This document shows positions 1-64,000 of a stretch of 64,000 bases of DNA, one piece after another. Within the stretch, counting starts at the first letter, position 1; every line of letters begins with the position of its first letter. Source of the stretch: an uncultured Alphaproteobacteria bacterium (GTDB lineage: Bacteria; Pseudomonadota; Alphaproteobacteria; Rs-D84). Location of the stretch: contig CAMWON010000003.1 of assembly GCA_947175875.1 (NCBI GenBank), positions 72,746 to 136,745 of the forward strand. Direction: 5' to 3'. A program made the translations under genes and the position numbers. The notes beneath the pieces are model-generated. The model made no database searches and was not told the origin of the DNA. It was given only the letters and a program-made list of their open reading frames with translations.

Positions 1-116
1 GTAACTTTTCTCTTGCGCCATATGGTGCATGTGGGTGATTTGTTGTGCAAAGGGTTGACAATATAATATTTTGGTGCGATTATTGTGCTGATAACGTTTA
101 GTACAAGGATATTGCC

Positions 117-920
117 ATGATAAATCAGGGCGACAAGTTCACATTTCTGGATTTACAGCAGTCTATGCGCGAAATCTGTGCCTATGACATACGTAAATAT
201 ATAGATAACAGGCGGCCAAAAACAGTTGTTTTAATTGGCAATTGTGGCGTTACCCCAAGCAAATGCAGCCCGGACGAGTATACCGCCGCCTGTATTCTGA
301 CTTATAGAGATATTCCATCCAGTGCGCTACATTTGGACAAACAACTGCGCGACAAAGGCTTTAAGACCGCATACAAGTTTTCATATAAATATAGGAATGG
401 CGGTTTAACGTCGGAGCAAATAGTTCACGATGCATATTGCCTGGACTGGTTTCAGCAACTTTATCGGACCTCTGCGCCACATAAAAAATACACCGACGAA
501 TACTTTAGCGCAGTGGATAATGCGTTTCGCTTGTCGTATTACTATGCCCAATATTTGTGGAATCAAAATGGGCGTGTAACCGGTAATATCGCCGGGGCTC
601 TGCGTATGCCCAATGAATCACACTGGGCGCAAATTATCAGCGCCATACTTGGGATCGGCTTTCAATTCAATCCTTTGGATGTATATGAATATGCGATAGA
701 ACACACATCGCCCATAATTACTAAGAAACAGTTTAATGCGCGATACTCAGAACAGCTGGCCTTCAAAAAAGAAATGATGGATAAGTACGGAATTGACACG
801 GGGTGCTTGGTGCTAAGCCCGCAAAGTCGTGACAAATTACATAAAATCGTAACGCGAACAGATACGCCGTATTGTTTACAGGTTATAAAGAAATTGCTGC
901 TGGGCTATTATAACCGCTAA
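117..920 (+). CDS. hypothetical protein (267 aa)
   Basis: Long ORF with uniform codon usage and no recognisable catalytic motif. The first ATG of the ORF is taken as the start. Confidence 0.5.
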   Translation: MINQGDKFTFLDLQQSMREICAYDIRKYIDNRRPKTVVLIGNCGVTPSKCSPDEYTAACILTYRDIPSSALHLDKQLRDKGFKTAYKFSYKYRNGGLTSEQIVHDAYCLDWFQQLYRTSAPHKKYTDEYFSAVDNAFRLSYYYAQYLWNQNGRVTGNIAGALRMPNESHWAQIISAILGIGFQFNPLDVYEYAIEHTSPIITKKQFNARYSEQLAFKKEMMDKYGIDTGCLVLSPQSRDKLHKIVTRTDTPYCLQVIKKLLLGYYNR

Positions 921-967
921 ACGAATATTTTGTAAGCCATACTGTCATATTATGTAATCCCCGCTCA

Positions 968-1621
968 TTACAACCCGAATTTATACGTTGCGCCGAGGTA
1001 GATTTGTGTCGCGTCAACCTTTGACACGCCTCGGTCATGTTCGACTTTGCCGAAATTGACGTATTTAAAGCCCAAATCCAAATCTATCCGGGAATTTAAT
1101 CTGAACAGTATTCCGACCATCGCCTGATACGACAGGTCGAACGCATTGTCAAGTTCGTCGTCAATTTCGCCCCATATCCCGGTCAGCCCCAGTCCCAGTC
1201 CCGCATACGGCGCCGCCGCGCCGTCAAAATCATATAGCAGGTATGCATTTAGCATATTGGCCCATATGTCGTATTCGAAATCTTTGTCGTTTTTGCTGTA
1301 CTGGGCGCCCATGTAAAGGGTTTCGTATTCCACGCGCAGATATTCGGTTAAATTGTTTCCGACCGTTGTCCCAAATCCCCAGTTGTCCTTTTTATACTTT
1401 TCTTTATGCCCGTTTGACAGATTGTACGAATATGCCGCGTGTTCGTTCTTGTATATGCGAAATCCGGCATAATTGTCGCGGCGGTCCATGGTGCCGGCCG
1501 CCGGGCATTCGCACGCCGGGCATTGCGCCAGCAAATCCATGTCATATTCGCTATATGTGCCATATTCTGCATGCGCGGCAATGGGCAGTATGCATAACAA
1601 TGCGGCAATATGTTTTTTCAT
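968..1621 (-). CDS. small outer-membrane beta-barrel protein (Opa/OmpW/OmpA-like family)
   Basis: N-terminal signal peptide MKKHIAALLCILPIAAHA. Alternating hydrophobic/aromatic beta-strand pattern, with an aromatic-rich C-terminal strand ...GATYKFGL. Confidence 0.6.
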   Translation of the reverse strand: MKKHIAALLCILPIAAHAEYGTYSEYDMDLLAQCPACECPAAGTMDRRDNYAGFRIYKNEHAAYSYNLSNGHKEKYKKDNWGFGTTVGNNLTEYLRVEYETLYMGAQYSKNDKDFEYDIWANMLNAYLLYDFDGAAAPYAGLGLGLTGIWGEIDDELDNAFDLSYQAMVGILFRLNSRIDLDLGFKYVNFGKVEHDRGVSKVDATQIYLGATYKFGL

Positions 1622-1640
1622 GTCGCTTTCCTTTTCTTGC

Positions 1641-2672
1641 TTATTTAGATGTTTTGGACTGCATCAGGGCCTGTATTATGGCGGCGATGGCCTTTGATTT
1701 GTTTTTGCCGACGGGCGGGCGTGTCGATATATTCTTTTTGGCGCGTGAAAAGGCAATCTTTTTGTCTTTTTTCAGCTTGGTTATCGTATGTACGCTTATG
1801 CCGGATTGGCGCGATGCCGCGGTTACATGCCCGCGTTTACTGTCCAGCGCGACCTGGGCCGCGTCTATAATCTCTTGAGATATGTGCTGCTTTGCCCGTG
1901 GGCGCAGCGGGACTATTTTGTATTTCTTGTTCCATTTGCGCAACTGGTCCTTTGTTACGCCGTATTCTGTTGAAACTATAATGAACGCCTGCTGTGCGCT
2001 TTTGGCGCCATCGGGCATTTCGTCATAGATTTCCCTGGCGCGGTGCAGAATTTGAATCTGCTCTTCCGGGGTGCATTTTTTATAGTCCGGTATCTCGCGC
2101 TCCTTGTATATTTTCAGCGTGCGGTTCCATCGCAGCATTGTGTTCTGCGTAACGTCGAATTCTTGTTCGGCGGCGGTTACGCCGTTGTCGCGCGCGTACG
2201 TCAAAATTTTTATTTTCTCGTCCTCGGTATAATTCGTGTTGGATTTATACACGCGCAGCGATTTGTTCCACTGAACAATTTGCGACGGCAATACATCGAA
2301 TTTATCCGCCGCGGCCAGTACGCCGAAATCCCGCGCAAATTCCAGTATTTCCAGTTTGTTCGCGCCGGTAAACTTTTTCTGGCGCGCGCCAACGATGTTC
2401 AGCCCCTTGTCCCACCGGTCGATGCTGCCGACGGAGACGTTGAATCTGCGGGCGGCGGCCCGTTTTCCGTGTGCTGCGGCATATCTTAGTATTTCCATGC
2501 GTTTTTCCAAAGGATATTGGGGCGGCACGGCGTCATATATTTTCAGGGTTTTATTCCAGCGCGCTATTGTCACATGCGGCAGGCCAAAGTGCCTTGCTGC
2601 ATCCAAAACACTGTTATCCCTGGCGTATTCCAGAACTTTTTTCTTAAATGTATCAGAATAGGGTGCGGTCAT
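1641..2672 (-). CDS. DNA-binding protein made of about 6 tandem transposase-type helix-turn-helix (homeodomain-like) repeats
   Basis: A ~50-aa unit recurs about six times: ...LEYARDNxVxxAAxxFxVxxxTIxRWNKTLKIY. This resembles the N-terminal HTH of IS630/IS3 transposases. There is no DDE catalytic domain. Confidence 0.55.
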   Translation of the reverse strand: MTAPYSDTFKKKVLEYARDNSVLDAARHFGLPHVTIARWNKTLKIYDAVPPQYPLEKRMEILRYAAAHGKRAAARRFNVSVGSIDRWDKGLNIVGARQKKFTGANKLEILEFARDFGVLAAADKFDVLPSQIVQWNKSLRVYKSNTNYTEDEKIKILTYARDNGVTAAEQEFDVTQNTMLRWNRTLKIYKEREIPDYKKCTPEEQIQILHRAREIYDEMPDGAKSAQQAFIIVSTEYGVTKDQLRKWNKKYKIVPLRPRAKQHISQEIIDAAQVALDSKRGHVTAASRQSGISVHTITKLKKDKKIAFSRAKKNISTRPPVGKNKSKAIAAIIQALMQSKTSK

Positions 2673-2921
2673 TTGTTGTATTCCGTATTATTTGTTTTTT
2701 TGATTATAGTCGTATTCTTTATAAATATGAAACACATTTTTTAGGTTGTATCCCGGTCGATTTTTTCATATAATATGAAGCAGTTTCCCAAATTATTTGA
2801 TTTATTTTTTCTGAATAGGAAAATTTTCTGATTGAAAAACACGCGAGTTTATGAAATTATTCAACCGTAGCTAGATTTTAATCCTAGAAAAACAATAAAC
2901 TGGTGCTAAGGAGAGGGAAAA

Positions 2922-3164
2922 ATGAATCATTTGGACTTGTGGTGCGCAATAGACCGTTTCGCGCATAGTCTGAATATGTCTTGTTCGGGCCTGGCAAAGA
3001 AAAGCGGCTTGGACGCTACCACGTTTAACAAGAGCAAGCGCTGGACCTGTTATGGCAAGCCGCGCTGGCCGTCAACACACAGTTTGGCGAAAATATTGGA
3101 ATCAACCGGCACTTCGCTGGAAGATTTTCTAAAGTTCATGCCATCGTCAAACAGCCGTGTATAA
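2922..3164 (+). CDS. small helix-turn-helix transcriptional regulator (XRE/LexA-N-terminal-like)
   Basis: 80-aa ORF with the motif LAKKSGLDATTFNKSKR...LAKILESTGTSLEDF, typical of repressor N-terminal HTH domains. An AGGAG-like RBS (ggagaggg) precedes the ATG. Confidence 0.45.
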   Translation: MNHLDLWCAIDRFAHSLNMSCSGLAKKSGLDATTFNKSKRWTCYGKPRWPSTHSLAKILESTGTSLEDFLKFMPSSNSRV

Positions 3165-3251
3165 CACGGGCCGGGACCGCCGTCTGGCGGTCTTTTTTAT
3201 TGGCTGGAATAATAAAATCTTTTTATGCTATAATTCGGGCAAAAGGAGAAT

Positions 3252-5018
3252 ATGTTGCCACGCGCCCGCCCGGATAAAGGCTTGGAAGAAAAAAAGCGCC
3301 CGTCATTTCGCATGCGGTTGCTGTTTTGGTGCCTAAATCTTGTCGCGCTGTTGATTGCGGCGGGGCTGACATATGTCATGATAATTTTTCTGCAGATGCC
3401 GTCGTTGGACGCCATTTTGCATGAAACAAGACCAGCTGCGATTGTGTTTTTGGATAAAAACGGCACGGAAATACGCAGTTCCAATCGAATTATGGGAATG
3501 CCGGTGTCAACGGATACCGTCCCGCCCTATGTATGGCAGGCGATTGTCGCCATAGAAGACAAGCGTTTTTTTGAGCACGGGCCGGTTGATATGCGGGGCA
3601 TCACGCGTGCGGTTTTAACAAATCTGGTGCATGGGCGCGTTGCTGCGGGCGGCTCGTCCATAACACAGCAGACGGCAAAAAACGTATTCTTGTCGCGTGA
3701 AAAGAAACTGTCGCGCAAGATTCAGGAATTGATTTTGTCATACTGGCTGGAAAACAGGTTTGACAAGAATCAGATATTGGATTTGTACATGAACCGCGTG
3801 TCGCTGGTGGGCGGAATGCGCGGAATCGATGCGGCCGCACGCGTGATGTTTCAGGTGTCTGCACGCGACATGACCCTGGCCCAGGCGGCTCAGATTGCCG
3901 CCATGTTAAAGGCGCCGACCACATACAGCCCGCTGAAAAATCCGGACAAGAATATTGCGCGCGCCCGCGTTATTTTACAGGAAATGGTCCGCCAGGGTTA
4001 TATTACGTTGAACCAGGCGCGCGCGGCGGCGGCCGCACTTGCGCCGGCCATGCCCGCACCCGACACAAATCTGTACAGATACTGGACCGATTTTGTTTTG
4101 GATGAAACGCGTTCGCGTCTGGGTGGCTTTAATACTGATTTGTTTGTATATACCACACTGGATATGAATCTGCAGGAGCGCATTGCCGCGATTTTGCCAT
4201 CCCGTGTCGGGGAATATCAGGGGGCGGTCGTCGCGATGGGGCATGACGGCGCACTGCGCGCAATGTCCGGTGGCGCCGATTACCAGGCCAGCCAGTATAA
4301 CCGCACACTGGCCATGCGACAACCCGGCAGTGCGTTTAAGCCGGTCGTATATCTGGTTGCGCTGGAACGGGGCCTGACGCCGGAGAGTTATGTTAACGAC
4401 TCGCCCTTTGCAATCGGGGATTACACGCCCAAGAATTATAACGCGCGCTATTACGGCGACATTCCGCTGTCCACGGCGTTTGCGAAAAGCGTCAATTCCG
4501 TCCCCTTAAAATTGACGGAGGAATACGGCATTGACGCCGTCTTGAATATGGCGGGCCGCTTAGGGGTCGGGACCCAGCTGCGTCGTGAATATTCAACGGT
4601 GCTGGGGGCGTCGGAGATGTCGCTGCTGGATTTGACGACGATATATGCGGTTATCTGGAATGACGGTGCGTCGGTGCGCCCATATTCGATTACCAAGATA
4701 ACTGACCCGGCGGGAAATGTTTTGTATTCTCGCAACCCGTCGGACGCCATCGCCGTTGTGGGGCCGCAGACGGTTGAATACATGACGCGGATGCTGGTCG
4801 ATGTTGTGACCGGCGGAACCGGACGCCGCGCAAACGCGCCGGGCGTTCTGGGGGGCAAGACCGGAACCAGCAACGAAAACCGCGATGCATGGTTTGTCGG
4901 CGCCACAGACAAATTGGTAATCGGCGTATGGGTCGGTAACGACGATTTTACGCCGATGTCGTCAAAAATTACAGGCGGTACAATCCCGGCGGAGATATTC
5001 CATGATATTGTGGAATAA
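3252..5018 (+). CDS. class A penicillin-binding protein (peptidoglycan glycosyltransferase + transpeptidase)
   Basis: N-terminal TM anchor. Glycosyltransferase motifs EDKRFFEHGPVD and GGSSITQQ are present. The transpeptidase motifs SAFKP (SxxK) and KTGTS (KTG) are also present. Confidence 0.85.
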   Translation: MLPRARPDKGLEEKKRPSFRMRLLFWCLNLVALLIAAGLTYVMIIFLQMPSLDAILHETRPAAIVFLDKNGTEIRSSNRIMGMPVSTDTVPPYVWQAIVAIEDKRFFEHGPVDMRGITRAVLTNLVHGRVAAGGSSITQQTAKNVFLSREKKLSRKIQELILSYWLENRFDKNQILDLYMNRVSLVGGMRGIDAAARVMFQVSARDMTLAQAAQIAAMLKAPTTYSPLKNPDKNIARARVILQEMVRQGYITLNQARAAAAALAPAMPAPDTNLYRYWTDFVLDETRSRLGGFNTDLFVYTTLDMNLQERIAAILPSRVGEYQGAVVAMGHDGALRAMSGGADYQASQYNRTLAMRQPGSAFKPVVYLVALERGLTPESYVNDSPFAIGDYTPKNYNARYYGDIPLSTAFAKSVNSVPLKLTEEYGIDAVLNMAGRLGVGTQLRREYSTVLGASEMSLLDLTTIYAVIWNDGASVRPYSITKITDPAGNVLYSRNPSDAIAVVGPQTVEYMTRMLVDVVTGGTGRRANAPGVLGGKTGTSNENRDAWFVGATDKLVIGVWVGNDDFTPMSSKITGGTIPAEIFHDIVE

Positions 5019-5075
5019 TCATTTGATTTAAAAAATTTTGTTGTGTATAAATTGTACCGCTATCAGGGGGAACAG

Positions 5076-6842
5076 ATGTCCAACGCGTTACCAAAATCGT
5101 TATGGGGTTTTTATTTTAAGCACGCCGCACGTGGCTATTGGTGGCTGCTGGGAGTATGGGCGCTGATGGGGCTTATTGCGTCATCCGACCGCGTGCTGCA
5201 GCCGATAATGCAGGGCTGGGTGGTTGGTCTGTTTGAAACCGGTATTCCTGCCGGTATGAATTTTTTGGCATATGCGTTTCCGACGATTGCGCTGATAACG
5301 GCGATTAATGTCGGAATGTCATCTTGTCACACAATCAGAATGTGGATAATAAATCATCTCAAGCCTAAAATAGATCGTCGTATATCTGAAATGTTGACGA
5401 TGTACGTGCACGGTCAATCCATGTCGTTTTGGGCCGGTCGTATGGCGGGCCAGGTAAAAAATCAGATGAATTATATTTCTGATGGTTTTGGAACAATTCC
5501 GGATATTGTATCCAGCATATTTAGGGCCAGTACAATATTAGTCAACGGTGCATTATTGTTACAGATAAATCATTATGTTGCATACATGTTTATCGGTGTT
5601 ATTGTGTTGCGTATTTTATTTTCTTGGAAAATGTATCGCCCGATAAAAACTGCATCCAAAGACCGGTCCACTGCGGGCAGTGCATTGTCGGGGCGCTTGG
5701 TGGACAGTTTGTCAAACTTTTCCGTGGTAAAACTGTTTGCGTGTCGCAGTGACGAAGAAAAATATTTGGCGCCATCGCGCGAAAACTTTGTTCAAACACA
5801 ATTGCGCAGCGGTTTCTTACAGCGAATATTCTGGACTGTGCCCGGTGTTTTGTGGGATGTGCTGTTTGGTGTGACGCTGATGTTATGCGCGTTGTTGTAT
5901 ATGCGCGGAGAGATGACACTGTCTCAGGTTGTTGTCACAACCGGCGTGTACTTCAGTGTTATGGGTACAATCAGTCAGGTAATGGATTCATTGCCAAACA
6001 TAATTGACAAGATAGGCGCGGCAGTCAAGGCGTATGAAGAACTGGTCGTGCCGACGGATGTCACGGACGCGCCGAATGCCCCGGCATTGCATGTGACGCA
6101 CGGCAAGATAGAGTTTAAAAACGTCTGGTTCCGCTATAAAACGGGGCGTCGCTGGATTCTGCGTGATTTTAATTTGACGATAAATCCCGGCGAAAGTGTG
6201 GGACTGGTTGGGTCGTCGGGTGCCGGCAAGACAACACTGGTAAACCTGCTGATGCGTTTTTATGACCCGACCCGCGGCCAGATTTTAATCGACGGCCAGG
6301 ATATTCGCAACGTGTCCCAGGATTCTTTGCGCGCGAATATCGCCTTTATCCCCCAGGAACCCACCATGTTCAATCGCACAATCGCCGAGAATATCGGCTA
6401 TGGCCGTGCAGATGCGGATTTGCCGCAAATCCGGGCCGCCGCACGTCGCGCCGCGGCCGACGGTTTTATCATGGGCGCTGAAAAACAGTACGACACCTTG
6501 GTTGGCGACCGTGGCATGAAGATGTCCGGCGGCCAGCGCCAGCGTATCGCAATCGCGCGTGCGTTTTTAAAAGATGCCCCGATTTTGATTCTGGACGAGG
6601 CAACATCCGCTCTGGACAGTGAAACCGAGGTCGCAATTCAGAAATCTTTTGAAGAGCTGGCCCAAAACCGTACAACGATTGCCATCGCGCATCGCCTGTC
6701 CACATTGCGTAATATGAATAAAATTATAGTTATGCGCCACGGCAAGATAATAGAGCAGGGGGCGCACCGAACGCTGGTCCGGCGCGGCGGGGCGTATGCG
6801 CGCCTGTGGCGGATGCAGTCCGGCGGCTTTATTCAGGAATAA
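5076..6842 (+). CDS. ABC transporter fused permease/ATP-binding protein (MsbA-like exporter)
   Basis: Six predicted TM helices followed by Walker A GSSGAGKTT, ABC signature LSGGQRQR and Walker B ILILDEATS. The start is set at the second in-frame ATG (5076), which has a GGGGGAA RBS. The ORF track begins at 5043. Confidence 0.85.
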   Translation: MSNALPKSLWGFYFKHAARGYWWLLGVWALMGLIASSDRVLQPIMQGWVVGLFETGIPAGMNFLAYAFPTIALITAINVGMSSCHTIRMWIINHLKPKIDRRISEMLTMYVHGQSMSFWAGRMAGQVKNQMNYISDGFGTIPDIVSSIFRASTILVNGALLLQINHYVAYMFIGVIVLRILFSWKMYRPIKTASKDRSTAGSALSGRLVDSLSNFSVVKLFACRSDEEKYLAPSRENFVQTQLRSGFLQRIFWTVPGVLWDVLFGVTLMLCALLYMRGEMTLSQVVVTTGVYFSVMGTISQVMDSLPNIIDKIGAAVKAYEELVVPTDVTDAPNAPALHVTHGKIEFKNVWFRYKTGRRWILRDFNLTINPGESVGLVGSSGAGKTTLVNLLMRFYDPTRGQILIDGQDIRNVSQDSLRANIAFIPQEPTMFNRTIAENIGYGRADADLPQIRAAARRAAADGFIMGAEKQYDTLVGDRGMKMSGGQRQRIAIARAFLKDAPILILDEATSALDSETEVAIQKSFEELAQNRTTIAIAHRLSTLRNMNKIIVMRHGKIIEQGAHRTLVRRGGAYARLWRMQSGGFIQE

Positions 6843-6889
6843 AATCCGCGCATAAAATCTGATTTCATTGGGTCGCGATTTGTGATATA

Positions 6890-7876
6890 ATGCCGAACAT
6901 GAGAAAAAGTATATTTTGCATATTATCGGTTTTGTCATGCTTTGCGGTCGTGCCTGCGCTCGCAAACTGGGAATATTCGGGCACTTATCTGGGCGATGGA
7001 TGGTACACTGACGACGGTTCGCGCTTTGTCATGTCGGTCCGCGGCGGCGCCGCGCTGGGCTTTGGTTCGATAAAGAACGAGGTTGGGGCCCTAACCACCG
7101 AATATTATATAAACCCCGGCGACGGCATGGTTATATCGGCGGCGTATTATGACGCCTGTGTCGAGGGCGGCGGTTGCGCCGGATTTGAATACGCCGGCAT
7201 GGGTGAAACCTCCGCACTGCCCGCGGCCAAGGATTACCGTGAATATTCTTTTGCGGCCGGCGCGTCGCTGGGCTGGACGATTCCAAACCGTCCGCAGTGG
7301 CGTCTGGAAATCGGCTGGGACCATATATCAGAGGCGGAATATAACGCGTCCCCGTTATATGAAGGGGACCTGCATTTGGCCGGCGGCGATGTCGAAGGGG
7401 TTGTCGTCCATGTTCAAAGCGGCTCTATTCAGTCCAAAGTGACAACCGATTTAATCAGCGCAATGGCGTTTTACGATTTCTTTGACGGCATGCAAAAGCC
7501 TGTGCGTAAAATGATTCCGTATGTCGGCTTTGGCGTCGGATATGCGGATACGACGACGACACTGAATCTGGTTGACCCGTACGGCGACCTGTCAACGTCG
7601 GTTGACCTGCAGAATTTTGGTGAATTGGACGATTACGGCGTTCTGAACTTTTACCGTTCAGAAAACAGCTCTTCAAACATCGCCGGCGTGTTGGCGCTGG
7701 GTGTTTCGTACGGCATAAACCAGACAATGTTTTTGGATTTTGGCGCCCGCGTTTCTTATATTCCAAAGATAAAGTGGACCCTGAAAAATGAAGACGGTTC
7801 GCGCACGCGCGACTGGTTAAGTGCGGAAAACATGATATATGCAAACATCATGTTGGGCCTGCGTTTCGAGTTTTAA
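6890..7876 (+). CDS. outer-membrane beta-barrel protein (porin/OMP family)
   Basis: Signal peptide MRKSIFCILSVLSCFAVVPALA. Gly/Tyr/Asp-rich beta-strand pattern with C-terminal ...LGLRFEF. Confidence 0.55.
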   Translation: MPNMRKSIFCILSVLSCFAVVPALANWEYSGTYLGDGWYTDDGSRFVMSVRGGAALGFGSIKNEVGALTTEYYINPGDGMVISAAYYDACVEGGGCAGFEYAGMGETSALPAAKDYREYSFAAGASLGWTIPNRPQWRLEIGWDHISEAEYNASPLYEGDLHLAGGDVEGVVVHVQSGSIQSKVTTDLISAMAFYDFFDGMQKPVRKMIPYVGFGVGYADTTTTLNLVDPYGDLSTSVDLQNFGELDDYGVLNFYRSENSSSNIAGVLALGVSYGINQTMFLDFGARVSYIPKIKWTLKNEDGSRTRDWLSAENMIYANIMLGLRFEF

Positions 7877-7903
7877 AAAATCCGCCAAACGGCGGATTTT
7901 TTT
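7875..7903. terminator. bidirectional intrinsic terminator AAAAAATCCGCCAAACGGCGGATTTTTTT
   Basis: A GC hairpin (TCCGCC/GGCGGA) is flanked by an A-run and a T-run. It lies between the convergent OMP gene (+) and the cysteine-rich gene (-). Confidence 0.6.
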
Positions 7904-8183
7904 AGTTGCTGTAATAACAGTCGCCCGTATATGTGCCGCTGCCGCCGGAATCGCTGAACGCGGCTCCCGCCGGAATATAACACGCGGTTATCCCGGTGTT
8001 GTTTTTGTCGGCGCTGGTCCCCTTAATCCCGCCCGACGACGGGCATTCCAGGCAGTTCCCGCCCGACAGGTAATATCCCGGCTTGCACGCCGTGTATGTC
8101 TTTGTTGTCGCCTCGCATGCGGCGCGGGCACCGATTGCGGGCAATATGCCCGCAATGACAGATATCAAGATATATTTTTTCAT
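7902..8183 (-). CDS. secreted cysteine-rich protein, C-terminal CY-P-G / SGT / C-YY motif family (second gene of operon)
   Basis: The true start is the MKKYILISVIAGILPAIGARA signal peptide at 8183. Its ATG overlaps the TAA of the upstream gene (TAATG). The C-terminus ITACYIPAGAAFSDSGGSGTYTGDCYYSN matches the paralogues at 9131, 13291 and 46052. Confidence 0.6.
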   Translation of the reverse strand: MKKYILISVIAGILPAIGARAACEATTKTYTACKPGYYLSGGNCLECPSSGGIKGTSADKNNTGITACYIPAGAAFSDSGGSGTYTGDCYYSN

Positions 8184-8539
8184 TACAATTGCTCTCCAAT
8201 ACATGCCAAACATTTAATATTTGAACCCATAGATATGTCGCAACATTCCACTTGTGAACTGGTTGCGTCGCATGTGCCATAGTTTTGGGTATAGTATCCT
8301 GTGTTGTCACTGCCGCTGGTGGAACTGCGACTGCATGTGTTGTCTAAGTAGCTCAGGGTATAGTTTTCAGGACACGCATATCGCGTTGTATACTTCCCGT
8401 TTGGACAGCATTGTTGACCGGAACTGCAGGTAAGCTGAAAGTCTTGAGTTGTTATGCAAAGTGCCGCCATTGCGGTGCCGATTGGCGGCGTCTGCCAGGC
8501 AATGATTGCGGCTATGAATAAAGTTTTTGTTTTCGTCAT
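8183..8539 (-). CDS. secreted cysteine-rich protein (13 Cys in ~118 aa)
   Basis: The start MTKTKTLFIAAIIAW... is a signal peptide. The mature part is Cys/Ser/Thr/Gly-rich. The gene is immediately preceded by leader copy A with a CAGGAG RBS. Confidence 0.6.
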   Translation of the reverse strand: MTKTKTLFIAAIIAWQTPPIGTAMAALCITTQDFQLTCSSGQQCCPNGKYTTRYACPENYTLSYLDNTCSRSSTSGSDNTGYYTQNYGTCDATSSQVECCDISMGSNIKCLACIGEQL

Positions 8540-8682
8540 TACTAACTCCTGTTTTGTTGAAAAACAAAAACCACCAAGATAAATGGTGGCCAGGAGGTTC
8601 ATAACAATTGTGAGAATTGCGTTGCGTATTTAAATATTCCGCAACCCTCCTGACCGGGTCAGGAGTTTGTTTTTCGTCACAA
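8540..8682 (-). promoter_or_regulatory. conserved structured 5' leader (copy A) of the cysteine-rich protein operon
   Basis: About 140 nt shared with copies at 8985-9130 and 13864-14008. It contains a hairpin CTCCTGACC..GGTCAGGAG and a second, covarying hairpin. A CCTCCTGGCC box precedes a CCACC..GGTGG hairpin plus T-run, directly in front of the RBS CAGGAG-ATG. Confidence 0.55.
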
Positions 8683-8814
8683 TACCCCCGCGCGCAATAC
8701 TTGCGCTATCGGTATGTATTCCGACGCCCCACATGAGGTTATGAAGCCTCGCCCCGGCAACACGCCCGGGCACAGACATTATATTTAATAAAGCCTAAAA
8801 AGTAAAGGGATATA

Positions 8815-8843
8815 AAGAAATCCGCCAAACGGCGGATTTTTTA
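8815..8843. terminator. second identical copy of hairpin AAATCCGCCAAACGGCGGATTTTTT
   Basis: The 25-nt core is identical to the terminator at 7875-7903. It sits in the spacer between the two divergent leaders. Confidence 0.45.
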
Positions 8844-8984
8844 TGATTAAAATTCTTTACATATTTGTGTTGCTGAGTTATAGTGACTTATGTCAGTGGG
8901 TGTTTCACTGATGGGGTGTGAGAACCCGTTCCAATGCGTCGGAATATTGTCTTATGGCGCGCTTTGTGCGCTGTTTTTTATATT

Positions 8985-9130
8985 ACGACGAAAAACAAAA
9001 CTCCTGAACCGCGGGTCAGGAGGGCACGCGAAATATTCAAATACGCGGCACAATTCATTGGATTGTTCTCAACCTCCTGGCCACCAGATTTTGGTGGTTT
9101 TTTGTTTAACAAAAATCAGGAGATTGAATT
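8985..9130 (+). promoter_or_regulatory. conserved structured 5' leader (copy B)
   Basis: Same architecture as copy A: GACGAAAAACAAAACTCCTGAACCGCGGGTCAGGAGGG ... AACCTCCTGGCCACCAGATTTTGGTGGTTTTTTGTTT ... CAGGAG-N7-ATG. A -10-like TATATT lies just upstream. Confidence 0.55.
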
Positions 9131-9763
9131 ATGAAAAATCTATCAATTATTTCGCTATTGGCGATAATTAGTTGCGGACATGCGCCTGCTGTGGCAAGTT
9201 CCGCGCAATTTTATTGTTCGGACGGCTCGCGTCCCACAACGGGCTCTGGATATGATACATTTTGTGACGAGGCTGTTTTTTATACCTATTTGGGAGATAA
9301 TATTCGATGCGATACGGATGCTGATTGCTTTGACGGTGGAAATGCGAAATACGATTATGACGAACAAGATGTATATTGCTATAAAGGAACCTATGGATAT
9401 GTCAGCAACCGGGAAACATACGGTATTTGCGCCTATAAATACAGAAATGAAGCTGAATGCAAAAGCAATCAATTTTTTGGCTCCTGGTATGCGACCACAT
9501 TGGACAATCCAATCTTGGATAATGTGTGCATGATGTGTCCGGATAATGCGACTTGTGACGGAAAGGATGTAGAGTGTCATGATGGCTATTATTTAACAAA
9601 CACAAATACGCCATATAATCCCATATGCGCCAAGTGTCCCGGTGCTCCAGGCTTAATAGTGCACAGCAATAACGCAATACGCATAGAGGAATGTTACGCC
9701 ACTGGTGGCACAGACAGCAGTGGTACATTTGAATATACCGGTATGTGTACGTATTCGGAATGA
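9131..9763 (+). CDS. secreted cysteine-rich protein (family member, 210 aa)
   Basis: Signal peptide MKNLSIISLLAIISCGHAPAVA. There are 22 Cys. The C-terminus IEECYATGGTDSSGTFEYTGMCTYSE shares the family motif. Confidence 0.65.
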   Translation: MKNLSIISLLAIISCGHAPAVASSAQFYCSDGSRPTTGSGYDTFCDEAVFYTYLGDNIRCDTDADCFDGGNAKYDYDEQDVYCYKGTYGYVSNRETYGICAYKYRNEAECKSNQFFGSWYATTLDNPILDNVCMMCPDNATCDGKDVECHDGYYLTNTNTPYNPICAKCPGAPGLIVHSNNAIRIEECYATGGTDSSGTFEYTGMCTYSE

Positions 9764-9772
9764 TTGTCGTAT

Positions 9773-11299
9773 TTATTTTATGCCGAATTTCCCGCGGCCG
9801 ATTTGGCGATATGACAATGCCTCGGCCAGGTCGGAAATTTCAACATTATCGGCCGCGCGCAAATCCGCAATGGTTCGCGCAATGCGTTTTATTCGGTTGT
9901 ATCCGCGCGCCGACATGCCCATCTTTTCGGCGGCCGCGTTTAAAAAGTCCGTCGCGTCCCGGGTCATGCCGACCGCCGCATCCAGTTCCGGCCCGTCCAG
10001 ATATGCGTTGATTTTACCCTGGCGCGTAATCTGGCGGTTGCGTGCGGCAATAACGCGCGCGCGTATGGTGGCGCTGTCCTCGCCCGGTGCATCATCCGCC
10101 GCGCGCTGCATTTCCCACGGATTTACCGCATCGACATCAACGTGCAAATCAATTCTGTCCAGCAGTGGCCCCGATATCTTGTTCTGATACGCCTCGGCGC
10201 ATCTGGGGGCGCGACTGCACGCCATGGCGGCATTACCCAGATGACCGCACGGACACGGATTCATCGCCGCAATTAACTGAAATCGCGCCGGATATGTCGC
10301 GTTGCGGCGTGCGCGTGAAATCATTATTTGACCGGACTCCATCGGCTGGCGCAGGATTTCCAGTGTCGCCCGATTAAACTCCGGCAATTCGTCCAAAAAC
10401 AATACCCCGTTATGTGCCAGTGATATTTCGCCCGGTCGCGCGTCGCCGCTGCCCCCGGCCAGGGCGACCGCACTGGCTGTGTGGTGAACGGCGCGAAACG
10501 GGCGCGTGCGAACCAGCCCCTTGTCGCCCAGCTGCCCGGCAATGGAATATATGGCCGATGTCTCCAGTACCTCGTCCGCGGTCATTTCAGGCAATATCGT
10601 CGCCAGTCGCGACGCCAGCATTGTCTTACCCGACCCCGGCGGCCCAATCATCAGCATTGCGTGCCCGCCCGCCGCGGCGATTTCCAGCGCGCGTTTCGCG
10701 GCCGCCTGGCCGTGAACGTCACGTATGTCCAGTTTTTGTACACCGACCGATGATGATATGTCCGGCATTTCCGGCGCCACCAATGGCGCCTGCCCGTTAA
10801 AATGATGCACCAGTTCCAGTACATGCTGCGGTGCCAGTATGTCCCGATTCCCGGCCAGCGCCCCCTCGGCCCCGCACTCCGCCGGACATATCAGCCCCAG
10901 ACCGTTTTTCGCCGCCCAAACACCGGCGGGCAGGGCGCCATCCGTCCGGACGATTGCGCCGTTTAGTCCAACCTCGCCCATAATCAGGTATTTGGACAGT
11001 TTTTCTTCGGGTAATACGCCGATGGCGCACATAATCGCGCACAGTATCGGCAAATCAAAATGCGCGCCGGATTTTTCCACGTCGGCCGGCGACAGGTTCA
11101 CCGTCAACTTTTTCGGCGGCAGGCTCAGATTCAGCGCCGCCAGTGCATTGCTGACGCGTTCGGCGGATTCTTTGACGGCCCGGTCGGCCAGTCCTATTAT
11201 TTTAAATTCCGGCTTGGCAAGTCCGGCGGACAGTTGCACCTGAACATCAATACGGGTTATGTCCATGCCGTTGAATATAATGGAATTTAAAGAAATCAT
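9773..11299 (-). CDS. comM: YifB/ComM family Mg-chelatase-like AAA+ ATPase
   Basis: Walker A GPPGSGKT. ComM-type N-terminal domain (MISLNSIIFNGMDITRIDVQV) and a C-terminal Mg-chelatase ChlI-like region. Confidence 0.85.
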   Translation of the reverse strand: MISLNSIIFNGMDITRIDVQVQLSAGLAKPEFKIIGLADRAVKESAERVSNALAALNLSLPPKKLTVNLSPADVEKSGAHFDLPILCAIMCAIGVLPEEKLSKYLIMGEVGLNGAIVRTDGALPAGVWAAKNGLGLICPAECGAEGALAGNRDILAPQHVLELVHHFNGQAPLVAPEMPDISSSVGVQKLDIRDVHGQAAAKRALEIAAAGGHAMLMIGPPGSGKTMLASRLATILPEMTADEVLETSAIYSIAGQLGDKGLVRTRPFRAVHHTASAVALAGGSGDARPGEISLAHNGVLFLDELPEFNRATLEILRQPMESGQIMISRARRNATYPARFQLIAAMNPCPCGHLGNAAMACSRAPRCAEAYQNKISGPLLDRIDLHVDVDAVNPWEMQRAADDAPGEDSATIRARVIAARNRQITRQGKINAYLDGPELDAAVGMTRDATDFLNAAAEKMGMSARGYNRIKRIARTIADLRAADNVEISDLAEALSYRQIGRGKFGIK

Positions 11300-11372
11300 A
11301 TTTGCATATTATAGCTTGCGCAATTTTAATTCAAGTTCTAAAATACCGGCAAAACCAAAGGACGGAAAAAGT

Positions 11373-12248
11373 ATGCCAAAGAATAAAAATGTTGCGCGCG
11401 AATGGTTTAATACACTGTTCTATGGCGCGCTGATTGCGATTGTTTTCAGAAGTTTTTTGTTGGAACCGTTTAACATTCCGTCCGGGTCGATGATACCGAC
11501 GCTGCATATCGGCGACCATATATTTGTTGAAAAGTGGTCGTACGGTTATTCACGTTATTCTTTCCCGTTCGGGTCGTGGAAAATGTGGAATGGACGCTTT
11601 TTTGCAAAGGAGCCCAAAATGGGCGACGTTATCGTATTCCGTAATCCTATTAATGAATCACAGGATTATGTTAAGCGCCTAATTGGTCTGCCGGGCGACA
11701 CGGTTCAGATGATTGACGGCCGCCTGTATATAAACGGCCAAATTGTACCGCGCGACAATCCGCGCCCGTATATCGTCGCCGTATTGCCGAAATCGCTGCG
11801 CAGCGTCGGCTATTACGAAGAAAACATGGCTATAAAGGGCAATCGTATCTGGATTGATAACGAACCTGCGCCGTTTAATTATACGATTGAATATAAATCC
11901 GACCGCTATTGCAAAACATATGCGGGGGCATGTGGCGTGGCGCGTGTGACGGAATATACCGAAACCCTGCCGAACGGTGTGGCGCACAGTATCATTGAAT
12001 ACGCCGACAACGCAATGTTTGACAACACGCCGGCATACACGGTCCCGGACGGCCATCTGTTCTTTATGGGCGACAACCGCGACAACAGCGGCGACAGCCG
12101 CGCCGACATCGGCTTTGTCTCGCGCGATTATGTATTGGGCAAGGTATGGTTTGTCTGGTATTCGCACAATTATTATTCGCCGATGCTGGCAATCTGGAAC
12201 TGGGGCAACAAGATGCGCTGGTCCCGTTTCGGAATGGGGATTAAATAA
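11373..12248 (+). CDS. lepB: signal peptidase I
   Basis: Catalytic Ser region PSGSMIPTL and the conserved GDNRDNSGDSR box are present. The start is set at the ATG at 11373 (GGA RBS), which avoids overlap with comM. Confidence 0.85.
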   Translation: MPKNKNVAREWFNTLFYGALIAIVFRSFLLEPFNIPSGSMIPTLHIGDHIFVEKWSYGYSRYSFPFGSWKMWNGRFFAKEPKMGDVIVFRNPINESQDYVKRLIGLPGDTVQMIDGRLYINGQIVPRDNPRPYIVAVLPKSLRSVGYYEENMAIKGNRIWIDNEPAPFNYTIEYKSDRYCKTYAGACGVARVTEYTETLPNGVAHSIIEYADNAMFDNTPAYTVPDGHLFFMGDNRDNSGDSRADIGFVSRDYVLGKVWFVWYSHNYYSPMLAIWNWGNKMRWSRFGMGIK

Positions 12249-12250
12249 GT

Positions 12251-12883
12251 ATGGAAAAACTGAACTATAAATTTAAAAATCCGGCACTGTTGGAATTGGC
12301 ATTGACGCAAAGCGGCGTTGACGCTGCCCGCAATAACGAGCGCTTGGAATTCGTCGGCGACCGCGTGCTGGGCTTAACCGTGGCGGCAATGCTGTACGAT
12401 ATGTTCCCGTCTGAGGCCGAAGGCGAACTTGCCCGCCGGCATGCCATGCTGGTATCGACCGAAACACTGGCCGATGTCGCGATTGAAATAGGGCTGGACC
12501 GCCGTGTTCGTCATGGTCATATGACGGCCGGGCGCATGCGTCATGTATGGGCCAACGCGATGGAGGCTGTATTCGGCGCAATATTTATCGACGGCGGATT
12601 TGACGCGGCCCGCGACGTGATAATGCAGCTTTGGCGCGATATTGCGTCGCGTGATGTCGTCGCGCCAAAGGACGCAAAAAGCGCACTTCAGGAATTGGTC
12701 CAAAAACGCGCCTCGGGCGGTCTGCCGGAATATGAATATACCGCCCCTGCCGGCTCATCGCACAATCCGGTCTTTACCGTGCGTGTGACGGCCCTTGGGG
12801 CGTGTGCGACGGCCACCGGCGCGTCCAAGAAAGAGGCCTCGACCGCCGCCGCGGCCGAATTGTTGAAAATTCTTGCAATTTAA
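12251..12883 (+). CDS. rnc: ribonuclease III
   Basis: RNase III signature ERLEFVGDRVLGL and a C-terminal dsRBD. Gene order is lepB-rnc. Confidence 0.85.
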   Translation: MEKLNYKFKNPALLELALTQSGVDAARNNERLEFVGDRVLGLTVAAMLYDMFPSEAEGELARRHAMLVSTETLADVAIEIGLDRRVRHGHMTAGRMRHVWANAMEAVFGAIFIDGGFDAARDVIMQLWRDIASRDVVAPKDAKSALQELVQKRASGGLPEYEYTAPAGSSHNPVFTVRVTALGACATATGASKKEASTAAAAELLKILAI

Positions 12884-12925
12884 GGGCGTGCGCGTTAAAA
12901 TCGACCCATAATCAAAGGAAAATAT

Positions 12926-13249
12926 ATGTTCACAATTTTACTTGTTTGCTTAATTATCGTTGCTGTTTTAATGACGGGAATCATCTTGTTGCAAAAGTCT
13001 GAGGGCAGTGGAATGTCCGGTTCTTCCGCGGCGTCCATGTTTGGTGGCGCACTGACCGGTGCGGCGGCGGGTAATTTCTTGACCAAGATAACCGCATGGC
13101 TGGCGACATTGTTCTTTATTTTGTGCGCGGCGCTGGCATTGGTGTCTGCAAAATCGGATATGGCCTCGCGTCAAAGCGACCTGCGCCAGGAAATTTTGAT
13201 TCAGGAAAGCGCGGACGCGGCATCCGTTCCGGCCCCGGCGGCGGAATAA
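12926..13249 (+). CDS. secG: preprotein translocase subunit SecG
   Basis: Two TM helices with the SecG-typical LLQKSEGSGMSG...FGG segment. Confidence 0.8.
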   Translation: MFTILLVCLIIVAVLMTGIILLQKSEGSGMSGSSAASMFGGALTGAAAGNFLTKITAWLATLFFILCAALALVSAKSDMASRQSDLRQEILIQESADAASVPAPAAE

Positions 13250-13266
13250 TAAAACGCTGTGAAATT

Positions 13267-13292
13267 TAAATCCCGCATCTGCGGGATTTTTT
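13267..13292. terminator. bidirectional intrinsic terminator AAATCCCGCATCTGCGGGATTTTTT
   Basis: GC hairpin with a flanking A-run and T-run, between secG (+) and the convergent cysteine-rich gene (-). Confidence 0.6.
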
Positions 13293-13863
13293 AATTTTTG
13301 TAATAGCAGTTTCCGCCGACAATTGTGCCGCTGCCCGTGCTGTCAGAAAAACTGCTGCCCGATGGCAGATAACACGATGTTATCGATGTTGCGCCGGCAG
13401 ATGCGGTTGTGCCGTACGTGCCGCCTGATGCCGGGCATCTGGTGCATCCGCTGGTGCCGTTTGTTGATGTGCCATAATATCCCTTGGCGCATCGGTATTT
13501 TTTTGTCGCGTCGCATGCCGACCCGCATTGAACGCTGTACTCATAACCTGTATTGCCGGCGGTCCACGCCACATCTTTGCAATTATTGCTGCATACGCAT
13601 TCCGTGCCGGATATGTTTGTACATGTTCCTGCTCTAACTTGTTTCAGGGTGCGATTCCCGGAACATTTGGTGCACCAATAAACATTGCTGGTCGTTATGC
13701 TTTCCACGTAATAGCATCCGCCATTATGGCCGGCTATGCAATAATCATAACTGCCAATCGTATTGGAACCGTTGGTGCATCCGGTACGTGTCTCGCATAC
13801 CGCGGCGAATACATTTACTGGCATGCAGATAAATGCAATTATTGGTAAAATTATGTTTTTCAT
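13291..13863 (-). CDS. secreted cysteine-rich protein (family member)
   Basis: The start at MKNIILPIIAFICMPVNVFAA is a signal peptide. There are 23 Cys. The C-terminus SCYLPSGSSFSDSTGSGTIVGGNCYYKN shares the family motif. It is preceded by leader copy C. Confidence 0.65.
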   Translation of the reverse strand: MKNIILPIIAFICMPVNVFAAVCETRTGCTNGSNTIGSYDYCIAGHNGGCYYVESITTSNVYWCTKCSGNRTLKQVRAGTCTNISGTECVCSNNCKDVAWTAGNTGYEYSVQCGSACDATKKYRCAKGYYGTSTNGTSGCTRCPASGGTYGTTASAGATSITSCYLPSGSSFSDSTGSGTIVGGNCYYKN

Positions 13864-14008
13864 TCGTTCGTTCTCCTGTTGTTTTTCGAAATGAAAAACC
13901 ACCCAAAATTTGAGTGGCCAGGAGGTTCAGAACAATCTCAAGAATTGTGTGCTTATTCAATATATTCGCAACCCTCCTGACCTGCGGTTCAGGAGTTTAT
14001 TTTTCGTC
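13864..14008 (-). promoter_or_regulatory. conserved structured 5' leader (copy C)
   Basis: Same element as copies A and B. The hairpins are CTCCTGAACCGCAGGTCAGGAG and CCACTCAAATTTTGGGTGG plus T-run, then CCTCCTGGCC. The RBS CAGGAG lies 11 nt before the ATG. Confidence 0.55.
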
Positions 14009-14140
14009 CGAATATTAAAAATGGCGCTGTGCGCCCAATATTATATTCCTTGACGCTTGAGCAGAGGTTCTGACACCCCATCGGCGAAACACCCGCCGAC
14101 AAATAAATTATATATCACGCCATGCGCAAAAACAAGAAAT

Positions 14141-14168
14141 AAAAAATCGCCCGTTTGGGCGATTTTTT
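14141..14168. terminator. intrinsic terminator AAAAAATCGCCCGTTTGGGCGATTTTTT
   Basis: Hairpin plus T-run located 3' of the small minus-strand membrane-protein gene. Confidence 0.5.
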
Positions 14169-14397
14169 ATTTCTTTTTGGAAACACGTTTCGGCGCCGGC
14201 TTCGGTGCGTTGTCCGCCTTGAACTGCTTGTACAGCATTTCGATACACGCATATCCGATTAACGCGGAACCTGCCGTAATCAGACCGCGCAGCAATCCGC
14301 CGGAAAATATCGCGAACAAGATAATCGCCGCAACCAATACAACAGTATAGCCAATATTTTTTGCCAATACGTTCAATATTTTTTCAAATGTTTTCAT
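14167..14397 (-). CDS. small membrane protein (~76 aa, two TM helices)
   Basis: The internal start MKTFEKILNVLAKNIGYTVVLVAAIILFAIF... is used. The upstream part of the ORF reads through a non-coding region. Confidence 0.45.
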   Translation of the reverse strand: MKTFEKILNVLAKNIGYTVVLVAAIILFAIFSGGLLRGLITAGSALIGYACIEMLYKQFKADNAPKPAPKRVSKKK

Positions 14398-14510
14398 TTT
14401 GTTTTTTTCCTTCGTTTGGATAACCGCATTATATTGAATTGATAATATTTGCGCAAGAGAAAAACCGGGGTCGCATCGCGACCCCGGCGGGGGAAAAGAC
14501 ATGTGTTGTT

Positions 14511-15263
14511 TTACAGTATTACCTGGCCGCCCAGTCGTGCGGTGCGCGGAATCGGACCGAACGATGAACGCGGTGATACGTAAATGTTTCCTGTGACGGT
14601 AAAGTCGCCGCAAAACTGCAACATTTCAACGTCACGCAGGAACAGATTGCCGCGCACGACCGTGCCGCACGGCAGCGTATATTTGCGCATGTTCTGCAGA
14701 TACAGGTTTCCGTTGACCTGTACTCCGTCGGCCAGAACCGGGCTGCCGCCGCGGCGGTCGATGATGACGTCGCCGTTCAGCTGGCGCGGTGCCGCCGCAC
14801 GTTCACAGTCGCTGTGTGCGACCGTGATTGTGCGTGATACATATTTGCGTGTTTTTACGTCGCGTTTCAGCGGCAGTGTCGGCCGCTCTGCGCGAACGCT
14901 GCGCGGGGCCGCCTCGTCTGTCATTGTTACTTGGGGCTTTTCCGGAACAACGGCGATTGCCGGCGCGTCTGCAACAATCACAACCGATTTTTTATTGCAA
15001 CCGACAATGTCGATAATCAGCATGGAAAACAGTACGATAATCGCAATCAACAGCGTTAAATTTACCAAACCGATTAAATCAATGCTGCGAATCCACGCCC
15101 ACAGACGACGCATTACATTCGCAATCATGCGAAAGGGCCAGCAAACAATATTGCGTACGCGCCCCCAGAATGTGTTGGTCTTGCGCTTTGCGCGTGTGGA
15201 TTTGCGTGCTTTCTTGTGTTCCACGCGGCGTGCGGCGATTTTTAACTTTAATTCTTTGAACAT
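14511..15263 (-). CDS. hypothetical membrane-anchored protein (250 aa)
   Basis: Basic N-terminus, one TM helix (LIGLVNLTLLIAIIVLFSMLIIDIV), and a C-terminal region with repeated GN(L/I)(Y/F)L motifs suggestive of a beta-helix. Confidence 0.5.
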   Translation of the reverse strand: MFKELKLKIAARRVEHKKARKSTRAKRKTNTFWGRVRNIVCWPFRMIANVMRRLWAWIRSIDLIGLVNLTLLIAIIVLFSMLIIDIVGCNKKSVVIVADAPAIAVVPEKPQVTMTDEAAPRSVRAERPTLPLKRDVKTRKYVSRTITVAHSDCERAAAPRQLNGDVIIDRRGGSPVLADGVQVNGNLYLQNMRKYTLPCGTVVRGNLFLRDVEMLQFCGDFTVTGNIYVSPRSSFGPIPRTARLGGQVIL

Positions 15264-15353
15264 ATCTGCCCCTTAATTTGTGTTTATGAGAACATAATAG
15301 CCCAAAAAGAATATTTGTCAATATATTTTGTCAAAAAAATATTTGGTCCAACT

Positions 15354-15836
15354 TTAGGCGCCGTTTTGTTCCAGCCGCAACAGCGTTTCTTTCGCCGTCA
15401 GTCCGCCGGCATAGCCGGTCAGCGCCCCATTCGTCCCAATTACGCGATGGCATGGGATTATTATGGATATCGGATTTCGCCCGATGGCGCCGCCAACCGC
15501 CCGCGGCGCGGAATGCAGTTTGGCGGCAATATCGCCGTATGTCATGACGCACCCGTATGGTATGTGGCGCAGCGCGTCCCAAACGCGGCGTTGAAAATCG
15601 GTTCCGCGTGGACGCAGGGGCGGGCAGGCCACCATTGGCATCGCCCCCGCGAAATATTCATCAAGCCATGCGCGCGCCGCGTCAAATACGGGCTGTGTGT
15701 CATCGATATGGCGCATGTCCGCGGCCCCGGCGGCATAGTATTTTTGATTTTCAATCCACAGTCCTGTCAGTGCCGTCCCATCGCATTCCAACAGCAATCG
15801 CCCCACGGGTGAATCATAATATGTATAATAATGCAT
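15354..15836 (-). CDS. ogt: methylated-DNA--protein-cysteine S-methyltransferase
   Basis: Active-site motif IIPCHRVIG and a C-terminal DNA-binding HTH of the Ogt family. Confidence 0.8.
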   Translation of the reverse strand: MHYYTYYDSPVGRLLLECDGTALTGLWIENQKYYAAGAADMRHIDDTQPVFDAARAWLDEYFAGAMPMVACPPLRPRGTDFQRRVWDALRHIPYGCVMTYGDIAAKLHSAPRAVGGAIGRNPISIIIPCHRVIGTNGALTGYAGGLTAKETLLRLEQNGA

Positions 15837-15907
15837 ATGATAATCTGTAATAAAAAGCCCGGCACAAGTCCAGGCTTTTTATAAGAGCTTTTTCAATATT
15901 TATACGC

Positions 15908-16483
15908 ATGCTAATTTTGCTTTTGCCACAAATCTTAAAAAGTGATAACATGTCACTTATGCATATTCCAGCAGAAGAAATTCTTAATTTTCACACACGC
16001 AGAACCCAGTGTCACATTGACTGCTTGAATTATTTTGCCTCGCTTCTGGGGTATCATTTCCCGGAACATGACAACGATAAAAATCATGACCCAATACGTA
16101 TCGGATACGCGTATGGAAATTATGTGACGTACCATCCTGGCTGTATGATGCCGGCGGCGGCACTGGATGCGTTCAAGGCGGCCAAGGCCGAACACCACCG
16201 CAATGCGCCGCACCATGTTGAGCATTATGCCCGCATATCCGATATACCGAAAATCCGTTTGGCGGAAATGATATGCGATTGGCACAGCGCAAATTTTGAG
16301 GAAATCCGCATCCTGCATAATTGCGAGTATTCATCCGTTTCAGATTTCTTTGACCGTATTATGGGCCCGCGTGACTGGACCCCGGCACAGCGTGAATTTG
16401 TGCGTGAAACAATAGAATTTATCGCCGCCAGGGCCGATATGACGCGGGTACAGGAAATTTGGCGGCCGTTAATGCTGCTGTAA
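15908..16483 (+). CDS. hypothetical protein
   Basis: ORF with His-rich segments. The start could alternatively be the ATG at 15950. No known motif was recognised. Confidence 0.4.
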   Translation: MLILLLPQILKSDNMSLMHIPAEEILNFHTRRTQCHIDCLNYFASLLGYHFPEHDNDKNHDPIRIGYAYGNYVTYHPGCMMPAAALDAFKAAKAEHHRNAPHHVEHYARISDIPKIRLAEMICDWHSANFEEIRILHNCEYSSVSDFFDRIMGPRDWTPAQREFVRETIEFIAARADMTRVQEIWRPLMLL

Positions 16484-16534
16484 AGACGCCGCCCCGGTCA
16501 AAATTGCATAAAATATTTTTTTGTAAATTTACAC

Positions 16535-16563
16535 TTGCAATAAGATAAAAACCAGCGTATAAT
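16535..16563 (+). promoter_or_regulatory. sigma70-type promoter of tRNA-Gln
   Basis: TTGCAA, a 17-nt spacer, then TATAAT, ending 11 nt before the tRNA 5' end. Confidence 0.55.
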
Positions 16564-16573
16564 CCACGACGCT

Positions 16574-16647
16574 TGGGGCATAGTTTAACGGTAGAACTCC
16601 GGACTCTGACTCCGTCAGTGTTGGTTCGAATCCAGCTGCCCCAACCA
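16574..16647 (+). tRNA. tRNA-Gln (anticodon CTG)
   Basis: Cloverleaf read by hand: 7-bp acceptor stem TGGGGCA/TGCCCCA, anticodon arm CCGGA-CTCTGAC-TCCGT, T-arm GTTGG-TTCGAAT-CCAGC, and a 3' ACCA. Confidence 0.8.
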
Positions 16648-18120
16648 AGATTGACAGCCGTTCAATTCCATCAGGATATTGAACGGTTTTCTTATTGAAT
16701 ATACTAACTTTTTATCTTTTAATTCGCAGTTCGAAAGTAGCAGGTTTATAATTTGGCGTTTTTGTTCTACTTTCGAACTCCGGAATAATTCCGCCGCGTG
16801 GGACGCCACAGCCAGCAAGGATTCCACCGTCGTTATAAATTCGTCATCTGCCTTGGAATGTGCTTCCAGATGCACGCCCACATCATACAGTTCTTTCTCT
16901 ATATCATTCTTTTTGTCGGCATATTCTTCCTGTGTAATGCTACCCGTCAGCAAGAAATCCAACAAGCGGCTTCTTTTGGACTTTAAAGCATCTTGCTTTT
17001 TACGAAGATTGTCTATCTCTGCCAACGCATAGGCATTTTCTGCCTGTGAGATATTGGTCAGGCATTTCGCTACCTCTTGCATAATATCACGCGGAAAGGA
17101 CAGCTTTTTTAATACCTCATCCTGAATCTGTTGAAATAAGACATCTTCATTTACCGCCAGTTGCGTGCAATTCCCCTTAAAATGTGAACAAGATAGGTAT
17201 GTATAGGTCTTTCCGCTGGGCTTTGTCTTGGTGTCGCTGGTAATCGCGCACCCGCAGTCGGCACATTTTATCAGGCCGCGAAACGCATACGGCTTTTCTG
17301 CATATTTAAATCTGGTGCGGTTCTTACCGTTCATTATCGCCTGACACTTATCATACAAAGACTTATCAATCAATGGTTGATAAATATGCGGATAAAGCGC
17401 GCCTTTGACGTTCATCATTCCGTAATAAAAAGGATTGTTTAATATATTGAAAATCGCGGCCTTTGTAATAGGTTTCCCGCTGATTTTGTTTGTCAGCCCC
17501 CATTCGGCAGCATTTTTAACCAGTTCACCAATCGTATACAAGCCAGAGGCATATTCTTCAAATAGCCTTTGTATTCCGGGGGCACGTTCCGGGTCAACAA
17601 TTATAATGGGCTTATTATTGTCATCCCGGCGGTTTAGATAACCCAGCGGAGCCTGACTTTGCCAGATGCCGTGTTTCGTGTTATAGTCAATGCTTCTTTT
17701 TACATTATCCCGAAGATTGCCAACATAGGTTTTGGCGGAAAATACGCCTAAATCCCACATTGCAATCTCATTTGAACTAGAATCGCGATGCAAACGCAGA
17801 TTTTCCCGGATAAAATGCAGTTCCGCCTTGTCCGCTTTGCGTAATTCATCTAATTCAACAGATTCCTTAAAACTGCGCTGGACGCGGTCGATACAATCCG
17901 CAACAATGGCGATTTTTTCCCGTTGTGCTTTGACAAAGTTCAGCATTTCAACGAACTTTTTACGGTCGCCACGCGTTGAGCTTTCGGTTATTTGAAAGGT
18001 TTCCAGCAGTGTCAGCCCATTGCGCTGGATATATTTATTCAAATTTTCCAGCTGTGCATCAATGGACATCCCATTTTCTTGTTCCCGCGACGATACACGC
18101 GCCAATATCACTGCCTTCAT
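16615..18120 (-). CDS. large serine recombinase (site-specific integrase)
   Basis: N-terminal resolvase catalytic domain MKAVILARVSSREQ. Recombinase domain plus Cys-rich zinc ribbon (CADCGC...CSHFKGNC) and a C-terminal coiled coil. The stop codon lies inside the 3' end of tRNA-Gln. Confidence 0.85.
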   Translation of the reverse strand: MKAVILARVSSREQENGMSIDAQLENLNKYIQRNGLTLLETFQITESSTRGDRKKFVEMLNFVKAQREKIAIVADCIDRVQRSFKESVELDELRKADKAELHFIRENLRLHRDSSSNEIAMWDLGVFSAKTYVGNLRDNVKRSIDYNTKHGIWQSQAPLGYLNRRDDNNKPIIIVDPERAPGIQRLFEEYASGLYTIGELVKNAAEWGLTNKISGKPITKAAIFNILNNPFYYGMMNVKGALYPHIYQPLIDKSLYDKCQAIMNGKNRTRFKYAEKPYAFRGLIKCADCGCAITSDTKTKPSGKTYTYLSCSHFKGNCTQLAVNEDVLFQQIQDEVLKKLSFPRDIMQEVAKCLTNISQAENAYALAEIDNLRKKQDALKSKRSRLLDFLLTGSITQEEYADKKNDIEKELYDVGVHLEAHSKADDEFITTVESLLAVASHAAELFRSSKVEQKRQIINLLLSNCELKDKKLVYSIRKPFNILMELNGCQSWLGQLDSNQH

Positions 18121-18253
18121 TACGTATTCTCTTGGTTTTACTTAGATTTATTATACCTTACGAAAGAAACAATACCAGAGTTTATTATCATAAAATGCCA
18201 AGGCTTGAAAAATGGTAATTTTTTCGTATATCATTAACAAAAAGGGACTGTAA

Positions 18254-21200
18254 ATGAAATTAATAACCTCCACAGATTTACAAAATTGGGCAAAAACGCG
18301 CGAGTCAGAGCAATATTTGCCACTTTTGCTTAGAAGGTTGATTATAAATAAAGTGGGCTTTGATAATATACAACATATTACAATACCGGGTGGTGATAGT
18401 ATATGGAAGCCCGGTGTTGATGGAAAGATTCTTACTCGTGTTGATAGCTTGTTGGGCGAAAAAGATAAAACGTACATGGTAGAGTGCGGTCAGTGTGTTG
18501 AAGATAAACAAAAATTTGAAAATGACTTGAAAAAACGAACAGCTCAACTAGGTGGTGTTAAACAAAAAAATTCTGCATTTGTCTTTATAACTACAAATAA
18601 AATCAAAGATTTAAATAGTACGTTAAATGCAACGAAAGAAAAAGTAGAAGGTAGTGATTTATGGGCTGATATCAAATTATATGATGCAGATGACATAGAA
18701 ACTTGGCTTGACAATGATTTTGCAACGTTTGCATGGCTGGCAGATATTATGGGCAAACAGTCTAATGGCTTAAAAGATTTTGATGGTTTTTGGAAAACTT
18801 GGAAAGCTTCTACTGAAATTCCAATTGACGAAGATATAATCTTAGCGCGCGCGAACACTTATCAAAACGAGGTATATAAATTTTTAAAGAAGGCTTCCGG
18901 AGTTTTTCATATAAAATCATTCAGTCGGAAAGAATCTTTATTGTTTTTTATGGCTTCTATATTAAAAGCACATTTTCCAGAGGATGAGATAGATGCAATA
19001 AAATCCAAAATTGTTATAGTTCAGGATGCTGATGTTTGGAATCGTGTGGTTGAGGATGGTGAAGCAAGCAAGTTTATATTTATTCCATTTTTCGGAATAC
19101 CAGAAAATTTGGGCTTTTTAGTGGACAAAGGTTTGCAGATTTTTATACCAATGGGCGAAAATGATGGAAAAGGAACAGAGTCTAATACTGTCCATATAGA
19201 ACCTTTTAATAATGAGATTTTATACAGTGTGCTAGAGAAGAAGTTAAGTTCATATGAAAAAACCAACCAAATTATTAACAAACTGGGGCATAATGGCACA
19301 TTGCTGCATTTACAAAGAATTATGGAACGCAAAGATGTTTCTAGGCCTGCGCCTCAATGGGTAAGTAAAGAAAATTCGGAGATTTTATTGCTAGCTTCAT
19401 TCGTTGGTGGTTGGTCAGACCAAAATACTAAGGACAAAGAAGCGATAGCCAGTATTTTTGGAATGAATTATTCAGAAATAGTAAAGAAGCTATCTTTTTT
19501 TATCAAAACGGAGGAAGCACCCATACGAAAAATAGGCGATATTTGGGAAGTTGGTTCGCCAGATATTATAATTGATTATTTAGGAGGGCATTTGACCGAA
19601 GATACTCTCAAGAGATATCTAAACGAAACTAAGAAGATTTTATCTGAAATAGATTTGCGCTATAATGAACGTGGTACGAGAAATCTTCTAGCTTCTTATG
19701 ATTTTAGCAGTGGAAAACATACATATTATTCAAAAAACTTAATTTGTGGAATTGGAAATGGGTATGCGGCAATTGCCAACAAAGAGAATAAATTTGTAAA
19801 TTTAAACAGTGTTGAATTCAGAATCCAACAAAATGTACAAAAACTCTTAGAAGATAAAAATTGGAAGAAGTGGGCTACTTTAAATCCTATAATGCCTCTA
19901 TTTGCTGAAGCAGCAAAAGAGAAATATTTGGAATTGCTTGAAAATGTTGTTGCAAATACCCCCTCTTTAATAATTGACCTTTATGAGAAAGGCGAGGATA
20001 TGGGGTTTATGGGAGAGTGTCTGTATTCTGGTATTTTATGGGGGCTTGAGAATCTTGCCTGGTTTGAACCATTTTTTATGAGGGTTATTAATATATTGGT
20101 AAAGATGGAAAAAATTAGAAGAGAAAATTTACGATACGGAAATTCTCCAATAGATACTTTAAATCGCATTTTCTGTACGTGGCTTCCAAATACTTTGGTT
20201 GATTTAAATAAACGGCAATTATGCATATCAAATATATTGAGAACAAATAAAAACTCGGATGTTTTATTTAATTTGTTATATAATTTACTGCCAACAGAAC
20301 ACATGACGTGTCAGCCTACCCATAGGCCACATTTTATTGAATTGCACGCCCCAGAACGCGTTTCTCGTCTAGCTATAGGTAAGTTTAATAATTTTATATA
20401 TACAGAAATTATTAATATGATAGGATGCGATAAAGATAAATGGGATAAGGTAATTCGTTATATAACATATATGAATCCAGAAAGATTCGATATGTTTATA
20501 AATACATTAAAATCTATTGATTGGTTGAATGCAGATGCCGAATTAAAAAACTCTGTATATCAGAATTTAGAACATTGGGTTGATTCTGCTCATCGCTGGA
20601 GTGATGAAAACGCACAGAATTGGGGCGCAGCTGAAAAAATAGCCAGAATAAATGATATATTGACGGAACTCATGCCAACTAATCCTATAGATAAGAATAT
20701 ACGTATCTTTTCTAAGTTTTCGGTTTGGAATTATAGAGAGTACTCGGGAAGCCCCAGTCCCAGATTGCAACAAGCCATTCAAGAAATAATTAGTTCTAGC
20801 GGTCTGCAGGGATTGATTGACTTTGCCAAGCAGATTGACGCTGTTGACGTTCTTGGAGAAGAGTTAGCATTATCTAATATATCGATGGCTGATGTTGTAT
20901 GGCTTTTAAATTCTTCCGATAGAAAAGACCCAAAAGTACAAAGATTTTTATCCGTATTGTTTGCGGTTATCATAAATATTAGAGGGCTGAGTTTAGTCGG
21001 TAAGATTTTTAGTGATGATTGGGAAATTGAATATAAGCAGGCTTTGATATGTACTGTAAAAGGTAATGAAGCATATTGGGAATGGGTGGAGAAAAAAGGA
21101 TTTTCTGAATTGTACTGGAAAAACACAGGTGCAATTTGGCCAAATACTGATAAAGAATATGATATTGCAATTAACAAGTTAAAGGAATTTAGGAAGTTTC

Positions 21201-22033
21201 CTGAATTAGCAACTTTACTTGCCATGCAAAATCGTAGACAAAGCGGGGTTAGAACCGAAGATATTGTAGATTTGCTGTTTGGTATAGCAGAGTCTTCAAA
21301 AGAACAACTTAATAATATGGACTGGTATCATATACAGGACTTATTTAAAATTTTACATAAACGTTCCGACATAGATGAAAAAATTATGTTTAATTTAGAA
21401 ATTAATTATTTTGAATTATTTGATGGTTCAAATGAATTAGAGCCGGTATATATCTATAAGCAACTAAAGGCAAATCCAGAGCTGTTCATAGAGGTAATTT
21501 CTTTAATGTTTGCTAAAAAGGAAGAATCTAAAGAAAAAAGTGAAGAAGAACAAAACAGGTTAAAAAATGCTATAAAAATAGCTCAGAAAATGTATTTTAA
21601 ATTAGAAAAAGATTATATATTTAATGATAAATCCGAACTACACAACTGGGTAAAACGTGCTATGGAGTTGTTAGATAAATTAGAGGAAAAGGAATTAAGT
21701 AGCACAGGAATGAGACAAATTGGTGCTATGTTGGCTAATTGTCCGACTGACCCTAATGACGACATTTGGCCTATTGGCTATGTCAGGGAGCTGCTAGAAG
21801 AAGCGTGTAATCGGGATATAATAGAGGGTATAGTTAGGGGAAAATATAATTCCTGTGGGTTCCATTCTGTTGACCGTACGAATCCGGGGGGGTATTGGGA
21901 AGAGAAGGCTATCAAATTTAGAGCAGATGCTGCTTCTATAAGATTTCAATATCCCAAAACAGCAGAAATATTGGATTGTTTGGCCAAAGATTTTGAAATA
22001 AATGCTAAACGAGCCATAACGGATATTATGTAA
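18254..22033 (+). CDS. very large hypothetical protein (1259 aa), AT-rich, mostly alpha-helical
   Basis: Uninterrupted 3.8-kb ORF. It has no P-loop, no HExxH and no obvious nuclease motif. A distinct ~150-aa N-terminal domain is followed by a long helical region. Confidence 0.7.
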   Translation: MKLITSTDLQNWAKTRESEQYLPLLLRRLIINKVGFDNIQHITIPGGDSIWKPGVDGKILTRVDSLLGEKDKTYMVECGQCVEDKQKFENDLKKRTAQLGGVKQKNSAFVFITTNKIKDLNSTLNATKEKVEGSDLWADIKLYDADDIETWLDNDFATFAWLADIMGKQSNGLKDFDGFWKTWKASTEIPIDEDIILARANTYQNEVYKFLKKASGVFHIKSFSRKESLLFFMASILKAHFPEDEIDAIKSKIVIVQDADVWNRVVEDGEASKFIFIPFFGIPENLGFLVDKGLQIFIPMGENDGKGTESNTVHIEPFNNEILYSVLEKKLSSYEKTNQIINKLGHNGTLLHLQRIMERKDVSRPAPQWVSKENSEILLLASFVGGWSDQNTKDKEAIASIFGMNYSEIVKKLSFFIKTEEAPIRKIGDIWEVGSPDIIIDYLGGHLTEDTLKRYLNETKKILSEIDLRYNERGTRNLLASYDFSSGKHTYYSKNLICGIGNGYAAIANKENKFVNLNSVEFRIQQNVQKLLEDKNWKKWATLNPIMPLFAEAAKEKYLELLENVVANTPSLIIDLYEKGEDMGFMGECLYSGILWGLENLAWFEPFFMRVINILVKMEKIRRENLRYGNSPIDTLNRIFCTWLPNTLVDLNKRQLCISNILRTNKNSDVLFNLLYNLLPTEHMTCQPTHRPHFIELHAPERVSRLAIGKFNNFIYTEIINMIGCDKDKWDKVIRYITYMNPERFDMFINTLKSIDWLNADAELKNSVYQNLEHWVDSAHRWSDENAQNWGAAEKIARINDILTELMPTNPIDKNIRIFSKFSVWNYREYSGSPSPRLQQAIQEIISSSGLQGLIDFAKQIDAVDVLGEELALSNISMADVVWLLNSSDRKDPKVQRFLSVLFAVIINIRGLSLVGKIFSDDWEIEYKQALICTVKGNEAYWEWVEKKGFSELYWKNTGAIWPNTDKEYDIAINKLKEFRKFPELATLLAMQNRRQSGVRTEDIVDLLFGIAESSKEQLNNMDWYHIQDLFKILHKRSDIDEKIMFNLEINYFELFDGSNELEPVYIYKQLKANPELFIEVISLMFAKKEESKEKSEEEQNRLKNAIKIAQKMYFKLEKDYIFNDKSELHNWVKRAMELLDKLEEKELSSTGMRQIGAMLANCPTDPNDDIWPIGYVRELLEEACNRDIIEGIVRGKYNSCGFHSVDRTNPGGYWEEKAIKFRADAASIRFQYPKTAEILDCLAKDFEINAKRAITDIM

Positions 22034-22094
22034 TTGTGATTTGTATTGCACATGCAATAAATGACAAAGTGGGGATTTTCCCCACTTTTTGTCT

Positions 22095-22307
22095 TTAATC
22101 TTCATCATCGGCCACATAATTGCCATATCCATAGCGTTCAAGGCCTTCTTCCTTGTAAAGTCTGCGTTTTAATATTGATACCATAATCACAAACAGGAAT
22201 ATGCAGGATAACACAGTCGCGATAAAAGCTATTATCCCCATCGTCTGCACAACTTCTGCTTGATGTTGCATCTTTTCCATTGCGCTTTGTAATAAATATT
22301 CGTTCAT
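22095..22307 (-). CDS. small membrane protein (70 aa)
   Basis: Single strong TM helix IIAFIATVLSCIFLFVIMVSIL. Lies within the island. Confidence 0.4.
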   Translation of the reverse strand: MNEYLLQSAMEKMQHQAEVVQTMGIIAFIATVLSCIFLFVIMVSILKRRLYKEEGLERYGYGNYVADDED

Positions 22308-22331
22308 TTGTTCTCTCCTTTTGATTAAAAA

Positions 22332-22748
22332 CTACATCGCGTCATATATTCCGGCAAGGCCGACATCTGGGATAACAGAATCAACCCTGATGCCACCCGT
22401 ACCAACGTATAGCTCCATAAATTTCCGCCTGCCTTTGGAAATAATTATTTCTGAGCCACCCCTTTGCCACGTTCCTCCGGTTGAGATAACATATTCACCT
22501 GGTTCTAGATTGGTGCAAAAATAAGAACTATTTGGCAGCCTGCCAATATATTCATTATTTGCGTATATGTCATAGGACATTGCCGCACCAACAAAATTTG
22601 AAGCCCGGAACATGCATAACTGGCCGCCACGTGGGTCAATAAAAGGCAATCTGCGTTCAATAACATCGGCCATTTCTGGGGTTAATTGTGATACAGTACC
22701 ACAACCAACCAGTGAAACAGACAAAATAACAAGCAAAATTTTCGTCAT
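22332..22748 (-). CDS. lipoprotein
   Basis: Lipobox LVGC after MTKILLVILSVS. Confidence 0.55.
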   Translation of the reverse strand: MTKILLVILSVSLVGCGTVSQLTPEMADVIERRLPFIDPRGGQLCMFRASNFVGAAMSYDIYANNEYIGRLPNSSYFCTNLEPGEYVISTGGTWQRGGSEIIISKGRRKFMELYVGTGGIRVDSVIPDVGLAGIYDAM

Positions 22749-22763
22749 GAATATACCCCTTGG

Positions 22764-23504
22764 TTAAAACGTGTATTTAATACCGGCCATAAATTGGAAG
22801 TTATGCATTAAAAAGGTATTATCTTTTAATTCTGTATGACCTATGTAGGGAATATCTATGTTATATTTTATAGTAGTCAGCAAAAGACGATATCTCGCTT
22901 CCGGTGTAAAAGAAATATTATCAGACACTTTTATGTCAAGTCCGATACCAATATTTGCGGCAAAGGCGATATCACCGGATTCCATATTGAGATAATCGTA
23001 TTCATCCGAGTCTGAAAACGACATGCTGGCCGCCCCAAGCCCAAGAATTAGGTCAAAATTGACACTATCGCCCATTTTAAAATACGGTATAAAGTTTATG
23101 ACATAGCTCGTATATCCGACATCTGCATGCAGTTTTGAATCCCAGTCATCATCAAATTTGACCTTTGAAGAAGATATATGTGCAACCTCAAACTCTATCC
23201 GCAAAGACGGGTCATAATTCAAATCAACACCGACGGAGCCAGAAAATATGGGGCTACCTTTAGAAAAAGTAAAACCTGCATCACTATCTTCATCTGTATA
23301 TAGCCACCCGTACATTAAATTGTATCCGCCTTTTGCATTAATGTAAAACCTTGTAGGCTTTTTAGCTTTGGTCGGTATGCGCGCCTGTGCGTATGTAGGT
23401 GTCCTATTCGCTTGATAATAATGGCCGCCCCCAGCAGTCGGCAGAACGGCAGCATTTCCTGAATAGGTTCCAAGAATCATTATGGGAATTATTGCTTTTT
23501 TCAT
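22764..23504 (-). CDS. outer-membrane beta-barrel protein (OmpA/Opa-like)
   Basis: The start MKKAIIPIMILGTYSGNAA is a signal peptide with an AGGTGG RBS. Alternating beta-strand pattern with the C-terminal strand AGIKYTF. Confidence 0.6.
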   Translation of the reverse strand: MKKAIIPIMILGTYSGNAAVLPTAGGGHYYQANRTPTYAQARIPTKAKKPTRFYINAKGGYNLMYGWLYTDEDSDAGFTFSKGSPIFSGSVGVDLNYDPSLRIEFEVAHISSSKVKFDDDWDSKLHADVGYTSYVINFIPYFKMGDSVNFDLILGLGAASMSFSDSDEYDYLNMESGDIAFAANIGIGLDIKVSDNISFTPEARYRLLLTTIKYNIDIPYIGHTELKDNTFLMHNFQFMAGIKYTF

Positions 23505-23924
23505 ATAAACCACCTTTCTTATGCAAAAGATGGCGCGGGGAGTTAAAGAAATCACGATAGAATGACCCCGTTGGCCTTTGGGCGATGCCCTGTTGTATAG
23601 CCAACGGCTCCCCGCAGAAGCAGGGATATGTTTTTGTGGTGCATATCCGGCACCATCTATCGCGAGGTTCTTTACGCCTCGGCATCTCTTTTGCGATGCA
23701 CCTTTATATTAACACCAATGGGCAGAAAATCCAACCGAATATTTACCAAGGTGGCTGTTCAACAATCTTTCCTACGTATTCAATTGTTTTTATATCGCCA
23801 TTGCGCATTTTATCAATCAGAGCAGCAGCAATTGCCTCTGTTTGGTTTTTGGGGTTAAAAGCATAAAAAGTTGTATTGTCCATGTTTAACAATTTAATCA
23901 ATATTTCTTGCATATTATGTCCTT

Positions 23925-24623
23925 TTAGTCTGAAAACATTATTTCCGCGGTTTCACGAGATTGCGCCTTGGGGTTAAAGCCGTATTTGTTGCCAGGACCG
24001 GCTTTTTCGTGTTTAATTTCAAGCGCAGTTTCTGCAATTTTGATTTTTTCGGTTATCCCAAGCCATTTCATACATTTTTGTTCTATACGTTTTTCGCGCT
24101 TCTGGTGATGAACCAAGTCGCACTGCAGGCTGGTAAGCCGTTCCTGCCAGTGCTTTAACTTGTTTTTAGCACTCTGTAATGCCCGTTGTCGGTTTGTTGA
24201 CTCTAGGTCAATTATCTGTTGCCCCATTTTTACAATCATTTGTTTACAATCCGCTATCTGGCGTTCGTATAGACTTTCTGTGCGGTATATCCTTTGGATT
24301 TTAGCCCTGTAATGCTCCAGCAGTTCTTCCGCGCTTTTATGAACCATAATACCGGTTGCACACATACGCATATCGTCTGCTTCATCATTTTGCCAACCTT
24401 GGCGCGATTTGCAGTTTGTGGTCGCAATCAAAGCTAAATTTTGTTCATAGGGCTTCAGCGAGTCGTTTACAAAGAATCTCCCTTGTTCTTGGGTATATTC
24501 GCGACGTTTAGCGCGCTCGTTTTCTAGATTCTGCTTCAGCACACTTGGTGCGAAGCTGTGGTTAGGCATTATGGCCATAATGGTTGAATATTCTGCCCAA
24601 AGTTCATAATCCTGCTGTTTCAT
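23925..24623 (-). CDS. hypothetical coiled-coil protein
   Basis: The internal start MKQQDYELWAEY is used. Charged heptad-rich sequence with no enzymatic motif. Confidence 0.45.
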   Translation of the reverse strand: MKQQDYELWAEYSTIMAIMPNHSFAPSVLKQNLENERAKRREYTQEQGRFFVNDSLKPYEQNLALIATTNCKSRQGWQNDEADDMRMCATGIMVHKSAEELLEHYRAKIQRIYRTESLYERQIADCKQMIVKMGQQIIDLESTNRQRALQSAKNKLKHWQERLTSLQCDLVHHQKREKRIEQKCMKWLGITEKIKIAETALEIKHEKAGPGNKYGFNPKAQSRETAEIMFSD

Positions 24624-24782
24624 CGTTGCTATCTCCGGAAACTCTTCCCGCGTGGGGGCGGGGGTTGATGTTGAAAAATTTATTAAAATTGCTCCCGCGG
24701 GTTGGATATTATAAATATATGTTTGACAAGGTCGCAAAAGCGGCTTCAGTCGGTTGTGTTTGTAATGCGTTGTTTAAAACAG

Positions 24783-25034
24783 CTAGGTTATTTGCCGGAC
24801 TTTGTTTAATTTATCATAAATCGCCTGTTCTATAGCATGGCATGTTTGGCGGTTTATCGGATAAAATACGTCAAAACCGTCCTTTTTTGGAAATGTCAAT
24901 CTATAGCCACCGCTTAATCTGGTATAAACACCGATTGAGCCAAGATATAGTGAATTATTCAATACAATGCTTGCAAAGCCGATTAGACCATCATTTGGAC
25001 GCACAAACTGAATCTTTACTTCTGAAATTGTCAT
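24783..25034 (-). CDS. spoVG: SpoVG family protein
   Basis: Aligns with B. subtilis SpoVG along its length: MTISEVKIQFVRPNDGLIGFASIVLNN...FPKKDG...YPIN matches the conserved ...RVNTDGRMRAIASITLD...HPIN pattern. Confidence 0.7.
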   Translation of the reverse strand: MTISEVKIQFVRPNDGLIGFASIVLNNSLYLGSIGVYTRLSGGYRLTFPKKDGFDVFYPINRQTCHAIEQAIYDKLNKVRQIT

Positions 25035-25230
25035 TCATTACTCCCTTTTGTTGTTTGTGAACATCGCTTAAAATCTTTAAAAAAGAAACGAGCCGCACCC
25101 CCGCTTCCGATGCCTCGGCATCGGAAATCGGCTCTGAGTACAGCCCTTTAATCTTTAAAGATAACAGCGTTTGTTCTTCCATAAACAGAACATAACGCAG
25201 GAATTTATAATTTTATGTAGTTCGCTAGCA

Positions 25231-26019
25231 TCAATTTTTTATTACAAGCGTTGTATCATTTGCAAGCCAACGATATATCGTCTCGCGCTCACCGTCTTTT
25301 TTTAACGGCGGGTTCCAGTTGGAGGGTTCATAATATTCCAGCAAAATAATATCAGCTAACTGACGTTTGCTGCGTACTTGTTGTTTGCTGCAAATTTCAT
25401 GCGCTTTGTCTAAAACCCATTTTTGTATAGTTGCTCTCTTTTTTGCGGTGCTGTGTCCGCTTTGGGCACGTTCCTGTCTGATGATTTGTACCAAACATGA
25501 TTCAAAGTCTACATACGTGTCATTCCAAGCGTTTTTTATTTGGTTTATGTGTTCGGCTCTTTGATTCCGAGTGGCATCGGGGTTGTTATTCAACCAAGTC
25601 AGAAAGGCAGAGCATTTATTTAGCATATCATAAAGTGCCCCGGCCGCGCCGATAGTCCACCATTCGCGATAGGTTAATCTTCTAATAGTGGCTCTTTTTC
25701 TTCCTTCTGGCTTGTCTTTAAATATTAAAGAGCCATCAGGATTGTTTTTCATTTTACGAATATCAAACTTTTTGTCCCGGTTTTGGTTTAAATGTTCAGC
25801 CAACACATCTGGTTTAGAGCTGCGTATTTTTACAAGTTTTTTATATCGTTCAACCGCGAGGTTGGTAAGGGGGAATATTCTGTCGTCAAATACGGAATAA
25901 TTCTCCAAAACAGAATTTCCCGTTTTGGGCAGTGGCTGATAGTTATTCAGCAATTCCAAAGCCTTTTTTGTGGCATTTAGCCGCAACTCTACAAAAATAC
26001 GTTTTTTCTTTTTTGTCAT
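25231..26019 (-). CDS. hypothetical protein (262 aa), basic
   Basis: ORF with good coding character and no recognisable motif. Confidence 0.45.
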   Translation of the reverse strand: MTKKKKRIFVELRLNATKKALELLNNYQPLPKTGNSVLENYSVFDDRIFPLTNLAVERYKKLVKIRSSKPDVLAEHLNQNRDKKFDIRKMKNNPDGSLIFKDKPEGRKRATIRRLTYREWWTIGAAGALYDMLNKCSAFLTWLNNNPDATRNQRAEHINQIKNAWNDTYVDFESCLVQIIRQERAQSGHSTAKKRATIQKWVLDKAHEICSKQQVRSKRQLADIILLEYYEPSNWNPPLKKDGERETIYRWLANDTTLVIKN

Positions 26020-26229
26020 TTCATTACGCCTTATTTTTAGCTTATATTCTTATGCTATGGCAGTTTTGGGGCAAATACAAGCTTTCTGGTATATTGCCTA
26101 TATTTTTTATTATCGTGGCTAAACTTAGAATGTCTTTGTAATACGTAGTTCGAAATTCGTTTGCTATCGTCAACCAGAATTCAAACGCCCCTTGTGGGCG
26201 TTTTTATTTGTGTATTCAAAAAAGACGCG

Positions 26230-26258
26230 TTGACAAAAAATATTTTTAGGTATAGCAT
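26230..26258 (+). promoter_or_regulatory. candidate sigma70 promoter
   Basis: TTGACA, a 17-nt spacer, then TAGCAT, upstream of the AAGGA RBS and the ATG at 26284. Confidence 0.3.
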
Positions 26259-26283
26259 GGGGCTGTTTAAAAGGATAATATTT

Positions 26284-27702
26284 ATGAAGTATTCAGATTC
26301 ATATGATTTTAAGTATAGTGGATTTACCGTATCCCGCTATAATATTGAGGATTATATTGCTGCGTTGCCCGGTAACGGCGGGCGGTTTGGGCGTCGCACC
26401 ATGTACTACCATTCATATGGCATAGTAGAAAGCATGATACGTTCCATTGCGTCCGATGATTTCGAATTTAATCCAAACGACAAGGGTATGTGTCGCCTGT
26501 TGGAGGAAATGATTCGTAAAGGTGGGCACGACCGTGGGGTATATTCGGAAAGTGCGCACATGGCAATGCGTAATTTATGCATCGCCCAGGGAAAAAATCC
26601 GGACAACCATTTGCTGTATGACAAAACTATTTCCGGCAGAATCAGCCAGGCTACGTCAAAAATAAAGGGCCTGTTTGGTTTCGGCAAAAAGAAACATGGC
26701 GCGGCACCGGCGGAATCCGAGCCCGCACAGGTTGTTGATGTGCCCGCTGAATCCACGCCTGTGTCGCACATTGACACCGATGTGGATGTTGCGGTTGAAC
26801 CGGCCCCGGTTCAGCAGCAGACCGTACCCGACACCGTCATTGAACCGGGTGTCGATGTTCCTGCCACTGATGCGGTTGCAGATACGCAGCCCCAAAAATC
26901 ATCCCGCAAAGCTAATATATTGTACAACATGGCGGCAACTGTGGCCGGGATTGCTGCGATTGGCGCTCTTGTTTTGACGGGTGGGCGTGCAAACAATATG
27001 AATGGTGATGCGGCGCCGGTGGATTCGGTACCGACGTTTAAAACAGTGTCTATGGGTGATACATCACGCACCATGACCCAGGTATATAATCTGGGTGACT
27101 TTGCAAATCAGGCCCGTAATGCGACTATCCCGACATTGAATACGGCCAGGGCACCGCGCACACCAGTCACATCGGTACGTCCGGCCACACATGTCGCGCC
27201 GGTCGTAACCTCGGCCGCGCCGGCCAAGAAGGTGACCAAGCGGGCCCCGACCGCATCGCGTGTCGCGACTGATTCCGTAGCGGTACAGTTGACCCGGGCC
27301 AGCAAAAGTTCCCTGAACATTCTGCTGGGGACCAAAAAGGCCGATGAATTGTGCCGTCGTGTGCAGTCCCAGATAGATGCCGGCATTTTTGCCGCGCCGA
27401 ACGGCATGTCGGCCGAACGCATTGCGCATGCCATGACAATGAGCCGTGTATATGAAGGTAAAAGTGTTATTTTGGATGCGTTGAATTCCACGGTCGCGCT
27501 GACCCCGGCCCAACAGGCGGCCTTTAATCAGCATATTGATGAAATCGGCGATATGGGCGTGAAAATCCAAAAACGCATGGCGTCCAAGCATAAGCTGTCA
27601 AATCACAGTCGTTTTGACCGTGCATCCCATGCGCAGCAGACGGTGCATATCAAAAACGTGAAACAATTGAAACAGTTTCGAAAACTGGCACGCACACGCT
27701 GA
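26284..27702 (+). CDS. hypothetical Pro/Ala/Thr/Val-rich protein with one central TM helix
   Basis: The start is set downstream of a terminator-like hairpin at 26185-26208 that lies inside the longer ORF (26161). There is low-complexity PAxxTPV-type sequence and a TM ILYNMAATVAGIAAIGALVL. Confidence 0.45.
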   Translation: MKYSDSYDFKYSGFTVSRYNIEDYIAALPGNGGRFGRRTMYYHSYGIVESMIRSIASDDFEFNPNDKGMCRLLEEMIRKGGHDRGVYSESAHMAMRNLCIAQGKNPDNHLLYDKTISGRISQATSKIKGLFGFGKKKHGAAPAESEPAQVVDVPAESTPVSHIDTDVDVAVEPAPVQQQTVPDTVIEPGVDVPATDAVADTQPQKSSRKANILYNMAATVAGIAAIGALVLTGGRANNMNGDAAPVDSVPTFKTVSMGDTSRTMTQVYNLGDFANQARNATIPTLNTARAPRTPVTSVRPATHVAPVVTSAAPAKKVTKRAPTASRVATDSVAVQLTRASKSSLNILLGTKKADELCRRVQSQIDAGIFAAPNGMSAERIAHAMTMSRVYEGKSVILDALNSTVALTPAQQAAFNQHIDEIGDMGVKIQKRMASKHKLSNHSRFDRASHAQQTVHIKNVKQLKQFRKLARTR

Positions 27703-27705
27703 CAA

Positions 27706-27737
27706 TAAAACGCCCGAACCGGGCGTTTTATTTTTTA
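27706..27737. terminator. intrinsic terminator AAAACGCCCGAACCGGGCGTTTTATTTTTT
   Basis: GC hairpin plus T-run immediately after the stop at 27702. Confidence 0.55.
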
Positions 27738-27800
27738 CTATCCTTGTTTATATTCTTTGTGCCAATATTGGCATGCATATATAAATACAGGACAGGAAAA

Positions 27801-30407
27801 ATGAAATTCAAGGGGTTGACCGCCGCCCAGGCGACGGCCAGTCGCAACAAGCACGGTGCAAACATAATCCCGGCACCCGCGCCGAAATCCGCATGGTATT
27901 TCTTTGTGGATATTTTTCGCGACAAGATAAATCTTATTTTGTTAATAATGATGCTGTTGTTCGTCGGTCTGGCCTTGGCTGGCGTCGGCGACATGTACGA
28001 GGCGATTGGCATCGGCGCGGTTCTGATTATCGTATCTGTAATCGGTGTTCGCACACAGCTGCGTGCCCAGAAAAGTGCGCGCGACCTGCAGATGGCCGTT
28101 AATCTGCATTACTGTAATGTTCTGCGCGGCGGTAAAATACAAAACATAAAAAGTACGGATGTCGTTGTCGGTGATATTGTGCAAATTACCGCCGGCCAGG
28201 CATTGTGTGCCGACGGATATTTAATAGACGGCGCAATCGCCGTAAACAACGCCATATTGAACGGGGAATCCGACGACTGTGAAAAAAGCCCCGTTCCCGG
28301 ATTTGTATATCGGCCCAAACAGCGCGTCACCGCCGAAGACTATATCGACCAAAACAGCGTTTTTGCCGGCACCACCGTGCAGAGCGGCGCGGGATTGATG
28401 CGTGTAACGCATGTCGGCGTGCAAACCCAGAACGCCCAGATATTGGGCAGTTTAAATGTAATAGAAACGGTAAAAACATCCCTTCAGATACAGCTGGACA
28501 ATCTGGCGGCGCGTATTGGAAAAATAGGCTCGGTCTCTGCGGTGGCAATATTCGCAGTATTGATATTGACGCAGTATTTGGCGGGCTCCTTTGCCGGAAA
28601 TGTCAATGATATTCGTATGCTGCTGGGCGATTTAACCGTGGCGCTGACCATATTTGTGGCGGCGGTTCCCGAAGGGCTGCCGTTCATCATCAGCATAATC
28701 ATCAGCCGCAATGCCGCCCAGATGGCCCGGAATCATATCCTGCCGAAAAATCCGCAAAAGATTCCGGCGGCGGGTAACCTGCATATAATATGCACGGATA
28801 AAACGGGAACGTTAACCCGTGGCAGCCTGTCGGTAACGGAAAATTTCTTAGGGGATGATACGATATTAGGGCAGGATGCCGCGGCATGGGATATATATGC
28901 GCACAGTGCCGTGCTAAACAATGGCGCCGTATATGATGCGGCGGACAACCCCGCCGGCGGGAACAGTACAGACCGTGCCATACTGGCGTCGGTACCGGCG
29001 GATGTTGCGCATGATATAATGCGGCGCTTTGCCATAATCCGTAATGTCCCGTTCAGCAGTGCGACCAAATTCGCCAAAACGGTCGTGCGCGATGCGGGGA
29101 CGGGAACCGAAAAAACGTTCGTTCGTGGCGCCACGGAAATCATTTTGAAACACTGTACGCATTATATTGACCATAATGGTAAAAGGCATCGTTTAAAGCC
29201 TGAATTAACAGATGAAATACAGAAACGTATTGCCGCGAAATCATTGCGCATGGTCGCCGCCGCATATATCGACGGGGCCGACAATGATGACAATATTCCG
29301 GGAAATATGACGCTGGTTTCCATTACCGCAATGCGGGACGAATTGCGTCCCGGTGTCACGGATGCGATTGGCATGCTGGGGCGTGCGGGCATTCAGACAA
29401 TTATGATAACCGGCGACAATCCGGATACTGCGCGCGCCATTGCGGCCGACTGTGGAATAATAAACGAGCGTCATGATATTGTGATAACCGCAACTGAAAT
29501 GGACGGGCATACCGACGAATGGCTGGCAAAAAATCTGAGCCGGATAAAGGTTATTGCGCGCGCGACGCCGGGCGCCAAACTGCGTGTGGTATCGGTGGCC
29601 CAGTCCATGAATAAAAGCATCGGCATGTGCGGTGACGGAACGAACGACGCGCCGGCATTGCGCCGTGCGGACGTGGGTTTTGCAATGGGCGACGGGACCG
29701 ACGTCGCCAAAGAGGCCGGCGATATCATCATCACGGACAACAATTTTGTATCGGTTGCCAAATGCGTGCTTGTCGGGCGCACATTCCTGCATAATGTCGT
29801 CAGCTTTCTGCGGTTCCAGTTGCCTATAAATTTCTCTTTGGTGGCGCTGTGCATCGCGTTCCCGTTAATAATCGGGGGCGAGGCATTAACCGCGGTCCAG
29901 ATACTGATAATCAATATTGTAATGGACAGTCTAAATTCGCTTTCATTCGGTGGCGAGGCGCCCCGTGACGAATACATGCGCCATCCGGCCCCGCCAAAGG
30001 ATGCGCCGCTGCTATCGCGTCGCGTTATCGGGGATGTCGCCGTTTCCACGCTTATATTTATCGGTATCTTTGCGGTGATAATGACGCCGCCGGTGCGCGC
30101 AATGTTTCCTGCCCCCGCACAATACGATGCGGCCAGATTCGCACTGCTGGTCATAATGTCGATATTGAACGGATTTAATATCCGGGTTGACGGATACAAC
30201 CTGCTGTCGGGACTGCGCCAAAATCCGATGTTCCTGTATGTGGCGGTCGGCGTTATTGGCGCCGCGGTGCTGCTGGTATCGTTCGGGGGCGCGGCCATGG
30301 GTGTGGCGCCGCTGGGGCCGCTGCAGTGGGGAATTGTATTCGGCCTGGGTATAATGGTTCTGCCGTTGGATATGCTGCGTAAAAGATTCCTGCGACGCCG
30401 TCCGTAA
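27801..30407 (+). CDS. P-type cation-transporting ATPase (P2-type, Ca2+/Mg2+-like)
   Basis: Phosphorylation motif ICTDKTGTLT, TGDN, hinge MCGDGTNDAPAL and 10 TM helices. The start is set at the ATG at 27801 with an AGGAAAA RBS. Confidence 0.85.
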   Translation: MKFKGLTAAQATASRNKHGANIIPAPAPKSAWYFFVDIFRDKINLILLIMMLLFVGLALAGVGDMYEAIGIGAVLIIVSVIGVRTQLRAQKSARDLQMAVNLHYCNVLRGGKIQNIKSTDVVVGDIVQITAGQALCADGYLIDGAIAVNNAILNGESDDCEKSPVPGFVYRPKQRVTAEDYIDQNSVFAGTTVQSGAGLMRVTHVGVQTQNAQILGSLNVIETVKTSLQIQLDNLAARIGKIGSVSAVAIFAVLILTQYLAGSFAGNVNDIRMLLGDLTVALTIFVAAVPEGLPFIISIIISRNAAQMARNHILPKNPQKIPAAGNLHIICTDKTGTLTRGSLSVTENFLGDDTILGQDAAAWDIYAHSAVLNNGAVYDAADNPAGGNSTDRAILASVPADVAHDIMRRFAIIRNVPFSSATKFAKTVVRDAGTGTEKTFVRGATEIILKHCTHYIDHNGKRHRLKPELTDEIQKRIAAKSLRMVAAAYIDGADNDDNIPGNMTLVSITAMRDELRPGVTDAIGMLGRAGIQTIMITGDNPDTARAIAADCGIINERHDIVITATEMDGHTDEWLAKNLSRIKVIARATPGAKLRVVSVAQSMNKSIGMCGDGTNDAPALRRADVGFAMGDGTDVAKEAGDIIITDNNFVSVAKCVLVGRTFLHNVVSFLRFQLPINFSLVALCIAFPLIIGGEALTAVQILIINIVMDSLNSLSFGGEAPRDEYMRHPAPPKDAPLLSRRVIGDVAVSTLIFIGIFAVIMTPPVRAMFPAPAQYDAARFALLVIMSILNGFNIRVDGYNLLSGLRQNPMFLYVAVGVIGAAVLLVSFGGAAMGVAPLGPLQWGIVFGLGIMVLPLDMLRKRFLRRRP

Positions 30408-30460
30408 TTGGCATATCCTTCCTATATACTTTGGATATGCCGCTACGCCATAATTAAGGT

Positions 30461-31546
30461 ATGTCCACGAAAAAAATACTTCCCGCGCTGCTGGTGGGTT
30501 TATCCCTGATGCATGCGAACAGGGCCGATGCCTGTACGGGTATCACCCTGAAATCCGACGACGGTTCAACTGTTGTCGCCCGTACAATCGACTGGTCCGG
30601 CACAAAAATGAACAACATTTATGTTGTATCGCCGCGCAATCATACTGTTCGTGCCATAACGCCGGCCGGCGCGGATACTGGCCTGGAATTTACCTCAAAA
30701 TACGGGTTTGTAGGCCTGGGTATGGAACAGTCTGAATTTGTCGTTGACGGCATGAACGAGGCCGGCCTGTCCGCTGCGCTGTTTTATTTCCCCAATTATG
30801 GCGGGTACGAGTCCTTTAATCGTGACACCGCCGACAGCACGATAGGCGACCTGCAGCTGGTTTCATGGATTCTTTCCAGTTTTTCCACCATTGATGAAGT
30901 CCAGGATGCGATAAAGAACGTCCATATCGTGAATATTTACCCCGATGCGTTGACGGTCCACTGGCGTATAACAGACAGCACCGGCCGCCAGGTCGTATTG
31001 GAGATAGAAGACGGCGTCCCTCACTTTTATGAAAGTGAAATCGGTGTCTTAACAAATTCGCCAAGCTATCCGTGGCAGGTAACAAATCTGAACAATTATG
31101 TAAATTTAAACCCCGGAACGGCGGGGCCGTCAAAGCTGGGGGCGTTAACGTTGCGGGCGTTTGGTGCCGGCAGTGGGATGCACGGCCTGCCGGGTGATTT
31201 CTCGCCGCCATCACGTTTTGTGCGCGCTGCATTTTTGTCGTCTTTTAACATTCCGTTAAAGACGGGATATGACGCGTCCATGCATGCGTTCCATATTTTG
31301 AATAATTTTGATGTGCCCTTGGCGGTGCAGTATAGCCGTGGCGCCAAACTGCCGGATATGCCGTCCGCGACCCAGTGGACGATAGCCACCGACATGCGCG
31401 CCCGTATGATATACTATCGCACAATGTATAACAGCGTAATTCGTTCCATAAACATGAACGATATCGATTTCGATAATGTCGAGTTCCAGTGGCATCCGCT
31501 GGACAGCGTCGAACGTGAAACGATAATTCCTGTGACGATACAGTAA
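30461..31546 (+). CDS. choloylglycine hydrolase family protein (Ntn-hydrolase, linear amide C-N hydrolase)
   Basis: The signal peptide is followed directly by the nucleophile Cys in ADA|CTGITLKSDDGSTVVARTIDW, typical of bile-salt hydrolase / penicillin V acylase enzymes. Confidence 0.7.
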   Translation: MSTKKILPALLVGLSLMHANRADACTGITLKSDDGSTVVARTIDWSGTKMNNIYVVSPRNHTVRAITPAGADTGLEFTSKYGFVGLGMEQSEFVVDGMNEAGLSAALFYFPNYGGYESFNRDTADSTIGDLQLVSWILSSFSTIDEVQDAIKNVHIVNIYPDALTVHWRITDSTGRQVVLEIEDGVPHFYESEIGVLTNSPSYPWQVTNLNNYVNLNPGTAGPSKLGALTLRAFGAGSGMHGLPGDFSPPSRFVRAAFLSSFNIPLKTGYDASMHAFHILNNFDVPLAVQYSRGAKLPDMPSATQWTIATDMRARMIYYRTMYNSVIRSINMNDIDFDNVEFQWHPLDSVERETIIPVTIQ

Positions 31547-31570
31547 AGAACGGGGGCTTGCCCCCGTTTG

Positions 31571-32608
31571 TTATTTGTATTTCAGCGCATCAATCGGATC
31601 AAACGCCTTGTTGCGCCCGTATTTCAATTTTATCGGCCCCTTTGGCGTGTTCATGGTCGCCGCATGATTTGTATTGTGCAGCTCGTAATGCAAATGGGTT
31701 ATGTCGATGCCCATACGGAAGGGTTTGCCTTGCTTTTTCAGCCCCAGACTGCCACCGGTGTATCCCATTGTCCCGATTTGACAGCCGGCTTGAACACGTT
31801 GCCCCTGGGTCACCAGTACAGAGTTCAAATGCATATACCACGATTCAAATCCGTCGGCATGCTTTATAACGATATAATTGCCGGCTGTTGACTGTGGGGT
31901 GTCCCGCTTAACTATTGAAACCACGCCGTCGGCGGTGGCAAATATCGGGGTGTCAAAATACTTTTTATTACATCCCAAATCATTCCCCTGATGGGTGTGG
32001 CCGCCGCCGCGATTAACCGCAAATCCGGAACATACCAGCCCGCGCTGTGCCTTGTCATAAATATCCAGATTCGGCGCCACCGGCACCCCCAGCGGTAATG
32101 TCTGGCCGCGCGGAATGTGTGGGTGCGTCGTCGCACAATATGTCCCCGGCGCGCCTGTCGGTGTCTGCGGTGTTGTGGCCGGGGGCTGTGTGGCGGGTGC
32201 GGTCGGCGCCGCCTGGGGCGCGGTGGCGACATTATTATTGTTGTTATTGGCGTTTGAATTTTGCTGGGTGTTTTGTGACGGCGCCTGTTGCGTGACAACC
32301 GTCGTGTCCGGAACATAAGGCTTGCATTCGGGCGCGTTTGCACCCGGTCCCATACAGTATATCTCGTGCTCTTTTTCTATGCGCTCCACTTCGTCCGCCA
32401 ATGCATCATTTAGAGGTTGCAGTTGAATGCTCATATATGCGCTGGCGTCTTTATAGGGGGCGTATCCGGCCGCTTTGTTTTCGGTCTGGGCCGAAAAAGA
32501 AACGTCGCCAGCGGTTGTCGGAAATTTTTCCGCGGTTAAAAATCCGGCGTTCGCTGTACCGACCGTCAAAATACCCGAAATGAATAAGAAGCGTAAAACA
32601 ATTGCCAT
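31571..32608 (-). CDS. secreted M23 family metallopeptidase
   Basis: Signal peptide MAIVLRFLFISGILTVGTANA. Asn/Pro/Thr-rich low-complexity linker. The M23 motifs HTHQGND, GYTGG and HLHYELH are present. Confidence 0.75.
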   Translation of the reverse strand: MAIVLRFLFISGILTVGTANAGFLTAEKFPTTAGDVSFSAQTENKAAGYAPYKDASAYMSIQLQPLNDALADEVERIEKEHEIYCMGPGANAPECKPYVPDTTVVTQQAPSQNTQQNSNANNNNNNVATAPQAAPTAPATQPPATTPQTPTGAPGTYCATTHPHIPRGQTLPLGVPVAPNLDIYDKAQRGLVCSGFAVNRGGGHTHQGNDLGCNKKYFDTPIFATADGVVSIVKRDTPQSTAGNYIVIKHADGFESWYMHLNSVLVTQGQRVQAGCQIGTMGYTGGSLGLKKQGKPFRMGIDITHLHYELHNTNHAATMNTPKGPIKLKYGRNKAFDPIDALKYK

Positions 32609-32707
32609 GTGTTTAATATTAAATATATTGCCGCGGCCGTACAAGAGAAATATTGATTTTGTATATTAAACATTGACAAAATATAATATTTGTATTATAT
32701 TTTAAGT

Positions 32708-33400
32708 ATGAAAGATATAACAATTGTTCCTATTTTTAATCAGTCGGTCCCGGGTGTCTGGGAAGATTTTGCATACATCTGCGCAGATACAATGCGCACG
32801 AATTATAATTATAAAGTTGATGGCGCTGAAATCACAGAGGCGATTAATAAAGACCGTGCCAAGTGGCGCCGCGGTACGCATTTTGCATTTGGTGCATACG
32901 ACGATAATGAAATGATAGGATATATCCAGGGCGATGCGACTGGTCGCTGCGCGACCATACAGTCACTGTATGTGTTGGCCGATTACCAGAAATTGCACAT
33001 CGGCCGTCGCTTGTTGCAACAGGTCGAGCGTGCGGCCACATTGTTCGCCAATCGTGTGGAATTGACCGCCCTGGTAAAGGCCGAGCCTTTTTATCGTGCG
33101 CACGGTTACAGCAATATGTACAGCAATGTTTACGCCAAGACCTTGCCAAATGCGCCGCGCTGTGAATGCCTGCCGGTATTTAAATGCGCGGGTGCGATGA
33201 CAAAACAGCTAATTGCATTGAGCCCGGACTTTGACGCCGCGGCGATAAATAAAGAGCACTTGCCCGCGTTCGCATATTTTGACGTGAACAGCAAGATTGT
33301 CGGATATGCGGCGGGGGAAAATATTGTTATTAGCCGTGGATGCGGCTTATCGGATATTGTCCGGTCCAGCCTGGTTCGAAACATTGCAAAGGTCAGATAA
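32708..33400 (+). CDS. putative GNAT-family N-acetyltransferase
   Basis: Weak acetyl-CoA binding-like segment LYVLADYQKLHIGRRLLQQVE. The call is tentative. Confidence 0.35.
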   Translation: MKDITIVPIFNQSVPGVWEDFAYICADTMRTNYNYKVDGAEITEAINKDRAKWRRGTHFAFGAYDDNEMIGYIQGDATGRCATIQSLYVLADYQKLHIGRRLLQQVERAATLFANRVELTALVKAEPFYRAHGYSNMYSNVYAKTLPNAPRCECLPVFKCAGAMTKQLIALSPDFDAAAINKEHLPAFAYFDVNSKIVGYAAGENIVISRGCGLSDIVRSSLVRNIAKVR

Positions 33401-33439
33401 TTAAAAATCCCCGCAACCCGCGGGGATTTTTACATCGCC

Positions 33440-35059
33440 TTACATCATTCCGGGCATGCCTGCCGGCATCTGTGCGCCGGCCGGTTTTTCTTCCGGTATT
33501 TCAGACATCACTGCGCCTGTCGTCAACAGTACGCCCGCGGTGCTGGCTGCCGCCGCCAGGGCTGTTTTTACAACCTTTGCCGGGTCGATGATGCCGGCCT
33601 TCATCATATCGACATACTCGCCTGTCTGGGCGTTGTATCCCATGTTATAGTCTTTGGCCTCGGATACCTTGCCGACGACGATTTCGCCGGATACGCCTGC
33701 GTTTTCGGCAATCTGGGCGCATGGTGCGGACAGTGCGCGGCGAACAATGTCAATACCGACATTCTGGTCGGTGTTGTCACCGGTAACGCCGTCCAACGCC
33801 GCAATCGCGCGTACCAGCGCAACGCCGCCGCCGGCGACAATTCCGCCCTCAACCGCGGCGCGTGTCGCCGCCAGTGCGTCGTCAACACGGTCTTTCTTTT
33901 CCTTTACCTCAACCTCGGTCATGCCGCCGACCTTGATAACAGCGACGCCGCCCACCAGTTTGGCCAGGCGTTCCGCCAATTTCTCGCGGTCATAATCGCT
34001 GGTGGTTGTCGCCATTGCGTTACGAATTTCATCCGCGCGCGCCGCAATCGCCTTTTTGTCGCCCCCACCATGGGCCAGCAATGTCGAATCCTTGCCGACG
34101 ACGACTTTTTTCGCCGTCCCCAGTACGTCCATTGATATATTGTCAAACGTCATTCCCATATCGTCGGAAATAACCGTCGCGCCTGTTACAATCGCAATGT
34201 CTTTCAGCATTTCCTTGCGGCGGTCGCCAAATCCGGGCGCCTTTACCGCACATACCTTCAGCCCACCGCGCAACCGGTTCAGAACCAGTGTCGCCAGCGC
34301 CTCTGACTCAACATCTTCGGCAATAATCAGCAGCGGGCGCCCCGACTGTGCAATCGGTTCCAGTATCGGCAACAGCGCCTGCAGCCCCGTAATTTTCTTT
34401 TCAGACACCAAAATCTGGGCGCCTTCCAGTTCCGCCAGCATTTTTTCGCTGTTCGTCACGAAATAGGGCGACATAAAGCCCTGCGCGAACTGCATGCCCT
34501 CAACAACGTCGATTTCCGTATCCAGACCCTTGGCCTCTTCAACGGTAATAACGCCTTCCTTGCCGACTTTTTCCATCGCCGCGGCGATTTTTTCACCGAT
34601 GTCGCGGTCCGAATTGGCGGATATTGTCGCAACCTGGGCGATTTCCGCACTGTCTTTGACCGGGCGCGCATGTTTGTCGATATCCGCCACAACCTTTGCC
34701 GTCGCAATGTCGATACCGCGCTTGATGTCCATCGGATTCATGCCCGCCGCGATGACACGACGGCCCTCGCGAATCAATTTCTGGGCCAGAACAGTCGCTG
34801 TTGTCGTGCCGTCGCCCGCATCGTCGCCCGCTTTCTTTGCAACCTCTTGAACCATGCGTGCACCGATATTTTCCTGTGGATCGCTCAGGGACACCGCCTT
34901 TGCAACCGTTACGCCGTCCTTGGTCGCCGCCGGCGCGCCGTATGATTTTTCAATAACGACCGTGCGGCCCTTTGGGCCCATTGTAATTTTTACCGCATTG
35001 GCCAGTTTATCTACCCCGGCCGCCAGTTTGTCTGTATTAAATACGATTTCTTTTGCCAT
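33440..35059 (-). CDS. groL: chaperonin GroEL
   Basis: Canonical [10 protein letters not shown]...AAVEEGIVAGGG and a C-terminal GGM repeat (PAGMPGMM). Confidence 0.95.
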
Positions 35060-35075
35060 TTGTCTTATTCCTTTC

Positions 35076-35363
35076 TTATTTCAAAATACCCAGGATATCG
35101 CTTTCTTTGATAATGACATAGTCGTGTCCGTCAATTTTAACCTCGTTCGCGCTGGACGCCCATTTGGCAAACATAACGACGTCGCCCGGGGCCACTGTCA
35201 TGGGGATGCGTGTGCCGTTGGATACCTCGCCGTCGCCTGTTGCGATTACGCGTCCGCGAGACGGCTTTTCTTTTGCGTTATCAGGGATTATGATACCGCC
35301 GGCGGTCTTGGTTTCTTCTTCCATCCGTTCCAGCAGAACATAGTTGTTTAATGGTTTTAGCAT
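35076..35363 (-). CDS. groS: co-chaperonin GroES
   Basis: [13 protein letters not shown]...GGIIIPD at the start with an AGGAG RBS. It lies immediately upstream of groEL. Confidence 0.9.
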
Positions 35364-35473
35364 TTTGTCTCCTTTGCTGTACGCTTGATATAGTTCAGCA
35401 TTGCCCGATTTCAAGTCTTGCTTTCAGGTCTTCAGTGTACTATCCTGAACCCAATCAGACAAGGGGAATAAAT

Positions 35474-35854
35474 ATGTATGACAAAGACAATGTGTTTGCC
35501 AAAATCGCGCGCGGTGAAATTCCGTGCCAAAAGGTGTTCGAGAATGAACACGCGTTAAGTTTCAATGATGTAAATCCGCTGTTTGCGACGCATGTCTTGG
35601 TTATCCCAAAGGGGCCGTATATGAACATTTTGGATTTTACCACAAACGCCACCCCGGCCGAGCAGGCGGGTTTCTGGGAATGCTTCAAGGAAAGCGCCCG
35701 TTTGTTGGGGATAGAAGATAATTTCAATGTCTTTGCCAATTCTGGTGCCGCCGCGCCGTTCTTTACCCAGTCGGTGTTTCATTTTCATCTGCATCTGGTG
35801 TCTGGCCCGCGCAATGACATGTTTCGCAAGATTGTGGGGGACATGTGCAAATAA
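35474..35854 (+). CDS. HIT family hydrolase
   Basis: Histidine triad HFHLHLV. The start MYDKDNVFAKIARGEIPC is typical of HinT. Confidence 0.8.
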   Translation: MYDKDNVFAKIARGEIPCQKVFENEHALSFNDVNPLFATHVLVIPKGPYMNILDFTTNATPAEQAGFWECFKESARLLGIEDNFNVFANSGAAAPFFTQSVFHFHLHLVSGPRNDMFRKIVGDMCK

Positions 35855-36060
35855 GCGTCCGTGTTGTTCCGCGTGCGCGTCGTAATGCGGTTGAACCGCA
35901 ACAGGGCGGCACTTATCGCGTTTATACCACCGCGGCGCCGGCCGACGGCGATGCCAATGCTGCGGTGATAAAAATGCTGTCAAAGCACCTTGGGGTGCCC
36001 AAAAGCACAATAAAAATAATTCGCGGGCAAACCGCCCGCGATAAAGTTATTGAATATTAG
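35845..36060 (+). CDS. DUF167 (YggU/UPF0235) family protein
   Basis: The 71-aa sequence MQISVRVVPRARRNAVE...AADGDANAAVIKMLSKHLGVPKSTIKIIRG matches the YggU-type pattern. Confidence 0.6.
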   Translation: MQISVRVVPRARRNAVEPQQGGTYRVYTTAAPADGDANAAVIKMLSKHLGVPKSTIKIIRGQTARDKVIEY

Positions 36061-36611
36061 TAATTCAGTACTTTTTCCATCAGCTCTTCCGGCGTCGTCG
36101 CCCCGTGCAGGTTATAATCTTCGGGATGAACGAAAAAGCCCGTATTTTTCATATGCACCAACAGGCGTGCAAACGGCGCCCAGAAATGTGCGGTGTTCAT
36201 AAAGAACAGGGGCTTGTTCGTCTCGCCAATCTGCTGCATTGTCATAATGTCGGTCAATTCGTTCAGCGTTCCCGTTCCCCCCGGCAGGATAATAAACGCA
36301 TCGGACAACTCGAACATCTTCTGCTTGCGCTCGTTGACACCGTTGACAATTTCAAATGCTTGAATCCCTTCGTGCATGGGCTCTTGCTTTGCCACGACGT
36401 CGTGCGTTGTGATGCCCGTTACATGGCCGCCGTTTTCCAGCGCCGCCGTCGCCACCGTTCCCATCAGGCCGACATTTCCGCCACCGAATACCATTTTTAT
36501 CCCGTTTTGTGCCAGCATCGCGCCGATTTTTGCCGCATCGCGCGCAAATGCCGGGTCTGTACCGTACTGATGCCCGCAATATACCGCAACCGATTTTAAT
36601 TTCCCTGCCAT
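36057..36611 (-). CDS. LOG family protein (cytokinin riboside 5'-monophosphate phosphoribohydrolase-like, TIGR00730)
   Basis: Motifs GGGNVGLMG and PGGTGTLNE are present. Confidence 0.75.
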   Translation of the reverse strand: MAGKLKSVAVYCGHQYGTDPAFARDAAKIGAMLAQNGIKMVFGGGNVGLMGTVATAALENGGHVTGITTHDVVAKQEPMHEGIQAFEIVNGVNERKQKMFELSDAFIILPGGTGTLNELTDIMTMQQIGETNKPLFFMNTAHFWAPFARLLVHMKNTGFFVHPEDYNLHGATTPEELMEKVLNY

Positions 36612-36656
36612 GTTTTTCCTTTATTTTTGCGAATTATAGCATAAAATAGCCACGCT

Positions 36657-37631
36657 ATGAACCAAAAATTTTTGGATTTTGTTCAGCCATTTTTATCCGC
36701 CCGCATGGCTGTTGCGGTCAGTGGTGGCGTGGATTCCGTCGCTTTGTTGCACTGGCTGGTGGCGGCGGGGGCCGACGTTGTGGTTTTGCATGTAAATCAC
36801 GGCCTGCGCGCCGCCGCAAATGCAGAGGAGGAATATGTCCGCGCCACCGCCGCGCATCTGGGCGTGCCGTGCCATGTGTTCCATTGGAACGGGGACAAGC
36901 CGGCCGCCGGGATTGAAGCGGCGGCCCGCACCGCCCGCTATCGCATGATGACGGATTTTTGCCGGGCGAACGGTCTGGAATACCTGGCCGTCGCGCACCA
37001 GGCCGACGACCAGATTGAAACATTTTTGATGAATTTGGCCCGGGGCAGCGGTGTCGCGGGTCTTTCCGGAATGCGCGACGTGACAATGCGCGACGGGGTA
37101 AAAATCTTGCGCCCTTTGCTTCAGGTGCCGCGCGCCGCGCTGGAACAGTATTGCAAGGATAACAATATCCGGTATTTTCATGACGAAATGAATGACGACG
37201 CGCGTTATATGCGTGTACGCATTCGCAAAAACAGACATGTGTTGCGTGAAATGCTTGGCATCAGTGACGAGCGCATCCTGCTTGCCATGCGTAATCTGGG
37301 GCGCGCCCGCGATGCGGCGGCCGTGGATGTCGCCGCGGCGGTCGAAAGTGTGATGGATGGCGACCGTGCGATTTTTTCTGATTCTTTTCTATTTGACCTG
37401 GGCGCCGATATTGGATTACAGTTTATCGCGGCGCTTATCATGAAGATAGGTGGGGGGGAATATCAGCCGCGCTTGAAATCATTGGAAATGGCATTAGATA
37501 AACTAACGTCCGATTGTAAATTTACGCTGGGGCGGTGTGTTGTCAGACGCCTTGGCGATAAAATTTTAATCGCCCGCGAAGGTGCGCGTACAAGTTTTAG
37601 GAAAAGACATGAAAACAAGCATAAAAAATAA
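36657..37631 (+). CDS. tilS: tRNA(Ile)-lysidine synthetase
   Basis: PP-loop SGGVDS near the N-terminus. A short alphaproteobacterial-type TilS. Confidence 0.8.
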   Translation: MNQKFLDFVQPFLSARMAVAVSGGVDSVALLHWLVAAGADVVVLHVNHGLRAAANAEEEYVRATAAHLGVPCHVFHWNGDKPAAGIEAAARTARYRMMTDFCRANGLEYLAVAHQADDQIETFLMNLARGSGVAGLSGMRDVTMRDGVKILRPLLQVPRAALEQYCKDNNIRYFHDEMNDDARYMRVRIRKNRHVLREMLGISDERILLAMRNLGRARDAAAVDVAAAVESVMDGDRAIFSDSFLFDLGADIGLQFIAALIMKIGGGEYQPRLKSLEMALDKLTSDCKFTLGRCVVRRLGDKILIAREGARTSFRKRHENKHKK

Positions 37632-39507
37632 GAAAAACAAGTTCTTTGGAAATAAAAAGGGCGACGGTTCGTCTGTCTTTCTGGTAATTTTCGTCGCATT
37701 GTTTGTTGCGGTGATGCTGCGTGCATTTATGACGGGCGGCGGCGCCCCGATGAGCATGGGCGCGAACCGTGCGGCGCCGATAGAACTGTCTTTTTCGGAC
37801 GTACTGCGCCGCGCGCCGGATATCAAAACCATGCAGATTCACGGCCAGGACGCGCGCGGAACCTTAAACGACGGAACAAATTATCGTGCAACAATCGCAT
37901 ACGATCCGGAATTGCTGGAGAAATTGGCCTCAAACGGTGCATCTATTTCTATTGATACGTCCAAGACATGGCTGGACCATTTGGGAACATGGGTTCCGAT
38001 TTTGATGGGGCTGCTGTTTATATGGTGGATATTCCGCGGAATGCGCGGCGCGGCGGGCGGTGGCATCGGACGCAGTATCATGGGGCAAAACCCGACCAAA
38101 ATCGCCACCGGCAGCAAGACCACCTTCAAAGATGTCGCCGGAATTGATTCCGAAAAACAGGAATTAATGGAAATTGTCGACTTCTTAAAACACAAGGACA
38201 AGTTCAAGGCGGTCGGCGCGCGCGTGCCGCGGGGCATCTTGCTGTCTGGCCAACCGGGTACCGGTAAAACATTGCTGGCCCGTGCCATCGCAGGCGAGGC
38301 GAACGTTCCGTTCTTTGCCGCCTCGGGCAGTGACTTTTCCGGCATCATCGTCGGACTTGGCGTGGCGAAAATCAAAGAAATCTTTGAAATGGCGAAACGC
38401 AATGCGCCGTGCATATTGTTTATCGATGAAATCGACGCCATCGGCCAGCGCCGCAGCCAGCATTCATTCAACGACCAAGACCGCGAACAGACATTAAACC
38501 AGCTGTTGATTGAAATGGACGGATTCTCGAACGATACGGGAATCATTGTAATCGGTGCGACAAACCGCGCGGATATGCTGGACCCTGCATTGTTGCGTCC
38601 GGGCCGTTTTGACCGCCAGGTTTATATTGAACTGCCGGATATGGCGGGCCGCCGCGAGATTTTGGATTTATATTCCAAAAAAGTGAAAATTGACGGCAAG
38701 GTAAACCTGCAGGACGTTGCCCGCGGCACCACCGGATTTTCAGGCGCCGACCTGGAAAACCTGTTGAACGAGGCCGCGCTGCATGCCGTTCGCAGCGGTC
38801 GCCATGAAATCGCCCCCGCGGATATCGAAGAGGCACGTGATAAAATTTTAATGGGCCCGCGCAAGATTCGCAAAATGCGCCCCGAGGATATAAAGTTAAC
38901 TGCATATCACGAGGCCGGCCATGCCTTTGTTTCCCAGGTGTATGCGGACGTCACCGACCCGATACACAAGGCGACGATCATTCCGCGCGGACGTGCACTG
39001 GGCATGGTTCAGCATTTGCCGATAGACGACAAAGTATCAATGACAATATCCGAGGTTCGCGCAAATCTGGCCGTGTCATTGGCCGGCCGCGCTGCCGAAG
39101 AGGTTTTCTTTGGCGCCGACAAGATTACGACCGGCGCGGAATCGGATATCGCATCTGCAACCCGTCTGGCGCGTTATTCGATAACGACGGCGGGCCTGTC
39201 GCCAAAGATAGGCATGGTTGCGGTAAATCAGGCCGCCGCGTTCAATTCGCGCGCGCCGTTGGAAAATGCGTCTGAAAAAACCGCGGAGATAGTCGATGGC
39301 GAAATTCGCGCATGGCTGGACCGTGCATACGCCGACGCATCAAAATTATTGCGCGCAAACCGTGAAACGGTGCGTCGCCTGGCCGAAGAGTTACTGGCCA
39401 AGGAGACATTGACCGGCGACCAGATAAAGGCGATTGTATCCGGCCGGAAAAAGAAAGCTTCCACACGGGGACGCAAAGATGCAAAATCCACAACAAAATC
39501 AAAATAA
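37609..39507 (+). CDS. ftsH: ATP-dependent zinc metalloprotease FtsH
   Basis: Two TM helices, AAA+ Walker A GQPGTGKT, Walker B ILFIDEIDA, SRH, and the HEAGHA zinc site. Confidence 0.95.
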   Translation: MKTSIKNKKNKFFGNKKGDGSSVFLVIFVALFVAVMLRAFMTGGGAPMSMGANRAAPIELSFSDVLRRAPDIKTMQIHGQDARGTLNDGTNYRATIAYDPELLEKLASNGASISIDTSKTWLDHLGTWVPILMGLLFIWWIFRGMRGAAGGGIGRSIMGQNPTKIATGSKTTFKDVAGIDSEKQELMEIVDFLKHKDKFKAVGARVPRGILLSGQPGTGKTLLARAIAGEANVPFFAASGSDFSGIIVGLGVAKIKEIFEMAKRNAPCILFIDEIDAIGQRRSQHSFNDQDREQTLNQLLIEMDGFSNDTGIIVIGATNRADMLDPALLRPGRFDRQVYIELPDMAGRREILDLYSKKVKIDGKVNLQDVARGTTGFSGADLENLLNEAALHAVRSGRHEIAPADIEEARDKILMGPRKIRKMRPEDIKLTAYHEAGHAFVSQVYADVTDPIHKATIIPRGRALGMVQHLPIDDKVSMTISEVRANLAVSLAGRAAEEVFFGADKITTGAESDIASATRLARYSITTAGLSPKIGMVAVNQAAAFNSRAPLENASEKTAEIVDGEIRAWLDRAYADASKLLRANRETVRRLAEELLAKETLTGDQIKAIVSGRKKKASTRGRKDAKSTTKSK

Positions 39508-40135
39508 GTTTGAAATACTGCGCATGCCGCCGGAAAACACGAATTCCGTGTTGGTGGCATGCGGCGCGGATGCGGCGATTTTCGACCCGTGGGGTCGCGC
39601 CGACGACTGGTCGCGCGTGCTGGACGCGCGCGGATTAACCCTGCGCGAGATATATGCGACGCACGGTCATCCGGACCATATTTCCGCTGCGGCGGACTTG
39701 TCGCATAAATATAATGCGCCATGGTATATGTCGCCGGCGGACAATTCGCTTATCGGCTGGGGGAGCGAGCTGCTGGATTTCTTTTCCATTCCGCATATCT
39801 GCGCGCACTCGGCAAATCCGTCGCCGATTGTGCCGGGGCGCCGCAATGTGCTGGGTAAAATACCGATGGATATAATCGCCGCCCCCGGACATACGCCGGG
39901 CGGACTGTGCTTTTATTTCCCAAATGAAAAAATATTGTTAACCGGCGACACCGTTTTTCACGACGGATTCGGACGATATGATTTCCCCGGTGGCAATCAG
40001 CAGGTTCTGTTCCAATCGATTTCCAATCTGTATAACATGAACCTGCCGGCGGATACCTATGTCGTTCACGGCCATGGCGCAGACTCCACCATTGCCGGGT
40101 TAAAAGAATCCAACCCGTATTTTCGTGCGATTTAG
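39479..40135 (+). CDS. MBL-fold metallo-hydrolase (glyoxalase II-like)
   Basis: Metal-binding motif THGHPDH plus downstream His/Asp ligands. Confidence 0.7.
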   Translation: MQNPQQNQNKFEILRMPPENTNSVLVACGADAAIFDPWGRADDWSRVLDARGLTLREIYATHGHPDHISAAADLSHKYNAPWYMSPADNSLIGWGSELLDFFSIPHICAHSANPSPIVPGRRNVLGKIPMDIIAAPGHTPGGLCFYFPNEKILLTGDTVFHDGFGRYDFPGGNQQVLFQSISNLYNMNLPADTYVVHGHGADSTIAGLKESNPYFRAI

Positions 40136-40188
40136 AAAAAAGAAAATAAAAGAACCGGCGGGGTATCCCGCCGGTTTGTTTTGCCGAT

Positions 40189-41451
40189 TTACATCTGTAT
40201 GAACAGGTTGGGCCTGTCTTTTAATTGCTCTATCGCCGTATCGACAACCTTGCGGTATTCGATGAACTTTTTCTTGTCCCCCGACCCCAGGTTGCTTATC
40301 GCCGGCAACTTTACCGTCATCGGATTTACATGCTTGCCGTTTTTGATAATTTCATAGTGCAAATGCGGCCCCGTTGACAGCCCGGTGGAACCGGCGTATC
40401 CGATAATCTGGCCCTGGCGTACGGTTGTGCCGACATTTACGCCCTTGGCAAAGCGTGACATATGCGCATACAGCGTTTCAAATGTTCCGTTGTGGCGTAT
40501 TTTTACATAATTTCCGTGCCCGCGGTTATAGCTGCGTGCGACAACGCGTCCCGCACCCGCCGCCGGAATAGGGGTCCCTGTCGGTGCGCGGAAATCAACG
40601 CCCTTGTGCGCCCGGGTATATCCCAGAACCGGGTGCTTTCTGCCGCCGGAAAAGCTGCTGGTAATTTTTGCATTGTTAATAGGTGTGCGCTTCAACGATT
40701 TGATTGCGCCGTTGCCGTTTTCGTCATAATAGCCGGTCGTTCCGTCCGCCTTGCGGAAGCGATACATTTTTACGTCGCCGCGCAAAGACTTAAACGAAAT
40801 CGCGATAACATTGCCGTTGTCGATTTTCTGGCCGTTGGAATAGTTTTCTTCGTACAGCACCGAGAAGTTCTGGCCCGCGCGAATATCGCGTTCAAAGTCC
40901 ATTTCAAACGCCAGCAGGTCATACACATCGGCCAGTATGCCCGCCGGTATTCCCGCGCGCATTCCCGCCAGATAAAAGCTGTCGCCATCCAGAATTTCGC
41001 CCGCACGATAAACCGCGCGCGTGTCACGTTCAATGTCAATCGTGTTGCACTGCCACGTGCCGTCTTCGCCGCATGTTAATTCCACCTGGCGCCACGGGGA
41101 CGGAATAACGACGATTTTGGATACCGGCGAATCGTCCTGAGCACGTCGGAATTCAATCTTGTCCTTGTCCGCGCGCAGGGTGGAAATACCCGCATCGGAT
41201 TTCAGAACATTTGCAATCGCCGTGATTTCATTGTGGCTCAGCCCCTGCTGTGACAGCAGCTTTGACAGTGTGTCGCCGGATGCGACCACCACCACCGAAG
41301 TACATTCTTTGCCGACCACATCGCCACCAATTATGGGGCCGCGGCGGTTTGTGGCAACCACATATGCCGCCACCAGTGTCATCAGGACGGCCATGCCGAT
41401 AACCAGGCGCGTCAGGTTTTTAGTTGTCATAATATCTTTTGCTTTTTTCAT
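40189..41451 (-). CDS. membrane-anchored M23 family peptidase
   Basis: The start MKKAKDIMTTKNLTRLVIGMAVLM (TM) is used. C-terminal M23 motifs HKGVDF and GPHLHYEI are present. Confidence 0.75.
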   Translation of the reverse strand: MKKAKDIMTTKNLTRLVIGMAVLMTLVAAYVVATNRRGPIIGGDVVGKECTSVVVVASGDTLSKLLSQQGLSHNEITAIANVLKSDAGISTLRADKDKIEFRRAQDDSPVSKIVVIPSPWRQVELTCGEDGTWQCNTIDIERDTRAVYRAGEILDGDSFYLAGMRAGIPAGILADVYDLLAFEMDFERDIRAGQNFSVLYEENYSNGQKIDNGNVIAISFKSLRGDVKMYRFRKADGTTGYYDENGNGAIKSLKRTPINNAKITSSFSGGRKHPVLGYTRAHKGVDFRAPTGTPIPAAGAGRVVARSYNRGHGNYVKIRHNGTFETLYAHMSRFAKGVNVGTTVRQGQIIGYAGSTGLSTGPHLHYEIIKNGKHVNPMTVKLPAISNLGSGDKKKFIEYRKVVDTAIEQLKDRPNLFIQM

Positions 41452-41472
41452 AAGCCCGATTATAATCGTTTC

Positions 41473-42234
41473 ATGAAAATAAATCAAGCCTTCACAATCC
41501 TGCAGCGTGCCGGCGGCCTGCGTGCCGCGCGAATTATAACTGATAACAATCGGAAACTGTCGCGATTTGGAACATATTTTATCGCATGGCGACTGCGTCG
41601 TGGGACCCCTGTGGCAAAAATAATTCATCAAAAATGGTTCTATGGCCTGTCGTTTTACACAAACAGGCGCACCCTGGACCCGCGGCCCGATACGGAAACG
41701 CTGGTCTCGGCGGTAATTGCCGACGGGGCGCCGACGCCGCGCATATTGGATTTGGGCACGGGTACGGGCTGCGTACTGATATCGTTGATAAAAAATATTC
41801 CCGGCGCATGTGGCACGGGCGTGGATTTGTCATGCGGTGCGGCGCGCGTCGCACGGCGCAATGTCCGGGCGCTGTGCCCGGGGCGCGCAACCATCATGCG
41901 GCGCAGTTATCACCGCCCGCAAATGCCCGGCGCGCCGTTTGATATAATCGTGTCAAATCCGCCCTATATTGCGCGCGGCGACGCACGTGTTGACGCCGGC
42001 GCCCGGCACGACCCGGCCATGGCCCTGTACGCGTCCGACGATGGATACGGGGAATATAAAGTCATTGCGCGCAATGGGCGCGCCTGGGTGCGCGCGGCTG
42101 GGCGCATTTATTTGGAAATAGGGGACGGCATGGCCCCCCGCGTCCGCGATATATTTACATCGGCCGGCTGGCGCTTTGTCCGCGCGGAAAAGGATTTGGC
42201 CGGCATAACCCGCGTCCTGGTGTTTGAAAAATGA
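41473..42234 (+). CDS. prmC: release factor glutamine N5-methyltransferase
   Basis: SAM-binding LDLGTGTG and the NPPY motif (IVSNPPYI). Confidence 0.8.
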   Translation: MKINQAFTILQRAGGLRAARIITDNNRKLSRFGTYFIAWRLRRGTPVAKIIHQKWFYGLSFYTNRRTLDPRPDTETLVSAVIADGAPTPRILDLGTGTGCVLISLIKNIPGACGTGVDLSCGAARVARRNVRALCPGRATIMRRSYHRPQMPGAPFDIIVSNPPYIARGDARVDAGARHDPAMALYASDDGYGEYKVIARNGRAWVRAAGRIYLEIGDGMAPRVRDIFTSAGWRFVRAEKDLAGITRVLVFEK

Positions 42235-42599
42235 AACAGTTGACGGACAGTGATATTGAAAAAATGTCTGCCGGGGAATTTACCCCAGACTTTAAAAGCG
42301 TAAACCGCTCGGTCCGGGGCCAGCTGCGCCTGGGGCGCCTAATCCCGCCGGCGCCGGAACCTCTTCCAAAGTGTCCGCGCCTTGACCTGCATCAATATAC
42401 GGAGCAACAGGCCTGGGACGCGATAATGTCGTTGGCCGAATCCGGCGCGCGCGATGCCGTAATCATTACCGGGGCCAGCGGTGTTTTACACCGCCTGTTC
42501 CCCGTATGGGCGACCGAAAGCGTATTGACGCCGTATATCGTATCGTGGTCCCCCATAAACAACGGCAGTTTTGCGGTTAAATTTAAAAAGCAATCTTAA
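42231..42599 (+). CDS. Smr domain-containing protein
   Basis: LDLHQYT...ITG core resembling the Smr (LDLHG) nuclease domain. The start overlaps the prmC stop (ATGA). Confidence 0.55.
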   Translation: MKQLTDSDIEKMSAGEFTPDFKSVNRSVRGQLRLGRLIPPAPEPLPKCPRLDLHQYTEQQAWDAIMSLAESGARDAVIITGASGVLHRLFPVWATESVLTPYIVSWSPINNGSFAVKFKKQS

Positions 42600-43725
42600 C
42601 GGTCGCGTGTACGTCATGCGCGGTATAGTCGCTGCGACTGTGCAGAGTGTATGTCGCCTCGGCGGCGATTTTTGCGCCATATAATCCAATGCCGCCGCCC
42701 GCGCGCAGTTCGGTTCTGTTGGGCGCGTGCACCGGCATGTCATAGTGCTGGTTTGTTATAAGGCGCGTTGCAACCCTGTCGGTTCCGTTGTGGATTATGT
42801 CGTATCCGGCGCCGACCTTTACCGTGGGGCGCACAACCATGCCGCCGACGGCGAATGTCAATCCGACGCTGGCGCCGGCATCAACGCTAAGCGTGTTGTA
42901 CCACCACTTTTTGAAATCCTGGGCGGCGGCGTCAACGTGTTTTTCATTGATAAGGCGCGTGTAACGCGTGGATATTTCCGGCACCAGCGTTAAACGCCCG
43001 CGCCCCAGCACCATTCCGGTGGTAATTTGTCCAGAATACAGGTCCGTATCAAAAGATGTTTTGTTCGCCACCCCCGCGACGGTCTTGTCCAGGTCCCATT
43101 GAGTCTGACCTGCGGCCAGCGCGATATTCATGTACCATCCGTTCTCGCCCATGTATTTTGTGAACAGACTGATTATATCGCTGGCGCCGTCCGCCTTCAG
43201 AGGCATGTCGTGCGTCTTGGATTTCGCATAAGTATATCCCACGCCGAACGCCAGACCGTCCGTCACATATGCGTACGCGCTGACCCCGGCACTGCTGGTG
43301 CGCATTTCAAAATCGTCGTTTTTGTGGTGTTCGAACTTGTCTGTTCCACCGCCGCCGTGCGCGTTCAGGACGAATGTCTTTGTCCCGCCGTCGCGCCGTG
43401 ACTCCAATGGTGTCGCTGCCGCCGCGTATGCCGCGTCCAGATGGCGCGTGGCCTCAAATATTGTCATTGCCGTGTTGTTAAAGGCCAGCACGGACATAAC
43501 GTCATACAGGCGCGCGTCGTTATGAGCGTCGTTCATTGCGCTCATACGGGCCGCGATTGCCCCGCCGCGCATCGGCGTGCCAATAAGACTGTCCCATGCG
43601 TCCGCGGCCTGAACCAAGTATTGCGGGGCGTCCCTGTATTCCGCAATCGTATTGCCCATTGGTGTTGTCGCCCCATGCGCGGCGGCACTAAAACATAGCA
43701 TGGCACATATGTAAATTTTTTTCAT
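42583..43725 (-). CDS. outer-membrane beta-barrel protein (autotransporter/OMP-like)
   Basis: The start MKKIYICAMLCFSAAAHG is a signal peptide. Gly/Tyr/Thr-rich strands with a C-terminal ...ATVKIAF. Confidence 0.5.
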   Translation of the reverse strand: MKKIYICAMLCFSAAAHGATTPMGNTIAEYRDAPQYLVQAADAWDSLIGTPMRGGAIAARMSAMNDAHNDARLYDVMSVLAFNNTAMTIFEATRHLDAAYAAAATPLESRRDGGTKTFVLNAHGGGGTDKFEHHKNDDFEMRTSSAGVSAYAYVTDGLAFGVGYTYAKSKTHDMPLKADGASDIISLFTKYMGENGWYMNIALAAGQTQWDLDKTVAGVANKTSFDTDLYSGQITTGMVLGRGRLTLVPEISTRYTRLINEKHVDAAAQDFKKWWYNTLSVDAGASVGLTFAVGGMVVRPTVKVGAGYDIIHNGTDRVATRLITNQHYDMPVHAPNRTELRAGGGIGLYGAKIAAEATYTLHSRSDYTAHDVHATVKIAF

Positions 43726-43791
43726 GACTCGCCCCGTTTTTTTGATTATGATACGGGCGGCCCGATTGAATTTTAACAGGAACCATTTGCT

Positions 43792-44733
43792 ATGAAGAAA
43801 GTCAAGACTGTATATGACCATATACGCAGTAATAATTTAAAGACAATTTTGCTGGTCGCGCTGTTTCCGATAATCTTTATCGTGCTGGTGTTTTTGTTCT
43901 CGTGGATTGTTATCCCGGCGTCCGACGCGTTGCAGGTTGCGCTGGGTGTTGCGATTCCGACCGCCGCGGCCTGTCTGATTTGGAGCGGTATATCATGGGC
44001 CTTTGGCGACTCCATGATATTAAGCGTTGCCGGCGCGCATGAAATCCATGATACGGACCCGGCAAACCGTGAAATATTTCGCAGTGTGGAAAACGTGGCC
44101 CTGGCGGCGGGCCTGCCGACACCGCGTGTGTATATTATTGACGATGATTCGATGAACGCGTTCGCCACGGGGCGCAGTCCGCGCGACGCGTCGGTCGCTT
44201 TAACCCGCGGAATTATAAAGCGCTTGAACCGGCTGGAACTCGAAGGCGTCATCGCCCATGAAATGTCTCATATCGGCAATCGCGATATTCGTCTGGATAT
44301 GTTTTTGATAACGGGCGTCGGGGTGACCGTGTTCGCCGCGGACGTCCTGTTGCGCGTCATCGCATCCGGCGGCGCACGCAGTAATAATGACGATAACAAG
44401 TCCGCCGGTGCCGTGCTGCTGATGGTGTGGCTGGCGTTTATGGTGTTTAACTTTATCATAACGCCGTTGCTGCGCATGGCGATTTCCCGTAATCGCGAAT
44501 ATGCCGCCGATGCCACGGGTGCCCAGATTACACGCAACCCGCACGCACTGGCGTCGGCATTGCGTAAAATTACAACGGACGCGCGCGTGGAATGCCTGGA
44601 CAAGGTAAAGGCAATGTCCGCAATGTGCATTGCAAACCCGCGCGGCCCGCGTGAGTTCATCGGTGACCTGTTGGCGACGCACCCGCCTGTGGAAAAGCGT
44701 ATCGCGCGACTGGAATCCATGCAGAAACAATAA
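43792..44733 (+). CDS. htpX: protease HtpX (M48 family)
   Basis: TM helices plus the HEMSHIGNRD (HExxH) zinc motif. Confidence 0.85.
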   Translation: MKKVKTVYDHIRSNNLKTILLVALFPIIFIVLVFLFSWIVIPASDALQVALGVAIPTAAACLIWSGISWAFGDSMILSVAGAHEIHDTDPANREIFRSVENVALAAGLPTPRVYIIDDDSMNAFATGRSPRDASVALTRGIIKRLNRLELEGVIAHEMSHIGNRDIRLDMFLITGVGVTVFAADVLLRVIASGGARSNNDDNKSAGAVLLMVWLAFMVFNFIITPLLRMAISRNREYAADATGAQITRNPHALASALRKITTDARVECLDKVKAMSAMCIANPRGPREFIGDLLATHPPVEKRIARLESMQKQ

Positions 44734-44744
44734 GGAATAATAAA

Positions 44745-45326
44745 ATGGCAAAATTACATTTTCACTATGGAACGATGAGCAGCTCCAAATCCGCCCAGTT
44801 GATTATCAACGCCTATAATTTGAACAACCAGGGCAAACAGACGGAAATAATCAAACCGCAGACGGACAACCGTTTCAGTGAAGACAAGGTAAATTCCCGC
44901 GTCGGCATATCGGCCAATGCCACGGTGTTAAAAACTTTGGACGGTTACGCGCCGCACCCGGATACCAAAATGCTGTTGATTGACGAAATACAGTTTTTCG
45001 CGCCGTCCGATATCGATGCGCTGGTTCGCATTGCCGATAACACGCCGATAATCGTAATGTGCTATGGCCTAATGGTTGACAGCAACGAGCAGATTTTTCC
45101 CGCTTCGCGCCGGTTGGTAGAGGTCGGCGCCAAACTGCACCGCATGGAATCAACGTGCCAAATGCCGGGCTGCATGCACCTGGCGACGCACCATCTGCGC
45201 TTTGATGCGAATGGTCGCGTTGTGCGCGCCGGCGCCCAGATTGCCGTCGGTGACAGCAACTATAAATCGGTCTGCCGCATGCATTATAACCGGATGTATT
45301 ACGGTAAAAACGAAAAGACGAAATAA
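44745..45326 (+). CDS. tdk: thymidine kinase
   Basis: P-loop GTMSSSKS, the LIDEIQFF box and a C-terminal zinc-binding Cys cluster. Confidence 0.85.
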   Translation: MAKLHFHYGTMSSSKSAQLIINAYNLNNQGKQTEIIKPQTDNRFSEDKVNSRVGISANATVLKTLDGYAPHPDTKMLLIDEIQFFAPSDIDALVRIADNTPIIVMCYGLMVDSNEQIFPASRRLVEVGAKLHRMESTCQMPGCMHLATHHLRFDANGRVVRAGAQIAVGDSNYKSVCRMHYNRMYYGKNEKTK

Positions 45327-45340
45327 TTCGTAATTATTTC

Positions 45341-45368
45341 TTGCATTTTAAATAAATAGGTATAAAAT
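45341..45368 (+). promoter_or_regulatory. sigma70-type promoter of tRNA-Arg
   Basis: TTGCAT, a 16-nt spacer, then TAAAAT, ending 11 nt upstream of the tRNA. Confidence 0.5.
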
Positions 45369-45379
45369 ATAACAACGTT

Positions 45380-45456
45380 GCGTCCATGGCTCAATTGGAT
45401 AGAGCATCTGACTACGGATCAGAAGGTTGGGGGTTCGAATCCTCCTGGACGCGCCA
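45380..45456 (+). tRNA. tRNA-Arg (anticodon ACG)
   Basis: Acceptor stem GCGTCCA/TGGACGC, anticodon arm TCTGA-CTACGGA-TCAGA, T-loop GGTTCGAATCC, and a 3' GCCA. Confidence 0.85.
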
Positions 45457-45506
45457 GAATTAAACCGACCTTGTGTCGGTTTTAATTTATTAATAAGGGG
45501 GAAAAT

Positions 45507-45848
45507 ATGGCATCAAGTGCGGAATTTATAAAATTTGTTTCAGACCAGGTGTCGACCGCGGGCGACAATATCCGTTATCGCAAAATGTTTGGCGATTATA
45601 TGCTTTATTGTGATGACCGTCCGGTGTTGCTGATATGCGACGACACGGTGTATGTAAAGCAGATTCCCGAAACCATGTCTATATTTGCCGCGCACGGCAT
45701 CACGCCGGATGCGGGCGTTCCGTATAATGGCGCGCGTCCACATTGGATTCTGGACATCGAAAATATTGATTTGTCGGTTGACATGGTGCGTGAACTGGCG
45801 CGCGTATTGCCGGTGCCAAAGCCAAAGAAAAAGAAAGTCTCAAAATAA
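45507..45848 (+). CDS. TfoX N-terminal domain-like protein
   Basis: The 113-aa sequence MASSAEFIKFVSDQVSTAGDNIRYRKMFGDYMLYCDD... resembles the TfoX/Sxy N-terminal domain. It has a lysine-rich tail. Confidence 0.5.
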   Translation: MASSAEFIKFVSDQVSTAGDNIRYRKMFGDYMLYCDDRPVLLICDDTVYVKQIPETMSIFAAHGITPDAGVPYNGARPHWILDIENIDLSVDMVRELARVLPVPKPKKKKVSK

Positions 45849-45851
45849 ACA

Positions 45852-45875
45852 AGCGCCCGTTTGGGCGTTTGTTCT
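45852..45875. terminator. intrinsic terminator AGCGCCCGTTTGGGCGTTTGTTCTT
   Basis: Hairpin plus T-rich tract immediately after the stop. Confidence 0.45.
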
Positions 45876-46051
45876 TATCTGTATATAGCATGTTGATAGT
45901 ACGTAAAAAAATAGTTGTTTTATATGCCTAATTAAAACGTACGTTTCTTTTCAACATAACTTTAACGCCGCAAAAGCGCCCTTGTCAAGCCTGTTTTTAT
46001 GCTGAACATAATCCTAGGTTTTTATGCGTAAAGCAAAAAAAAGGGAAGAGG

Positions 46052-46348
46052 ATGAATAAACGTTTTTTGTTCTATGTTTGCGTGGCGGCCTTTGTCGCCT
46101 TGGCTGGGAATAGGGCATACGGTGCCATAGCATGCAAAGTATATAGTTGTAATGTCGGGTACTTTGCCTCAGAGTATTCCTGTCCCAGATGTCCGGCGCT
46201 GCAGCGTGCAGATGGTGGAATGCAATATGGAATAACAGCATCGGCGGGGCTGTCGGATATTACCGCGTGCTATGTTCCGGCGGGTGTTAAGTATAAAGAT
46301 GCCGTCGGCGAGTTTGAATTCGTATCAAACTGTAATTATTCACGATAA
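46052..46348 (+). CDS. secreted cysteine-rich protein (family member, 98 aa)
   Basis: Signal peptide MNKRFLFYVCVAAFVALAGNRAYG. The C-terminus ITACYVPAGVKYKDAVGEFEFVSNCNYSR shares the CY-P-G ... C-Y motif. Confidence 0.55.
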   Translation: MNKRFLFYVCVAAFVALAGNRAYGAIACKVYSCNVGYFASEYSCPRCPALQRADGGMQYGITASAGLSDITACYVPAGVKYKDAVGEFEFVSNCNYSR

Positions 46349-46362
46349 AGGAGGGAGCGGTA

Positions 46363-46917
46363 ATGGCAAAGCAGATAAAAAGTTTTTGGTTAAAGCTAAC
46401 AGCTTGTTTTTTTACATTGTATTTTGCACCAATCGGTCACTTGATATTGTCGCTGTTTGGCGTACGCACAAATACGGGAAAAGCATATGCGGGAACAGTA
46501 TATTGCGAAAACAATTCTTCGACTAAGCGGGAGTGCGCAGGGCACAGCGGAAATGTTCAGGGCGGTGAGACAATTCGGTGTACGTGTCTTACGAATTCGT
46601 CCATGGTCTATGACCTGGAATGTGTCCCTGAATATCGTGGCGCTTGGAATCATGAATATGAAGAGGCATATTTTAGGGAGAGTGGCTGTTATTCTTTAAA
46701 CGCGTGTTCGCCAAACGGATCAACAAAAGACTGTAGCACAGCGTCGCAATATTGCACCCAGACCTGTACCGGTGGTGTATGGGGGGTAAAAGTATGGGGT
46801 AATTGCAAGTCGGGATATATAAAAATCAATGGTTCTTGTACCGCAGAATGCTCTATTTCCAATGGCAAAGGATATGAAGTTGAAGAAAGCTCTTCGTCGT
46901 CATCTTCTGAAGCATAA
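46363..46917 (+). CDS. secreted cysteine-rich protein with poly-Ser C-terminal tail
   Basis: N-terminal hydrophobic segment, 17 Cys, and an SSSSSSSEA tail. It lies 14 nt after the previous gene, so it is probably co-transcribed. Confidence 0.5.
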   Translation: MAKQIKSFWLKLTACFFTLYFAPIGHLILSLFGVRTNTGKAYAGTVYCENNSSTKRECAGHSGNVQGGETIRCTCLTNSSMVYDLECVPEYRGAWNHEYEEAYFRESGCYSLNACSPNGSTKDCSTASQYCTQTCTGGVWGVKVWGNCKSGYIKINGSCTAECSISNGKGYEVEESSSSSSSEA

Positions 46918-46978
46918 TATATTTGCGCCGGCGTTTGTGTATAACCGTCAGCTGGAGCCGAATTTATGGGCCCCCGAT

Positions 46979-47668
46979 ATGCAGCTGCGCACAATGCCGT
47001 CAAATTCGTTGCAGATGATTGTCTGGCATTATATTGCGTATATGCAAAATGTTGGACTGCCAATCAAAGATGAAGATGTTGTGGATATATTTCTGCATGG
47101 CTCTTCATCAAATTATTATTACGACCCGACCAGCGATATAGATATCTGTATTGTTATGGATATGCGGCGGCTTTCTGATGAATTGCCCGGCATTGATATA
47201 TTTGCGCTGACTACGGCCATGAAAGTTGCATGGCTGCGCAGCCGCAGAATTCGCATATATGGTCGCGGTGTTGATATCAGTATTGTTGACGTGAATCAGC
47301 CGAAGTACGGTCCCGGCATGTACAAGGTCGGTCCGGCGTATTCTTTGCCGCGCGACATGTGGGTTCGGCGTCCCATGCGTCTAAGTAATTCGGAAATTCG
47401 CGTGTTGCGCCGGCGCGCTGGCAAGATATATCGCCGTTATAAAAAATTGTTTCGGGAGTGTTACAAGAATAAAATGTCCGACACGTTTTTGGACACGTTC
47501 CTCTCGCGCCTCTGGTCGGAACGTCGAGAGGCATATTCTTTAAGCCCGCTACAGCCCATCACGCCCGAAACAATGGCGTTCAGAATGATGCGCCGGTGCG
47601 GTGTCTTGAACAAGATAAAGGCGCGCCTGGAAACATTGAAAAATAAAAATTTTACATTGAACGCATAA
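46979..47668 (+). CDS. putative nucleotidyltransferase (Pol-beta superfamily fold)
   Basis: Motif LHGSSSNYYYDPTSDIDICIV fits the NTase h-G-S ... D-h-D-h signature. The start is uncertain because the ORF extends upstream to 46829 into the preceding gene. Confidence 0.45.
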   Translation: MQLRTMPSNSLQMIVWHYIAYMQNVGLPIKDEDVVDIFLHGSSSNYYYDPTSDIDICIVMDMRRLSDELPGIDIFALTTAMKVAWLRSRRIRIYGRGVDISIVDVNQPKYGPGMYKVGPAYSLPRDMWVRRPMRLSNSEIRVLRRRAGKIYRRYKKLFRECYKNKMSDTFLDTFLSRLWSERREAYSLSPLQPITPETMAFRMMRRCGVLNKIKARLETLKNKNFTLNA

Positions 47669-47698
47669 AAAGAAACGCCCGGTCGGGCGTTTCTTTTT
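47667..47698. terminator. bidirectional intrinsic terminator AAAAAGAAACGCCCGGTCGGGCGTTTCTTTTT
   Basis: Perfect extended palindrome between convergent genes. Confidence 0.55.
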
Positions 47699-47714
47699 AT
47701 TTTATAAGCATGGA

Positions 47715-48602
47715 TTAAATGCTGTCGGCATTTATCCAGCGGCCGTTCTGCAACAGACCCGGCGCCATACCCTCGTTGCTGCGCAGGGAATCAATCACAC
47801 TGCGTGCCTGGGCCGCGTTCAGGCCGACAATACGTACCTTGTACAAATCGCCTTCCTTAACAACAACCGCGTTGCCGTATGTGCGCATGCGTGCCGCCAT
47901 GGCGTTCGCGCTGTCTTCGGAATACAGGGCCGCCAGCTGTACGCTGTAATCACCGGCGGGTGCCGCGGCCGGCTGCGGTGCCGGTGTTGTTACCGTTTCC
48001 GTAACGGTTACGGTCTCGGTCACTGTCTGAACCGGTGTCGATGCGCCGATTGTCGCATTTTTTACCTGCATTGACTGTTCCGGCAATACCTGAATCTGAA
48101 TCTTTGCCTGGCCGTTCATGCCAATCTGACGTGCCGCCGCCGGCGACAGGTCCATAATACGAGTGTTAACAAACGGGCCGCGGTTGTTCACGCGAACAAC
48201 GACGGACTGGCCGTTGTCCAAATTCGTTACGCGTGCAATCGTCGGCAGGGGCAGCGTCTTGCTGGTTGCAACCATCTGGTTAACGTCAAACGTTTCACCG
48301 TTGCTGGTTTTTGTGTCGTTCAGTTCGGCCGGGATGATACCCGCAACGCCGGTCTGGTTGTATGTCATGTCTTCGACCGGGATGTACTGAACATCTTCAA
48401 CCTTGTATGCGCTGCCGATATAGTACTTTGGTGCCGCCGCCAACAGGTATGCGTTGTTCAATGTCTGGGAATCGGCCGTTGTAATCAATGTTTCTTCGCC
48501 AAAGCCGTCGGTGCCGTATCCGCCGCCGGTATTGTTGTTCGTGCCGGTTGTACATGCCCCCAGCAATGCGGCCAATGCCGCCAAGGAAACTAATTTTTTC
48601 AT
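47715..48602 (-). CDS. rlpA: RlpA-like lipoprotein with C-terminal SPOR domain
   Basis: Lipobox LLGAC. DPBB-like segment VRVNNRGPFVNTRIMDLSPAAARQIG. The C-terminal region has a SPOR-like pattern (YSVQLAALYSEDSANAMAARM...YKVRIVGL). Confidence 0.6.
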   Translation of the reverse strand: MKKLVSLAALAALLGACTTGTNNNTGGGYGTDGFGEETLITTADSQTLNNAYLLAAAPKYYIGSAYKVEDVQYIPVEDMTYNQTGVAGIIPAELNDTKTSNGETFDVNQMVATSKTLPLPTIARVTNLDNGQSVVVRVNNRGPFVNTRIMDLSPAAARQIGMNGQAKIQIQVLPEQSMQVKNATIGASTPVQTVTETVTVTETVTTPAPQPAAAPAGDYSVQLAALYSEDSANAMAARMRTYGNAVVVKEGDLYKVRIVGLNAAQARSVIDSLRSNEGMAPGLLQNGRWINADSI

Positions 48603-48660
48603 GTGGAACTCCTTACATTCTTAATAAAGATTTTATCACATAAAAAAGCTGGTTTCAACT

Positions 48661-50130
48661 TTATTTTGTGGCGATGCGACGGTTGATTAAGAACGCAATC
48701 GGCAAATATATGACGCCGAATATTGCGATTGCTGCAAACAGTGCCCAAATGCTGGCAATCGGTACGAACCACAGCGCCACGCCCATAACCGCGGACAGTG
48801 CGCCGAACGCCGCAATTGCGCGCAGGGTGCCGCCATATATCCGGACCAGACCGCGCCGGCGGCAGGCCTGTCCCAACAGGTAATTCTTTAAATACCCGCT
48901 GATTACGATTCCGACCGGAATCGCCAAGTATCCGATAAGCGGAAACGCTGCAACGTATATGGCTGCCGCCCCCCCCAGAGATACCATGCTGGTCTGTACC
49001 GGTGTCTTTACATCCTGGCTGGCGTACAGTGTCTTGCTGTAAATCTGGCTGACCAGCATCGCTGGCAATACGAACACCTGAATCATAATCGCCATCGCCA
49101 CGGCATGGGTCGATGCGGACGTCCATGCGCCGTATTCGAACAGGTATTTGATAATAGGCTCGGCCAATACGAACAGGCCCGCCACGCACGGCATCAACAG
49201 CATCAGCGACCGCCGCATGGACGAATTTTGCTGAATATATACGCTGCGCATGTTTTTGTCAGCCAACGCATTTGATATCGACGACATCAAAACGGTCCCC
49301 ACCGCCAGTCCAATCATCGCAAACGGCAACTGTACGATGCGGTCGGAATAGTACAGCCATGATACGGCGCCGCTTTGGAAACTGGCGACCAGTGTGCCGA
49401 CGATAATTGTTATTTGGTAAAATCCGCTGCCGACGATGCTGATGCTTAAGCGCTTCAACATGCTTTTTATCCCCGGGGTCCAGCGCGGAATAACCAGACG
49501 CAGCCCGAAATGCTTGCGGCGAATGCGGTGCCATAATACGGCCACCTGAATCACGCCGGACAAAACGACCGTTCCCGCCATAATGTACAGAATGGTTCCC
49601 GGGGCGTAAAACGAGCTAAGCAACAATGCGCCGATTAGCATTATGTTTAACAGTACCGGCATAAACGCGGCCAACAGAAAGCGCGAAAACGCGTTCAGCA
49701 CCGCTGACAGGAACGCGGCCGCGCATACGAATATCACATACACGAACATTATGCGCGATATGACAACGGTCAGTTCCATCTTGCCCGGATCGGCGTCAAA
49801 TCCCGGCGCCAGCATCCATATGACCAGCGGCATGAATATTTCGAACAGCAACGCAATCCCCAGCAGACTAAGCGCCAGCCACGAGAAAACATTCTTGGCA
49901 AACCCCTCGTCCTTTTTTGAATCCGCATACATCGGGATGAATATTGACGACAGGGCGCCTTCGCCCAGCAAATCCCGAAACAGATTCGGCAGCTTAAACG
50001 CCGCCAGGAATATATCGGACAGTCGTCCCGCGCCCAAAACGCGTGCGATTAACATGTCGCGAACAAAGCCGAATATACGGCTGACGCCGGTCATGGCGCC
50101 AACCCCGAAAATATGTTTGCCTAGTTTCAT
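48661..50130 (-). CDS. murJ: lipid II flippase MurJ
   Basis: MurJ/MviN N-terminal signature MTGVSRIFGFVRDMLIARVLGAG and 14 TM helices. Confidence 0.9.
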   Translation of the reverse strand: MKLGKHIFGVGAMTGVSRIFGFVRDMLIARVLGAGRLSDIFLAAFKLPNLFRDLLGEGALSSIFIPMYADSKKDEGFAKNVFSWLALSLLGIALLFEIFMPLVIWMLAPGFDADPGKMELTVVISRIMFVYVIFVCAAAFLSAVLNAFSRFLLAAFMPVLLNIMLIGALLLSSFYAPGTILYIMAGTVVLSGVIQVAVLWHRIRRKHFGLRLVIPRWTPGIKSMLKRLSISIVGSGFYQITIIVGTLVASFQSGAVSWLYYSDRIVQLPFAMIGLAVGTVLMSSISNALADKNMRSVYIQQNSSMRRSLMLLMPCVAGLFVLAEPIIKYLFEYGAWTSASTHAVAMAIMIQVFVLPAMLVSQIYSKTLYASQDVKTPVQTSMVSLGGAAAIYVAAFPLIGYLAIPVGIVISGYLKNYLLGQACRRRGLVRIYGGTLRAIAAFGALSAVMGVALWFVPIASIWALFAAIAIFGVIYLPIAFLINRRIATK

Positions 50131-50183
50131 GGAATGGATTATACTGCCCTTTGTAAAATAAAATCAAGACAGGAATGAAACCA

Positions 50184-50924
50184 ATGAAGAAAATATTGTG
50201 TCTGTTTTTGGTGGGCGCCACTTTGGCGGCGTGCGGCGGCAAAAAGACCGAGATTATGGTTGAAGAGCCGCTGGAACAGATATATCAGCGCGCATATGAT
50301 GAATTTAACAAAAAGCATTACGAGCAGGCGGCGGCCGAGTTCTTAAAGGCCGAAACGCAATACCCGTCCAGTCCGTGGGCGGCCGATGCGCTGGTAATGG
50401 CGGCATATTCCCAGTATCTGGACAAGGATTTTGCCGGTGCCATTCTTGCGGCGGACCGTTTTATGCGATTCCACCCGGGGCACCCGGACGTTCCGTATGT
50501 TCTGTACCTGCGCGGAATGTGCTATTACCGCCAGGTCAGCGACGTTCGCCGTGAACCGGGCATGTCCACATACGCCCTGCAACAGTTTCAGCAGCTGGTC
50601 CAGCGCTTCCCAAAGAGCCCGTATGCCAAAAACGCCGAAAATAAAATCGTTATCCTAAAGAATTATATTGCGGGCAAGGTCATGTATGCCGCGCGCGAGG
50701 ATATGCAGCGCCAGAACTGGCCGTCGGCGATTTCGCGGCTTCAGTCTGTCGTGGCCGATGCCCAGGAGACGGTCATGACGCCGGAGGCGCTTTATCGCCT
50801 GTCGGAATGTTATACTGCCATCGGTGTGCCCAGCCAGTCTGCCGGATATTCACAAATGTTAAAGTTGAATTTCCCGGATAATGACTGGACCAAAAAACTG
50901 GAAGACAAATCGGACGAACTGTAA
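50184..50924 (+). CDS. bamD: outer membrane protein assembly factor BamD
   Basis: Lipobox LAAC. The TPR-like repeats have the BamD/YfiO pattern (YQRAYDEFNKKHYEQAAAEF...). Confidence 0.75.
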   Translation: MKKILCLFLVGATLAACGGKKTEIMVEEPLEQIYQRAYDEFNKKHYEQAAAEFLKAETQYPSSPWAADALVMAAYSQYLDKDFAGAILAADRFMRFHPGHPDVPYVLYLRGMCYYRQVSDVRREPGMSTYALQQFQQLVQRFPKSPYAKNAENKIVILKNYIAGKVMYAAREDMQRQNWPSAISRLQSVVADAQETVMTPEALYRLSECYTAIGVPSQSAGYSQMLKLNFPDNDWTKKLEDKSDEL

Positions 50925-50925
50925 T

Positions 50926-50960
50926 AAAAAAATCCGGCCATGCGCTGGATTTTTTATTTT
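50926..50960. terminator. intrinsic terminator
   Basis: AAAAAAATCCGGCCATGCGCTGGATTTTTTATTTT, a hairpin plus T-run after bamD. Confidence 0.45.
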
Positions 50961-50979
50961 TATGTGCTATTGTTGGGGC

Positions 50980-51873
50980 ATGACACAGACATATTCAGGA
51001 TTTATTGCAATCGTGGGTCCGACAAATGCCGGAAAAAGCACGCTGATTAACCAAATAATGGGGCGCAAGGTCTCGATTGTCTCGCACAAGGTGCAGACGA
51101 CGCGCACCCGCCTGCGGGCGATTAAAATGGTGGGCGACCGCCAGTTGATATTTGTCGACACGCCCGGCGTGTTTAAGCCCGGCCGCCGTCTGGACCGCGC
51201 AATGGTCGGCGCGGCGATGGACGCGGTTGCCGACGCGGACGCCGTTTTGCTGATTATGGACGCTCAAAAGGGTGTGACAAACACAATTCGTGAACTGACC
51301 CAAAAAATCAAAGGCCGCCAAAATCTGTTTGTTGCATTGAACAAGGTTGACGCCGTACGCAAGCAGGACTTGTTGCCGATTGTTGCGGAGTTGTCCGCAT
51401 TGGCCGAATTCAAAGAAATATTTATGATTTCCGCATTGAAAAACGACGGCGTCGCGCAGATGCTGACGGCGTTGTCCGCCGTAATGCCGGAAAGTCCTTA
51501 TTTGTTTGACGCGGTTGACGCGTCCGATGTTCCGGACGAACTGTATCTGGCGGAATTGACGCGTGAAAAGGTTTATAAATATATTCATCAGGAATTGCCG
51601 TATCATATCAATGTTGTGACCGAACGCGTTGATGTTGACCCGGAGGGTGTCTTGGACATCTACCAGAAAATCGTTGTGCAAAACGACGCGCATAAAAAGA
51701 TTGTAATCGGTCGCGGCGGGGCGCAGTTAAAGCAGATTGGCATGGCCGCCCGCCATGATATTCAGAATCAGTGGGGGGTGAACGCGCGCCTGCACCTGTT
51801 TGTGCGTGTGGAACCCGATTGGGAAAACAAGGCCGAAAACTATACCGACCAAGGCTTGGAGTTTAAAAAATGA
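50980..51873 (+). CDS. era: GTPase Era
   Basis: G1 GPTNAGKST, G3 DTPG, G4 NKVD and a C-terminal KH domain. The start is set at the internal ATG at 50980 after the bamD terminator. Confidence 0.9.
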   Translation: MTQTYSGFIAIVGPTNAGKSTLINQIMGRKVSIVSHKVQTTRTRLRAIKMVGDRQLIFVDTPGVFKPGRRLDRAMVGAAMDAVADADAVLLIMDAQKGVTNTIRELTQKIKGRQNLFVALNKVDAVRKQDLLPIVAELSALAEFKEIFMISALKNDGVAQMLTALSAVMPESPYLFDAVDASDVPDELYLAELTREKVYKYIHQELPYHINVVTERVDVDPEGVLDIYQKIVVQNDAHKKIVIGRGGAQLKQIGMAARHDIQNQWGVNARLHLFVRVEPDWENKAENYTDQGLEFKK

Positions 51874-52307
51874 TGGAAAAAGAAAATTTTAATGCGGGCA
51901 TGGTTGTGTTTGTGGTGCCGTTTGCTGCGCTCATAGTAGGGGCAATGGCGTTTGCAAAATGTGATTCAGACAACCGCAACGATGATTATATAATCACTGA
52001 CAAGGGCGCAAACAAAATCGTGTATCATTCCATTGCGAACCCCGGCGTCAATCATGTCATGACGTTTGATGGCGATACCGTGTTCCGCGCGGGCGGATTT
52101 TATCCGTATTTAAATGTTGGGGATACCATTCATGGAAATACGCGTTTTATGAATGACCCGGTAAATAATTCTTGGTATTATCAAGGCTTGCGGCCGCCGG
52201 TCCCGATGACTACAATACGCACGGCGAACGGTCGTACATTGAATGAATTGCGCGAAATTGCCCGCCGCGACAGCCTGATGCGGGAAATAAAAACGAAACA
52301 AAGATAA
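51870..52307 (+). CDS. hypothetical membrane-anchored protein
   Basis: N-terminal TM (GMVVFVVPFAALIVGAMAFA). Overlaps the era stop, so it is probably operonic. Confidence 0.4.
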   Translation: MMEKENFNAGMVVFVVPFAALIVGAMAFAKCDSDNRNDDYIITDKGANKIVYHSIANPGVNHVMTFDGDTVFRAGGFYPYLNVGDTIHGNTRFMNDPVNNSWYYQGLRPPVPMTTIRTANGRTLNELREIARRDSLMREIKTKQR

Positions 52308-52309
52308 AA

Positions 52310-53338
52310 ATGCTGCATACCTCTGATTTTGATTTTGAACTGCCGCCGGAATTGATTGCCGGATGTCCTTTGGAACGCCGTGACGCCTCGCGTATGCTGG
52401 TGGTGGACGGGCCGCGCATATCTGACCGGCACATTCGTGATTTTTTGGAATTTATCCGCCCCGGCGACGTGGTTGTGTTTAATAATTCCAAGGTTATACC
52501 CGCGCGCTTCATGGCGGCGGGTCATGAAATAACGCTGCATACCGCCGAAAATAAAAAAGTATGGTGGGGGCTGTGTAAAAAGTTCACACGTATACCCATC
52601 GGGACAAAGTTGGAACTGGAAAACGGCGTTATGATAAAGGTTCTGGATAAAAATTCCGAAAGCGGTATAAAAATACGATTTCTGTGCGACGACGTTTTTG
52701 AAACCTTGAACCAGGTCGGCAAAATGCCTTTGCCGCCATACATGCGTCGCGAAGAACAGGCCGCTGATCGTGAACGCTATCAGACTGTGTATGCCGACCC
52801 GGTGGGGTCGATGGCGGCGCCGACGGCGGGCCTGCATTTCACGCCGGAATTGATGTCGGAAATAGAGGCGCGCGGCGCAAAAATCGTAAAGGTAACCCTG
52901 CACGTCGGGGCGGGCACATGGATGCCGGTCAAGACCGAGGATTTGTCCCAGCATAAAATGCACAGCGAATGGTGCTGTATTACCGAAGAGCAGGCCGCGA
53001 TAATAAACAACGCCACGCGTGTAATTGCGGTTGGAACAACGTCGATGCGAACACTGGAAAGTGCGGCAATGGACGCCGGTAATGACGGGGCGGGCGGGCG
53101 TGTCGTGCCGATATGCCGAAATACAAATATATTTATAACGCCGGGCTATAAATTCCGTGCAACGGATGTTTTGCTTACGAATTTTCATCTGCCGAAATCC
53201 ACGTTGTTTATGCTGGTGTCGGCGTTTGCGGGGCTGGAAAACATGCGTGCGGCATACCGGCACGCAATCGATGAAAAATATCGCTTTTTCTCGTACGGGG
53301 ATTGTTGCCTATTATTCAAACAGGAACAGGAGGGTTAG
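52310..53338 (+). CDS. queA: S-adenosylmethionine:tRNA ribosyltransferase-isomerase
   Basis: QueA N-terminal signature MLHTSDFDFELPPELIA..PLERRDASRMLVV. Confidence 0.9.
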   Translation: MLHTSDFDFELPPELIAGCPLERRDASRMLVVDGPRISDRHIRDFLEFIRPGDVVVFNNSKVIPARFMAAGHEITLHTAENKKVWWGLCKKFTRIPIGTKLELENGVMIKVLDKNSESGIKIRFLCDDVFETLNQVGKMPLPPYMRREEQAADRERYQTVYADPVGSMAAPTAGLHFTPELMSEIEARGAKIVKVTLHVGAGTWMPVKTEDLSQHKMHSEWCCITEEQAAIINNATRVIAVGTTSMRTLESAAMDAGNDGAGGRVVPICRNTNIFITPGYKFRATDVLLTNFHLPKSTLFMLVSAFAGLENMRAAYRHAIDEKYRFFSYGDCCLLFKQEQEG

Positions 53339-53340
53339 AA

Positions 53341-53721
53341 ATGCCGGTTTTATTACGTTTGTTGGCAAATCCAAAATTGTTGGCGCGCTTTATGCGGACC
53401 AAGGCCGGGCGCAAGGCGGCGCTGAAATACGGCACAATGCTGGTAAATTCAAAAACGGCGCAGGATTCCGTTAAAAAGTTTTTAAATAAAAACGGCCGTG
53501 ACCGGCAGTTTGCCGCATCCGAGAAAAAATATAACGAATTACAGGCAAAGATTGACGCCCTGCAGACACAGGTGGACGCCCGAAACGCAACGGATGCGCA
53601 GCTGCAGACGGCGACATTTACGCTTGGCCGCCAGGTGGTGGAGATGCAACGCCTCTACGCCCAACTGCAGCAACAGTTGCAACAGATGCAGCTGGCCATG
53701 GCCGCCGCCCGCGTACGCTAA
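53341..53721 (+). CDS. hypothetical coiled-coil protein
   Basis: Gln/Leu-rich heptad region (LQTQVDARNATDAQLQ...LQQQLQQMQL). Lies between queA and tgt. Confidence 0.4.
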   Translation: MPVLLRLLANPKLLARFMRTKAGRKAALKYGTMLVNSKTAQDSVKKFLNKNGRDRQFAASEKKYNELQAKIDALQTQVDARNATDAQLQTATFTLGRQVVEMQRLYAQLQQQLQQMQLAMAAARVR

Positions 53722-53731
53722 TTTTAAGTAG

Positions 53732-54859
<1,128 letters not shown>

Positions 54860-54885
54860 TATCTCTATCAAGGAAAGGAGAAACA

Positions 54886-55917
54886 ATGGCACGTAAAAAG
54901 AAAGAAGTCGAGGTAATCGACCACGGTGGCGCCAAGACTGTCGCAAAAAAGACGTCTTATGTCACGCGTGTTAAGCAAATATTTGCTGTTATAACCGTGA
55001 TATGGCTGGCGCTGGTAATATGGGCGCCGTTGCACGTGAAAAACACGTATTCACAGCCGATAAAGAAATCAATCGTCGTATCAATGTTCTTTGACCTGCA
55101 GCGCAATATCGTGGAACAGTATGAAAAATTGCTGGACGGGATAAAAGACGCCATTAACTTGGAAAAGCCTGTTGCCTTTGCAATCGACAAAGTAAAAATG
55201 GCCCAAGGCGCGGTTGACAAAGTGACCGACACCACGGCCCAGGCCAAGGAAGTGACCGCCAAGGCGCACGAAAGTAATGCCAAGACCAAGGAAACGACTG
55301 CGGGTCTGAAACGGTTAAGCGGCGTTGCGGGCAAGTTCGGAATAAATACCGGTGGCATAGACAGTGCACTGGACAAGGTCGATGAAAATGTTGACAAGGT
55401 TGATGCGGCCGTGGGCAAAGCGGACCAGGCCATCGCCAAAGTTGACGATGTCGCCGCCAAGGTTAATGCCCAGCTGGACAAGGTTGAAAATGATTTGACC
55501 GCATTACTGCAGGTTGAATTTGATAAAATGATAGACGAGGCCATAAAGAACCAGCTGGATAAAAACACCGGCGGTTTGGGGACGACATTGCTGACCAACT
55601 ACGGAATAAAGCACGTGTATCCGTGGCGTCCGTCGTCCTGGCCGGTCGCGACCAAGATTTACAATGACCTGGCAAAATCGGACGTGACGGTTATTACCAT
55701 TATAACGGACACGGTTGATAAATATTTCGGCTATGTCGCATGGGGCTTGGTCGCGGCGGCATGGATTGCAGGTTTGTACATCTGGTTAATGGTAAAGAAA
55801 AAGGTCAAGATGATGATTGCGCCGTTCCAGGTATGTCCGCGTTGTGGCCATACGTTTGTGGACAAGCGTGGTGCAATGAACTTCATAAAGATGTTGCAGC
55901 CCTGGAAATGGTTCTGA
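54886..55917 (+). CDS. hypothetical membrane protein with coiled-coil region and C-terminal CPRCGH zinc-ribbon-like motif
   Basis: Two TM helices flanking a long Ala/Lys/Asp-rich helical segment. Confidence 0.45.
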   Translation: MARKKKEVEVIDHGGAKTVAKKTSYVTRVKQIFAVITVIWLALVIWAPLHVKNTYSQPIKKSIVVSMFFDLQRNIVEQYEKLLDGIKDAINLEKPVAFAIDKVKMAQGAVDKVTDTTAQAKEVTAKAHESNAKTKETTAGLKRLSGVAGKFGINTGGIDSALDKVDENVDKVDAAVGKADQAIAKVDDVAAKVNAQLDKVENDLTALLQVEFDKMIDEAIKNQLDKNTGGLGTTLLTNYGIKHVYPWRPSSWPVATKIYNDLAKSDVTVITIITDTVDKYFGYVAWGLVAAAWIAGLYIWLMVKKKVKMMIAPFQVCPRCGHTFVDKRGAMNFIKMLQPWKWF

Positions 55918-56007
55918 TGAAATGGTGTTGATAAAGGCCGCCTATGCGGCTTTTATCTTGAAGATTTTCGCATAATAGATTATTGGTATATTAAAAAGAG
56001 GTATTTT

Positions 56008-56307
56008 ATGATTGAGCCAAAAGATGTAAAAATTACAACCCCTTCTGTTAATGCAAAAGTAAAGATGGTAACATGTCCCTTTAAAGATTCCATCCGTGTG
56101 AAGTCTGTATGGGGTGGGCGACAATGGATTATTCTTGGGTGTGCAATTGCGATTTTGTTTGAATTATCAAATATCAATGCAAAGATTGGCGAGTCTAATG
56201 CATTAAAAGAAGAAGAAATAAAGGTAAAGAAAGAGCAGGTTCAGCTTGCGCGCCGCCAGTTGGCGATGGATTCCATGGCTTTGGAACAAAATCGCAAAAT
56301 TCGATAA
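56008..56307 (+). CDS. small hypothetical membrane protein
   Basis: 99-aa ORF with one TM (WIILGCAIAILF). Coding status is uncertain. Confidence 0.35.
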   Translation: MIEPKDVKITTPSVNAKVKMVTCPFKDSIRVKSVWGGRQWIILGCAIAILFELSNINAKIGESNALKEEEIKVKKEQVQLARRQLAMDSMALEQNRKIR

Positions 56308-56355
56308 AAAATACTTGCATTGGTAAAAAATATGTGTAAAAATACATTCCGCAGT

Positions 56356-56432
56356 GCGAGCGTAGCTCAGTTGGCTAGAGCGCAACCTTGCCAAGGTTGA
56401 GGTCGAGGGTTCGAGCCCCTTTGCTCGCACCA
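56356..56432 (+). tRNA. tRNA-Gly (anticodon GCC)
   Basis: GCGAGCGTAGCTCAGTTGG...ACCTTGCCAAGGT...GGTTCGAGCCC...GCTCGCACCA matches the tRNA-Gly(GCC) pattern. Confidence 0.85.
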
Positions 56433-56567
56433 AAGTTTAAAGGTCAAAGTACAATGAAATTAAATTTGAAAAAAATTTTGAATTGATACGTGCGACCATC
56501 AAAAGAAATAATGACGGACGCACTTTTCGGCGTCCGTTTTTTTAGTCCGCATCAAAAGGGAAAAGAT

Positions 56568-58034
56568 ATGTCAGAAAACAAAACAATGTCCACCAATGAA
56601 TTGGAAGCGCGCCTGCAAAAGGCTGAAAATATTCGTGCACGCGACGGCGTTGTTTGGAAAGACAAATTTGACCGCAGCGCAACCATCGCCGCGGCGCGCG
56701 AAATGGCGGACGGCGCGCCGGTGCGCTTGGCCGGACGTGTTACGGCGCTGCGTTGGCTGGGCAAGCTGATGTTCGGGCGTATCTATGACATTGACGGGGA
56801 AATTCAGTTTTCCATGTCCCGTGAAGAACTGGGCGAGGAAACATATCGTTTTATGAAGGCCAATGTCGATTTGGGCGACTTTATCGGCATCACCGGCGAA
56901 CTGTATCATACCACGGCGGGCGAATTGACCGTAAAGGTGTCGCATTATGATATTTTGTCCAAGGCTTTACGTCCGTTGCCGGAAAAGTTCCACGGCCTGA
57001 CTGATATGGAAACCCGTTACCGCCAGCGTTATTTGGACATCATCGCCAATGAAGACACGCGCCGCACGATGAAGATGCGTTTTCGCATGCTGCGCCTGAT
57101 ACGCGATTATTTGAACGACAACGGTTTTGTAGAGGTTGAAACCCCCATTATGCAGGTTGTGGCCAGCGGTGCCGCCGCGCGCCCGTTCGTCACGCACCAC
57201 AATGCGTTGGATGCCGACTTTTATCTGCGCATTGCGCCGGAATTGTTTTTAAAGCAGACGATTGCCGCCGGTTTCGACCGTGTGTTTGAACTGGGCAAAA
57301 ATTTCCGCAACGAGGGCATGGACGCCATGCACCTTCAGGAATTCACAATGCTGGAATGGTACGCTGCATATTGGGATTTTCGCAAGAACATAGATTTCTC
57401 GTGGAAGATGATTCAGAAAATCATCATGGATTTGCGCGGAACTTTGGAAATAGAATACCAGGGCACAAAACTGGACTTTTCGCGTTACGAAGAAATCGAT
57501 TACACCGCGCGCATGAACGAGCTGTTGGGTGTGGATATTTTGGAATTCAAAGACGCCGACGTGTTAAAGAAAAACCTGGCTGCGGCCGGCATGTTCCCGG
57601 CGGACGAATTGGAACCTTTAAAATCCGTCCCTGCCATTGTGGACTATGTGTTCAAGCGCAAGGTTCGCGACCAGATTATTAATCCTGCGATTGTTTATAA
57701 CTATCCGGCATACATGATACCGCTGGCACGTCGCAATGATGCGGACGGTCGTCGCATAGACATATTCCAGTTAATTGTATGCGGTGCGGAATTGATAAAG
57801 GCGTATTCCGAATTGGTAGACCCCATTATTCAGCGTGCGGCATTCGAAGAGCAGGCCCGCAACAAGGCCGCCGGCGACGACGAGGCGTTTGACCTGGACG
57901 AGGACTTCCTGCGCGCCATGGAGCACGGCATGCCGCCCATCTCAGGGCTGGGGCTGGGGATTGACCGATTCTTTTCAATCATCGCGGACGCGCCGACGCT
58001 GCGCGACGTGATATTGTTCCCAATTATGAAGTAA
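56568..58034 (+). CDS. lysS: lysine--tRNA ligase (class II)
   Basis: Class II motifs, N-terminal OB fold, and the lysS-typical FRNEG motif 2. The start is at the ATG at 56568 with an AAGG RBS. Confidence 0.9.
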   Translation: MSENKTMSTNELEARLQKAENIRARDGVVWKDKFDRSATIAAAREMADGAPVRLAGRVTALRWLGKLMFGRIYDIDGEIQFSMSREELGEETYRFMKANVDLGDFIGITGELYHTTAGELTVKVSHYDILSKALRPLPEKFHGLTDMETRYRQRYLDIIANEDTRRTMKMRFRMLRLIRDYLNDNGFVEVETPIMQVVASGAAARPFVTHHNALDADFYLRIAPELFLKQTIAAGFDRVFELGKNFRNEGMDAMHLQEFTMLEWYAAYWDFRKNIDFSWKMIQKIIMDLRGTLEIEYQGTKLDFSRYEEIDYTARMNELLGVDILEFKDADVLKKNLAAAGMFPADELEPLKSVPAIVDYVFKRKVRDQIINPAIVYNYPAYMIPLARRNDADGRRIDIFQLIVCGAELIKAYSELVDPIIQRAAFEEQARNKAAGDDEAFDLDEDFLRAMEHGMPPISGLGLGIDRFFSIIADAPTLRDVILFPIMK

Positions 58035-58053
58035 GGAAACAAAGGGGCTTTAT

Positions 58054-59469
58054 ATGACCCAGGATATTGTGGAAAGTAATGCGGAAATTCAGGCGATGGT
58101 TGCCGATAATGATCGGCGCAATCTGGCTGTAATTGAACGTGCGCGCGCCTCGGGCCGCATCAATGACGAGGCGGCACGTTATCTCTCCGTTTTATATTCC
58201 GATGGCCTGGGCTGGTTCCGCGAGGTGTTTTATTTCTTAGGCAAATGCTTTGGTGCGCCAAAGGCACCGGTTATGCGTTACGACTATGAAACGGACAGCG
58301 CGATTGACGAACCGATAAAGATTGCCGACATAAATCCATTGACTCCGTATCTGGTTCAGCATCGTCTGGACGCCGACCCGATGCGCAATCAGTTTTTTAA
58401 CAGCGGCCGCGGCCACAAGATAGATTTGGCGGTATCGTCAATCGTCACGGTAATTGTCGGCGCGCAGAAAAGTGTGGACCGCGCCCTGGACAAGGTTACG
58501 GGAAAGTATTACGCGCGTTACGTCGATGAGGTTTGTGACACGGTACACCGTGTCATAGCCTCGCACGAGCGCGAGGCTTCCGCCAAGGCTGTTGCGGACA
58601 AGGTTCGTGCAAAGCTGTCGGAAAAGTATATTTCCGCCGCATCTGAAGCGGTGCTGTCAATCATCGGCCGCGGTCACGAGAATATCGCGGTGGAACTGGT
58701 GCGCGCACTGGATCGTGTGCCGCGCCCGCGCACGCGGCTTCAGGACGTATGGCGCGTAAAGTGCCTGTTTGATTTGATACCCCAGGCCCGCACGTTTATC
58801 GAGCGTGTTCATCAAATGATGCCGGACCGCGTGTTATCCGTGCGTGATAATTTCTATGATATGGACAACCCGCGTAATTATCGCGATGCAAAGCTTATCA
58901 TAAATATCGGCACCAAAGACGATGTTGTTCCAATGGAAATCATCTGCCAGGTGCGCACGTTCTTTGAATACGAGCGCAAAACTCACGGCGGATACGAGGT
59001 TTCGCGCAAAGCCAGCGGCAAAAAGAGCGAGAATATAGAGCGCCGCCTGGCGGACTTCATGGAAGGGGGCGTCAAAGAATACAATTTGATGGTCTGCAAC
59101 TGCCTTGAAGATTTGTTCGAGCGTGTGGGCTGGAATATTTTATATATGCAGGATAACGGCGCGTCAATGTTTGACGGATTCCCGCGCGACTGTACGTTGC
59201 ATTATCCGCAAAAGATATATGATGTCATTATGGACAAGCTTGACAACGCGCTTGAGAACGAGGTGTTTCACGTAACGACCGCACCGGCAAAGCTAACCCA
59301 GGCCCAAGAGTCCAAGATATTCCACTACATGGCGCGTTTTGTACTGGTTGCCGCCATGCCGTATATGCAGCGCGGCTGGGCCGTGCCGTCCGACACCATG
59401 GCGGGCAAATTGTTTAACTTTGTCATGAACGAGGTCCAGCGTTATTATAAAAAGCCTACCAATGACTAG
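58054..59469 (+). CDS. hypothetical protein with possible RelA/SpoT-like nucleotidyltransferase domain
   Basis: The central region DVWRVKCLF...NPRNYRDAKLIINIG...MEIICQVRTFFEYERKTHGGYEV resembles the synthetase-domain motifs D-x-x-G-x-R, NGY..H and E-x-Q-I-R-T ... H-x-x-Y-K. The call is tentative. Confidence 0.5.
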   Translation: MTQDIVESNAEIQAMVADNDRRNLAVIERARASGRINDEAARYLSVLYSDGLGWFREVFYFLGKCFGAPKAPVMRYDYETDSAIDEPIKIADINPLTPYLVQHRLDADPMRNQFFNSGRGHKIDLAVSSIVTVIVGAQKSVDRALDKVTGKYYARYVDEVCDTVHRVIASHEREASAKAVADKVRAKLSEKYISAASEAVLSIIGRGHENIAVELVRALDRVPRPRTRLQDVWRVKCLFDLIPQARTFIERVHQMMPDRVLSVRDNFYDMDNPRNYRDAKLIINIGTKDDVVPMEIICQVRTFFEYERKTHGGYEVSRKASGKKSENIERRLADFMEGGVKEYNLMVCNCLEDLFERVGWNILYMQDNGASMFDGFPRDCTLHYPQKIYDVIMDKLDNALENEVFHVTTAPAKLTQAQESKIFHYMARFVLVAAMPYMQRGWAVPSDTMAGKLFNFVMNEVQRYYKKPTND

Positions 59470-59591
59470 GAAATCAAACTAACGGGCGTCGCCCGTTATT
59501 TTCTTGCTTTAATTTGCCAAATAACGAACAATGTATTCAGGTCATGCGGGAAAACGTGCGGCCATAACAAGCATAACATAAGGACAAGATT

Positions 59592-59933
59592 ATGCGTCAA
59601 GGTAAAGTAAAATGGTATAACGGCAAAAAGTGCTTTGGGTTTATTACACCGGATGCGCCGAATGCCGATGGCAATATGGATGATGTTTTCGTTCATTCCA
59701 GCGCTTTGAAAGAAGCCGGAATCAGATTTTTAAATGAAAATGATATCGTAGAGTTTGAAGAGGAGGTTCGCGGCGACAAACTGTCCGTCACGACAATCAA
59801 AGTTATTCAGCGCGACGAAGAATCTGCGCGCCGTTTCCACGAACGCCGTGCCGAACACCGCCGTTCCACCGAAGAGCGCAAAGCCCGCACCGAGCGCAGC
59901 GAGCGTCGCGGTTTTGCTTTCTGGAAAAAATAA
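59592..59933 (+). CDS. cspA: cold-shock protein with basic/acidic C-terminal extension
   Basis: CSD motifs KWYNGKKCFGFI and VFVHSS are followed by a ~40-aa Arg/Glu-rich tail. Confidence 0.8.
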   Translation: MRQGKVKWYNGKKCFGFITPDAPNADGNMDDVFVHSSALKEAGIRFLNENDIVEFEEEVRGDKLSVTTIKVIQRDEESARRFHERRAEHRRSTEERKARTERSERRGFAFWKK

Positions 59934-59943
59934 TTTTCAGATA

Positions 59944-59971
59944 AAAAATCCCCCGGTTGGGGGATTTTTTT
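59944..59971. terminator. bidirectional intrinsic terminator AAAAAATCCCCCGGTTGGGGGATTTTTTT
   Basis: GC hairpin with a flanking A-run and T-run, between convergent genes. Confidence 0.6.
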
Positions 59972-60401
59972 AATTAAACCATACGTATGCGCGTCCGTCC
60001 GGCGGATTCCCGGCCGGCTCGGTCATGGAAACGGTATCAAACCGGGTGTCCGCACCCGCCGCCACCGTGCCGTCTGTCGCGCCCACCGGCAGGCGCGCAA
60101 TATTTACCGTCCCGGACACCAGATTGTCCGCATTTGTATTGTCCACGTCCTTTACATTGCCCAGACCCACCTGTGCCGCCGTTACCGCGTGCGGATTTTC
60201 AGTGTTGCCCGTATGTGCCGCCAATGCCTCAGATATTGCCGGTACGCCCAAAGACGATACGATTTGATGAACATACGCGGAACTGGCAATCCCGATTCCG
60301 GACGTGGCCGCCGGTGCCGCGTTCCCCTCATCGGCATATGCGCCGCTTGTTATAATTGTCGTCGTAACAATTGGAATTAAAAAAAGATAGCGCTTCCGCA
60401 T
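59970..60401 (-). CDS. small secreted Ala/Gly/Thr-rich protein
   Basis: The start MRKRYLFLIPIVTTTIITSGAYA is a signal peptide. The mature part has ENPHAVTAAQVGLGNV...GTVNIARLP, a motif pattern reminiscent of phage tail-fibre segments. Confidence 0.45.
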   Translation of the reverse strand: MRKRYLFLIPIVTTTIITSGAYADEGNAAPAATSGIGIASSAYVHQIVSSLGVPAISEALAAHTGNTENPHAVTAAQVGLGNVKDVDNTNADNLVSGTVNIARLPVGATDGTVAAGADTRFDTVSMTEPAGNPPDGRAYVWFN

Positions 60402-60530
60402 CATTTCCCCCCACGCCAAAATACACTATTCTTTACGTTGCCAGAATTATTTCATATTTTCGACAATATTGCCAGAATTTTTTTGTAAGAAAAAATCCGC
60501 CTTTTTACAGGCGGATTCAAGTTGTTGCGC

Positions 60531-62396
60531 TTATTTTTGGATAAAATGAACGCTGTACTGCGGCTTTTTATCCGGCCCCAACGCCGCGCGCACAACCCTG
60601 TTGGACGCAGTTTGCACCGCGCGGACAAGGTTGTCGCGGTCCTTGCGCTCCGCCTTGGACAAATCGTCGATTGCCTTTGTGATTTCAATCTGAATCTGGC
60701 GCTTCATAAATCCTGTTTCGTCGGATTCAAATATACCCGCACTGGATACCTCTGGCACGCCTTTCAAGAATCCGCGTTTATCCACCGGCAGGGTGACGAA
60801 CACGGCGCCGTTGGCGGCGATTTTCTTGCGGTTTTTATACACCTGGTCGTTTTTGCTGCGCTCGGTTTCGCCTTCCATAACGACAAAACCGGTCTCGATT
60901 GTTTCGGCGACATACGGTTCTTTCCCATCGGCCAGGGCAATCATTTCACCGTTGTGCACAACCATCATGTACTTTGCGCCGCCGCGTTCCATCGCCATCT
61001 TGCCGTTCAGCATTTCGTTTATATAATCGCCGTGCATCGGAATTGAGACCTGGGGATGCACCATGTCGTAAAAGCGTTCCAGTTCCGGACGACCGGCGTG
61101 TCCGCTGGCGTGCAGATGGTCCGTGTCAAATATCGTATGCGTTTTGATGCCCATTCGCGCCAGCTTGTTATACAGATACGAAACGTCCTGTTCGCGGCCC
61201 GGAATAATAATCGCACTGAACAGAATTGTGTCTGTCGGCTGCAGTTTCATTTCCTTTACCTGGCCGCGGCACAAACGTGTCAGCATCGCGAACTGTTCGC
61301 CCTGGGAGCCGGTTAAGAATATTGCCTGTTTTTCTGCCGGCAAATCTTTGATTTCGCTGTGCAGATATACTTCTTCCTTGCCCAGATACCCGAATTTGAT
61401 ACCCATTTCGCGGAATTCCGGCAGACCGACGTACGGCACCGGGTTCGGGTTGCTGCGTTCTTTAATCGCGGCAACGCGGCCTGCGGCGCGGGCGGCCTCT
61501 GCAAACATTTTCAGACGCGCGATACTGCGTGAATATCCGGTCACGATAACGCGGCCCGGCGCCTCTTTCATCAGGCGTTCAAATGTTTCGCGAACTTCTG
61601 TCTCGGTCGTCTGCTTTGCCTGGCGCGATGCGGATGTGGAATCACATGCGCACGCCAACAGTTTCGGGTCCGAACCTATTTCGCGCAACCGCGCAAAGTC
61701 TGTCGGATTTTCCACCGGGTTGTCGTCGTTGAATGTCCAGTCGCCCGTATGCAGGATTTTGCCTGCGGGCGTTTTTACAATCAGCATCTGCGCCTCTGGC
61801 ACAGAGTGGGAAACATGGAATGTTTCAACCTCAAACGGGGCCAAATCCAGTGTCGCGCCATTGTGGTCGAATACAACAATGTCCTTTTTCGGATTGAAAT
61901 CCATCTCAACCCCTTCGAACGTGCGGCGAATTATTTCGCCCGGAAAGCGCGTGCAGTAAATAGGCTTTCTAAATTTCGGCCATATGAATTTCAGCGCGCC
62001 GATATGGTCTTCGTGACCGTGCGTGATAACGAACCCGACCACGTCCTTCTTGCGCTTTTCCAGCCAGCGTGTGTCACAGTACTGAACGTCGCCGGCACCG
62101 ATTTCTTCTTCCAGAAATCCCATACCGCAGTCCACGACCAGATACTTTCCCTTGTACTTATAGACATACATGTTCTGGCCGATATGTTCCAATCCGCCCA
62201 GCGCCATAAAGTACATCTTGTTGTCGTTTTTGTCCCCCTCGTGCGCGGGCATGCCGGAAATTTTTGCCGGCGCGTCCGGACGCGGTCCCTTTTTCGGTGC
62301 GCGCGGCCCGGATTTTGCCTGTGCCTGAGGCTTGTTTTGCGGTTTCGCCGCCGCCTGGGGCGCCGGTGCCGCTTTTTTTTCTCGAACTTTTACCAT
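60531..62396 (-). CDS. rnj: ribonuclease J (MBL + beta-CASP)
   Basis: Motif VITHGHEDHIGAL plus beta-CASP motifs. The ~60-aa Lys/Pro/Ala-rich N-terminal extension may or may not be translated (alternative start MYFMALGG at ~62216). Confidence 0.85.
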   Translation of the reverse strand: MVKVREKKAAPAPQAAAKPQNKPQAQAKSGPRAPKKGPRPDAPAKISGMPAHEGDKNDNKMYFMALGGLEHIGQNMYVYKYKGKYLVVDCGMGFLEEEIGAGDVQYCDTRWLEKRKKDVVGFVITHGHEDHIGALKFIWPKFRKPIYCTRFPGEIIRRTFEGVEMDFNPKKDIVVFDHNGATLDLAPFEVETFHVSHSVPEAQMLIVKTPAGKILHTGDWTFNDDNPVENPTDFARLREIGSDPKLLACACDSTSASRQAKQTTETEVRETFERLMKEAPGRVIVTGYSRSIARLKMFAEAARAAGRVAAIKERSNPNPVPYVGLPEFREMGIKFGYLGKEEVYLHSEIKDLPAEKQAIFLTGSQGEQFAMLTRLCRGQVKEMKLQPTDTILFSAIIIPGREQDVSYLYNKLARMGIKTHTIFDTDHLHASGHAGRPELERFYDMVHPQVSIPMHGDYINEMLNGKMAMERGGAKYMMVVHNGEMIALADGKEPYVAETIETGFVVMEGETERSKNDQVYKNRKKIAANGAVFVTLPVDKRGFLKGVPEVSSAGIFESDETGFMKRQIQIEITKAIDDLSKAERKDRDNLVRAVQTASNRVVRAALGPDKKPQYSVHFIQK

Positions 62397-62654
62397 ACTT
62401 AATCCTTTTTTATATGTTCATATTTTGCGCGGCCACACAATTCATTGCGAATAAAGCGGTACTTTATTTGTAGTGAATCTGTGGCGCGCGCGGCGATGTT
62501 GCCCCATGTGGTGTTTGTTTGTAAATTAAATCACTGTGGGGTGTTTGCCGGGCGTTCGTGCCCGTTTCTCTCTTTCCAACAAGTATATGATAGTGTTTTT
62601 CGCCCATAAATCAAGCAAATAATAAAACCCGCCACCATGGGCGGGTTCTTTGGA

Positions 62655-64000
62655 TTATTCAGCCAGCTGGCCCACGGACATTGTGATTCTGCGAATGCCG
62701 CTGCTGATTGATTTTTCCTTGTTTACCTTTGCCTTCATAATTTCGCCGGTATGATAAACGTGGGTTCCTCCGCACAGTTCGCATGAAACGTCGCCCGCAC
62801 TTATAACGCGTACCGTGTCGCCGTATTTTTCGCCAAACAGCGCCATCGCACCGCGCTGTTTCGCCGCGTCCAGTGACATTTCCGCATGCTCGACCGGCAT
62901 GTCGGCGGCAATCCATTTGTTAACCAAATCCTCTACCGCCTGTTTTTCTTCCGCCGTCATCGCACGGCCAAAGCTAAAGTCAAATCGAACGGAATCCGGC
63001 GATACTTTGGAACCGCGCTGTTCCACGTCTTCGTTCAGCACCTGGCGCAGTGCCGCCTGCAACAGATGCGTCGCCGTATGCGCACGCGCCGTCGCCGCGC
63101 GCGTGTTGTCGTTTATTGATGTGCGTACACTGTCGCCCACCGCAATCGGTGCGGTGACGACGCCCTTGTGAGTAACAATGTCGCCGGCGCGTGCGGCCTC
63201 GGCCACGTTCATAACCGTGTCGCCGCCTTTTGTTATTTCGCCGGCATCGCCAACCTGGCCGCCCTGGGTGCCGTAAAAGTTGGTTTTGTCCAGTGCTATT
63301 TCAACCTCGTCGCCGGGTGCGGCGCTTTGTACAAATTCGCCGCCGCGCAGAATTGCCAAAACCGCAGAGTCCATTTCCGCGTTCGGCGCATATTTGGATG
63401 TGTCAATTGTCGCCGGCAGGTCGCCCTGTGATTCCCACAGTACGCGTGTGCCTTTTGTGTTGGCGCGGCTGCGCTCTTTCTGTTCGGCCATTGCGCGTTC
63501 AAATGCCGCCACATCTACATCCATGTTCTTGTCGCGCAGAATCATCTGGGTTAAATCCAATGGGAATCCGTACGTATCAAACAGCTTGAACGCTACGTCG
63601 CCCGGCAAAATGCCGTTGTTGACTTTCGGTAATTCCGCGTCCAGCAATTTCATACCGTTTTGCAGCAGGTCTGCAAACGCGTTTTCCTCGTTCTGAATGA
63701 TTTCCACAACGCGTGCCTGCTGCGCGGCCAGTTCCGGATACGCCGCGCCCATTTCTGTCACCAACGCCGGATACAGTTTAGAGAGCAGGGCGCCTTTATG
63801 TCCCAAAATCTGGCCATGGCGCATTGCGCGGCGCAGTATGCGACGAATAACATATCCGCGGTCTGTGTTCGACGGAATAACGCCGTCCGCGATGGCAAAG
63901 CCCACCGCGCGCAGATGGTCTGCGATAACCTTGAACGATGCTGTGTTGTCCGCGGTCTTTTTTACGCCGACAACGCTTTCGGTCGCGCCAATTAAACCGC
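62655..64000 (-). CDS. alaS: alanine--tRNA ligase (partial; 5' part lies beyond the window end)
   Basis: AlaS editing and C-terminal regions are present (HTATHLL, CGGTH). The reading frame stays open to the window edge. Confidence 0.85.
   Translation of the reverse strand, partial: GLIGATESVVGVKKTADNTASFKVIADHLRAVGFAIADGVIPSNTDRGYVIRRILRRAMRHGQILGHKGALLSKLYPALVTEMGAAYPELAAQQARVVEIIQNEENAFADLLQNGMKLLDAELPKVNNGILPGDVAFKLFDTYGFPLDLTQMILRDKNMDVDVAAFERAMAEQKERSRANTKGTRVLWESQGDLPATIDTSKYAPNAEMDSAVLAILRGGEFVQSAAPGDEVEIALDKTNFYGTQGGQVGDAGEITKGGDTVMNVAEAARAGDIVTHKGVVTAPIAVGDSVRTSINDNTRAATARAHTATHLLQAALRQVLNEDVEQRGSKVSPDSVRFDFSFGRAMTAEEKQAVEDLVNKWIAADMPVEHAEMSLDAAKQRGAMALFGEKYGDTVRVISAGDVSCELCGGTHVYHTGEIMKAKVNKEKSISSGIRRITMSVGQLAE

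Follow-up and report, generated by a model that had tools for sequence, protein, structure and literature searches.

The 64,000-nucleotide stretch of DNA analyzed here (the window), from an uncultured alphaproteobacterium, contains six open reading frames, A to F (Table 1), which a sequence-only reading had joined into one paralogous family of small, secreted, cysteine-rich proteins at three loci. All six are present where that reading had placed them. However, they do not make up one family: a C-terminal module (C-module) is common to A, C, D, and E, B belongs to a second, B-like family, and F is unrelated. Likewise, the count of three loci merged two different situations, the leader-controlled genes B-A, C, and D and the leaderless, syntenic pair E-F. 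The TAATG overlap between the stop of B and the start of A at position 8183 is legible in the sequence itself, and the richness of the paralogous family in Cys, Gly, Ser, Thr, and Tyr (about 49% of residues in A, for example) was borne out. This was not so for the 12 to 23 cysteines reported per protein, the real numbers ranging from 6 in A to 18 in D. Signal peptides had been assigned to all six proteins; in a crude test that looks for K/R and a hydrophobic stretch, those of A to E look convincing, whereas the N terminus of F is longer and hydrophobic and is possibly a membrane anchor. The E-F pair, said to sit beside tRNA-Arg, begins about 600 nucleotides from this tRNA gene (45380-45456), with a TfoX_N gene in between. 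In the NCBI record, A is called as a 93-aa product, B is uncalled, and C is shortened to a 157-aa product. On the evidence of the leader/SD junction, ATG 9131 is the probable start of C, the signal peptide of which contains a lipobox-like IISC.

Table 1. Genes, RNA leaders, and predicted regulatory elements in the window
Feature	Coordinates	Strand	Description
Gene A	7902..8183	-	93 aa, 6 Cys; signal peptide and one C-module; minimal family member; second gene in B-A operon, start overlaps B stop; module HMM E 5e-27
Gene B	8183..8539	-	118 aa, 11 Cys; second leader-linked Cys-rich family; without C-module
RNA leader of B-A operon	8540..8771	-	blastn and nhmmer, 198 bits; leader alignments; SD CAGGAG immediately before ATG at 8539
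Terminator-like hairpin, B-A leader	8591-8569	-	terminator scan; U-run present
B-A leader promoter, sigma70-type	8778..8806	-	TTTACT-17-TATAAT
C leader promoter, sigma70-type	8856..8884	+	TTTACA-17-TATAGT; divergent from B promoter
RNA leader of gene C	8892..9130	+	248 bits (nhmmer); RNAfold z = -5.95; long-range helices HA/HB and CUCCUGA/UCAGGAG hairpin
Hairpin H1, C leader	8892-8914	+	
Terminator-like hairpin, C leader	9079-9099	+	U-run present
SD, C leader	9117-9122	+	
Gene C	9131..9763	+	210 aa, 16 Cys; divergent family member; module HMM E 2e-11
Gene D	13291..13863	-	190 aa, 18 Cys; typical full-length member; module HMM E 1e-35
RNA leader of gene D	13864..14100	-	246 bits (nhmmer); RNAfold z = -4.56
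Terminator-like hairpin, D leader	13919-13897	-	terminator scan
D promoter	-10 at ~14108-14113, -35 TTG at ~14134-14136	-	
Gene E	46052..46348	+	98 aa, 7 Cys; signal peptide and C-module; module HMM E 4e-17
Gene F	46363..46917	+	184 aa, 14 Cys; hydrophobic N terminus, acidic poly-Ser tail

Judged by sequence comparison, the shared C-terminal motif reflects true homology and not chance. Pairwise BLASTP connected all four proteins (A-D, 2e-18; A-E, 6e-15; D-E, 2e-13; A-C, 1e-6; C-E, 3e-5; C-D, 1e-4), and an HMM of the C-module trained exclusively on relatives from outside the window recognized each of them (Table 1) but returned E values of only 0.34 for B and 1 for F. The motif had been attributed to these four proteins, and its absence from B and F stands. 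In its strict form, however, a six-frame regex scan detected it in A, D, and E only, with C carrying the looser CYATGG. The conserved module comprises about 67 C-terminal residues with the consensus YRCAxGYYG..CxxCP..G(A/S)TxITxCYxPxG..(F)SDxxGxGxYxxxCYY, and it is recovered well beyond the copies in the window, the opposite of what the sequence-only reading had named as refuting the family. The homolog search yielded 104 clusters at 90% identity, a profile search retrieved 1,779 clusters at 50% identity with an E value of ≤1e-3 (1,040 with ≤1e-10), and species-representative genomes gave 174 genomic matches to the trimmed C-module alignment, with 80 loci retained. The retained loci are from gut metagenome-assembled genomes (MAGs) labeled Alphaproteobacteria, Candidatus Enterousia, or Rickettsiales; one MAG, CANSHD01, contains at least 10 family loci on two contigs (697 and 271 kb).

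A protein of this family is predicted to be Sec exported and has roughly 200 residues, about 10% of which are cysteine. Its architecture consists of a signal peptide, a hypervariable head, a short WxAxxTGY(E/Q)xR motif, and the C-module, a layout seen in D with a variable Cys-scaffold head and WTAGNTGYE as the middle motif. Conservation of the head is essentially confined to its cysteines: pairwise identity averages 0.66 across the C-module and 0.27 across the head, dropping to 0.17 when the Cys columns of the head are omitted. Pfam and NCBIfam hold no model for the family, and searches of Pfam, NCBIfam, and PDB sequences produced no match, in agreement with the earlier statement that it could not be assigned to a known family; literature searches turned up no account of the family or of its leader RNA. 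Thus, the C-module proteins constitute a large, unnamed family of predicted exported Cys-rich proteins in gut Alphaproteobacteria with tiny genomes.

B and F had been tied to this family by context only. B carries the motif CCxxG..CPxG[WY]T..CxR..SGSD..GYYTQxYGTC and matched other leader-linked proteins in BLASTP at 4e-10 to 3e-17, and the hhalign probability of a relationship to the C-module family was only 8.5%. What justifies grouping B with the family is not homology but the RNA leader they have in common and the membership of B in a second family linked to that leader. F has no such link. It showed no homology to the C-module family in hhalign (probability of 0.1%) and is seemingly single copy, with relatives located beside an E-like gene. 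E is the first gene of this conserved pair, and its L161 ortholog translates to a conserved 94-aa protein; a leader profile search of the window revealed no leader upstream of E. The neighborhood of E-F includes the envelope genes RlpA-like, MurJ, and BamD, and we infer that E-F is a leaderless syntenic pair reusing the C-module in a housekeeping cell envelope neighborhood.

The most informative feature of the locus, absent from the sequence-only reading, is a conserved structured RNA leader of about 240 nucleotides. The window contains three copies, preceding B-A, C, and D, with 77 to 79% nucleotide identity. Of the 80 loci, which were picked by protein, about 70 have it in front of the family gene, and a DNA pattern scan independent of the protein located 79 metagenome loci with the leader. 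Downstream of it we found 135 unique complete open reading frames, 98 with a C-module and about 11 B-like. The crude signal peptide test was passed by 90 of the 98 C-module proteins and by 32 of the 37 other leader-linked proteins, suggesting that nearly all leader-linked products are exported. Across 50 leaders, the -35 TTG and the -10 TATAAT of the promoter are conserved; the promoter and the terminator-like hairpin were each also found by an independent scan. None of the 4,227 families of Rfam 15 matched the leader at the gathering threshold, where the window yielded three tRNAs only, and nothing was accepted on the leaders in permissive Rfam searches. A coding region or leader peptide was ruled out, with an open frame in only 5 of 50 sequences and lengths that are not multiples of three. 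The leader is a previously undescribed structured RNA common to most C-module genes.

The leader adopts a multihelix fold, in which two of the helices are long range and a pseudoknot pair is also present. In the covariation model of 49 pairs, 96.4% of cells are paired, compared to 83.7% in shuffled and 35 to 53% in slid controls. With covariation counted under a double-change filter, 28 of the 49 pairs have double-sided changes, and none of 500 shuffles equaled the observed covariation. The helix 87-92/264-269 is 100% paired, with five of its six pairs covarying. The frequent G-U pairs are compatible with the sense strand only, and the conserved secondary structure of the leader is backed by compensatory base changes on this strand. 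A palindromic loop (AAUAUAUU / GAAUAUUC), considered as a kissing or operator site, was dropped since it is not kept in all copies in the alignment as read by eye.

At the 3' end of the leader, a hairpin and a U-tract are followed about 20 nucleotides on by the SD CAGGAG. The terminator-like hairpin, detected in all three window copies, has a short stem of 6 bp, is 94% paired, and has a U-run that is at least 90% conserved. In the minimum free energy folds of leaders C and D, CCUCCUG pairs with the SD CAGGAG. Two anti-SD copies (CUCCUG) and one SD mimic (UCAGGAGG), which look regulatory, are invariant in 50 sequences; because these elements and the SD do not vary in sequence, covariation is no test of the switching helices. 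These features point to a putative expression platform, acting by a predicted terminator and/or SD sequestration, directly upstream of the open reading frame. As in riboswitch and attenuator leaders, covarying helices are mixed with highly conserved unpaired nucleotides, a U-tract hairpin is placed just upstream of the SD, and mutually exclusive anti-SD/SD-mimic pairing is possible. What riboswitches usually regulate is metabolism or transport and not a surface protein family, whereas here a multigene family of predicted exported proteins lies downstream, with at least 10 copies per ~1-Mb genome.

An AlphaFold2 model of D is all beta (pLDDT, 91.5); that of A was too poor for a fold search (pLDDT, 64.5). 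The top matches in three structure libraries, PDB and BFVD among them, were TNFR, R-spondin, or Eph ectodomains, none of them significant, and the modeled fold may be described as TNFR-like, although not significantly so. The Pfam domain Ephrin_rec_like (GCC2_GCC3; PF07699) aligned over its positions 13 to 48 of 48 with the C-module, and the best family member (P0054) scored 22.7 bits, below the gathering cutoff of 23.1; 8 of 107 members matched at an E value of ≤0.1, and A, C, D, and E gave no match at ≤1. The similarity lies in the first half of the C-module, in the spacing C-x2-C-P-x-G...G-A/S-T-S-x3-C, of which C19, C22, G26, and C43 are invariant in the C-module alignment and P23 is nearly so. 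Ephrin_rec_like, TNFR, and furin-like repeats form extracellular rods of disulfide-laddered beta-hairpins, a likeness that would extend to the family. However, Ephrin_rec_like has no counterpart of the terminal CYxPxG..SDxxGxG..CYY hairpin or the WxAxxTGYE motif, and it occurs in long eukaryotic repeat arrays, whereas the bacterial proteins described here are short and contain one or two repeats.

Rs-D84/Enterousia-type Alphaproteobacteria are uncultured and widespread in human, mouse, poultry, and ruminant guts. Their genomes are smaller than 1 Mb and lack amino acid, nucleotide, and lipid biosynthesis, and an obligate symbiotic or parasitic lifestyle was proposed for them (PMC12306168). We infer from its relatives that the source of the window, a genome-reduced gut MAG labeled Alphaproteobacteria bacterium, belongs to Rs-D84. 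The best explanation of the locus, to which we give about even chances, is that the leader-linked genes encode surface proteins for interaction with a partner or host under a shared leader attenuator. Transcription of B-A, C, and D would in each case start at a near-consensus sigma70-type promoter and run through the leader, a cis-acting attenuator that may be riboswitch-like or factor binding. Its anti-SD copies, SD mimic, and terminator-like hairpin would pair in mutually exclusive ways, and whether the long-range fold is formed or disrupted would decide transcription read-through and freedom of the SD. In this way, a single signal might govern the exported proteins as a group, with at least 10 such genes in a ~1-Mb genome. 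The proteins themselves are most likely disulfide-stabilized, rod-like surface or secreted binding proteins. Through their variable heads they would contact the partner or host cell on which the auxotrophic bacteria depend, with a lipid- or membrane-binding domain in the saposin-type head of one subfamily, while the conserved C-module would serve all of them as a stalk, an anchor, or a module for assembly. That the proteins are disulfide rich and have an extracellular or host-interaction role had already been suggested and is still the best guess, now backed by the partner-dependent taxonomy and the saposin-type head. More tentatively, the leader might represent a new class of signal-sensing RNA, a riboswitch or the dock of a dedicated regulator, by which a host or partner cue switches the whole exported interaction repertoire, formed by the C-module and B-like families together with a few outer membrane-like proteins (at least 10 genes in all). 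We regard this as possible, though somewhat doubtful. If true, the leader would mark an "interaction regulon." The Cys-rich heads, saposin-like ones among them, would then be tools for partner attachment and for extraction of lipids or metabolites.

Alternatively, the leader might be no signal-responsive switch but either a constitutive stabilizing or translation-boosting 5' untranslated region, similar to that of ompA, or a terminated trans-acting small RNA of about 215 nucleotides with leak-through into the gene. A promoter this near to consensus points to high expression, small RNAs typically have a terminator-like hairpin and U-tract at their 3' end, and no ligand of the leader is known. 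Furthermore, the leader bears a weak likeness to sRNA-Xcc1 (RF02221), an integron cassette RNA itself found upstream of symE in Xanthomonas, so that both RNAs precede a gene in the same orientation. The whole sRNA-Xcc1 model aligned with the 3' half of leader C (9014-9090), and both have a G/C-rich closing stem of 9 to 10 bp (GGNCNGGNGG/CCNCCNGNCC) that encloses two hairpins and has ACC after it. Membership was nevertheless rejected, as leader C scored 26.8 bits, half the gathering score of 53, and ten other leaders gave no match at an E value of ≤10; with taxon and downstream genes also differing, the resemblance is probably due to chance or convergence. A conserved terminator between promoter and SD would be costly for a mere stabilizer, the invariance of the anti-SD copies and the SD mimic in 50 sequences suggests regulated SD access, and more than 10 near-identical trans-acting small RNA genes, each attached to a secreted protein gene, would be unusual. 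Hence, we consider a leader of this kind rather unlikely.

It is also conceivable that the proteins have no interaction role and act in the periplasm or envelope as structural or as metal- or redox-buffering proteins, with cysteines serving as ligands instead of forming disulfides. In a diderm bacterium, a Sec signal proves export to the periplasm only, CxxC pairs are possible metal binders, and E-F is situated among envelope genes. On the other hand, hypervariable heads on a conserved Cys scaffold are better suited to diversified binding surfaces, and the nearest analogues in sequence and fold, weak as they are, are extracellular disulfide-ladder repeats. Taken together, we judge such a function to be unlikely. 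No DsbA-like CxxC oxidoreductase motif was found within the window, an absence that is uninformative because the search covered only 64 kb of the genome.

Small, Cys-rich, exported proteins might also be secreted toxins, bacteriocin-like peptides, or pore formers directed against competing or prey cells, and the analysis brought nothing in support of the bacteriocin or toxin role raised by the sequence-only reading. One subfamily does have a saposin-like N-terminal head, a fold employed by amoebapores and NK-lysin: the head of one member (P0035) scored 26.3 bits against SapB_2 (PF03489), above the cutoff of 21, and an L156 relative scored 18.5 bits. However, this likeness to saposin-like proteins is restricted to the one subfamily, only 1 of the 107 members scanned reached the threshold, and none of the six window proteins matched. 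Moreover, the adjoining genes include no immunity gene, dedicated ABC/peptidase exporter, or leader peptide processing signal, and a size of about 190 aa combined with a rod-like repeat architecture is atypical of bacteriocins. A toxin function thus appears improbable.

Antigenic or phase variation, with the leader and the C-module as homology arms between which heads are shuffled among paralogs by recombination, would have parallels in Anaplasma msp2/p44, Neisseria pilE/pilS, and Mycoplasma vsp. Like Giardia VSP, Mycoplasma Vsp/Vlp, and Anaplasma Msp2/P44, the family has many paralogs in a small genome of a host-associated lineage, with a hypervariable center between a conserved 5' untranslated or leader part and a conserved C-terminal part, and it shares Cys-rich CxxC content with Giardia VSPs. 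In contrast to these families, it has no lipoprotein repeats, silent cassettes, or invertible promoter, and it lacks a transmembrane CRGKA tail; the Pfam model of Giardia VSP (PF03302) weakly matched 2 of 107 members (best, 17.8 bits for P0086; cutoff, 31.4). Each copy examined comes with a promoter, an SD, and a complete open reading frame of its own, truncated silent cassettes were not seen, and an invertase is not consistently adjacent. Leader conservation is accounted for by RNA structure because of the compensatory changes. Orthologs of D retain 54 to 60% full-length identity across MAGs, pointing to stable specialized paralogs rather than fast-evolving host evasion genes, and paralogs within a genome are far more divergent, which argues against ongoing gene conversion. 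Such variation is therefore decidedly improbable. Finally, a compositional coincidence among low-complexity Cys/Gly/Ser/Thr-rich reading frames, for which the biased composition of proteins such as A might speak, is refuted by the window-free HMM (E values of 1e-35 to 2e-11) and by the profile search, in which thousands of relatives have their Cys, Tyr, Pro, and Gly residues in the same register.

The metabolism of Rs-D84/Enterousia suggests that these bacteria live off other cells, and a family of predicted exported, disulfide-rich proteins that occupies at least 1% of a tiny genome, with hypervariable heads and one shared structured RNA, is the obvious candidate for the interaction machinery, in line with the favored reading of partner-interaction surface proteins under a leader attenuator. 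The leader is a well-supported addition to the large bacterial structured RNAs of no known function. It is directly testable as an RNA and provides a sequence tag for finding the putative regulon in any metagenome. The C-module family deserves a Pfam or DUF entry, which would mend recurrent annotation errors such as overlooked genes, truncated starts, and N-terminal extensions translated from leader sequence.

All six open reading frames flagged by the sequence-only reading (genes A to F, see the table) are present as it described, with the cysteine counts tabulated here rather than the 12 to 23 each that it had given. The TAATG overlap of the B stop and the A start, from which it had read translational coupling of B and A, is present, and its failure to assign a known family agrees with zero Pfam or NCBIfam matches for all six proteins. 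The NCBI record has no gene for B and annotates for C a shortened 157-aa product that lacks the signal peptide. A, C, D, and E, to which a common C-terminal motif had been ascribed, were linked pairwise by BLASTP (E values from 2e-18 to 1e-4) and detected by an HMM of the C-terminal ~67 residues, trained on non-window relatives only (D, 1e-35; A, 5e-27; E, 4e-17; C, 2e-11). This HMM left B (E value, 0.34) and F (E value, 1) unmatched, and profile-profile comparison of the family gave probabilities of 8.5% with B and 0.1% with F. Thus, one module, the C-module, occurs in A, C, D, and E, and B and F are other proteins.

Features of the window and of the leader RNA (leader elements in columns of A4, an alignment of 50 leader copies)
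Feature	Position	Strand	Details
Gene A	7902-8183	-	93 aa, 6 Cys
Gene B	8183-8539	-	118 aa, 11 Cys
Gene C	9131-9763	+	210 aa, 16 Cys
Gene D	13291-13863	-	190 aa, 18 Cys
Gene E	46052-46348	+	98 aa, 7 Cys
Gene F	46363-46917	+	184 aa, 14 Cys
Leader of B-A	8540-8771	-	
Leader of C	8892-9130	+	
Leader of D	13864-14100	-	
tRNA-Arg	45380-45456		
Helix H1	57-65 / 72-79		covariation in 7/8 pairs
Helix HA (long-range)	80-82 / 273-275 and 87-92 / 264-269		100% paired; 5/6 pairs covary; double-sided change in up to 28/50 sequences
Helix HB (long-range)	99-104 / 253-260		5/6 pairs covary; four to five pair types each
Helix HC	105-108 / 174-177		closes long hairpin with GC-rich tip (HD)
Pseudoknot pair	84:247		U-A to C-G in 6/6 variants
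Helix HE	191-197 / 210-216		hairpin CUCCUGA/UCAGGAG, invariant
Terminator-like hairpin	280-285 / 297-302		followed by U-run, conserved in at least 90% of sequences

In the family alignment, a signal peptide is followed by a head of ~75 residues, a WxAxxTGY(E/Q)xR motif, and the C-module (consensus YRCAxGYYGxSTNGTSGCxxCPxxGGxYGTTxxAGxTxITSCYxPSGxxFSDSTGSGTYTxNCYY(K/S)N). Mean pairwise identity is 0.16 in the signal peptide, 0.27 in the head (0.17 without Cys columns), 0.36 in the middle motif, and 0.66 in the C-module; conservation of the head is essentially confined to Cys. Protein A approximates a signal peptide plus a single C-module with six Cys. Ephrin_rec_like (PF07699) was matched by 8 of 107 members, and the top score, covering the first half of the C-module, was 22.7 bits against a cut-off of 23.1. 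By sequence, the C-module thus appears similar to an ephrin-receptor/TNFR-type disulfide-ladder repeat, yet it is no formal member. No PDB sequence matched the family profile. The head of the relative P0035 (residues 149-178) matches a saposin-type domain (SapB_2) at 26.3 bits, above the Pfam cut-off of 21; a relative, the downstream protein of locus L156, scores 18.5 bits (residues 79-106). Given this saposin-type head in one subfamily, the heads appear to be exchangeable functional modules. The saposin-type fold is lipid- or membrane-binding and mostly eukaryotic, and its presence is notable in a lineage reported to be without lipid biosynthesis.

A word-indexed search with D matched 104 clusters, nearly all unnamed or "hypothetical protein" and from Alphaproteobacteria MAGs. 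The motif extends far beyond the window copies: a profile of 107 sequences, compared to 1.84 billion representatives, matched 1,779 clusters with E<=1e-3, of which 1,040 had E<=1e-10. A scan with one genome per species yielded 174 encoded relatives. The 80 loci retained are in gut MAGs, with mouse, human, chicken, roe deer, and rabbit among the hosts. These MAGs are labeled Alphaproteobacteria, "Candidatus Enterousia", or Rickettsiales; at least 10 of the loci lie on two contigs (697 and 271 kb) of MAG CANSHD01. Published genome analyses report that Enterousia and the order Rs-D84 have genomes of <1 Mb, are devoid of amino acid, nucleotide, and lipid biosynthesis and of respiration, and probably depend on other cells as obligate symbionts or parasites (PMC12306168). 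Its relatives suggest that the window MAG is a member of this order.

Odd N-terminal extensions of the relatives P0029, P0035, and P0057, resembling translated DNA upstream of C, led to a repeat: over 145-239 nt, the regions 5' of B, C, and D are 77-79% identical in nucleotide sequence. This leader, a structured RNA of ~240 nt, has exactly three copies in the window and none upstream of E and F. A three-copy HMM placed it directly 5' of a family gene in ~70 of 80 protein-selected loci, and the protein-independent DNA pattern GGTCAGGAGGG..CAATTC..ATTG..CCTCCTG identified 79 loci in metagenome contigs and a single match among 2.9 million viral contigs. Besides B-A, C, and D, some 160 related genes outside the window lie behind it. 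Across all sequence searched, 162 leader matches were followed by 135 unique complete ORFs, 98 of them with the C-module; 32 of the 37 others passed a crude signal-peptide test. About 11 of them constitute a second family that includes B (BLASTP to members, 4e-10 to 3e-17; listed loci L096, L130, L143, L105, L081, L062, L139, and L071). These small, Cys-rich proteins, exported by the crude test, share the leader, lack the C-module, and carry the motif CCxxG..CPxG[WY]T..CxR..SGSD..GYYTQxYGTC. Among the rest, a few resemble outer-membrane beta-barrels or exported proteins of other types. In L107, the leader lies directly 5' of the gene for an OMP-like protein different from the one encoded at window positions 6890-7876. 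The SGSDxTGYY stretch of B is faintly similar to the family's WxAxxTGYE motif (hhalign probability, 8.5%). Annotations of other MAGs read the leader as coding and so give the downstream protein 70-90 spurious N-terminal residues.

In A4, the leader RNA is preceded by a conserved -35 TTG, a 17-nt spacer, and a -10 TATAAT, and an independent scan also picked up the sigma70-type promoters of the B and C copies. RNAalifold and a separate double-change filter agreed on the helices. Cells were paired in 96.4% of cases, versus 83.7% upon shuffling and 35-53% with partners slid; 28 of 49 pairs showed double-sided changes, and 0 of 500 shuffles reached the observed covariation. Single-sequence folds recovered H1, HB, HC, HD, and HE (z = -5.95 and -4.56 relative to shuffles). 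A coding function was rejected, since the frame is open in only 5 of 50 copies and the copy lengths are not divisible by three. At gathering or permissive thresholds, the leader matched no family in Rfam 15, and literature searches found no description of it. The candidate sRNA-Xcc1 was discarded (a single 26.8-bit match against a gathering score of 53, absent from ten other leaders). Columns 222-244 (window ~9056-9078) form an AU-rich hairpin loop (AAUAUAUUGAAUAA / GGAAUAUUCAAUA) of highly conserved sequence with two discrete stem variants; the short palindromes AAUAUAUU and GAAUAUUC occur in many copies, not all. The HD apical hairpin (window 8954-8974, +; 14035-14023, -) was flagged as terminator-like and is followed by a conserved U-run, so that the leader may hold two tandem termination points.

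The ribosome-binding sequence CAGGAG (SD) lies ~20 nt 3' of the U-tract, followed by ATG. Within the leader, CUCCUG occurs twice as an anti-SD (columns 191-196 and 273-278), and there is a single SD mimic (UCAGGAGG, columns 210-217). In minimum-free-energy folds, the real SD pairs with the 3' anti-SD around the terminator-like hairpin. Alternatively, GGUCAGGAGG (208-217) might pair with CCUCCUGRCC (272-281), a pairing that would leave the SD accessible and the terminator-like stem without its base. Because these pairings overlap, and columns 273-275 are also used by HA, the long-range fold, the terminator-like hairpin, and SD access are structurally coupled. Most likely, we infer, the leader acts as an attenuator or riboswitch expression platform. 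The switch segments are invariant, which places the putative switch beyond the reach of covariation, and a leader acting as a constitutive stabilizer or chiefly as a trans-acting sRNA is a serious rival.

In the best-supported reading, the leader controls a regulon of modular, disulfide-rich exported proteins that would serve a partner- or host-dependent lifestyle; specificity or effector function would reside in the head, with the C-module as a shared stalk or anchor. The evidence points against fast antigenic variation: all copies are complete, each with its own promoter, and D orthologs are 54-60% identical in other MAGs, whereas same-genome paralogs are far more divergent. An envelope-structural or metal-binding role is disfavored by the hypervariable heads. 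The toxin or bacteriocin function proposed in the sequence-only reading finds no support in the neighboring genes. Pfam, NCBIfam, Rfam, and the literature that could be searched describe neither this protein family nor this RNA. Their kinds are known: secreted proteins built on Cys repeats, and a structured 5' leader that carries a terminator/SD platform. Three features are unusual. A large RNA with strong covariation is coupled exclusively to a multigene family whose products are exported. The second is the number of leader copies within a ~1-Mb genome, and the third is the presence of extracellular modules of eukaryotic type (ephrin-receptor/TNFR-like, saposin-like) in a gut bacterium with an obligately dependent lifestyle.

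F is apparently single-copy, with 17 relatives. In other MAGs, the conserved order is TK, TfoX_N, E-like (94 aa), F-like (185 aa), 264 aa, 293 aa, MurJ, and BamD/YfiO. This synteny without the leader indicates that, in E, the C-module is put to use again in a stable operon surrounded by envelope genes. The E-F pair had been placed beside tRNA-Arg; the tRNA is nearby, but a TfoX_N gene separates it from E, and it is merely a member of the conserved synteny. Window positions 44745-48602 and loci L161-L163 show thymidine kinase, (tRNA-Arg), TfoX_N, E, F, a ~270-aa protein whose gene overlaps the F 3' end, an RlpA-like lipoprotein, MurJ, and BamD. The C-terminus of F is an acidic, serine-rich poly-Ser tail (EESSSSSSSEA), conserved in relatives.

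Convergent with gene A, positions 6890-7876 (+) encode a 328-aa signal-peptide protein with a terminal F and weak PagL, OMP-like, and Rickettsia Adr adhesin matches, probably an outer-membrane beta-barrel; a bidirectional terminator-like hairpin (~7877-7901) is common to both genes. A possible island of horizontal origin spans positions 18001-22000, where the GC content is 0.34 versus ~0.50 elsewhere and both GC and AT skew are strongly positive. Genes of the DpnI-like, BstA_C, and large serine recombinase types are present on the flanking contig.

Follow-up and report, generated by a model that had tools for sequence, protein, structure and literature searches.

What kind of element stands before the secreted Cys-rich protein genes of this locus, and how might it control them? 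A structured RNA leader of about 245 nt precedes many such genes in Candidatus Enterousia (order Rs-D84), an uncultured, fermentative alphaproteobacterium with a reduced genome (<1 Mb) that inhabits human, poultry, rabbit, horse and ruminant guts. We analyzed its copies in the window, i.e., the whole 64,000-nt stretch of DNA under study, together with related copies from gut MAGs.

Three leader units in the window

Searches of the 64 kb with nhmmer and covariance models (CM) returned three copies and no others, with switch-core scores of 114.7 bits for copy A and 127.6 bits for copy C. The 14-mer AACCTCCTGGCCAC occurs exactly three times in the window, against 0.31 expected, and none of 100 shuffles gave three. 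Each copy is a full unit composed of a sigma-70-like promoter, the leader, an SD and an ATG. From 5′ to 3′, the leader consists of P1, P1b and P2, an A-rich linker, the boxes a1 and s1, the helices P4 and P5, box a2, the putative terminator T with its U-run, a U/A hairpin, the real SD and the AUG. The SD mimic GGUCAGGAGG is designated s1, whereas a1 is CUCCUGA and a2 is CCUCCUGACC.

A preliminary description of this DNA had reported three copies at these places with the elements in this order, and both points hold: every listed element is present in the window copies. The proposed length of about 140 nt was too short. Homology runs some 100 nt further upstream, to the promoter and including three more hairpins, and therefore the leader measures about 245 nt. 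The proposed identity of about 85% was too high, pairwise values being 74-79% over the ~145-nt leader, but this still exceeds the 41-51% found for the first 90 nt of the coding sequences, as had been claimed.

Copy B lies on the plus strand. Its promoter (8856-8884, 10/12 match) has a −35 box TTTACA (8856-8861), a 17-nt spacer and a −10 box TATAGT (8879-8884). The 5′ domain (8892-8990) comprises P1 (8892-8912), P1b (8913-8927, GGGGU/ACCC) and the long hairpin P2 (8937-8990). The next segment (8991-9010) contains the A-rich linker (8991-9000) and a1, an anti-SD-like 5′ arm CUCCUGAACC (9001-9010), and is followed by the SD mimic s1, GGGUCAGGAGG (9013-9023), which can take either a1 or a2 as its partner. 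P4 (9024-9049), with the conserved GAAUAU...AAUA loop, and P5 (9050-9066) fill positions 9024-9066 and both lie within s1:a2. Box a2, AACCUCCUGGCC (9071-9082), is the complement of s1, and its final 3-4 nt double as the base of the predicted intrinsic terminator T (9079-9105 with U-run; stem-loop 9079-9099). The remaining segment (9098-9133) holds the U-run/A-run hairpin (9098-9115), the SD UCAGGAG (9116-9122) and the ATG (9131-9133) of gene B (9131-9763), which encodes a 210-aa signal-peptide protein with 16 Cys.

Copies A and C are on the minus strand. In copy A, the promoter TTTACT-17-TATAAT (8778-8806) precedes a 5′ domain at 8675-8773 (P1 8749-8773, P1b 8735-8750, P2 8675-8726) and a switch core at 8588-8665 (a1 8657-8665, s1 8646-8655, P4 8621-8645, P5 8605-8619, a2 8588-8599). 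T spans 8569-8591, or 8565-8591 with its U-run, and the segment 8537-8570 contains the U-run/A-run hairpin (8552-8570), the SD CAGGAG (8546-8551) and the ATG (8537-8539). A two-gene operon follows (7902-8539, minus strand), in which gene A (8183-8539; 118 aa, 11 Cys) and gene A2 (7902-8183; 93 aa) overlap at the A stop and A2 start (TAATG). The promoter of copy C (14107-14135), assigned from sequence and alignment, has TTGTTT at 14130-14135, a 17-nt spacer and TATAAT at 14107-14112. Its 5′ domain occupies 14005-14100 (P1 14080-14100, P1b 14064-14079, P2 14005-14055), its switch core 13916-13995 (a1 13986-13995, s1 13973-13982, P4 13949-13972, P5 13932-13948, a2 13916-13927), and its T 13897-13919 (13893-13919 with U-run). 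The U-run/A-run hairpin (13882-13898), the SD ACAGGAG (13873-13879) and the ATG (13861-13863) make up 13861-13898, and gene C (13291-13863, minus strand) encodes a 190-aa signal-peptide protein with 18 Cys.

The promoters of copies B and A are of the sigma-70-like type TTTACA/TTTACT-17-TATAGT/TATAAT; the family consensus is CTTGCA...TATAAT, at a conserved position. P1 begins at the predicted 5′ end and is a 9-bp helix that is 92-98% paired, with at most six pair types per position. P1b has 4 bp with GC/GU/AU exchange. For P2, 78 distinct outer helices were counted in 114 copies, and folding with z < −2 was found in 86%. P2 looks terminator-like in copies B and C. Because the U-run is replaced in copy A by GGGGG, paired to ACC, we regard P2 as a helix and not as a terminator.

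The leader family and its downstream genes

We found 120 or more copies of the leader unit, spread over no fewer than 44 gut MAGs of Candidatus Enterousia / Rs-D84. There are several copies per genome, at least six in one MAG, and discrete box alleles coexist within a single genome. Most of the 120 copies were collected by a search pattern in which the box sequences were preset, so that box invariance over this set is partly an ascertainment effect, and the loci searched were about 8 kb each, not complete Rs-D84 genomes. A box-agnostic metagenome scan with a P4-loop pattern returned mainly a ~350-nt high-copy repeat from termite-gut metagenomes. This repeat is host DNA (GC 41%, long ORFs in 6% of the DNA, LINE-like ORFs in the vicinity) and is not matched by the covariance model, so we discounted it as a coincidental string match multiplied by the copy number of the repeat. 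Only five returned loci were Enterousia-like, and these were the source of the AGC allele and of further AAC copies.

A co-oriented SD and ORF lie directly 3′ of the leader in 107 of the 120 copies, at a median of 56 nt past a2. The median distance from U-run to start codon is 35 nt, which leaves no space for a separate promoter, and without a promoter there the downstream genes would depend on read-through. An ORF is missing downstream of a few copies, e.g., L056 4287-4427, where the orphan copy is followed by a second complete unit with the same AGC box allele.

The ORFs behind the leader nearly always encode signal-peptide proteins, which come from several unrelated families (18 clusters, with Pfam mostly blank). 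A few of the Cys-rich proteins carry ephrin-receptor-like repeats, and XRE regulators also occur among the downstream genes. Within the window, proteins B, C and A2 have a common C-terminal Cys-rich domain (E = 3e-4 to 1e-17), while no similarity of protein A to these three was detectable (E > 0.9); the suggested paralogy thus does not extend to gene A. For the gene C protein, the protein database contains 104 homologues, and no useful Pfam domain is present in any of them. No family was matched when the window proteins were searched against Pfam and NCBIfam, and neither protein B nor a second homologue encoded in the same MAG was on record by exact look-up.

Given this diversity of the genes, the comparison indicates that the conserved unit is the leader rather than the downstream gene. 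Leader identity is about 80-90% over at least 44 MAGs, before proteins that are only 40-60% identical or unrelated, and the changes among MAGs are compensatory substitutions. The earlier inference of selection on the RNA itself is supported by these data.

Alternative pairings of the SD mimic

Covariation supports P1, P1b, P2, P4, P5 and T as well as two exclusive pairings of s1, with either a1 (state A) or a2 (state B). In the CM alignment of 51 hits, 93.8% of the cells are paired, compared with 83.6% after shuffling. The covariation score of 0.328 was reached by none of 500 shuffles; it is 0.164 for shuffled data and only 0.016-0.087 with partners slid. Helix 1, a1:s1, is 98.6% paired with double changes at five of seven pairs. 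Pairing of s1:a2, which is outside the CM structure, amounts to 94.6% compared with 81.6% when shuffled (0/2000), and RNAalifold picks this helix unprompted from 124 copies.

Three box alleles, UGA, AAC and AGC, shift jointly in a1, s1 and a2. This bears out the proposal that the SD-mimic arm pairs alternatively with the 5′ arm of hairpin 1 or with the CCUCCUG box. All 15 non-UGA copies retain 9-10 of the 10 s1:a2 pairs, including GGAGU:ACUCC in L039 and L026. The MAFFT alignment puts AAC-type boxes one column off, and the s1:a2 and a1:s1 tables were counted in register from the GGAG/CUCC anchors. In a2, the family consensus GACC is the perfect complement of s1 GGUC; the window copies belong to a minority with GGCC. 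With its 9-10 bp, s1:a2 seals a three-way junction whose other arms are P4, which has double changes at all four pairs, and P5, in which AU changes to UA in 11 sequences. The P4 loop GAAUAU..AAUA and the junction are conserved. Taken as covariation evidence, these patterns show that both pairings of s1 are under selection.

Formation of s1:a2 takes up the ACC and with it the lowest 3 bp of T. Mean folding energies are −31.4 kcal/mol for state A and −30.0 kcal/mol for state B, a difference of −1.4 with a standard deviation of 2.6. Enforcing s1:a2 (state B) shortens the T stem to 3.1 bp, from 8.4 bp in state A. By these predictions, the two states are shown to be mutually exclusive and nearly isoenergetic. 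We add the caveat that the overlap of s1:a2 with T is only 3-4 nt.

The predicted terminator and the probable mode of control

The T helix (helix 4) is 97.3% paired, with double changes at five of seven pairs, and the 9 nt after the stem contain at least seven U in 116 of 124 copies. A terminator scan called T in copies A and B. The hairpin that had been described as terminator-like thus covaries and has a U-run in essentially every copy, features that identify it as a canonical terminator, judged from sequence. With a terminator in the leader, a conserved overlapping antiterminator (s1:a2) and a competing anti-antiterminator (a1:s1), the sequence features expected of an intrinsic-terminator attenuator are present. 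A leader-peptide attenuator was rejected, as the spacing from s1 to a2 falls in all three classes modulo 3 (58/40/26) and 51 of 124 copies lack a start codon downstream of the SD mimic, with scattered ORF lengths.

We give a probability of roughly 60% to the reading that the leader is a cis-acting bistable transcription attenuator with its own sigma-70-type promoter and a second layer of SD masking; most likely, it is an on/off switch for surface and secreted proteins. Of the riboregulators considered in the preliminary description, an attenuator fits best and a thermosensor has no specific support. The proposed attenuator would combine terminator, antiterminator and anti-antiterminator. During transcription, the local a1:s1 hairpin would be the first to form. 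In the resulting state A, a2 would stay single-stranded, the full 8-9 bp of T would form and RNA polymerase would halt about 35 nt before the start codon; on read-through, the free a2 is predicted to cover the SD. In state B, s1 would pair with a2 over 9-10 bp and enclose the three-way junction with P4 and P5. Because this uses the ACC from the bottom of T, the terminator would be crippled, the gene would be transcribed and a2 would be unable to mask the SD. We infer that the default state is OFF and that the balance could be shifted by a factor acting on the junction or the near-invariant P4 loop, which may be a small molecule or protein, or on a1. Conditional read-through is only inferred: there are no expression data, and a leaky constitutive terminator would give an identical sequence picture.

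Terminator/antiterminator/anti-antiterminator leaders are found in Gram-positive operons and riboswitch platforms, such as pyr-PyrR, trp-TRAP, T-box and the pbuE adenine ON switch. The Enterousia leader resembles these in that an intrinsic terminator lies within the 5′ leader, that a helix further upstream has nucleotides in common with the terminator 5′ arm, and that there is a third segment competing for the antiterminator strand, with two nearly isoenergetic folds. It differs in lacking an Rfam match to them, in competing strands that are SD/anti-SD look-alikes, in an antiterminator helix that seals a three-way junction bearing a conserved loop of its own, in its host, an alphaproteobacterium with a genome of <1 Mb, and in its regulon of orphan secreted Cys-rich proteins. 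At gathering threshold, Rfam 15 found only three tRNAs in the window, and E-value scans of the window and both leader regions gave only terminator-like noise; the best match, sRNA-Xcc1, reached 26.8 bits where the gathering score is 53, and it did not recur in copy C. No Rfam family matches the leader, in agreement with the earlier view that it is not a known riboswitch class, and no paper was found on Enterousia or Rs-D84 together with riboswitches.

If a ligand exists, the leader would be a new riboswitch class. It is possible, although we hold this only tentatively and without ligand-binding data, that the P4/P5 junction is the aptamer of such an undescribed class or the dock of a dedicated antiterminator protein, through which one signal would act over the whole variable Cys-rich surface and secreted proteome of the Rs-D84/Enterousia symbionts, with sub-regulons set by allele. 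Support for an aptamer is indirect only, from the conserved P4 loop and junction and from bistability. Dozens of copies per <1 Mb genome would then answer to one signal, the UGA, AAC and AGC alleles would define orthogonal sub-regulons, one feeding XRE regulators, and terminated leaders could also cross-repress sibling mRNAs as anti-SD sRNAs. The regulated genes, orphan secreted proteins and XRE regulators, offer no metabolic clue to a ligand or protein. The c-di-GMP-I/II riboswitches also precede surface, adhesin or secreted-protein genes. The Enterousia leader is like them in the kind of genes controlled and in a multi-helix junction followed by a terminator, but has no sequence or structure match to them at Rfam gathering or E-value thresholds.

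Orphan secreted Cys-rich proteins appear to be the most expanded gene set of Enterousia, and they are likely to contact host or partner cells. One conserved RNA switch before their genes would be the main regulatory handle on the host/partner interface and one of a small number of structured cis-regulators known in alphaproteobacteria this reduced. To RNA biology it would add an orphan switch with more than 120 examples and unusually clean evidence that two folds alternate, in which co-variation extends over three strands and an SD mimic is the shared strand.

The leaders could instead be a family of trans-acting sRNA genes, with downstream genes expressed only through leakage. Every copy has what an sRNA gene requires, namely a complete promoter, about 215 nt of structured RNA and a strong Rho-independent terminator, there are multiple copies per genome (at least six in one MAG) with distinct box alleles side by side, and the orphan copy in L056, followed by a full AGC-allele unit, and a few others have no ORF. 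In state A, the free a2 between P5 and T would be seed-like and could bind SD regions (UCAGGAG) of other mRNAs or sibling leaders. The CcsR or 'cuckoo' alpha-r14 family comprises multi-copy alphaproteobacterial sRNAs with anti-SD CCUCCUCCC loops. It has several copies per genome, C/U-rich anti-SD motifs and a Rho-independent terminator in common with the leader, but the Enterousia motifs, CUCCUGA and CCUCCUGACC, are in helices instead of hairpin loops, about 90% of the units are joined to the start of an ORF, and Rfam has no match. We consider an sRNA family doubtful, since 107 of 120 copies have a co-oriented SD and ORF about 35 nt past the U-run with no promoter between, intramolecular pairing explains the triple covariation of a1, s1 and a2, and target complementarity beyond generic SD sequences was not found. 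The sRNA and attenuator readings are compatible, as terminated leaders could have a second role as sRNAs.

A purely translational riboregulator or RNA thermometer, with T as a mere spacer and with anti-SD boxes that would cover the real SD until temperature or a factor opened them, would draw on the SD, for which pairing is predicted in about 92-94% of the ensemble, and on the presence of two anti-SD and two SD-like boxes. As in SD-sequestering translational riboswitches and the RNA thermometers ROSE and fourU, the anti-SD box can pair with the real SD and the anti-anti-SD (s1) can free it. Pairing of the SD with a2 is predicted in state A (P = 0.85), but in silico a1 masks the SD in state B as well (P = 0.81), and folding energies by themselves therefore do not yield a clean translational ON state. 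The xCA-GGAG extension, which makes the SD complementary to a2, occurs in 42% of type-1 genes against a background of 19%, i.e., CAGGAG-type SDs are about 2-fold enriched. Downstream SDs (GGAGG, GGGGG, CAGGAG) nevertheless vary without following the box allele, and the UUGG extension expected for AAC-type copies is present in only one of seven. Since the co-variation of box allele and real SD that we looked for is weak, a2:SD pairing rests on energy prediction only. The claim that the box pairs with the real RBS consequently keeps only its thermodynamic prediction and the CA-extension enrichment, and is not shown. What makes purely translational control unlikely is the terminator signature between box and SD, which the SD-sequestering systems lack: the T stem is GC-rich, covaries and is followed by 7-8 U in 94% of copies. 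For a thermometer, masking is predicted yet this canonical terminator is present (no melting model was made), neither ROSE nor fourU was matched in the Rfam scan of the leader, and the bacterium lives in a warm-blooded gut, where temperature is constant.

Equally improbable to us is a constitutive expression cassette, composed of a strong promoter and a stabilising 5′ UTR, that was copied along with gene-family expansion, its alternative pairings incidental and T only damping expression. Hairpins at the 5′ terminus stabilise ompA-type leaders, and P1 is located at the predicted 5′ end, before genes whose surface or secreted products are presumably abundant. A passive stabiliser would not be expected to show co-variation among a1, s1 and a2 or two exclusive folds of near-equal energy, however, and the leader is also joined to unrelated genes, including XRE regulators.

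A REP/MITE-like dispersed repeat or mobile element, or a recent gene-conversion artefact, without regulatory role would account for the high copy number and for contigs L001 and L002 starting inside the leader, but is already contradicted at the sequence level by gene linkage, covariation and diverged flanking coding sequences: orientation and start-codon distance are fixed in about 90% of copies, so that the random scattering named beforehand as a refutation is not seen, compensatory changes accompany the conservation of the leader in at least 44 species-level MAGs, and inspection of the three aligned copies, without a dedicated repeat search, showed no terminal repeats, either inverted or direct. 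The breaks of contigs inside the leader, with L001 and L002 beginning there, are a practical point for annotators, as the leader repeat fragments MAG assemblies.

Leader copies and their consensus anatomy

The three leader copies of the preliminary description (A, B and C) are real and lie where it placed them; the 14-mer AACCTCCTGGCCAC occurs exactly three times in the window versus 0.31 times expected, and neither nhmmer nor a covariance model found any additional copy in the 64 kb. The proposed length of ~140 nt was too short at the 5' side. Homology continues for about 100 nt further upstream and reaches a sigma-70-like promoter in copy A (TTTACT-17-TATAAT, 8806-8778, minus strand), copy B (TTTACA-17-TATAGT, 8856-8884, plus strand) and copy C (TTGTTT-17-TATAAT, 14135-14107, minus strand), so each copy is complete, with a promoter, a ~245-nt leader, an SD and an ATG. 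Over the originally described span the copies share 74-79% identity, not the ~85% reported, and this is indeed far higher than the 41-51% found over the initial 90 nt of the coding sequences.

The family consensus starts with a promoter (-35 CTTGCA, -10 TATAAT). Helix P1 (GUCAnnnGG-GUGUU-CCnnnUGAU), at the predicted 5' end, shows 92-98% pairing, with as many as six kinds of pair at one position, and in P1b (GGGGU-GUGAGA-ACCC) pairs exchange among GC, GU and AU. P2 is a long hairpin with closing CGUC/GACG, followed by an A-rich linker; its outer helix has 78 different versions in 114 copies (e.g., CAUCUGA/UCAGAUG and CGUCCGA/UUGGGCG). A terminator role for P2 was ruled out because window copy A has paired G's in place of the U-run. 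Next come the anti-SD-like box a1 (CUCCUGA), a loop and the SD mimic s1 (GGUCAGGAGGG), stem P4 with loop GAAUAU..AAUA, P5 (ACAAUUC-loop-GAUUGU), the second anti-SD-like box a2 (AACCUCCUGACC), terminator T (ACCACC-loop-GGUGGU, then U7-8), and an A-tract complementary to the U-run, followed by SD and AUG. The T stem changes from CCACC/GGUGG to CCGUC/GACGG, CCGC/GCGG, CCAUC/GAUGG or CCUAUC/GAUAGG. After the stem, 116 of 124 copies have at least 7 U within 9 nt, and the U-run begins a median of 35 nt upstream of the start codon.

Helix covariation, earlier noted from the window copies, held up when related genomes were searched with a covariance model of the 3' domain (R1; 142 positions, 24 pairs), which gave 51 matches over 40 sources, from 128.8 down to 18.5 bits (E-values are rough). 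In this alignment 93.8% of cells were paired versus 83.6% in shuffles, and 17 of the 24 pairs had double changes. The covariation score was 0.328, compared with 0.164 for shuffled alignments (0 of 500 reached 0.328) and 0.016-0.087 for slid partners; phylogenetic relatedness is removed by the slid-partner control but not by the shuffles.

The terminator hairpin AAAAATCCGCCAAACGGCGGATTTTT repeats in the window at 7874-7902, where two convergent genes share it, at 8817-8845, where it separates the divergently oriented promoters of leaders A and B, and at ~59928-59972. The opposite strand of the a1:s1 hairpin and A-rich linker also scores as an intrinsic terminator (8647-8665, plus strand; 9001-9022, minus strand) and could halt antisense transcription entering the leader.

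Exclusive pairings of the SD mimic

The data, all of them computational, match a terminator/antiterminator/anti-antiterminator attenuator. Local a1:s1 would pair first and, because this leaves a2 free, T would form and transcription would stop. Pairing of s1 with a2 would close a P4/P5 three-way junction, take away the base of T and permit read-through.

In diverged copies found by nhmmer and the covariance model, all three boxes are altered together. Besides the UGA type there is an AAC allele (a1 CUCCAAC, s1 GUUGGAGG, a2 CCUCCAAC) and an AGC allele (s1 GCUGGAGG with a2 CCUCCAGC), and loci L039 and L026 have an additional GGAGU:ACUCC exchange, present only in s1:a2. The s1:a2 pairing lies outside the covariance model structure; with its 10 positions read in register, 94.6% are paired versus 81.6% with a2 shuffled among sequences. 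The observed level was reached in 0 of 2000 shuffles, and each of the 15 non-UGA copies still has 9-10 pairs. RNAalifold on 124 copies chose s1:a2, P5 and T unguided. Since any s1 change needs simultaneous changes in a1 and a2, few discrete box alleles are expected; box conservation is explicable without a trans factor. The predominance of UGA is partly an effect of the search pattern, and a box-agnostic scan gave non-UGA boxes in four of five Enterousia-like matches.

The s1:a2 helix has 9-10 bp, including G-C pairs at +4 and at -4/-5 that are mostly missing from a1, and a1:s1 has 7 bp plus two weaker pairs. When the 124 copies were folded under constraint, enforcing a1:s1 gave -31.4 kcal/mol and enforcing s1:a2 gave -30.0 (difference -1.4, sd 2.6), with a T stem of 8.4 bp in the former state versus 3.1 bp in the latter. 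Without constraint, the MFE was that of the a1:s1 fold in 68% of copies and that of the s1:a2 fold in 26%. In the read-through RNA, two thirds of copies are predicted to form a helix between the U-run and the A-tract that follows it (mean z -2.9).

A translational layer on top of attenuation is plausible from the models, with weaker support than the transcriptional case. Thermodynamic prediction pairs the SD with a2 if a1:s1 is enforced (probability 0.85) and with the distant a1 if s1:a2 is enforced (0.81). A CA extension that lengthens a2:SD is enriched only 2-fold (42% vs 19%), and AAC-type copies have no matching SD extensions. The best candidate for a docking site is the junction with its near-invariant P4 loop; the trigger is not identified. 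The leader copies contain no conserved leader peptide.

Distribution and relation to described RNAs

A genome-collection scan requiring a1, s1 and a2 matched at least 117 stretches, nearly all in MAGs of Candidatus Enterousia or unclassified gut Alphaproteobacteria; among the matches listed, hosts include chicken, horse, rabbit, human, goat, sheep, deer and yak. Enterousia are fermentative members of the order Rs-D84 with genomes <1 Mb (PMC12306168). The first 80 loci listed represent at least 44 assemblies, with several matches per assembly, and copy numbers are lower bounds because the loci were ~8-kb excerpts. Many loci have the leader at a contig end (e.g., L001 and L002, both 1-105), the contig starting or stopping inside it; evidently, assembly of these genomes from metagenomes breaks at the repeat. 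Two loci labelled Bacteroides fragilis (L077 and L082, CAVGNU01) carry typical leaders and Cys-rich secreted genes and are probably mis-binned Enterousia contigs.

In line with the preliminary description, which recognised no known riboswitch class, the leader matches no Rfam family, and it failed the membership test of each described RNA family that was tried. In function it comes closest to attenuator leaders and riboswitch expression platforms. Unusual features are an SD mimic that serves as the common strand for two 16S-tail-like boxes, a three-way junction as antiterminator, the high copy number within a <1 Mb genome, and a regulon of orphan secreted Cys-rich proteins and XRE regulators. 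The literature searched contained nothing on a riboswitch or RNA motif in Enterousia or Rs-D84. That the leader represents a new class of switch, controlled by a ligand or a protein and governing the symbiont surface proteome, is a tentative idea, to which we give roughly three chances in ten.

Termite-gut metagenome contigs (L122-L240) contain a ~350-nt high-copy repeat with the exact 17-nt P4-loop string GAATATATTGAATAAGC inside a hairpin, flanked by GGAGG/CCUCC boxes (e.g., L132, 289-318). The contigs are AT-rich and poor in ORFs, carry LINE-like endonuclease/RT ORFs and look like termite host DNA with a SINE-like repeat. The repeat did not match the leader covariance model; the shared string most likely reflects chance, multiplied by the copy number of the repeat, and the similar box layout is unexplained.

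Genes behind the leader

The linkage to genes proposed from the window extends to other genomes: 107 of 120 copies (the matches left once 7 chance matches were dropped) have an SD and ORF on the same strand, at a median of 56 nt beyond a2. Almost all products have an N-terminal signal peptide. The products form 18 similarity clusters, the largest consisting of Cys-rich proteins (76 members) and the others including several small secreted families, BspA/DUF285-like proteins and an OMP beta-barrel. Pfam matches are few (Ephrin_rec_like 4, HTH_3 3). One of 103 downstream ORFs (alignment A4) matches Ribosomal_L12 (E = 6.5e-27), which could be a genuine link or an ORF assigned wrongly.

Small XRE/HTH_3 regulators often follow non-UGA leaders (L034, L096, L111, L056 and L241), and secreted proteins are also found there (L177, L079). 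The leader before the regulator has the AAC allele in L034 (263-398), L096 (753-888), L111 (2202-2340) and L241 (8617-8751). The regulators of these AAC-allele leaders have 72-86 aa and an N-terminus M(x)I(I/V)LVD..(Y/F)(Y/F)G, and such leaders often lie a few kb or less from UGA-type leaders of the same genome.

Locus L056 has two tandem AGC-allele units on the minus strand. The first (4287-4427) is a complete promoter-leader-terminator without an ORF, which may be an orphan, sRNA-like copy, and the second (4047-4183) precedes an XRE-family gene (3694-4044). Because of this ORF-less unit next to a gene-linked one of the same allele, terminated leaders may have a role as independent RNAs as well, either in place of attenuation or in addition to it. 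However, ~90% of leader copies are fused to an ORF, and for that reason attenuation remains our main reading.

For the window genes, the claimed paralogy holds only in part: B, C and A2 have in common a C-terminal Cys-rich module and nothing more, and protein A resembles neither B nor C at a detectable level. The leader-linked window proteins belong to no Pfam or NCBIfam family. The stop of gene A overlaps the start of A2 (TAATG, 8181-8185), and this overlap suggests that the pair, two small Cys-rich secreted proteins that are unrelated but share a single leader, is translationally coupled. Protein C has 104 homologues and matches, without any difference, a hypothetical protein from a MAG labelled Alphaproteobacteria bacterium; the homologue in L003, 57% identical in protein, has the same leader nearly unchanged.

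Follow-up and report, generated by a model that had tools for sequence, protein, structure and literature searches.

The 64,000-nucleotide stretch of DNA from an uncultured Alphaproteobacteria bacterium that was analyzed here (hereafter the window) very probably contains an integrative element of 9.5 kb that was placed by its own large serine recombinase (LSR) in the extreme 3' end of a tRNA-Gln(CTG) gene. This is the best explanation of our observations; the catalysis and the current mobility of the element are inferred. This LSR belongs to a large uncharacterized family of serine integrases that targets the ends of tRNA genes, a class of target reported to be unused by such enzymes; according to the paper that describes Islander, no targeting of tRNA genes by serine integrases was known (PMC4383910). 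We found no prior description of such a family in the literature that we searched.

If true, our interpretation overturns the working assumption that the use of tRNA genes is confined to tyrosine integrases, an assumption built into island finders such as Islander, and it explains a class of islands that lack the tRNA-fragment signature and are thus missed by such software. It would also provide a testable recognition logic, in which a universal 7-bp tRNA motif is read at a given offset in the host site, whereas the element carries it with 5 bp of additional spacing; this logic would explain how the family spread among at least 11 tRNA species and to many phyla. The insertion of large DNA relies mainly on serine integrases as tools; if our interpretation is correct, predictable short att sites in genes of every bacterium would be ready-made landing pads for them.

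The integrase gene and its register at tRNA ends

The tRNA-Gln(CTG) gene was identified by ARAGORN at positions 16574..16647 (+ strand) and matched Rfam RF00005 with 62.9 bits. As the Rfam match covers positions 16574-16644, the CCA at 16645-16647 is encoded in the gene. A consensus scan gave a promoter-like site (TTGCAA-17-TATAAT; 16535..16563, + strand; 10/12 matches) 5' of the tRNA gene, which is only weak evidence for a promoter. The LSR gene, in its integrated-state reading, is located at 16615..18120 on the - strand and encodes 501 amino acid residues. Its stop codon (16615-16617, TCA on the + strand) lies within the tRNA gene, and the overlap between the two genes is 33 nt. The last ten codons of the LSR, W-LGQLDSNQH, are the reverse complement of the tRNA CCA, the 3' strand of the acceptor stem, and the T arm; the part after the Trp codon, LGQLDSNQH and the stop (16615..16644, - strand), is thus encoded by the tRNA gene and would have been gained on integration.

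Three Pfam domains were found in the LSR: Resolvase (PF00239) at residues 3-151 (E 2.6e-14), Recombinase (PF07508) at residues 177-265 (E 2.8e-10), and Zn_ribbon_recom (PF13408) at residues 280-336 (E 2.5e-08), the last two above the gathering score. The protein also matched the integrase family phrog_95 (E 1e-64). R8 and S10, the serine nucleophile, are invariant in family alignments of 42 and 67 sequences, and C286 and C311 are conserved in the family alignment. The LSR aligns to the coiled-coil region of the A118 integrase, and long helices were predicted at residues 344-391 and 397-422 in the AlphaFold2 model of a 60%-identical homolog, P0013; a coiled-coil insertion in the LSR itself is only inferred from these observations. 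The initial annotation, which was made from the sequence alone, described an LSR with the catalytic serine S10 and a zinc ribbon whose stop codon lies 33 nt inside the 3' end of tRNA-Gln on the opposite strand. The tRNA call by ARAGORN and the coordinates of the open reading frame confirm this overlap, and the invariant S10 and the PF13408 match bear out the description of the enzyme. A pseudogene with disrupted catalytic residues, which would have refuted that annotation, was not seen; the open reading frame is full length, with all domains and with R8 and S10 present.

None of the named LSR equivalogs in NCBIfam (CcrA/B/C and XisF) was matched above its cut-off; the best match was CcrB (75 bits, with a cut-off of 900), and XisF scored 70 bits (with a cut-off of 375). 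As in the case of the Ccr recombinases of SCCmec, an LSR-driven island occupies the very 3' terminus of a conserved housekeeping gene (rlmH for SCCmec) and leaves that gene intact. The target in the window differs in that it is a tRNA gene and not a protein-coding gene.

The overlap between the LSR gene and tRNA-Gln is not a chance event, as the same register, in which the Trp codon corresponds to the CCA end, recurs throughout the family. We detected 1,647 homologs of the LSR, and in most of those sampled the conserved core ends at a Trp codon, TGG, which is the reverse complement of the tRNA CCA. Of the 27 metagenome loci with a tRNA in this place, 26 have the Trp codon in exact coincidence (offset 0) with the tRNA 3' end, and eleven kinds of tRNA are found there (Gln, Asn, Lys, Asp, Ser, Arg, Pro, Tyr, Leu, Ile, and Met). 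The sequence of the tail varies in the relatives with the targeted tRNA; 63 of the 120 listed homologs nevertheless have a W-x4-DSN tail, in which DSN is encoded by GAT TCG AAC, the reverse complement of the T-loop. Viral contigs show the same register, and in the cultured species Legionella adelaidensis (strain NCTC12735) a family LSR, located at 252461-253960 of NZ_LR134433.1, occurs in this register at tRNA-Asn. The closest relatives in the phage collection, the GenBank 'Bacteriophage sp.' entries MT836653 and MT837677, are integrated copies on tRNA-Glu and tRNA-Leu. Some subclades (with tails such as WFDFDKSD... and WPQIAVDN...) showed neither a tRNA nor the motif.

Homologs with short tails (WLGD*, WLPG*, and others) were considered as possible free forms and rejected; they are integrated copies in which the complement of the tRNA meets an early stop codon. 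Other genomes (L108, L007, and L066) contain decayed LSR fragments at the tRNA gene that is occupied in the window. Sequences consisting of AGATTGACAA and a hairpin are widespread after tRNA-Gln and were considered as decayed LSR ends; significant protein similarity was obtained for L108 only.

Boundaries of the island and proposed recognition of the tRNA gene

The island extends from about 16644 to 26172 (about 9,529 bp). The tRNA gene serves as the B arm of attL. The core of attL, CAACCA (16642..16647), corresponds to nt 71-76 of the tRNA, and the same six bases form the core of attR at 26171..26176. This is the only sequence common to the two sites, which are thus short att sites without long flanking direct repeats. 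On the left of the attR core lies a P arm that is conserved in two other islands (L003 and L006), and on the right lies host sequence; in all three independent islands, attR consists of the host terminator, then TGGTTG, and then the conserved P arm. In the window, the native terminator of tRNA-Gln is orphaned beyond attR at 26183..26203 (+ strand), where a terminator scan gave an 8-bp stem and a T-run (-13.1 kcal/mol).

The host origin of the right flank is supported by sites without the element. An identical 25-mer of the tRNA-Gln 3' end was found at 121 sites in related gut alphaproteobacterial genomes (more than 120 genomes). Most of these sites are empty, and the tRNA is followed by the same terminator sequence as in the right flank of the window; a 32-nt stretch over the native terminator (window 26178-26209) is directly 3' of tRNA-Gln in, for example, L010. 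Two of the empty sites are syntenic: L116 has both flanks of the window, and L092 has the ATPase flank (90% amino acid identity) directly after the tRNA terminator. The island boundaries and the empty sites are observed rather than predicted. Neither an empty site from the same species nor a circular junction was found, as the look-up of the flanking MGMT protein led to the source contig only, and the pattern of the attP junction was absent from IMG/VR.

The proposed recognition of the site rests on a motif in the T-loop, GTTCGAA (16624..16630), which reads TTCGAAC at nt 18-24 from the T of TGG on the LSR strand. This position is kept in 26 of the 28 integrated loci of the non-redundant set. 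The P arm in the window carries the same motif (26148..26154) at nt 23-29 on the LSR strand, shifted by +5 bp as a proposed mimic of the T-loop, and free forms from diverse clades that carry the motif have T(T/G/C)CGAAC at nt 23-29 in the attP arm, as compared with nt 18-24 for the T-loop. A symmetry scan of 8 attP sites peaked at nt 5-6, and with this center the motif occupies half-site positions 17-23 in attP and 12-18 in attB. The zinc-ribbon motif of the A118 integrase occupies bp 16-24 in attP and bp 11-19 in attB, a 5-bp shift (PMC3783163). As the offset between the two copies of our motif matches this shift, we read it as the zinc-ribbon motif. To the LSR, the tRNA gene is probably an ordinary attB half-site, in which the zinc ribbon would contact the universally conserved T-loop DNA TTCGAAC; in the attP of the element, the copy of this motif is displaced outward by 5 bp, as in other LSR attP sites. 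The offsets are observed, and the contact of the zinc ribbon with the T-loop DNA is inferred. In the host-side half-site 3' of the tRNA (B'), no convincing or symmetric motif was found at the expected offset.

Recombination would take place within the 6-bp core, which includes the CCA. We infer the precise crossover dinucleotide from no more than the symmetry and the limits of the shared identity; it is most likely CA at tRNA nt 71-72 (16642-16643). We rejected two other positions. A crossover at the last A of CCA and the next base, where there is a local GTCAA/TTGAC inverted repeat, is disfavored by the symmetry scan and by the published 16-24/11-19 windows; a crossover at the TT of AGATTGAC / GAATTC would require attP spacers of different lengths among the three islands. 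Position 26177 is G in the window and mostly A in the related empty sites; our reading of this G as a core mutation that 'locks' the element was withdrawn because the crossover is favored at nt 5-6. The predicted junction sequences are ...GAACGGCTGTCAATCTTGGTTGACGATAGCAAACGAATTTCGAAC... for attP and ...CCAGCTGCCCCAACCAGAATTCAAACGCCCC... for attB. Since the crossover falls in the last few bases of the tRNA gene, the tRNA stays whole and no long repeat is formed; the element re-supplies only about ACCA.

Integration displaces the terminator of the tRNA, and a hairpin followed by UUUUCUUAUU lies directly 3' of the tRNA within the LSR coding sequence (16653..16691, + strand). This hairpin folds at -18.8 kcal/mol (z -5.07), and throughout the family a folding energy of -14.0 kcal/mol was obtained for the 60 nt that follow the tRNA, as compared with -7.5 kcal/mol in controls (Wilcoxon p 7e-11, n=47). 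The hairpin and the U-run in the last LSR codons probably replace the displaced terminator, a function that we infer from the predicted folding.

The domain order of the LSR (resolvase, recombinase domain, and zinc ribbon, with an inferred coiled coil) is the same as in the A118 (LI), phiC31, and Bxb1 integrases, and A118-type integrases likewise have short att sites without long identity and a recognition motif 5 bp further out in attP (PMC3783163). However, the similarity is weak; the window LSR matches 4KIS/6DNW with E ~1e-4 and shows 22-25% identity to any isolated phage integrase. The organization of the sites also differs. The characterized large serine integrases are known to insert into protein-coding genes, with attP located outside the int open reading frame, whereas attB in the window is the 3' end of a tRNA gene and attP lies inside the open reading frame.

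An attachment site within the integrase gene

The sequence up to and including the attR core has the features of a C-terminal tail of the free-form LSR (the Trp codon, 43 further codons, and a stop; 26042..26176, - strand) that was detached by integration and forms the P arm of attR. The detached frame is open at attR in all three islands, with 44 codons in the window, 38 in L003, and 34 in L006. The first ~18 codons are conserved among them, WLTI.NE(F/L)RT(T/V)YY.D, and match the tail of the free-form homolog P0013; after these codons, the tail of the window clade diverges completely. P0013 is encoded by L244, a contig of 7,071 bp with a 30-bp terminal repeat that is consistent with a circle, and its open reading frame reads through attP. 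Among the free-form homologs, we found 27 tails that read through attP (12-51 amino acid residues, mean 34), in which W1, R9, and T10 are invariant. The R-T pair is possibly invariant because of the underlying DNA motif and not because the protein is under selection. In the AlphaFold2 model of P0013, the tail contains helices at residues 494-501 and 504-542 (block pLDDT 56-77, 47 for residues 531-540).

As attP is inside the integrase gene, integration swaps the C-terminal tail of the protein. In the circular form, the LSR would have a helical C-terminal extension of ~34-44 residues, which with the tail encoded at attR in the window would give a protein of 535 residues, and in the integrated form this extension would be replaced by residues encoded by the reverse complement of the tRNA, here LGQLDSNQH. 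A tail swap of this kind, if functional, would be an unexplored level of control. One possible and tentative reading is that the integrase senses its own integration state and that the swap is a built-in switch that sets either how stable the enzyme is or in which direction it recombines; any role of the tail is inferred. In several viral clades, the free-form tails end in -LAA/-IAA, and we would suggest, with the same reserve, that these ends resemble the ClpXP degradation tag, which the free form would have with its extension and the integrated form would lack.

Two known systems resemble this arrangement. In the SSV1-type archaeal integrases, attP is inside the int gene, which is split when the element inserts itself into a tRNA gene; these enzymes are tyrosine recombinases, and the split in the middle of the gene inactivates it. 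The element in the window meets this feature, with attP embedded in the integrase open reading frame, a tRNA target, and a protein changed by integration, but the likeness is one of arrangement only, as the LSR exchanges only its last ~34-44 codons and keeps all of its catalytic and DNA-binding domains. In the case of lambda sib, integration at attP separates int from a downstream RNA processing site that lies outside the open reading frame. In both cases, the downstream element adjoins int only in the free form, and the integration state determines which product the gene yields, whereas the separated element in the window is the coding sequence of the LSR C-terminus, and its regulatory effect is only a hypothesis. 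If true, the tail switch would be a protein-level counterpart of sib retroregulation, in a family that docks on the universal T-loop of tRNA.

Cargo of the island and alternative explanations

The GC content is 0.33-0.42 across positions 18001-26000 and ~0.50-0.56 in the flanks, and 5 of the 8 cargo open reading frames scanned had no match in Pfam. Thus, the cargo is AT-rich and mostly orphan, much as it had been described from the sequence alone. The largest cargo gene (18254..22033, + strand) encodes a protein of 1259 residues with no assigned function, which matched phrog_18693 (unknown function) over its full length (E 3e-91) and gave no match in Pfam, PADLOC, or NCBIfam. It is followed by a block at 22095..24623 (- strand) that consists, according to the gene calls of the source record and to Pfam and PHROGs, of a 70-residue open reading frame, a DUF2846 lipoprotein (22332-22748), an outer membrane protein beta-barrel (22764-23555), a 56-residue open reading frame, and a 232-residue open reading frame. 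A SpoVG-like protein of 83 residues (Pfam PF04026, E 2.3e-07) is encoded at 24783..25034 (- strand); a SpoVG-family gene also adjoins the LSR of the Legionella family member.

A conserved open reading frame of ~50-63 residues (24991..25182, - strand) is the only gene other than the LSR that is common to the window, L003, L006, and the circular L244 (50-64% identity), and it gave no family match. It is a candidate for a recombination directionality factor or a regulator, with its function inferred; the partner factor to which the initial annotation had pointed was not identified by homology. The 262-residue open reading frame that adjoins attR in the open reading frame list (25231..26019, - strand) would be directly 3' of the LSR gene in the circular form. 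It had no family match in Pfam, PHROGs, PADLOC, or NCBIfam and showed only partial similarity to its counterpart in L003 (47% over 68 residues).

The LSR is the only recombinase of the island, as no open reading frame matched Phage_integrase. No transfer, replication, or virion genes were detected with Pfam and PHROGs. Among the island open reading frames, no relaxase, coupling protein, or type IV secretion component was found with Pfam and NCBIfam; five have no match, and a novel relaxase is not excluded. The PHROGs matched in the island were the integrase, one family of unknown function, and the lipoprotein only, without virion, packaging, or lysis genes, and PADLOC gave nothing usable on defense systems.

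The initial annotation regarded the overlap as the classic signature of an island whose att site reconstitutes the tRNA. The integration module of a genomic island at tRNA-Gln is supported by attL and attR, by the tRNA's own terminator beyond attR, and by the empty sites in relatives, and the tRNA is indeed intact. The classic form, however, belongs to tyrosine integrases, in which the element's copy of the 3' part of the tRNA replaces the original and the displaced fragment marks the far end. The island in the window shares with such Islander-type islands the insertion at the tRNA 3' end, the integrase gene at the tRNA-proximal end, the functional tRNA, and the low-GC cargo. It differs in its serine recombinase and in its 6-bp core instead of tens of bp, and no further copy of the 3' 30-mer of tRNA-Gln (with up to 3 mismatches) exists in the rest of the window, including the far end of the island. 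As there is no direct repeat of the tRNA 3' end at the far boundary, we dropped the long att repeat and consider this mechanism highly improbable. We give hardly any credence to a fortuitous overlap, in which the LSR gene, as part of an element inserted at another site or as a host recombinase gene, simply abuts the tRNA gene and runs into it. Convergent genes can overlap tRNA ends by chance, and the tRNA-encoded tail is not conserved in sequence across clades, but the offset of 0 between the Trp codon and CCA in 26 of 27 loci, with eleven tRNA species and many phyla, is against it, as are the native terminator beyond attR and the existence of empty sites.

Two further alternatives accept the island and differ from our interpretation as to its nature. 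It is doubtful, though conceivable, that the island is a prophage or a phage satellite instead of a plain genomic island. The occurrence of family members in IMG/VR viral contigs of 20-47 kb, the full-length PHROG match of the 1259-residue protein, and the match of the LSR to the integrase family phrog_95 would fit this idea; however, the element is only 9.5 kb long, no capsid, tail, terminase, replication, or lysis genes are detectable in it with Pfam or PHROGs, and sister islands carry toxin-antitoxin-like and membrane-protein cargo instead. The element could also be a decayed and immobile relic, with a dead LSR or dead sites, that is now fixed host DNA. This is unlikely in our opinion, although neither a circular form nor a same-species empty site was recovered, decayed LSR fragments exist at the same tRNA in other genomes, and 26177 is G in place of the A of most empty sites. 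The LSR is full length with all of its domains and the invariant R8 and S10; neither core is damaged, the motif in the P arm has the expected offset, and the detached frame of 44 codons is still open. Moreover, islands whose LSRs are 82-94% identical carry entirely different cargo, which indicates recent turnover.

The recombinase gene, its tRNA and the extent of the island

The window recombinase is a large serine recombinase (LSR) by every sequence criterion. Its 501-aa ORF (16615-18120, minus strand; stop codon at 16615-16617) contains the three Pfam domains of an LSR (Resolvase, Recombinase, and Zn_ribbon_recom), and the family alignments show no variation in the catalytic-site residues R8 and S10; NCBIfam does not place it in the named Ccr or XisF equivalogs. 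ARAGORN placed tRNA-Gln(CTG) on the plus strand at 16574-16647 (the Rfam match, 16574-16644, excludes the CCA), and the two genes overlap by 33 nt. The final ten codons of the LSR, W-LGQLDSNQH, are the reverse complement of the CCA, the acceptor 3' strand, and the T arm of the tRNA, the Trp codon TGG being the complement of the CCA at 16645-16647. The GC content was 0.33-0.42 over 18001-26000, compared with about 0.50-0.56 outside. The initial annotation had described an LSR that terminates 33 nt inside tRNA-Gln and is accompanied by AT-rich cargo; this description was accurate, as the ARAGORN, ORF, Pfam, and GC analyses agree with it.

The tRNA 3' end occurs only once in the window (30 nt, up to three mismatches); thus, a comparative search was needed for the far end. 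Two close homologues of the LSR occupy tRNA-Gln(CTG) in an identical arrangement: P0002 (92% identical; loci L003-L005, from three samples) and P0007 (82% identical; locus L006). The far ends of the three islands share a layout that reads, in LSR orientation, host rho-independent terminator, TGGTTG, and the conserved arm ACGATA..AACGAATT.CG.AC (the attP-derived P arm). Comparison of the islands placed the attR core, CAACCA, at 26171-26176 in the window, and a terminator scan located the host tRNA-Gln terminator beyond it at 26183-26203. CAACCA, found in attL at 16642-16647, is the only sequence common to attL and attR. The element extends from about 16644 to 26172; measured from one core position to its equivalent in the other core, its length is 9,529 bp.

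Comparison with genomes lacking the insertion, which had been proposed together with the initial annotation, yielded empty-site variants. A search of species-representative genomes with the 3' 25-mer of tRNA-Gln gave 121 sites in gut alphaproteobacterial MAGs, many of them labelled Candidatus Enterousia, and in most of these the CCA is directly followed by (A)AAATTCAAAC, a hairpin, and TTTTT. Locus L010 has a 32-nt identity to window 26178-26209, L116 has both window flanks, and in L092 the flanking ATPase (90% amino acid identity) starts less than 100 nt past the tRNA terminator. Downstream sequence of 1.6 kb or more was available for 83 tRNA-Gln sites; a full LSR was present at four of these and LSR fragments at four. 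Neither a flanking-protein look-up nor a search of IMG/VR with the attP junction pattern revealed an excision product of the window's species.

The cargo encodes a 1259-aa protein whose only match is phrog_18693 (function unknown), a DUF2846 lipoprotein, an outer-membrane beta-barrel protein, a SpoVG-like protein, and several orphan ORFs. Pfam, PHROGs, PADLOC, and NCBIfam scans of the island ORFs identified no genes for defence, conjugation, replication, or virions. The window, L003, and L006 islands have nothing in common except the LSR, the P arm, and an ORF of about 50-63 aa (window 24991-25182), which is also found in the circular contig L244 and has no family match. A directionality factor or regulator would most naturally be encoded by this ORF, which is only an inference.

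Exchange of the recombinase C-terminal tail and a proposed replacement terminator for the tRNA

The LSR ORF continues into the P arm; thus, the protein is altered by integration. The open frame to the left of attR comprises 44 (window), 38 (L003), and 34 (L006) codons, starts with WLTI.NE(F/L)RT(T/V)YY.D(I/V) in all three, and differs among them mostly at third codon positions. A matching tail, WLGIVDDLRTVYYADIMN..., is present in the homologue P0013 (60% identical to the window LSR), whose contig (L244; 7,071 bp) has ends that repeat 30 bp, as expected of a circle assembled at k = 31. In an AlphaFold2 model, the P0013 tail forms two helices (494-501 and 504-542), with block pLDDT values of 56-77 over the tail, down to 47 over 531-540.

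LSR copies without a tRNA have 12-51 extra codons past the Trp (mean 34, n = 27). These free-form tails show no variation at W1, R9, and T10; residues 4, 5, and 8 are hydrophobic, and residue 6 is mostly D. The tail is at least 28 aa long in 25 of the 27 lineages, although the sequences are unalignable, and conservation extends up to tail residues 14-19, past the normal LSR footprint. Because of this retained length and extended conservation, we argue, from sequences alone, that the extension is translated and maintained; the function of the tail is not known. Free-form tails in several clades, including viral ones, end in -LAA, -IAA, -VAA, or -EAA (L130, L138, L142, L143, and L150; P0070, P0112, and P0118) and resemble the end of the ssrA degradation tag; tails of the window's own clade do not have such an ending.

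Integration also parts tRNA-Gln from its own terminator. Folding revealed a hairpin directly past the CCA, within the LSR coding sequence (16653-16691; -18.8 kcal/mol, z -5.07), followed by UUUUCUUAUU. In 47 non-redundant integrated loci, the 60 nt past the tRNA end had a mean of -14.0 kcal/mol, versus -7.5 for control windows from the same ORFs (Wilcoxon p = 7e-11), and many of these loci have a plain stem and T-run. We infer that the hairpin acts as a replacement terminator; the conserved KPF codons of the LSR account for part of its stem.

Inferred crossover and the T-loop motif

In LSR orientation, attB was rebuilt on paper as ...terminator GAATTC TGGTTG GGGCAGCTGGATTCGAACC... and attP as ...AACGGCTGTCAATCT TGGTTG ACGATAGCAAACGAATTTCGAAC.... 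Eight attP sequences (three rebuilt on paper and five as they occur in viral contigs) were scanned for inverted symmetry, and a single clear peak was obtained with the central dinucleotide at nt 5-6, counted from the T of TGG (88 matches, versus 43-76 at all other positions). This dinucleotide corresponds to tRNA nt 71-72, the inner edge of the shared core, as is required. Given this position, the cut would fall in the last five or six tRNA bases, with the identical ACCA re-supplied by the element; the crossover is inferred and has not been mapped. The first base past the attR core, window 26177, is G, and it is A in most related empty sites; being outside the central dinucleotide if the crossover is at nt 5-6, the G should not block excision.

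In the free forms with the motif, T(T/G/C)CGAAC at nt 23-29 is the DNA of tail residues R9-T10, and the window P arm has TTCGAAC at this position (26148-26154). Among the 28 non-redundant integrated copies, 26 have the T-loop TTCGAAC at nt 18-24. If nt 5-6 is taken as the centre, these two placements correspond to half-site positions 17-23 (P) and 12-18 (B). The motif for the zinc-ribbon domain of A118 integrase occupies bp 16-24 of the attP half-site and bp 11-19 of the attB half-site, and this 5-bp shift has been proposed to underlie site discrimination (Rutherford et al., PMC3783163); the motif of the window LSR is inside both published ranges. The host-side half-site downstream of the tRNA has no motif at the expected offset. 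The simplest reading, for which there are no binding data, is that the LSR family uses tRNA T-loop DNA as its zinc-ribbon motif and that attP carries a mimic. If true, T-loop recognition would explain the easy switching of the family among tRNA species.

Related recombinases, known systems and neighbouring loci

A protein search gave 1,647 homologues of the window LSR. W-x4-D-S-N tails, in which DSN is encoded by the T-loop reverse complement GAT TCG AAC, occur in 63 of the 120 homologues listed; 24 have a stop within five codons past the W, and about 20 have other tails. The short-tail homologues are integrated copies too, the tRNA complement holding an early stop. An opposite-strand tRNA was found at the Trp codon in 27 of 80 metagenome loci, with an offset of 0 in 26, and at about a dozen further loci the LSR reads into tRNA genes without an encoded CCA. 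The targets in the metagenome loci are tRNAs for Gln, Asn, Lys, Asp, Ser, Arg, Pro, Tyr, Leu, Ile, and Met; neither tRNA nor motif was found in some LSR subclades. The same arrangement is present in IMG/VR viral contigs, two unannotated GenBank 'Bacteriophage sp.' records, and, at tRNA-Asn, the cultured Legionella adelaidensis NCTC12735. No isolated-phage integrase is more than about 25% identical to the window LSR; thus, the family is experimentally uncharacterised.

The combination of attP inside int and a tRNA target is known for SSV-type archaeal tyrosine integrases; the window LSR has the same arrangement but belongs to a different enzyme class. The island also behaves like Islander-type tRNA islands, but it has neither of their defining features: no tyrosine integrase is encoded, and no displaced tRNA fragment is present. 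Durrant et al., in their large survey of LSRs, do not mention tRNA, and a 2026 provirus survey found that serine integrases prefer coding sequences. Parts of the tRNA-targeting pattern may already be catalogued, undescribed, in island databases.

In L. adelaidensis (L247; NZ_LR134433.1, 249461-256954; tRNA-Asn(GTT)), a small hypothetical gene, a SpoVG-family gene, an HTH gene, and a tyrosine recombinase precede the LSR, and the small-ORF and SpoVG pair echoes window 24783-25182. At L002 (2790-2840; P0008, 75% identical), just TGGTTGGGGC is shared with the tRNA-Gln end, with divergence beyond; only 10 nt of tRNA are retained, without a tRNA or a TTCGAAC motif at either offset, which could reflect truncation of attL or use of a secondary site.

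In the window, the tRNA-Gln terminator is separated from a P-type ATPase by a 471-aa ORF (26287-27702, plus strand) whose middle part is rich in Pro, Ala, and Val. This ORF has no Pfam match and is missing in the syntenic L092 and L116, where the ATPase is within about 100-300 nt of the terminator; the ORF may be a lineage-specific insertion that has no connection with the LSR island. Past tRNA-Arg(ACG), the GC content dips to 0.46 (45380-47700), and the ORFs there include Cys-rich secreted-looking proteins and no integrase.

Many related genomes (L015, L024, L037, L038, L049, L072, L086, L094, L096, and L108) have, after the CCA of tRNA-Gln, AGAT(T/A)(G/A)ACAA, a GC-rich hairpin, a T-run, and ...AGTTCGAAAGT. 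This pattern resembles a decayed LSR 3' end with the hairpin kept; LSR fragments with significant similarity were found only at L108. In L042, L044, L045, L047, L052, L071, and L101, tRNA-Gln is followed first by a terminator and then by the last 14 nt of the tRNA in inverted orientation (ATCCAGCTGCCCCA), together making up a long palindrome. In L003, a tandem remnant (1776-2703) adjoins the LSR island, with a second attR-like site at 1776 (terminator, TGGTTG, and a different arm) and, at 2531, a stretch of 21 nt from the tRNA-Gln 3' end, which suggests successive insertions at the same tRNA.
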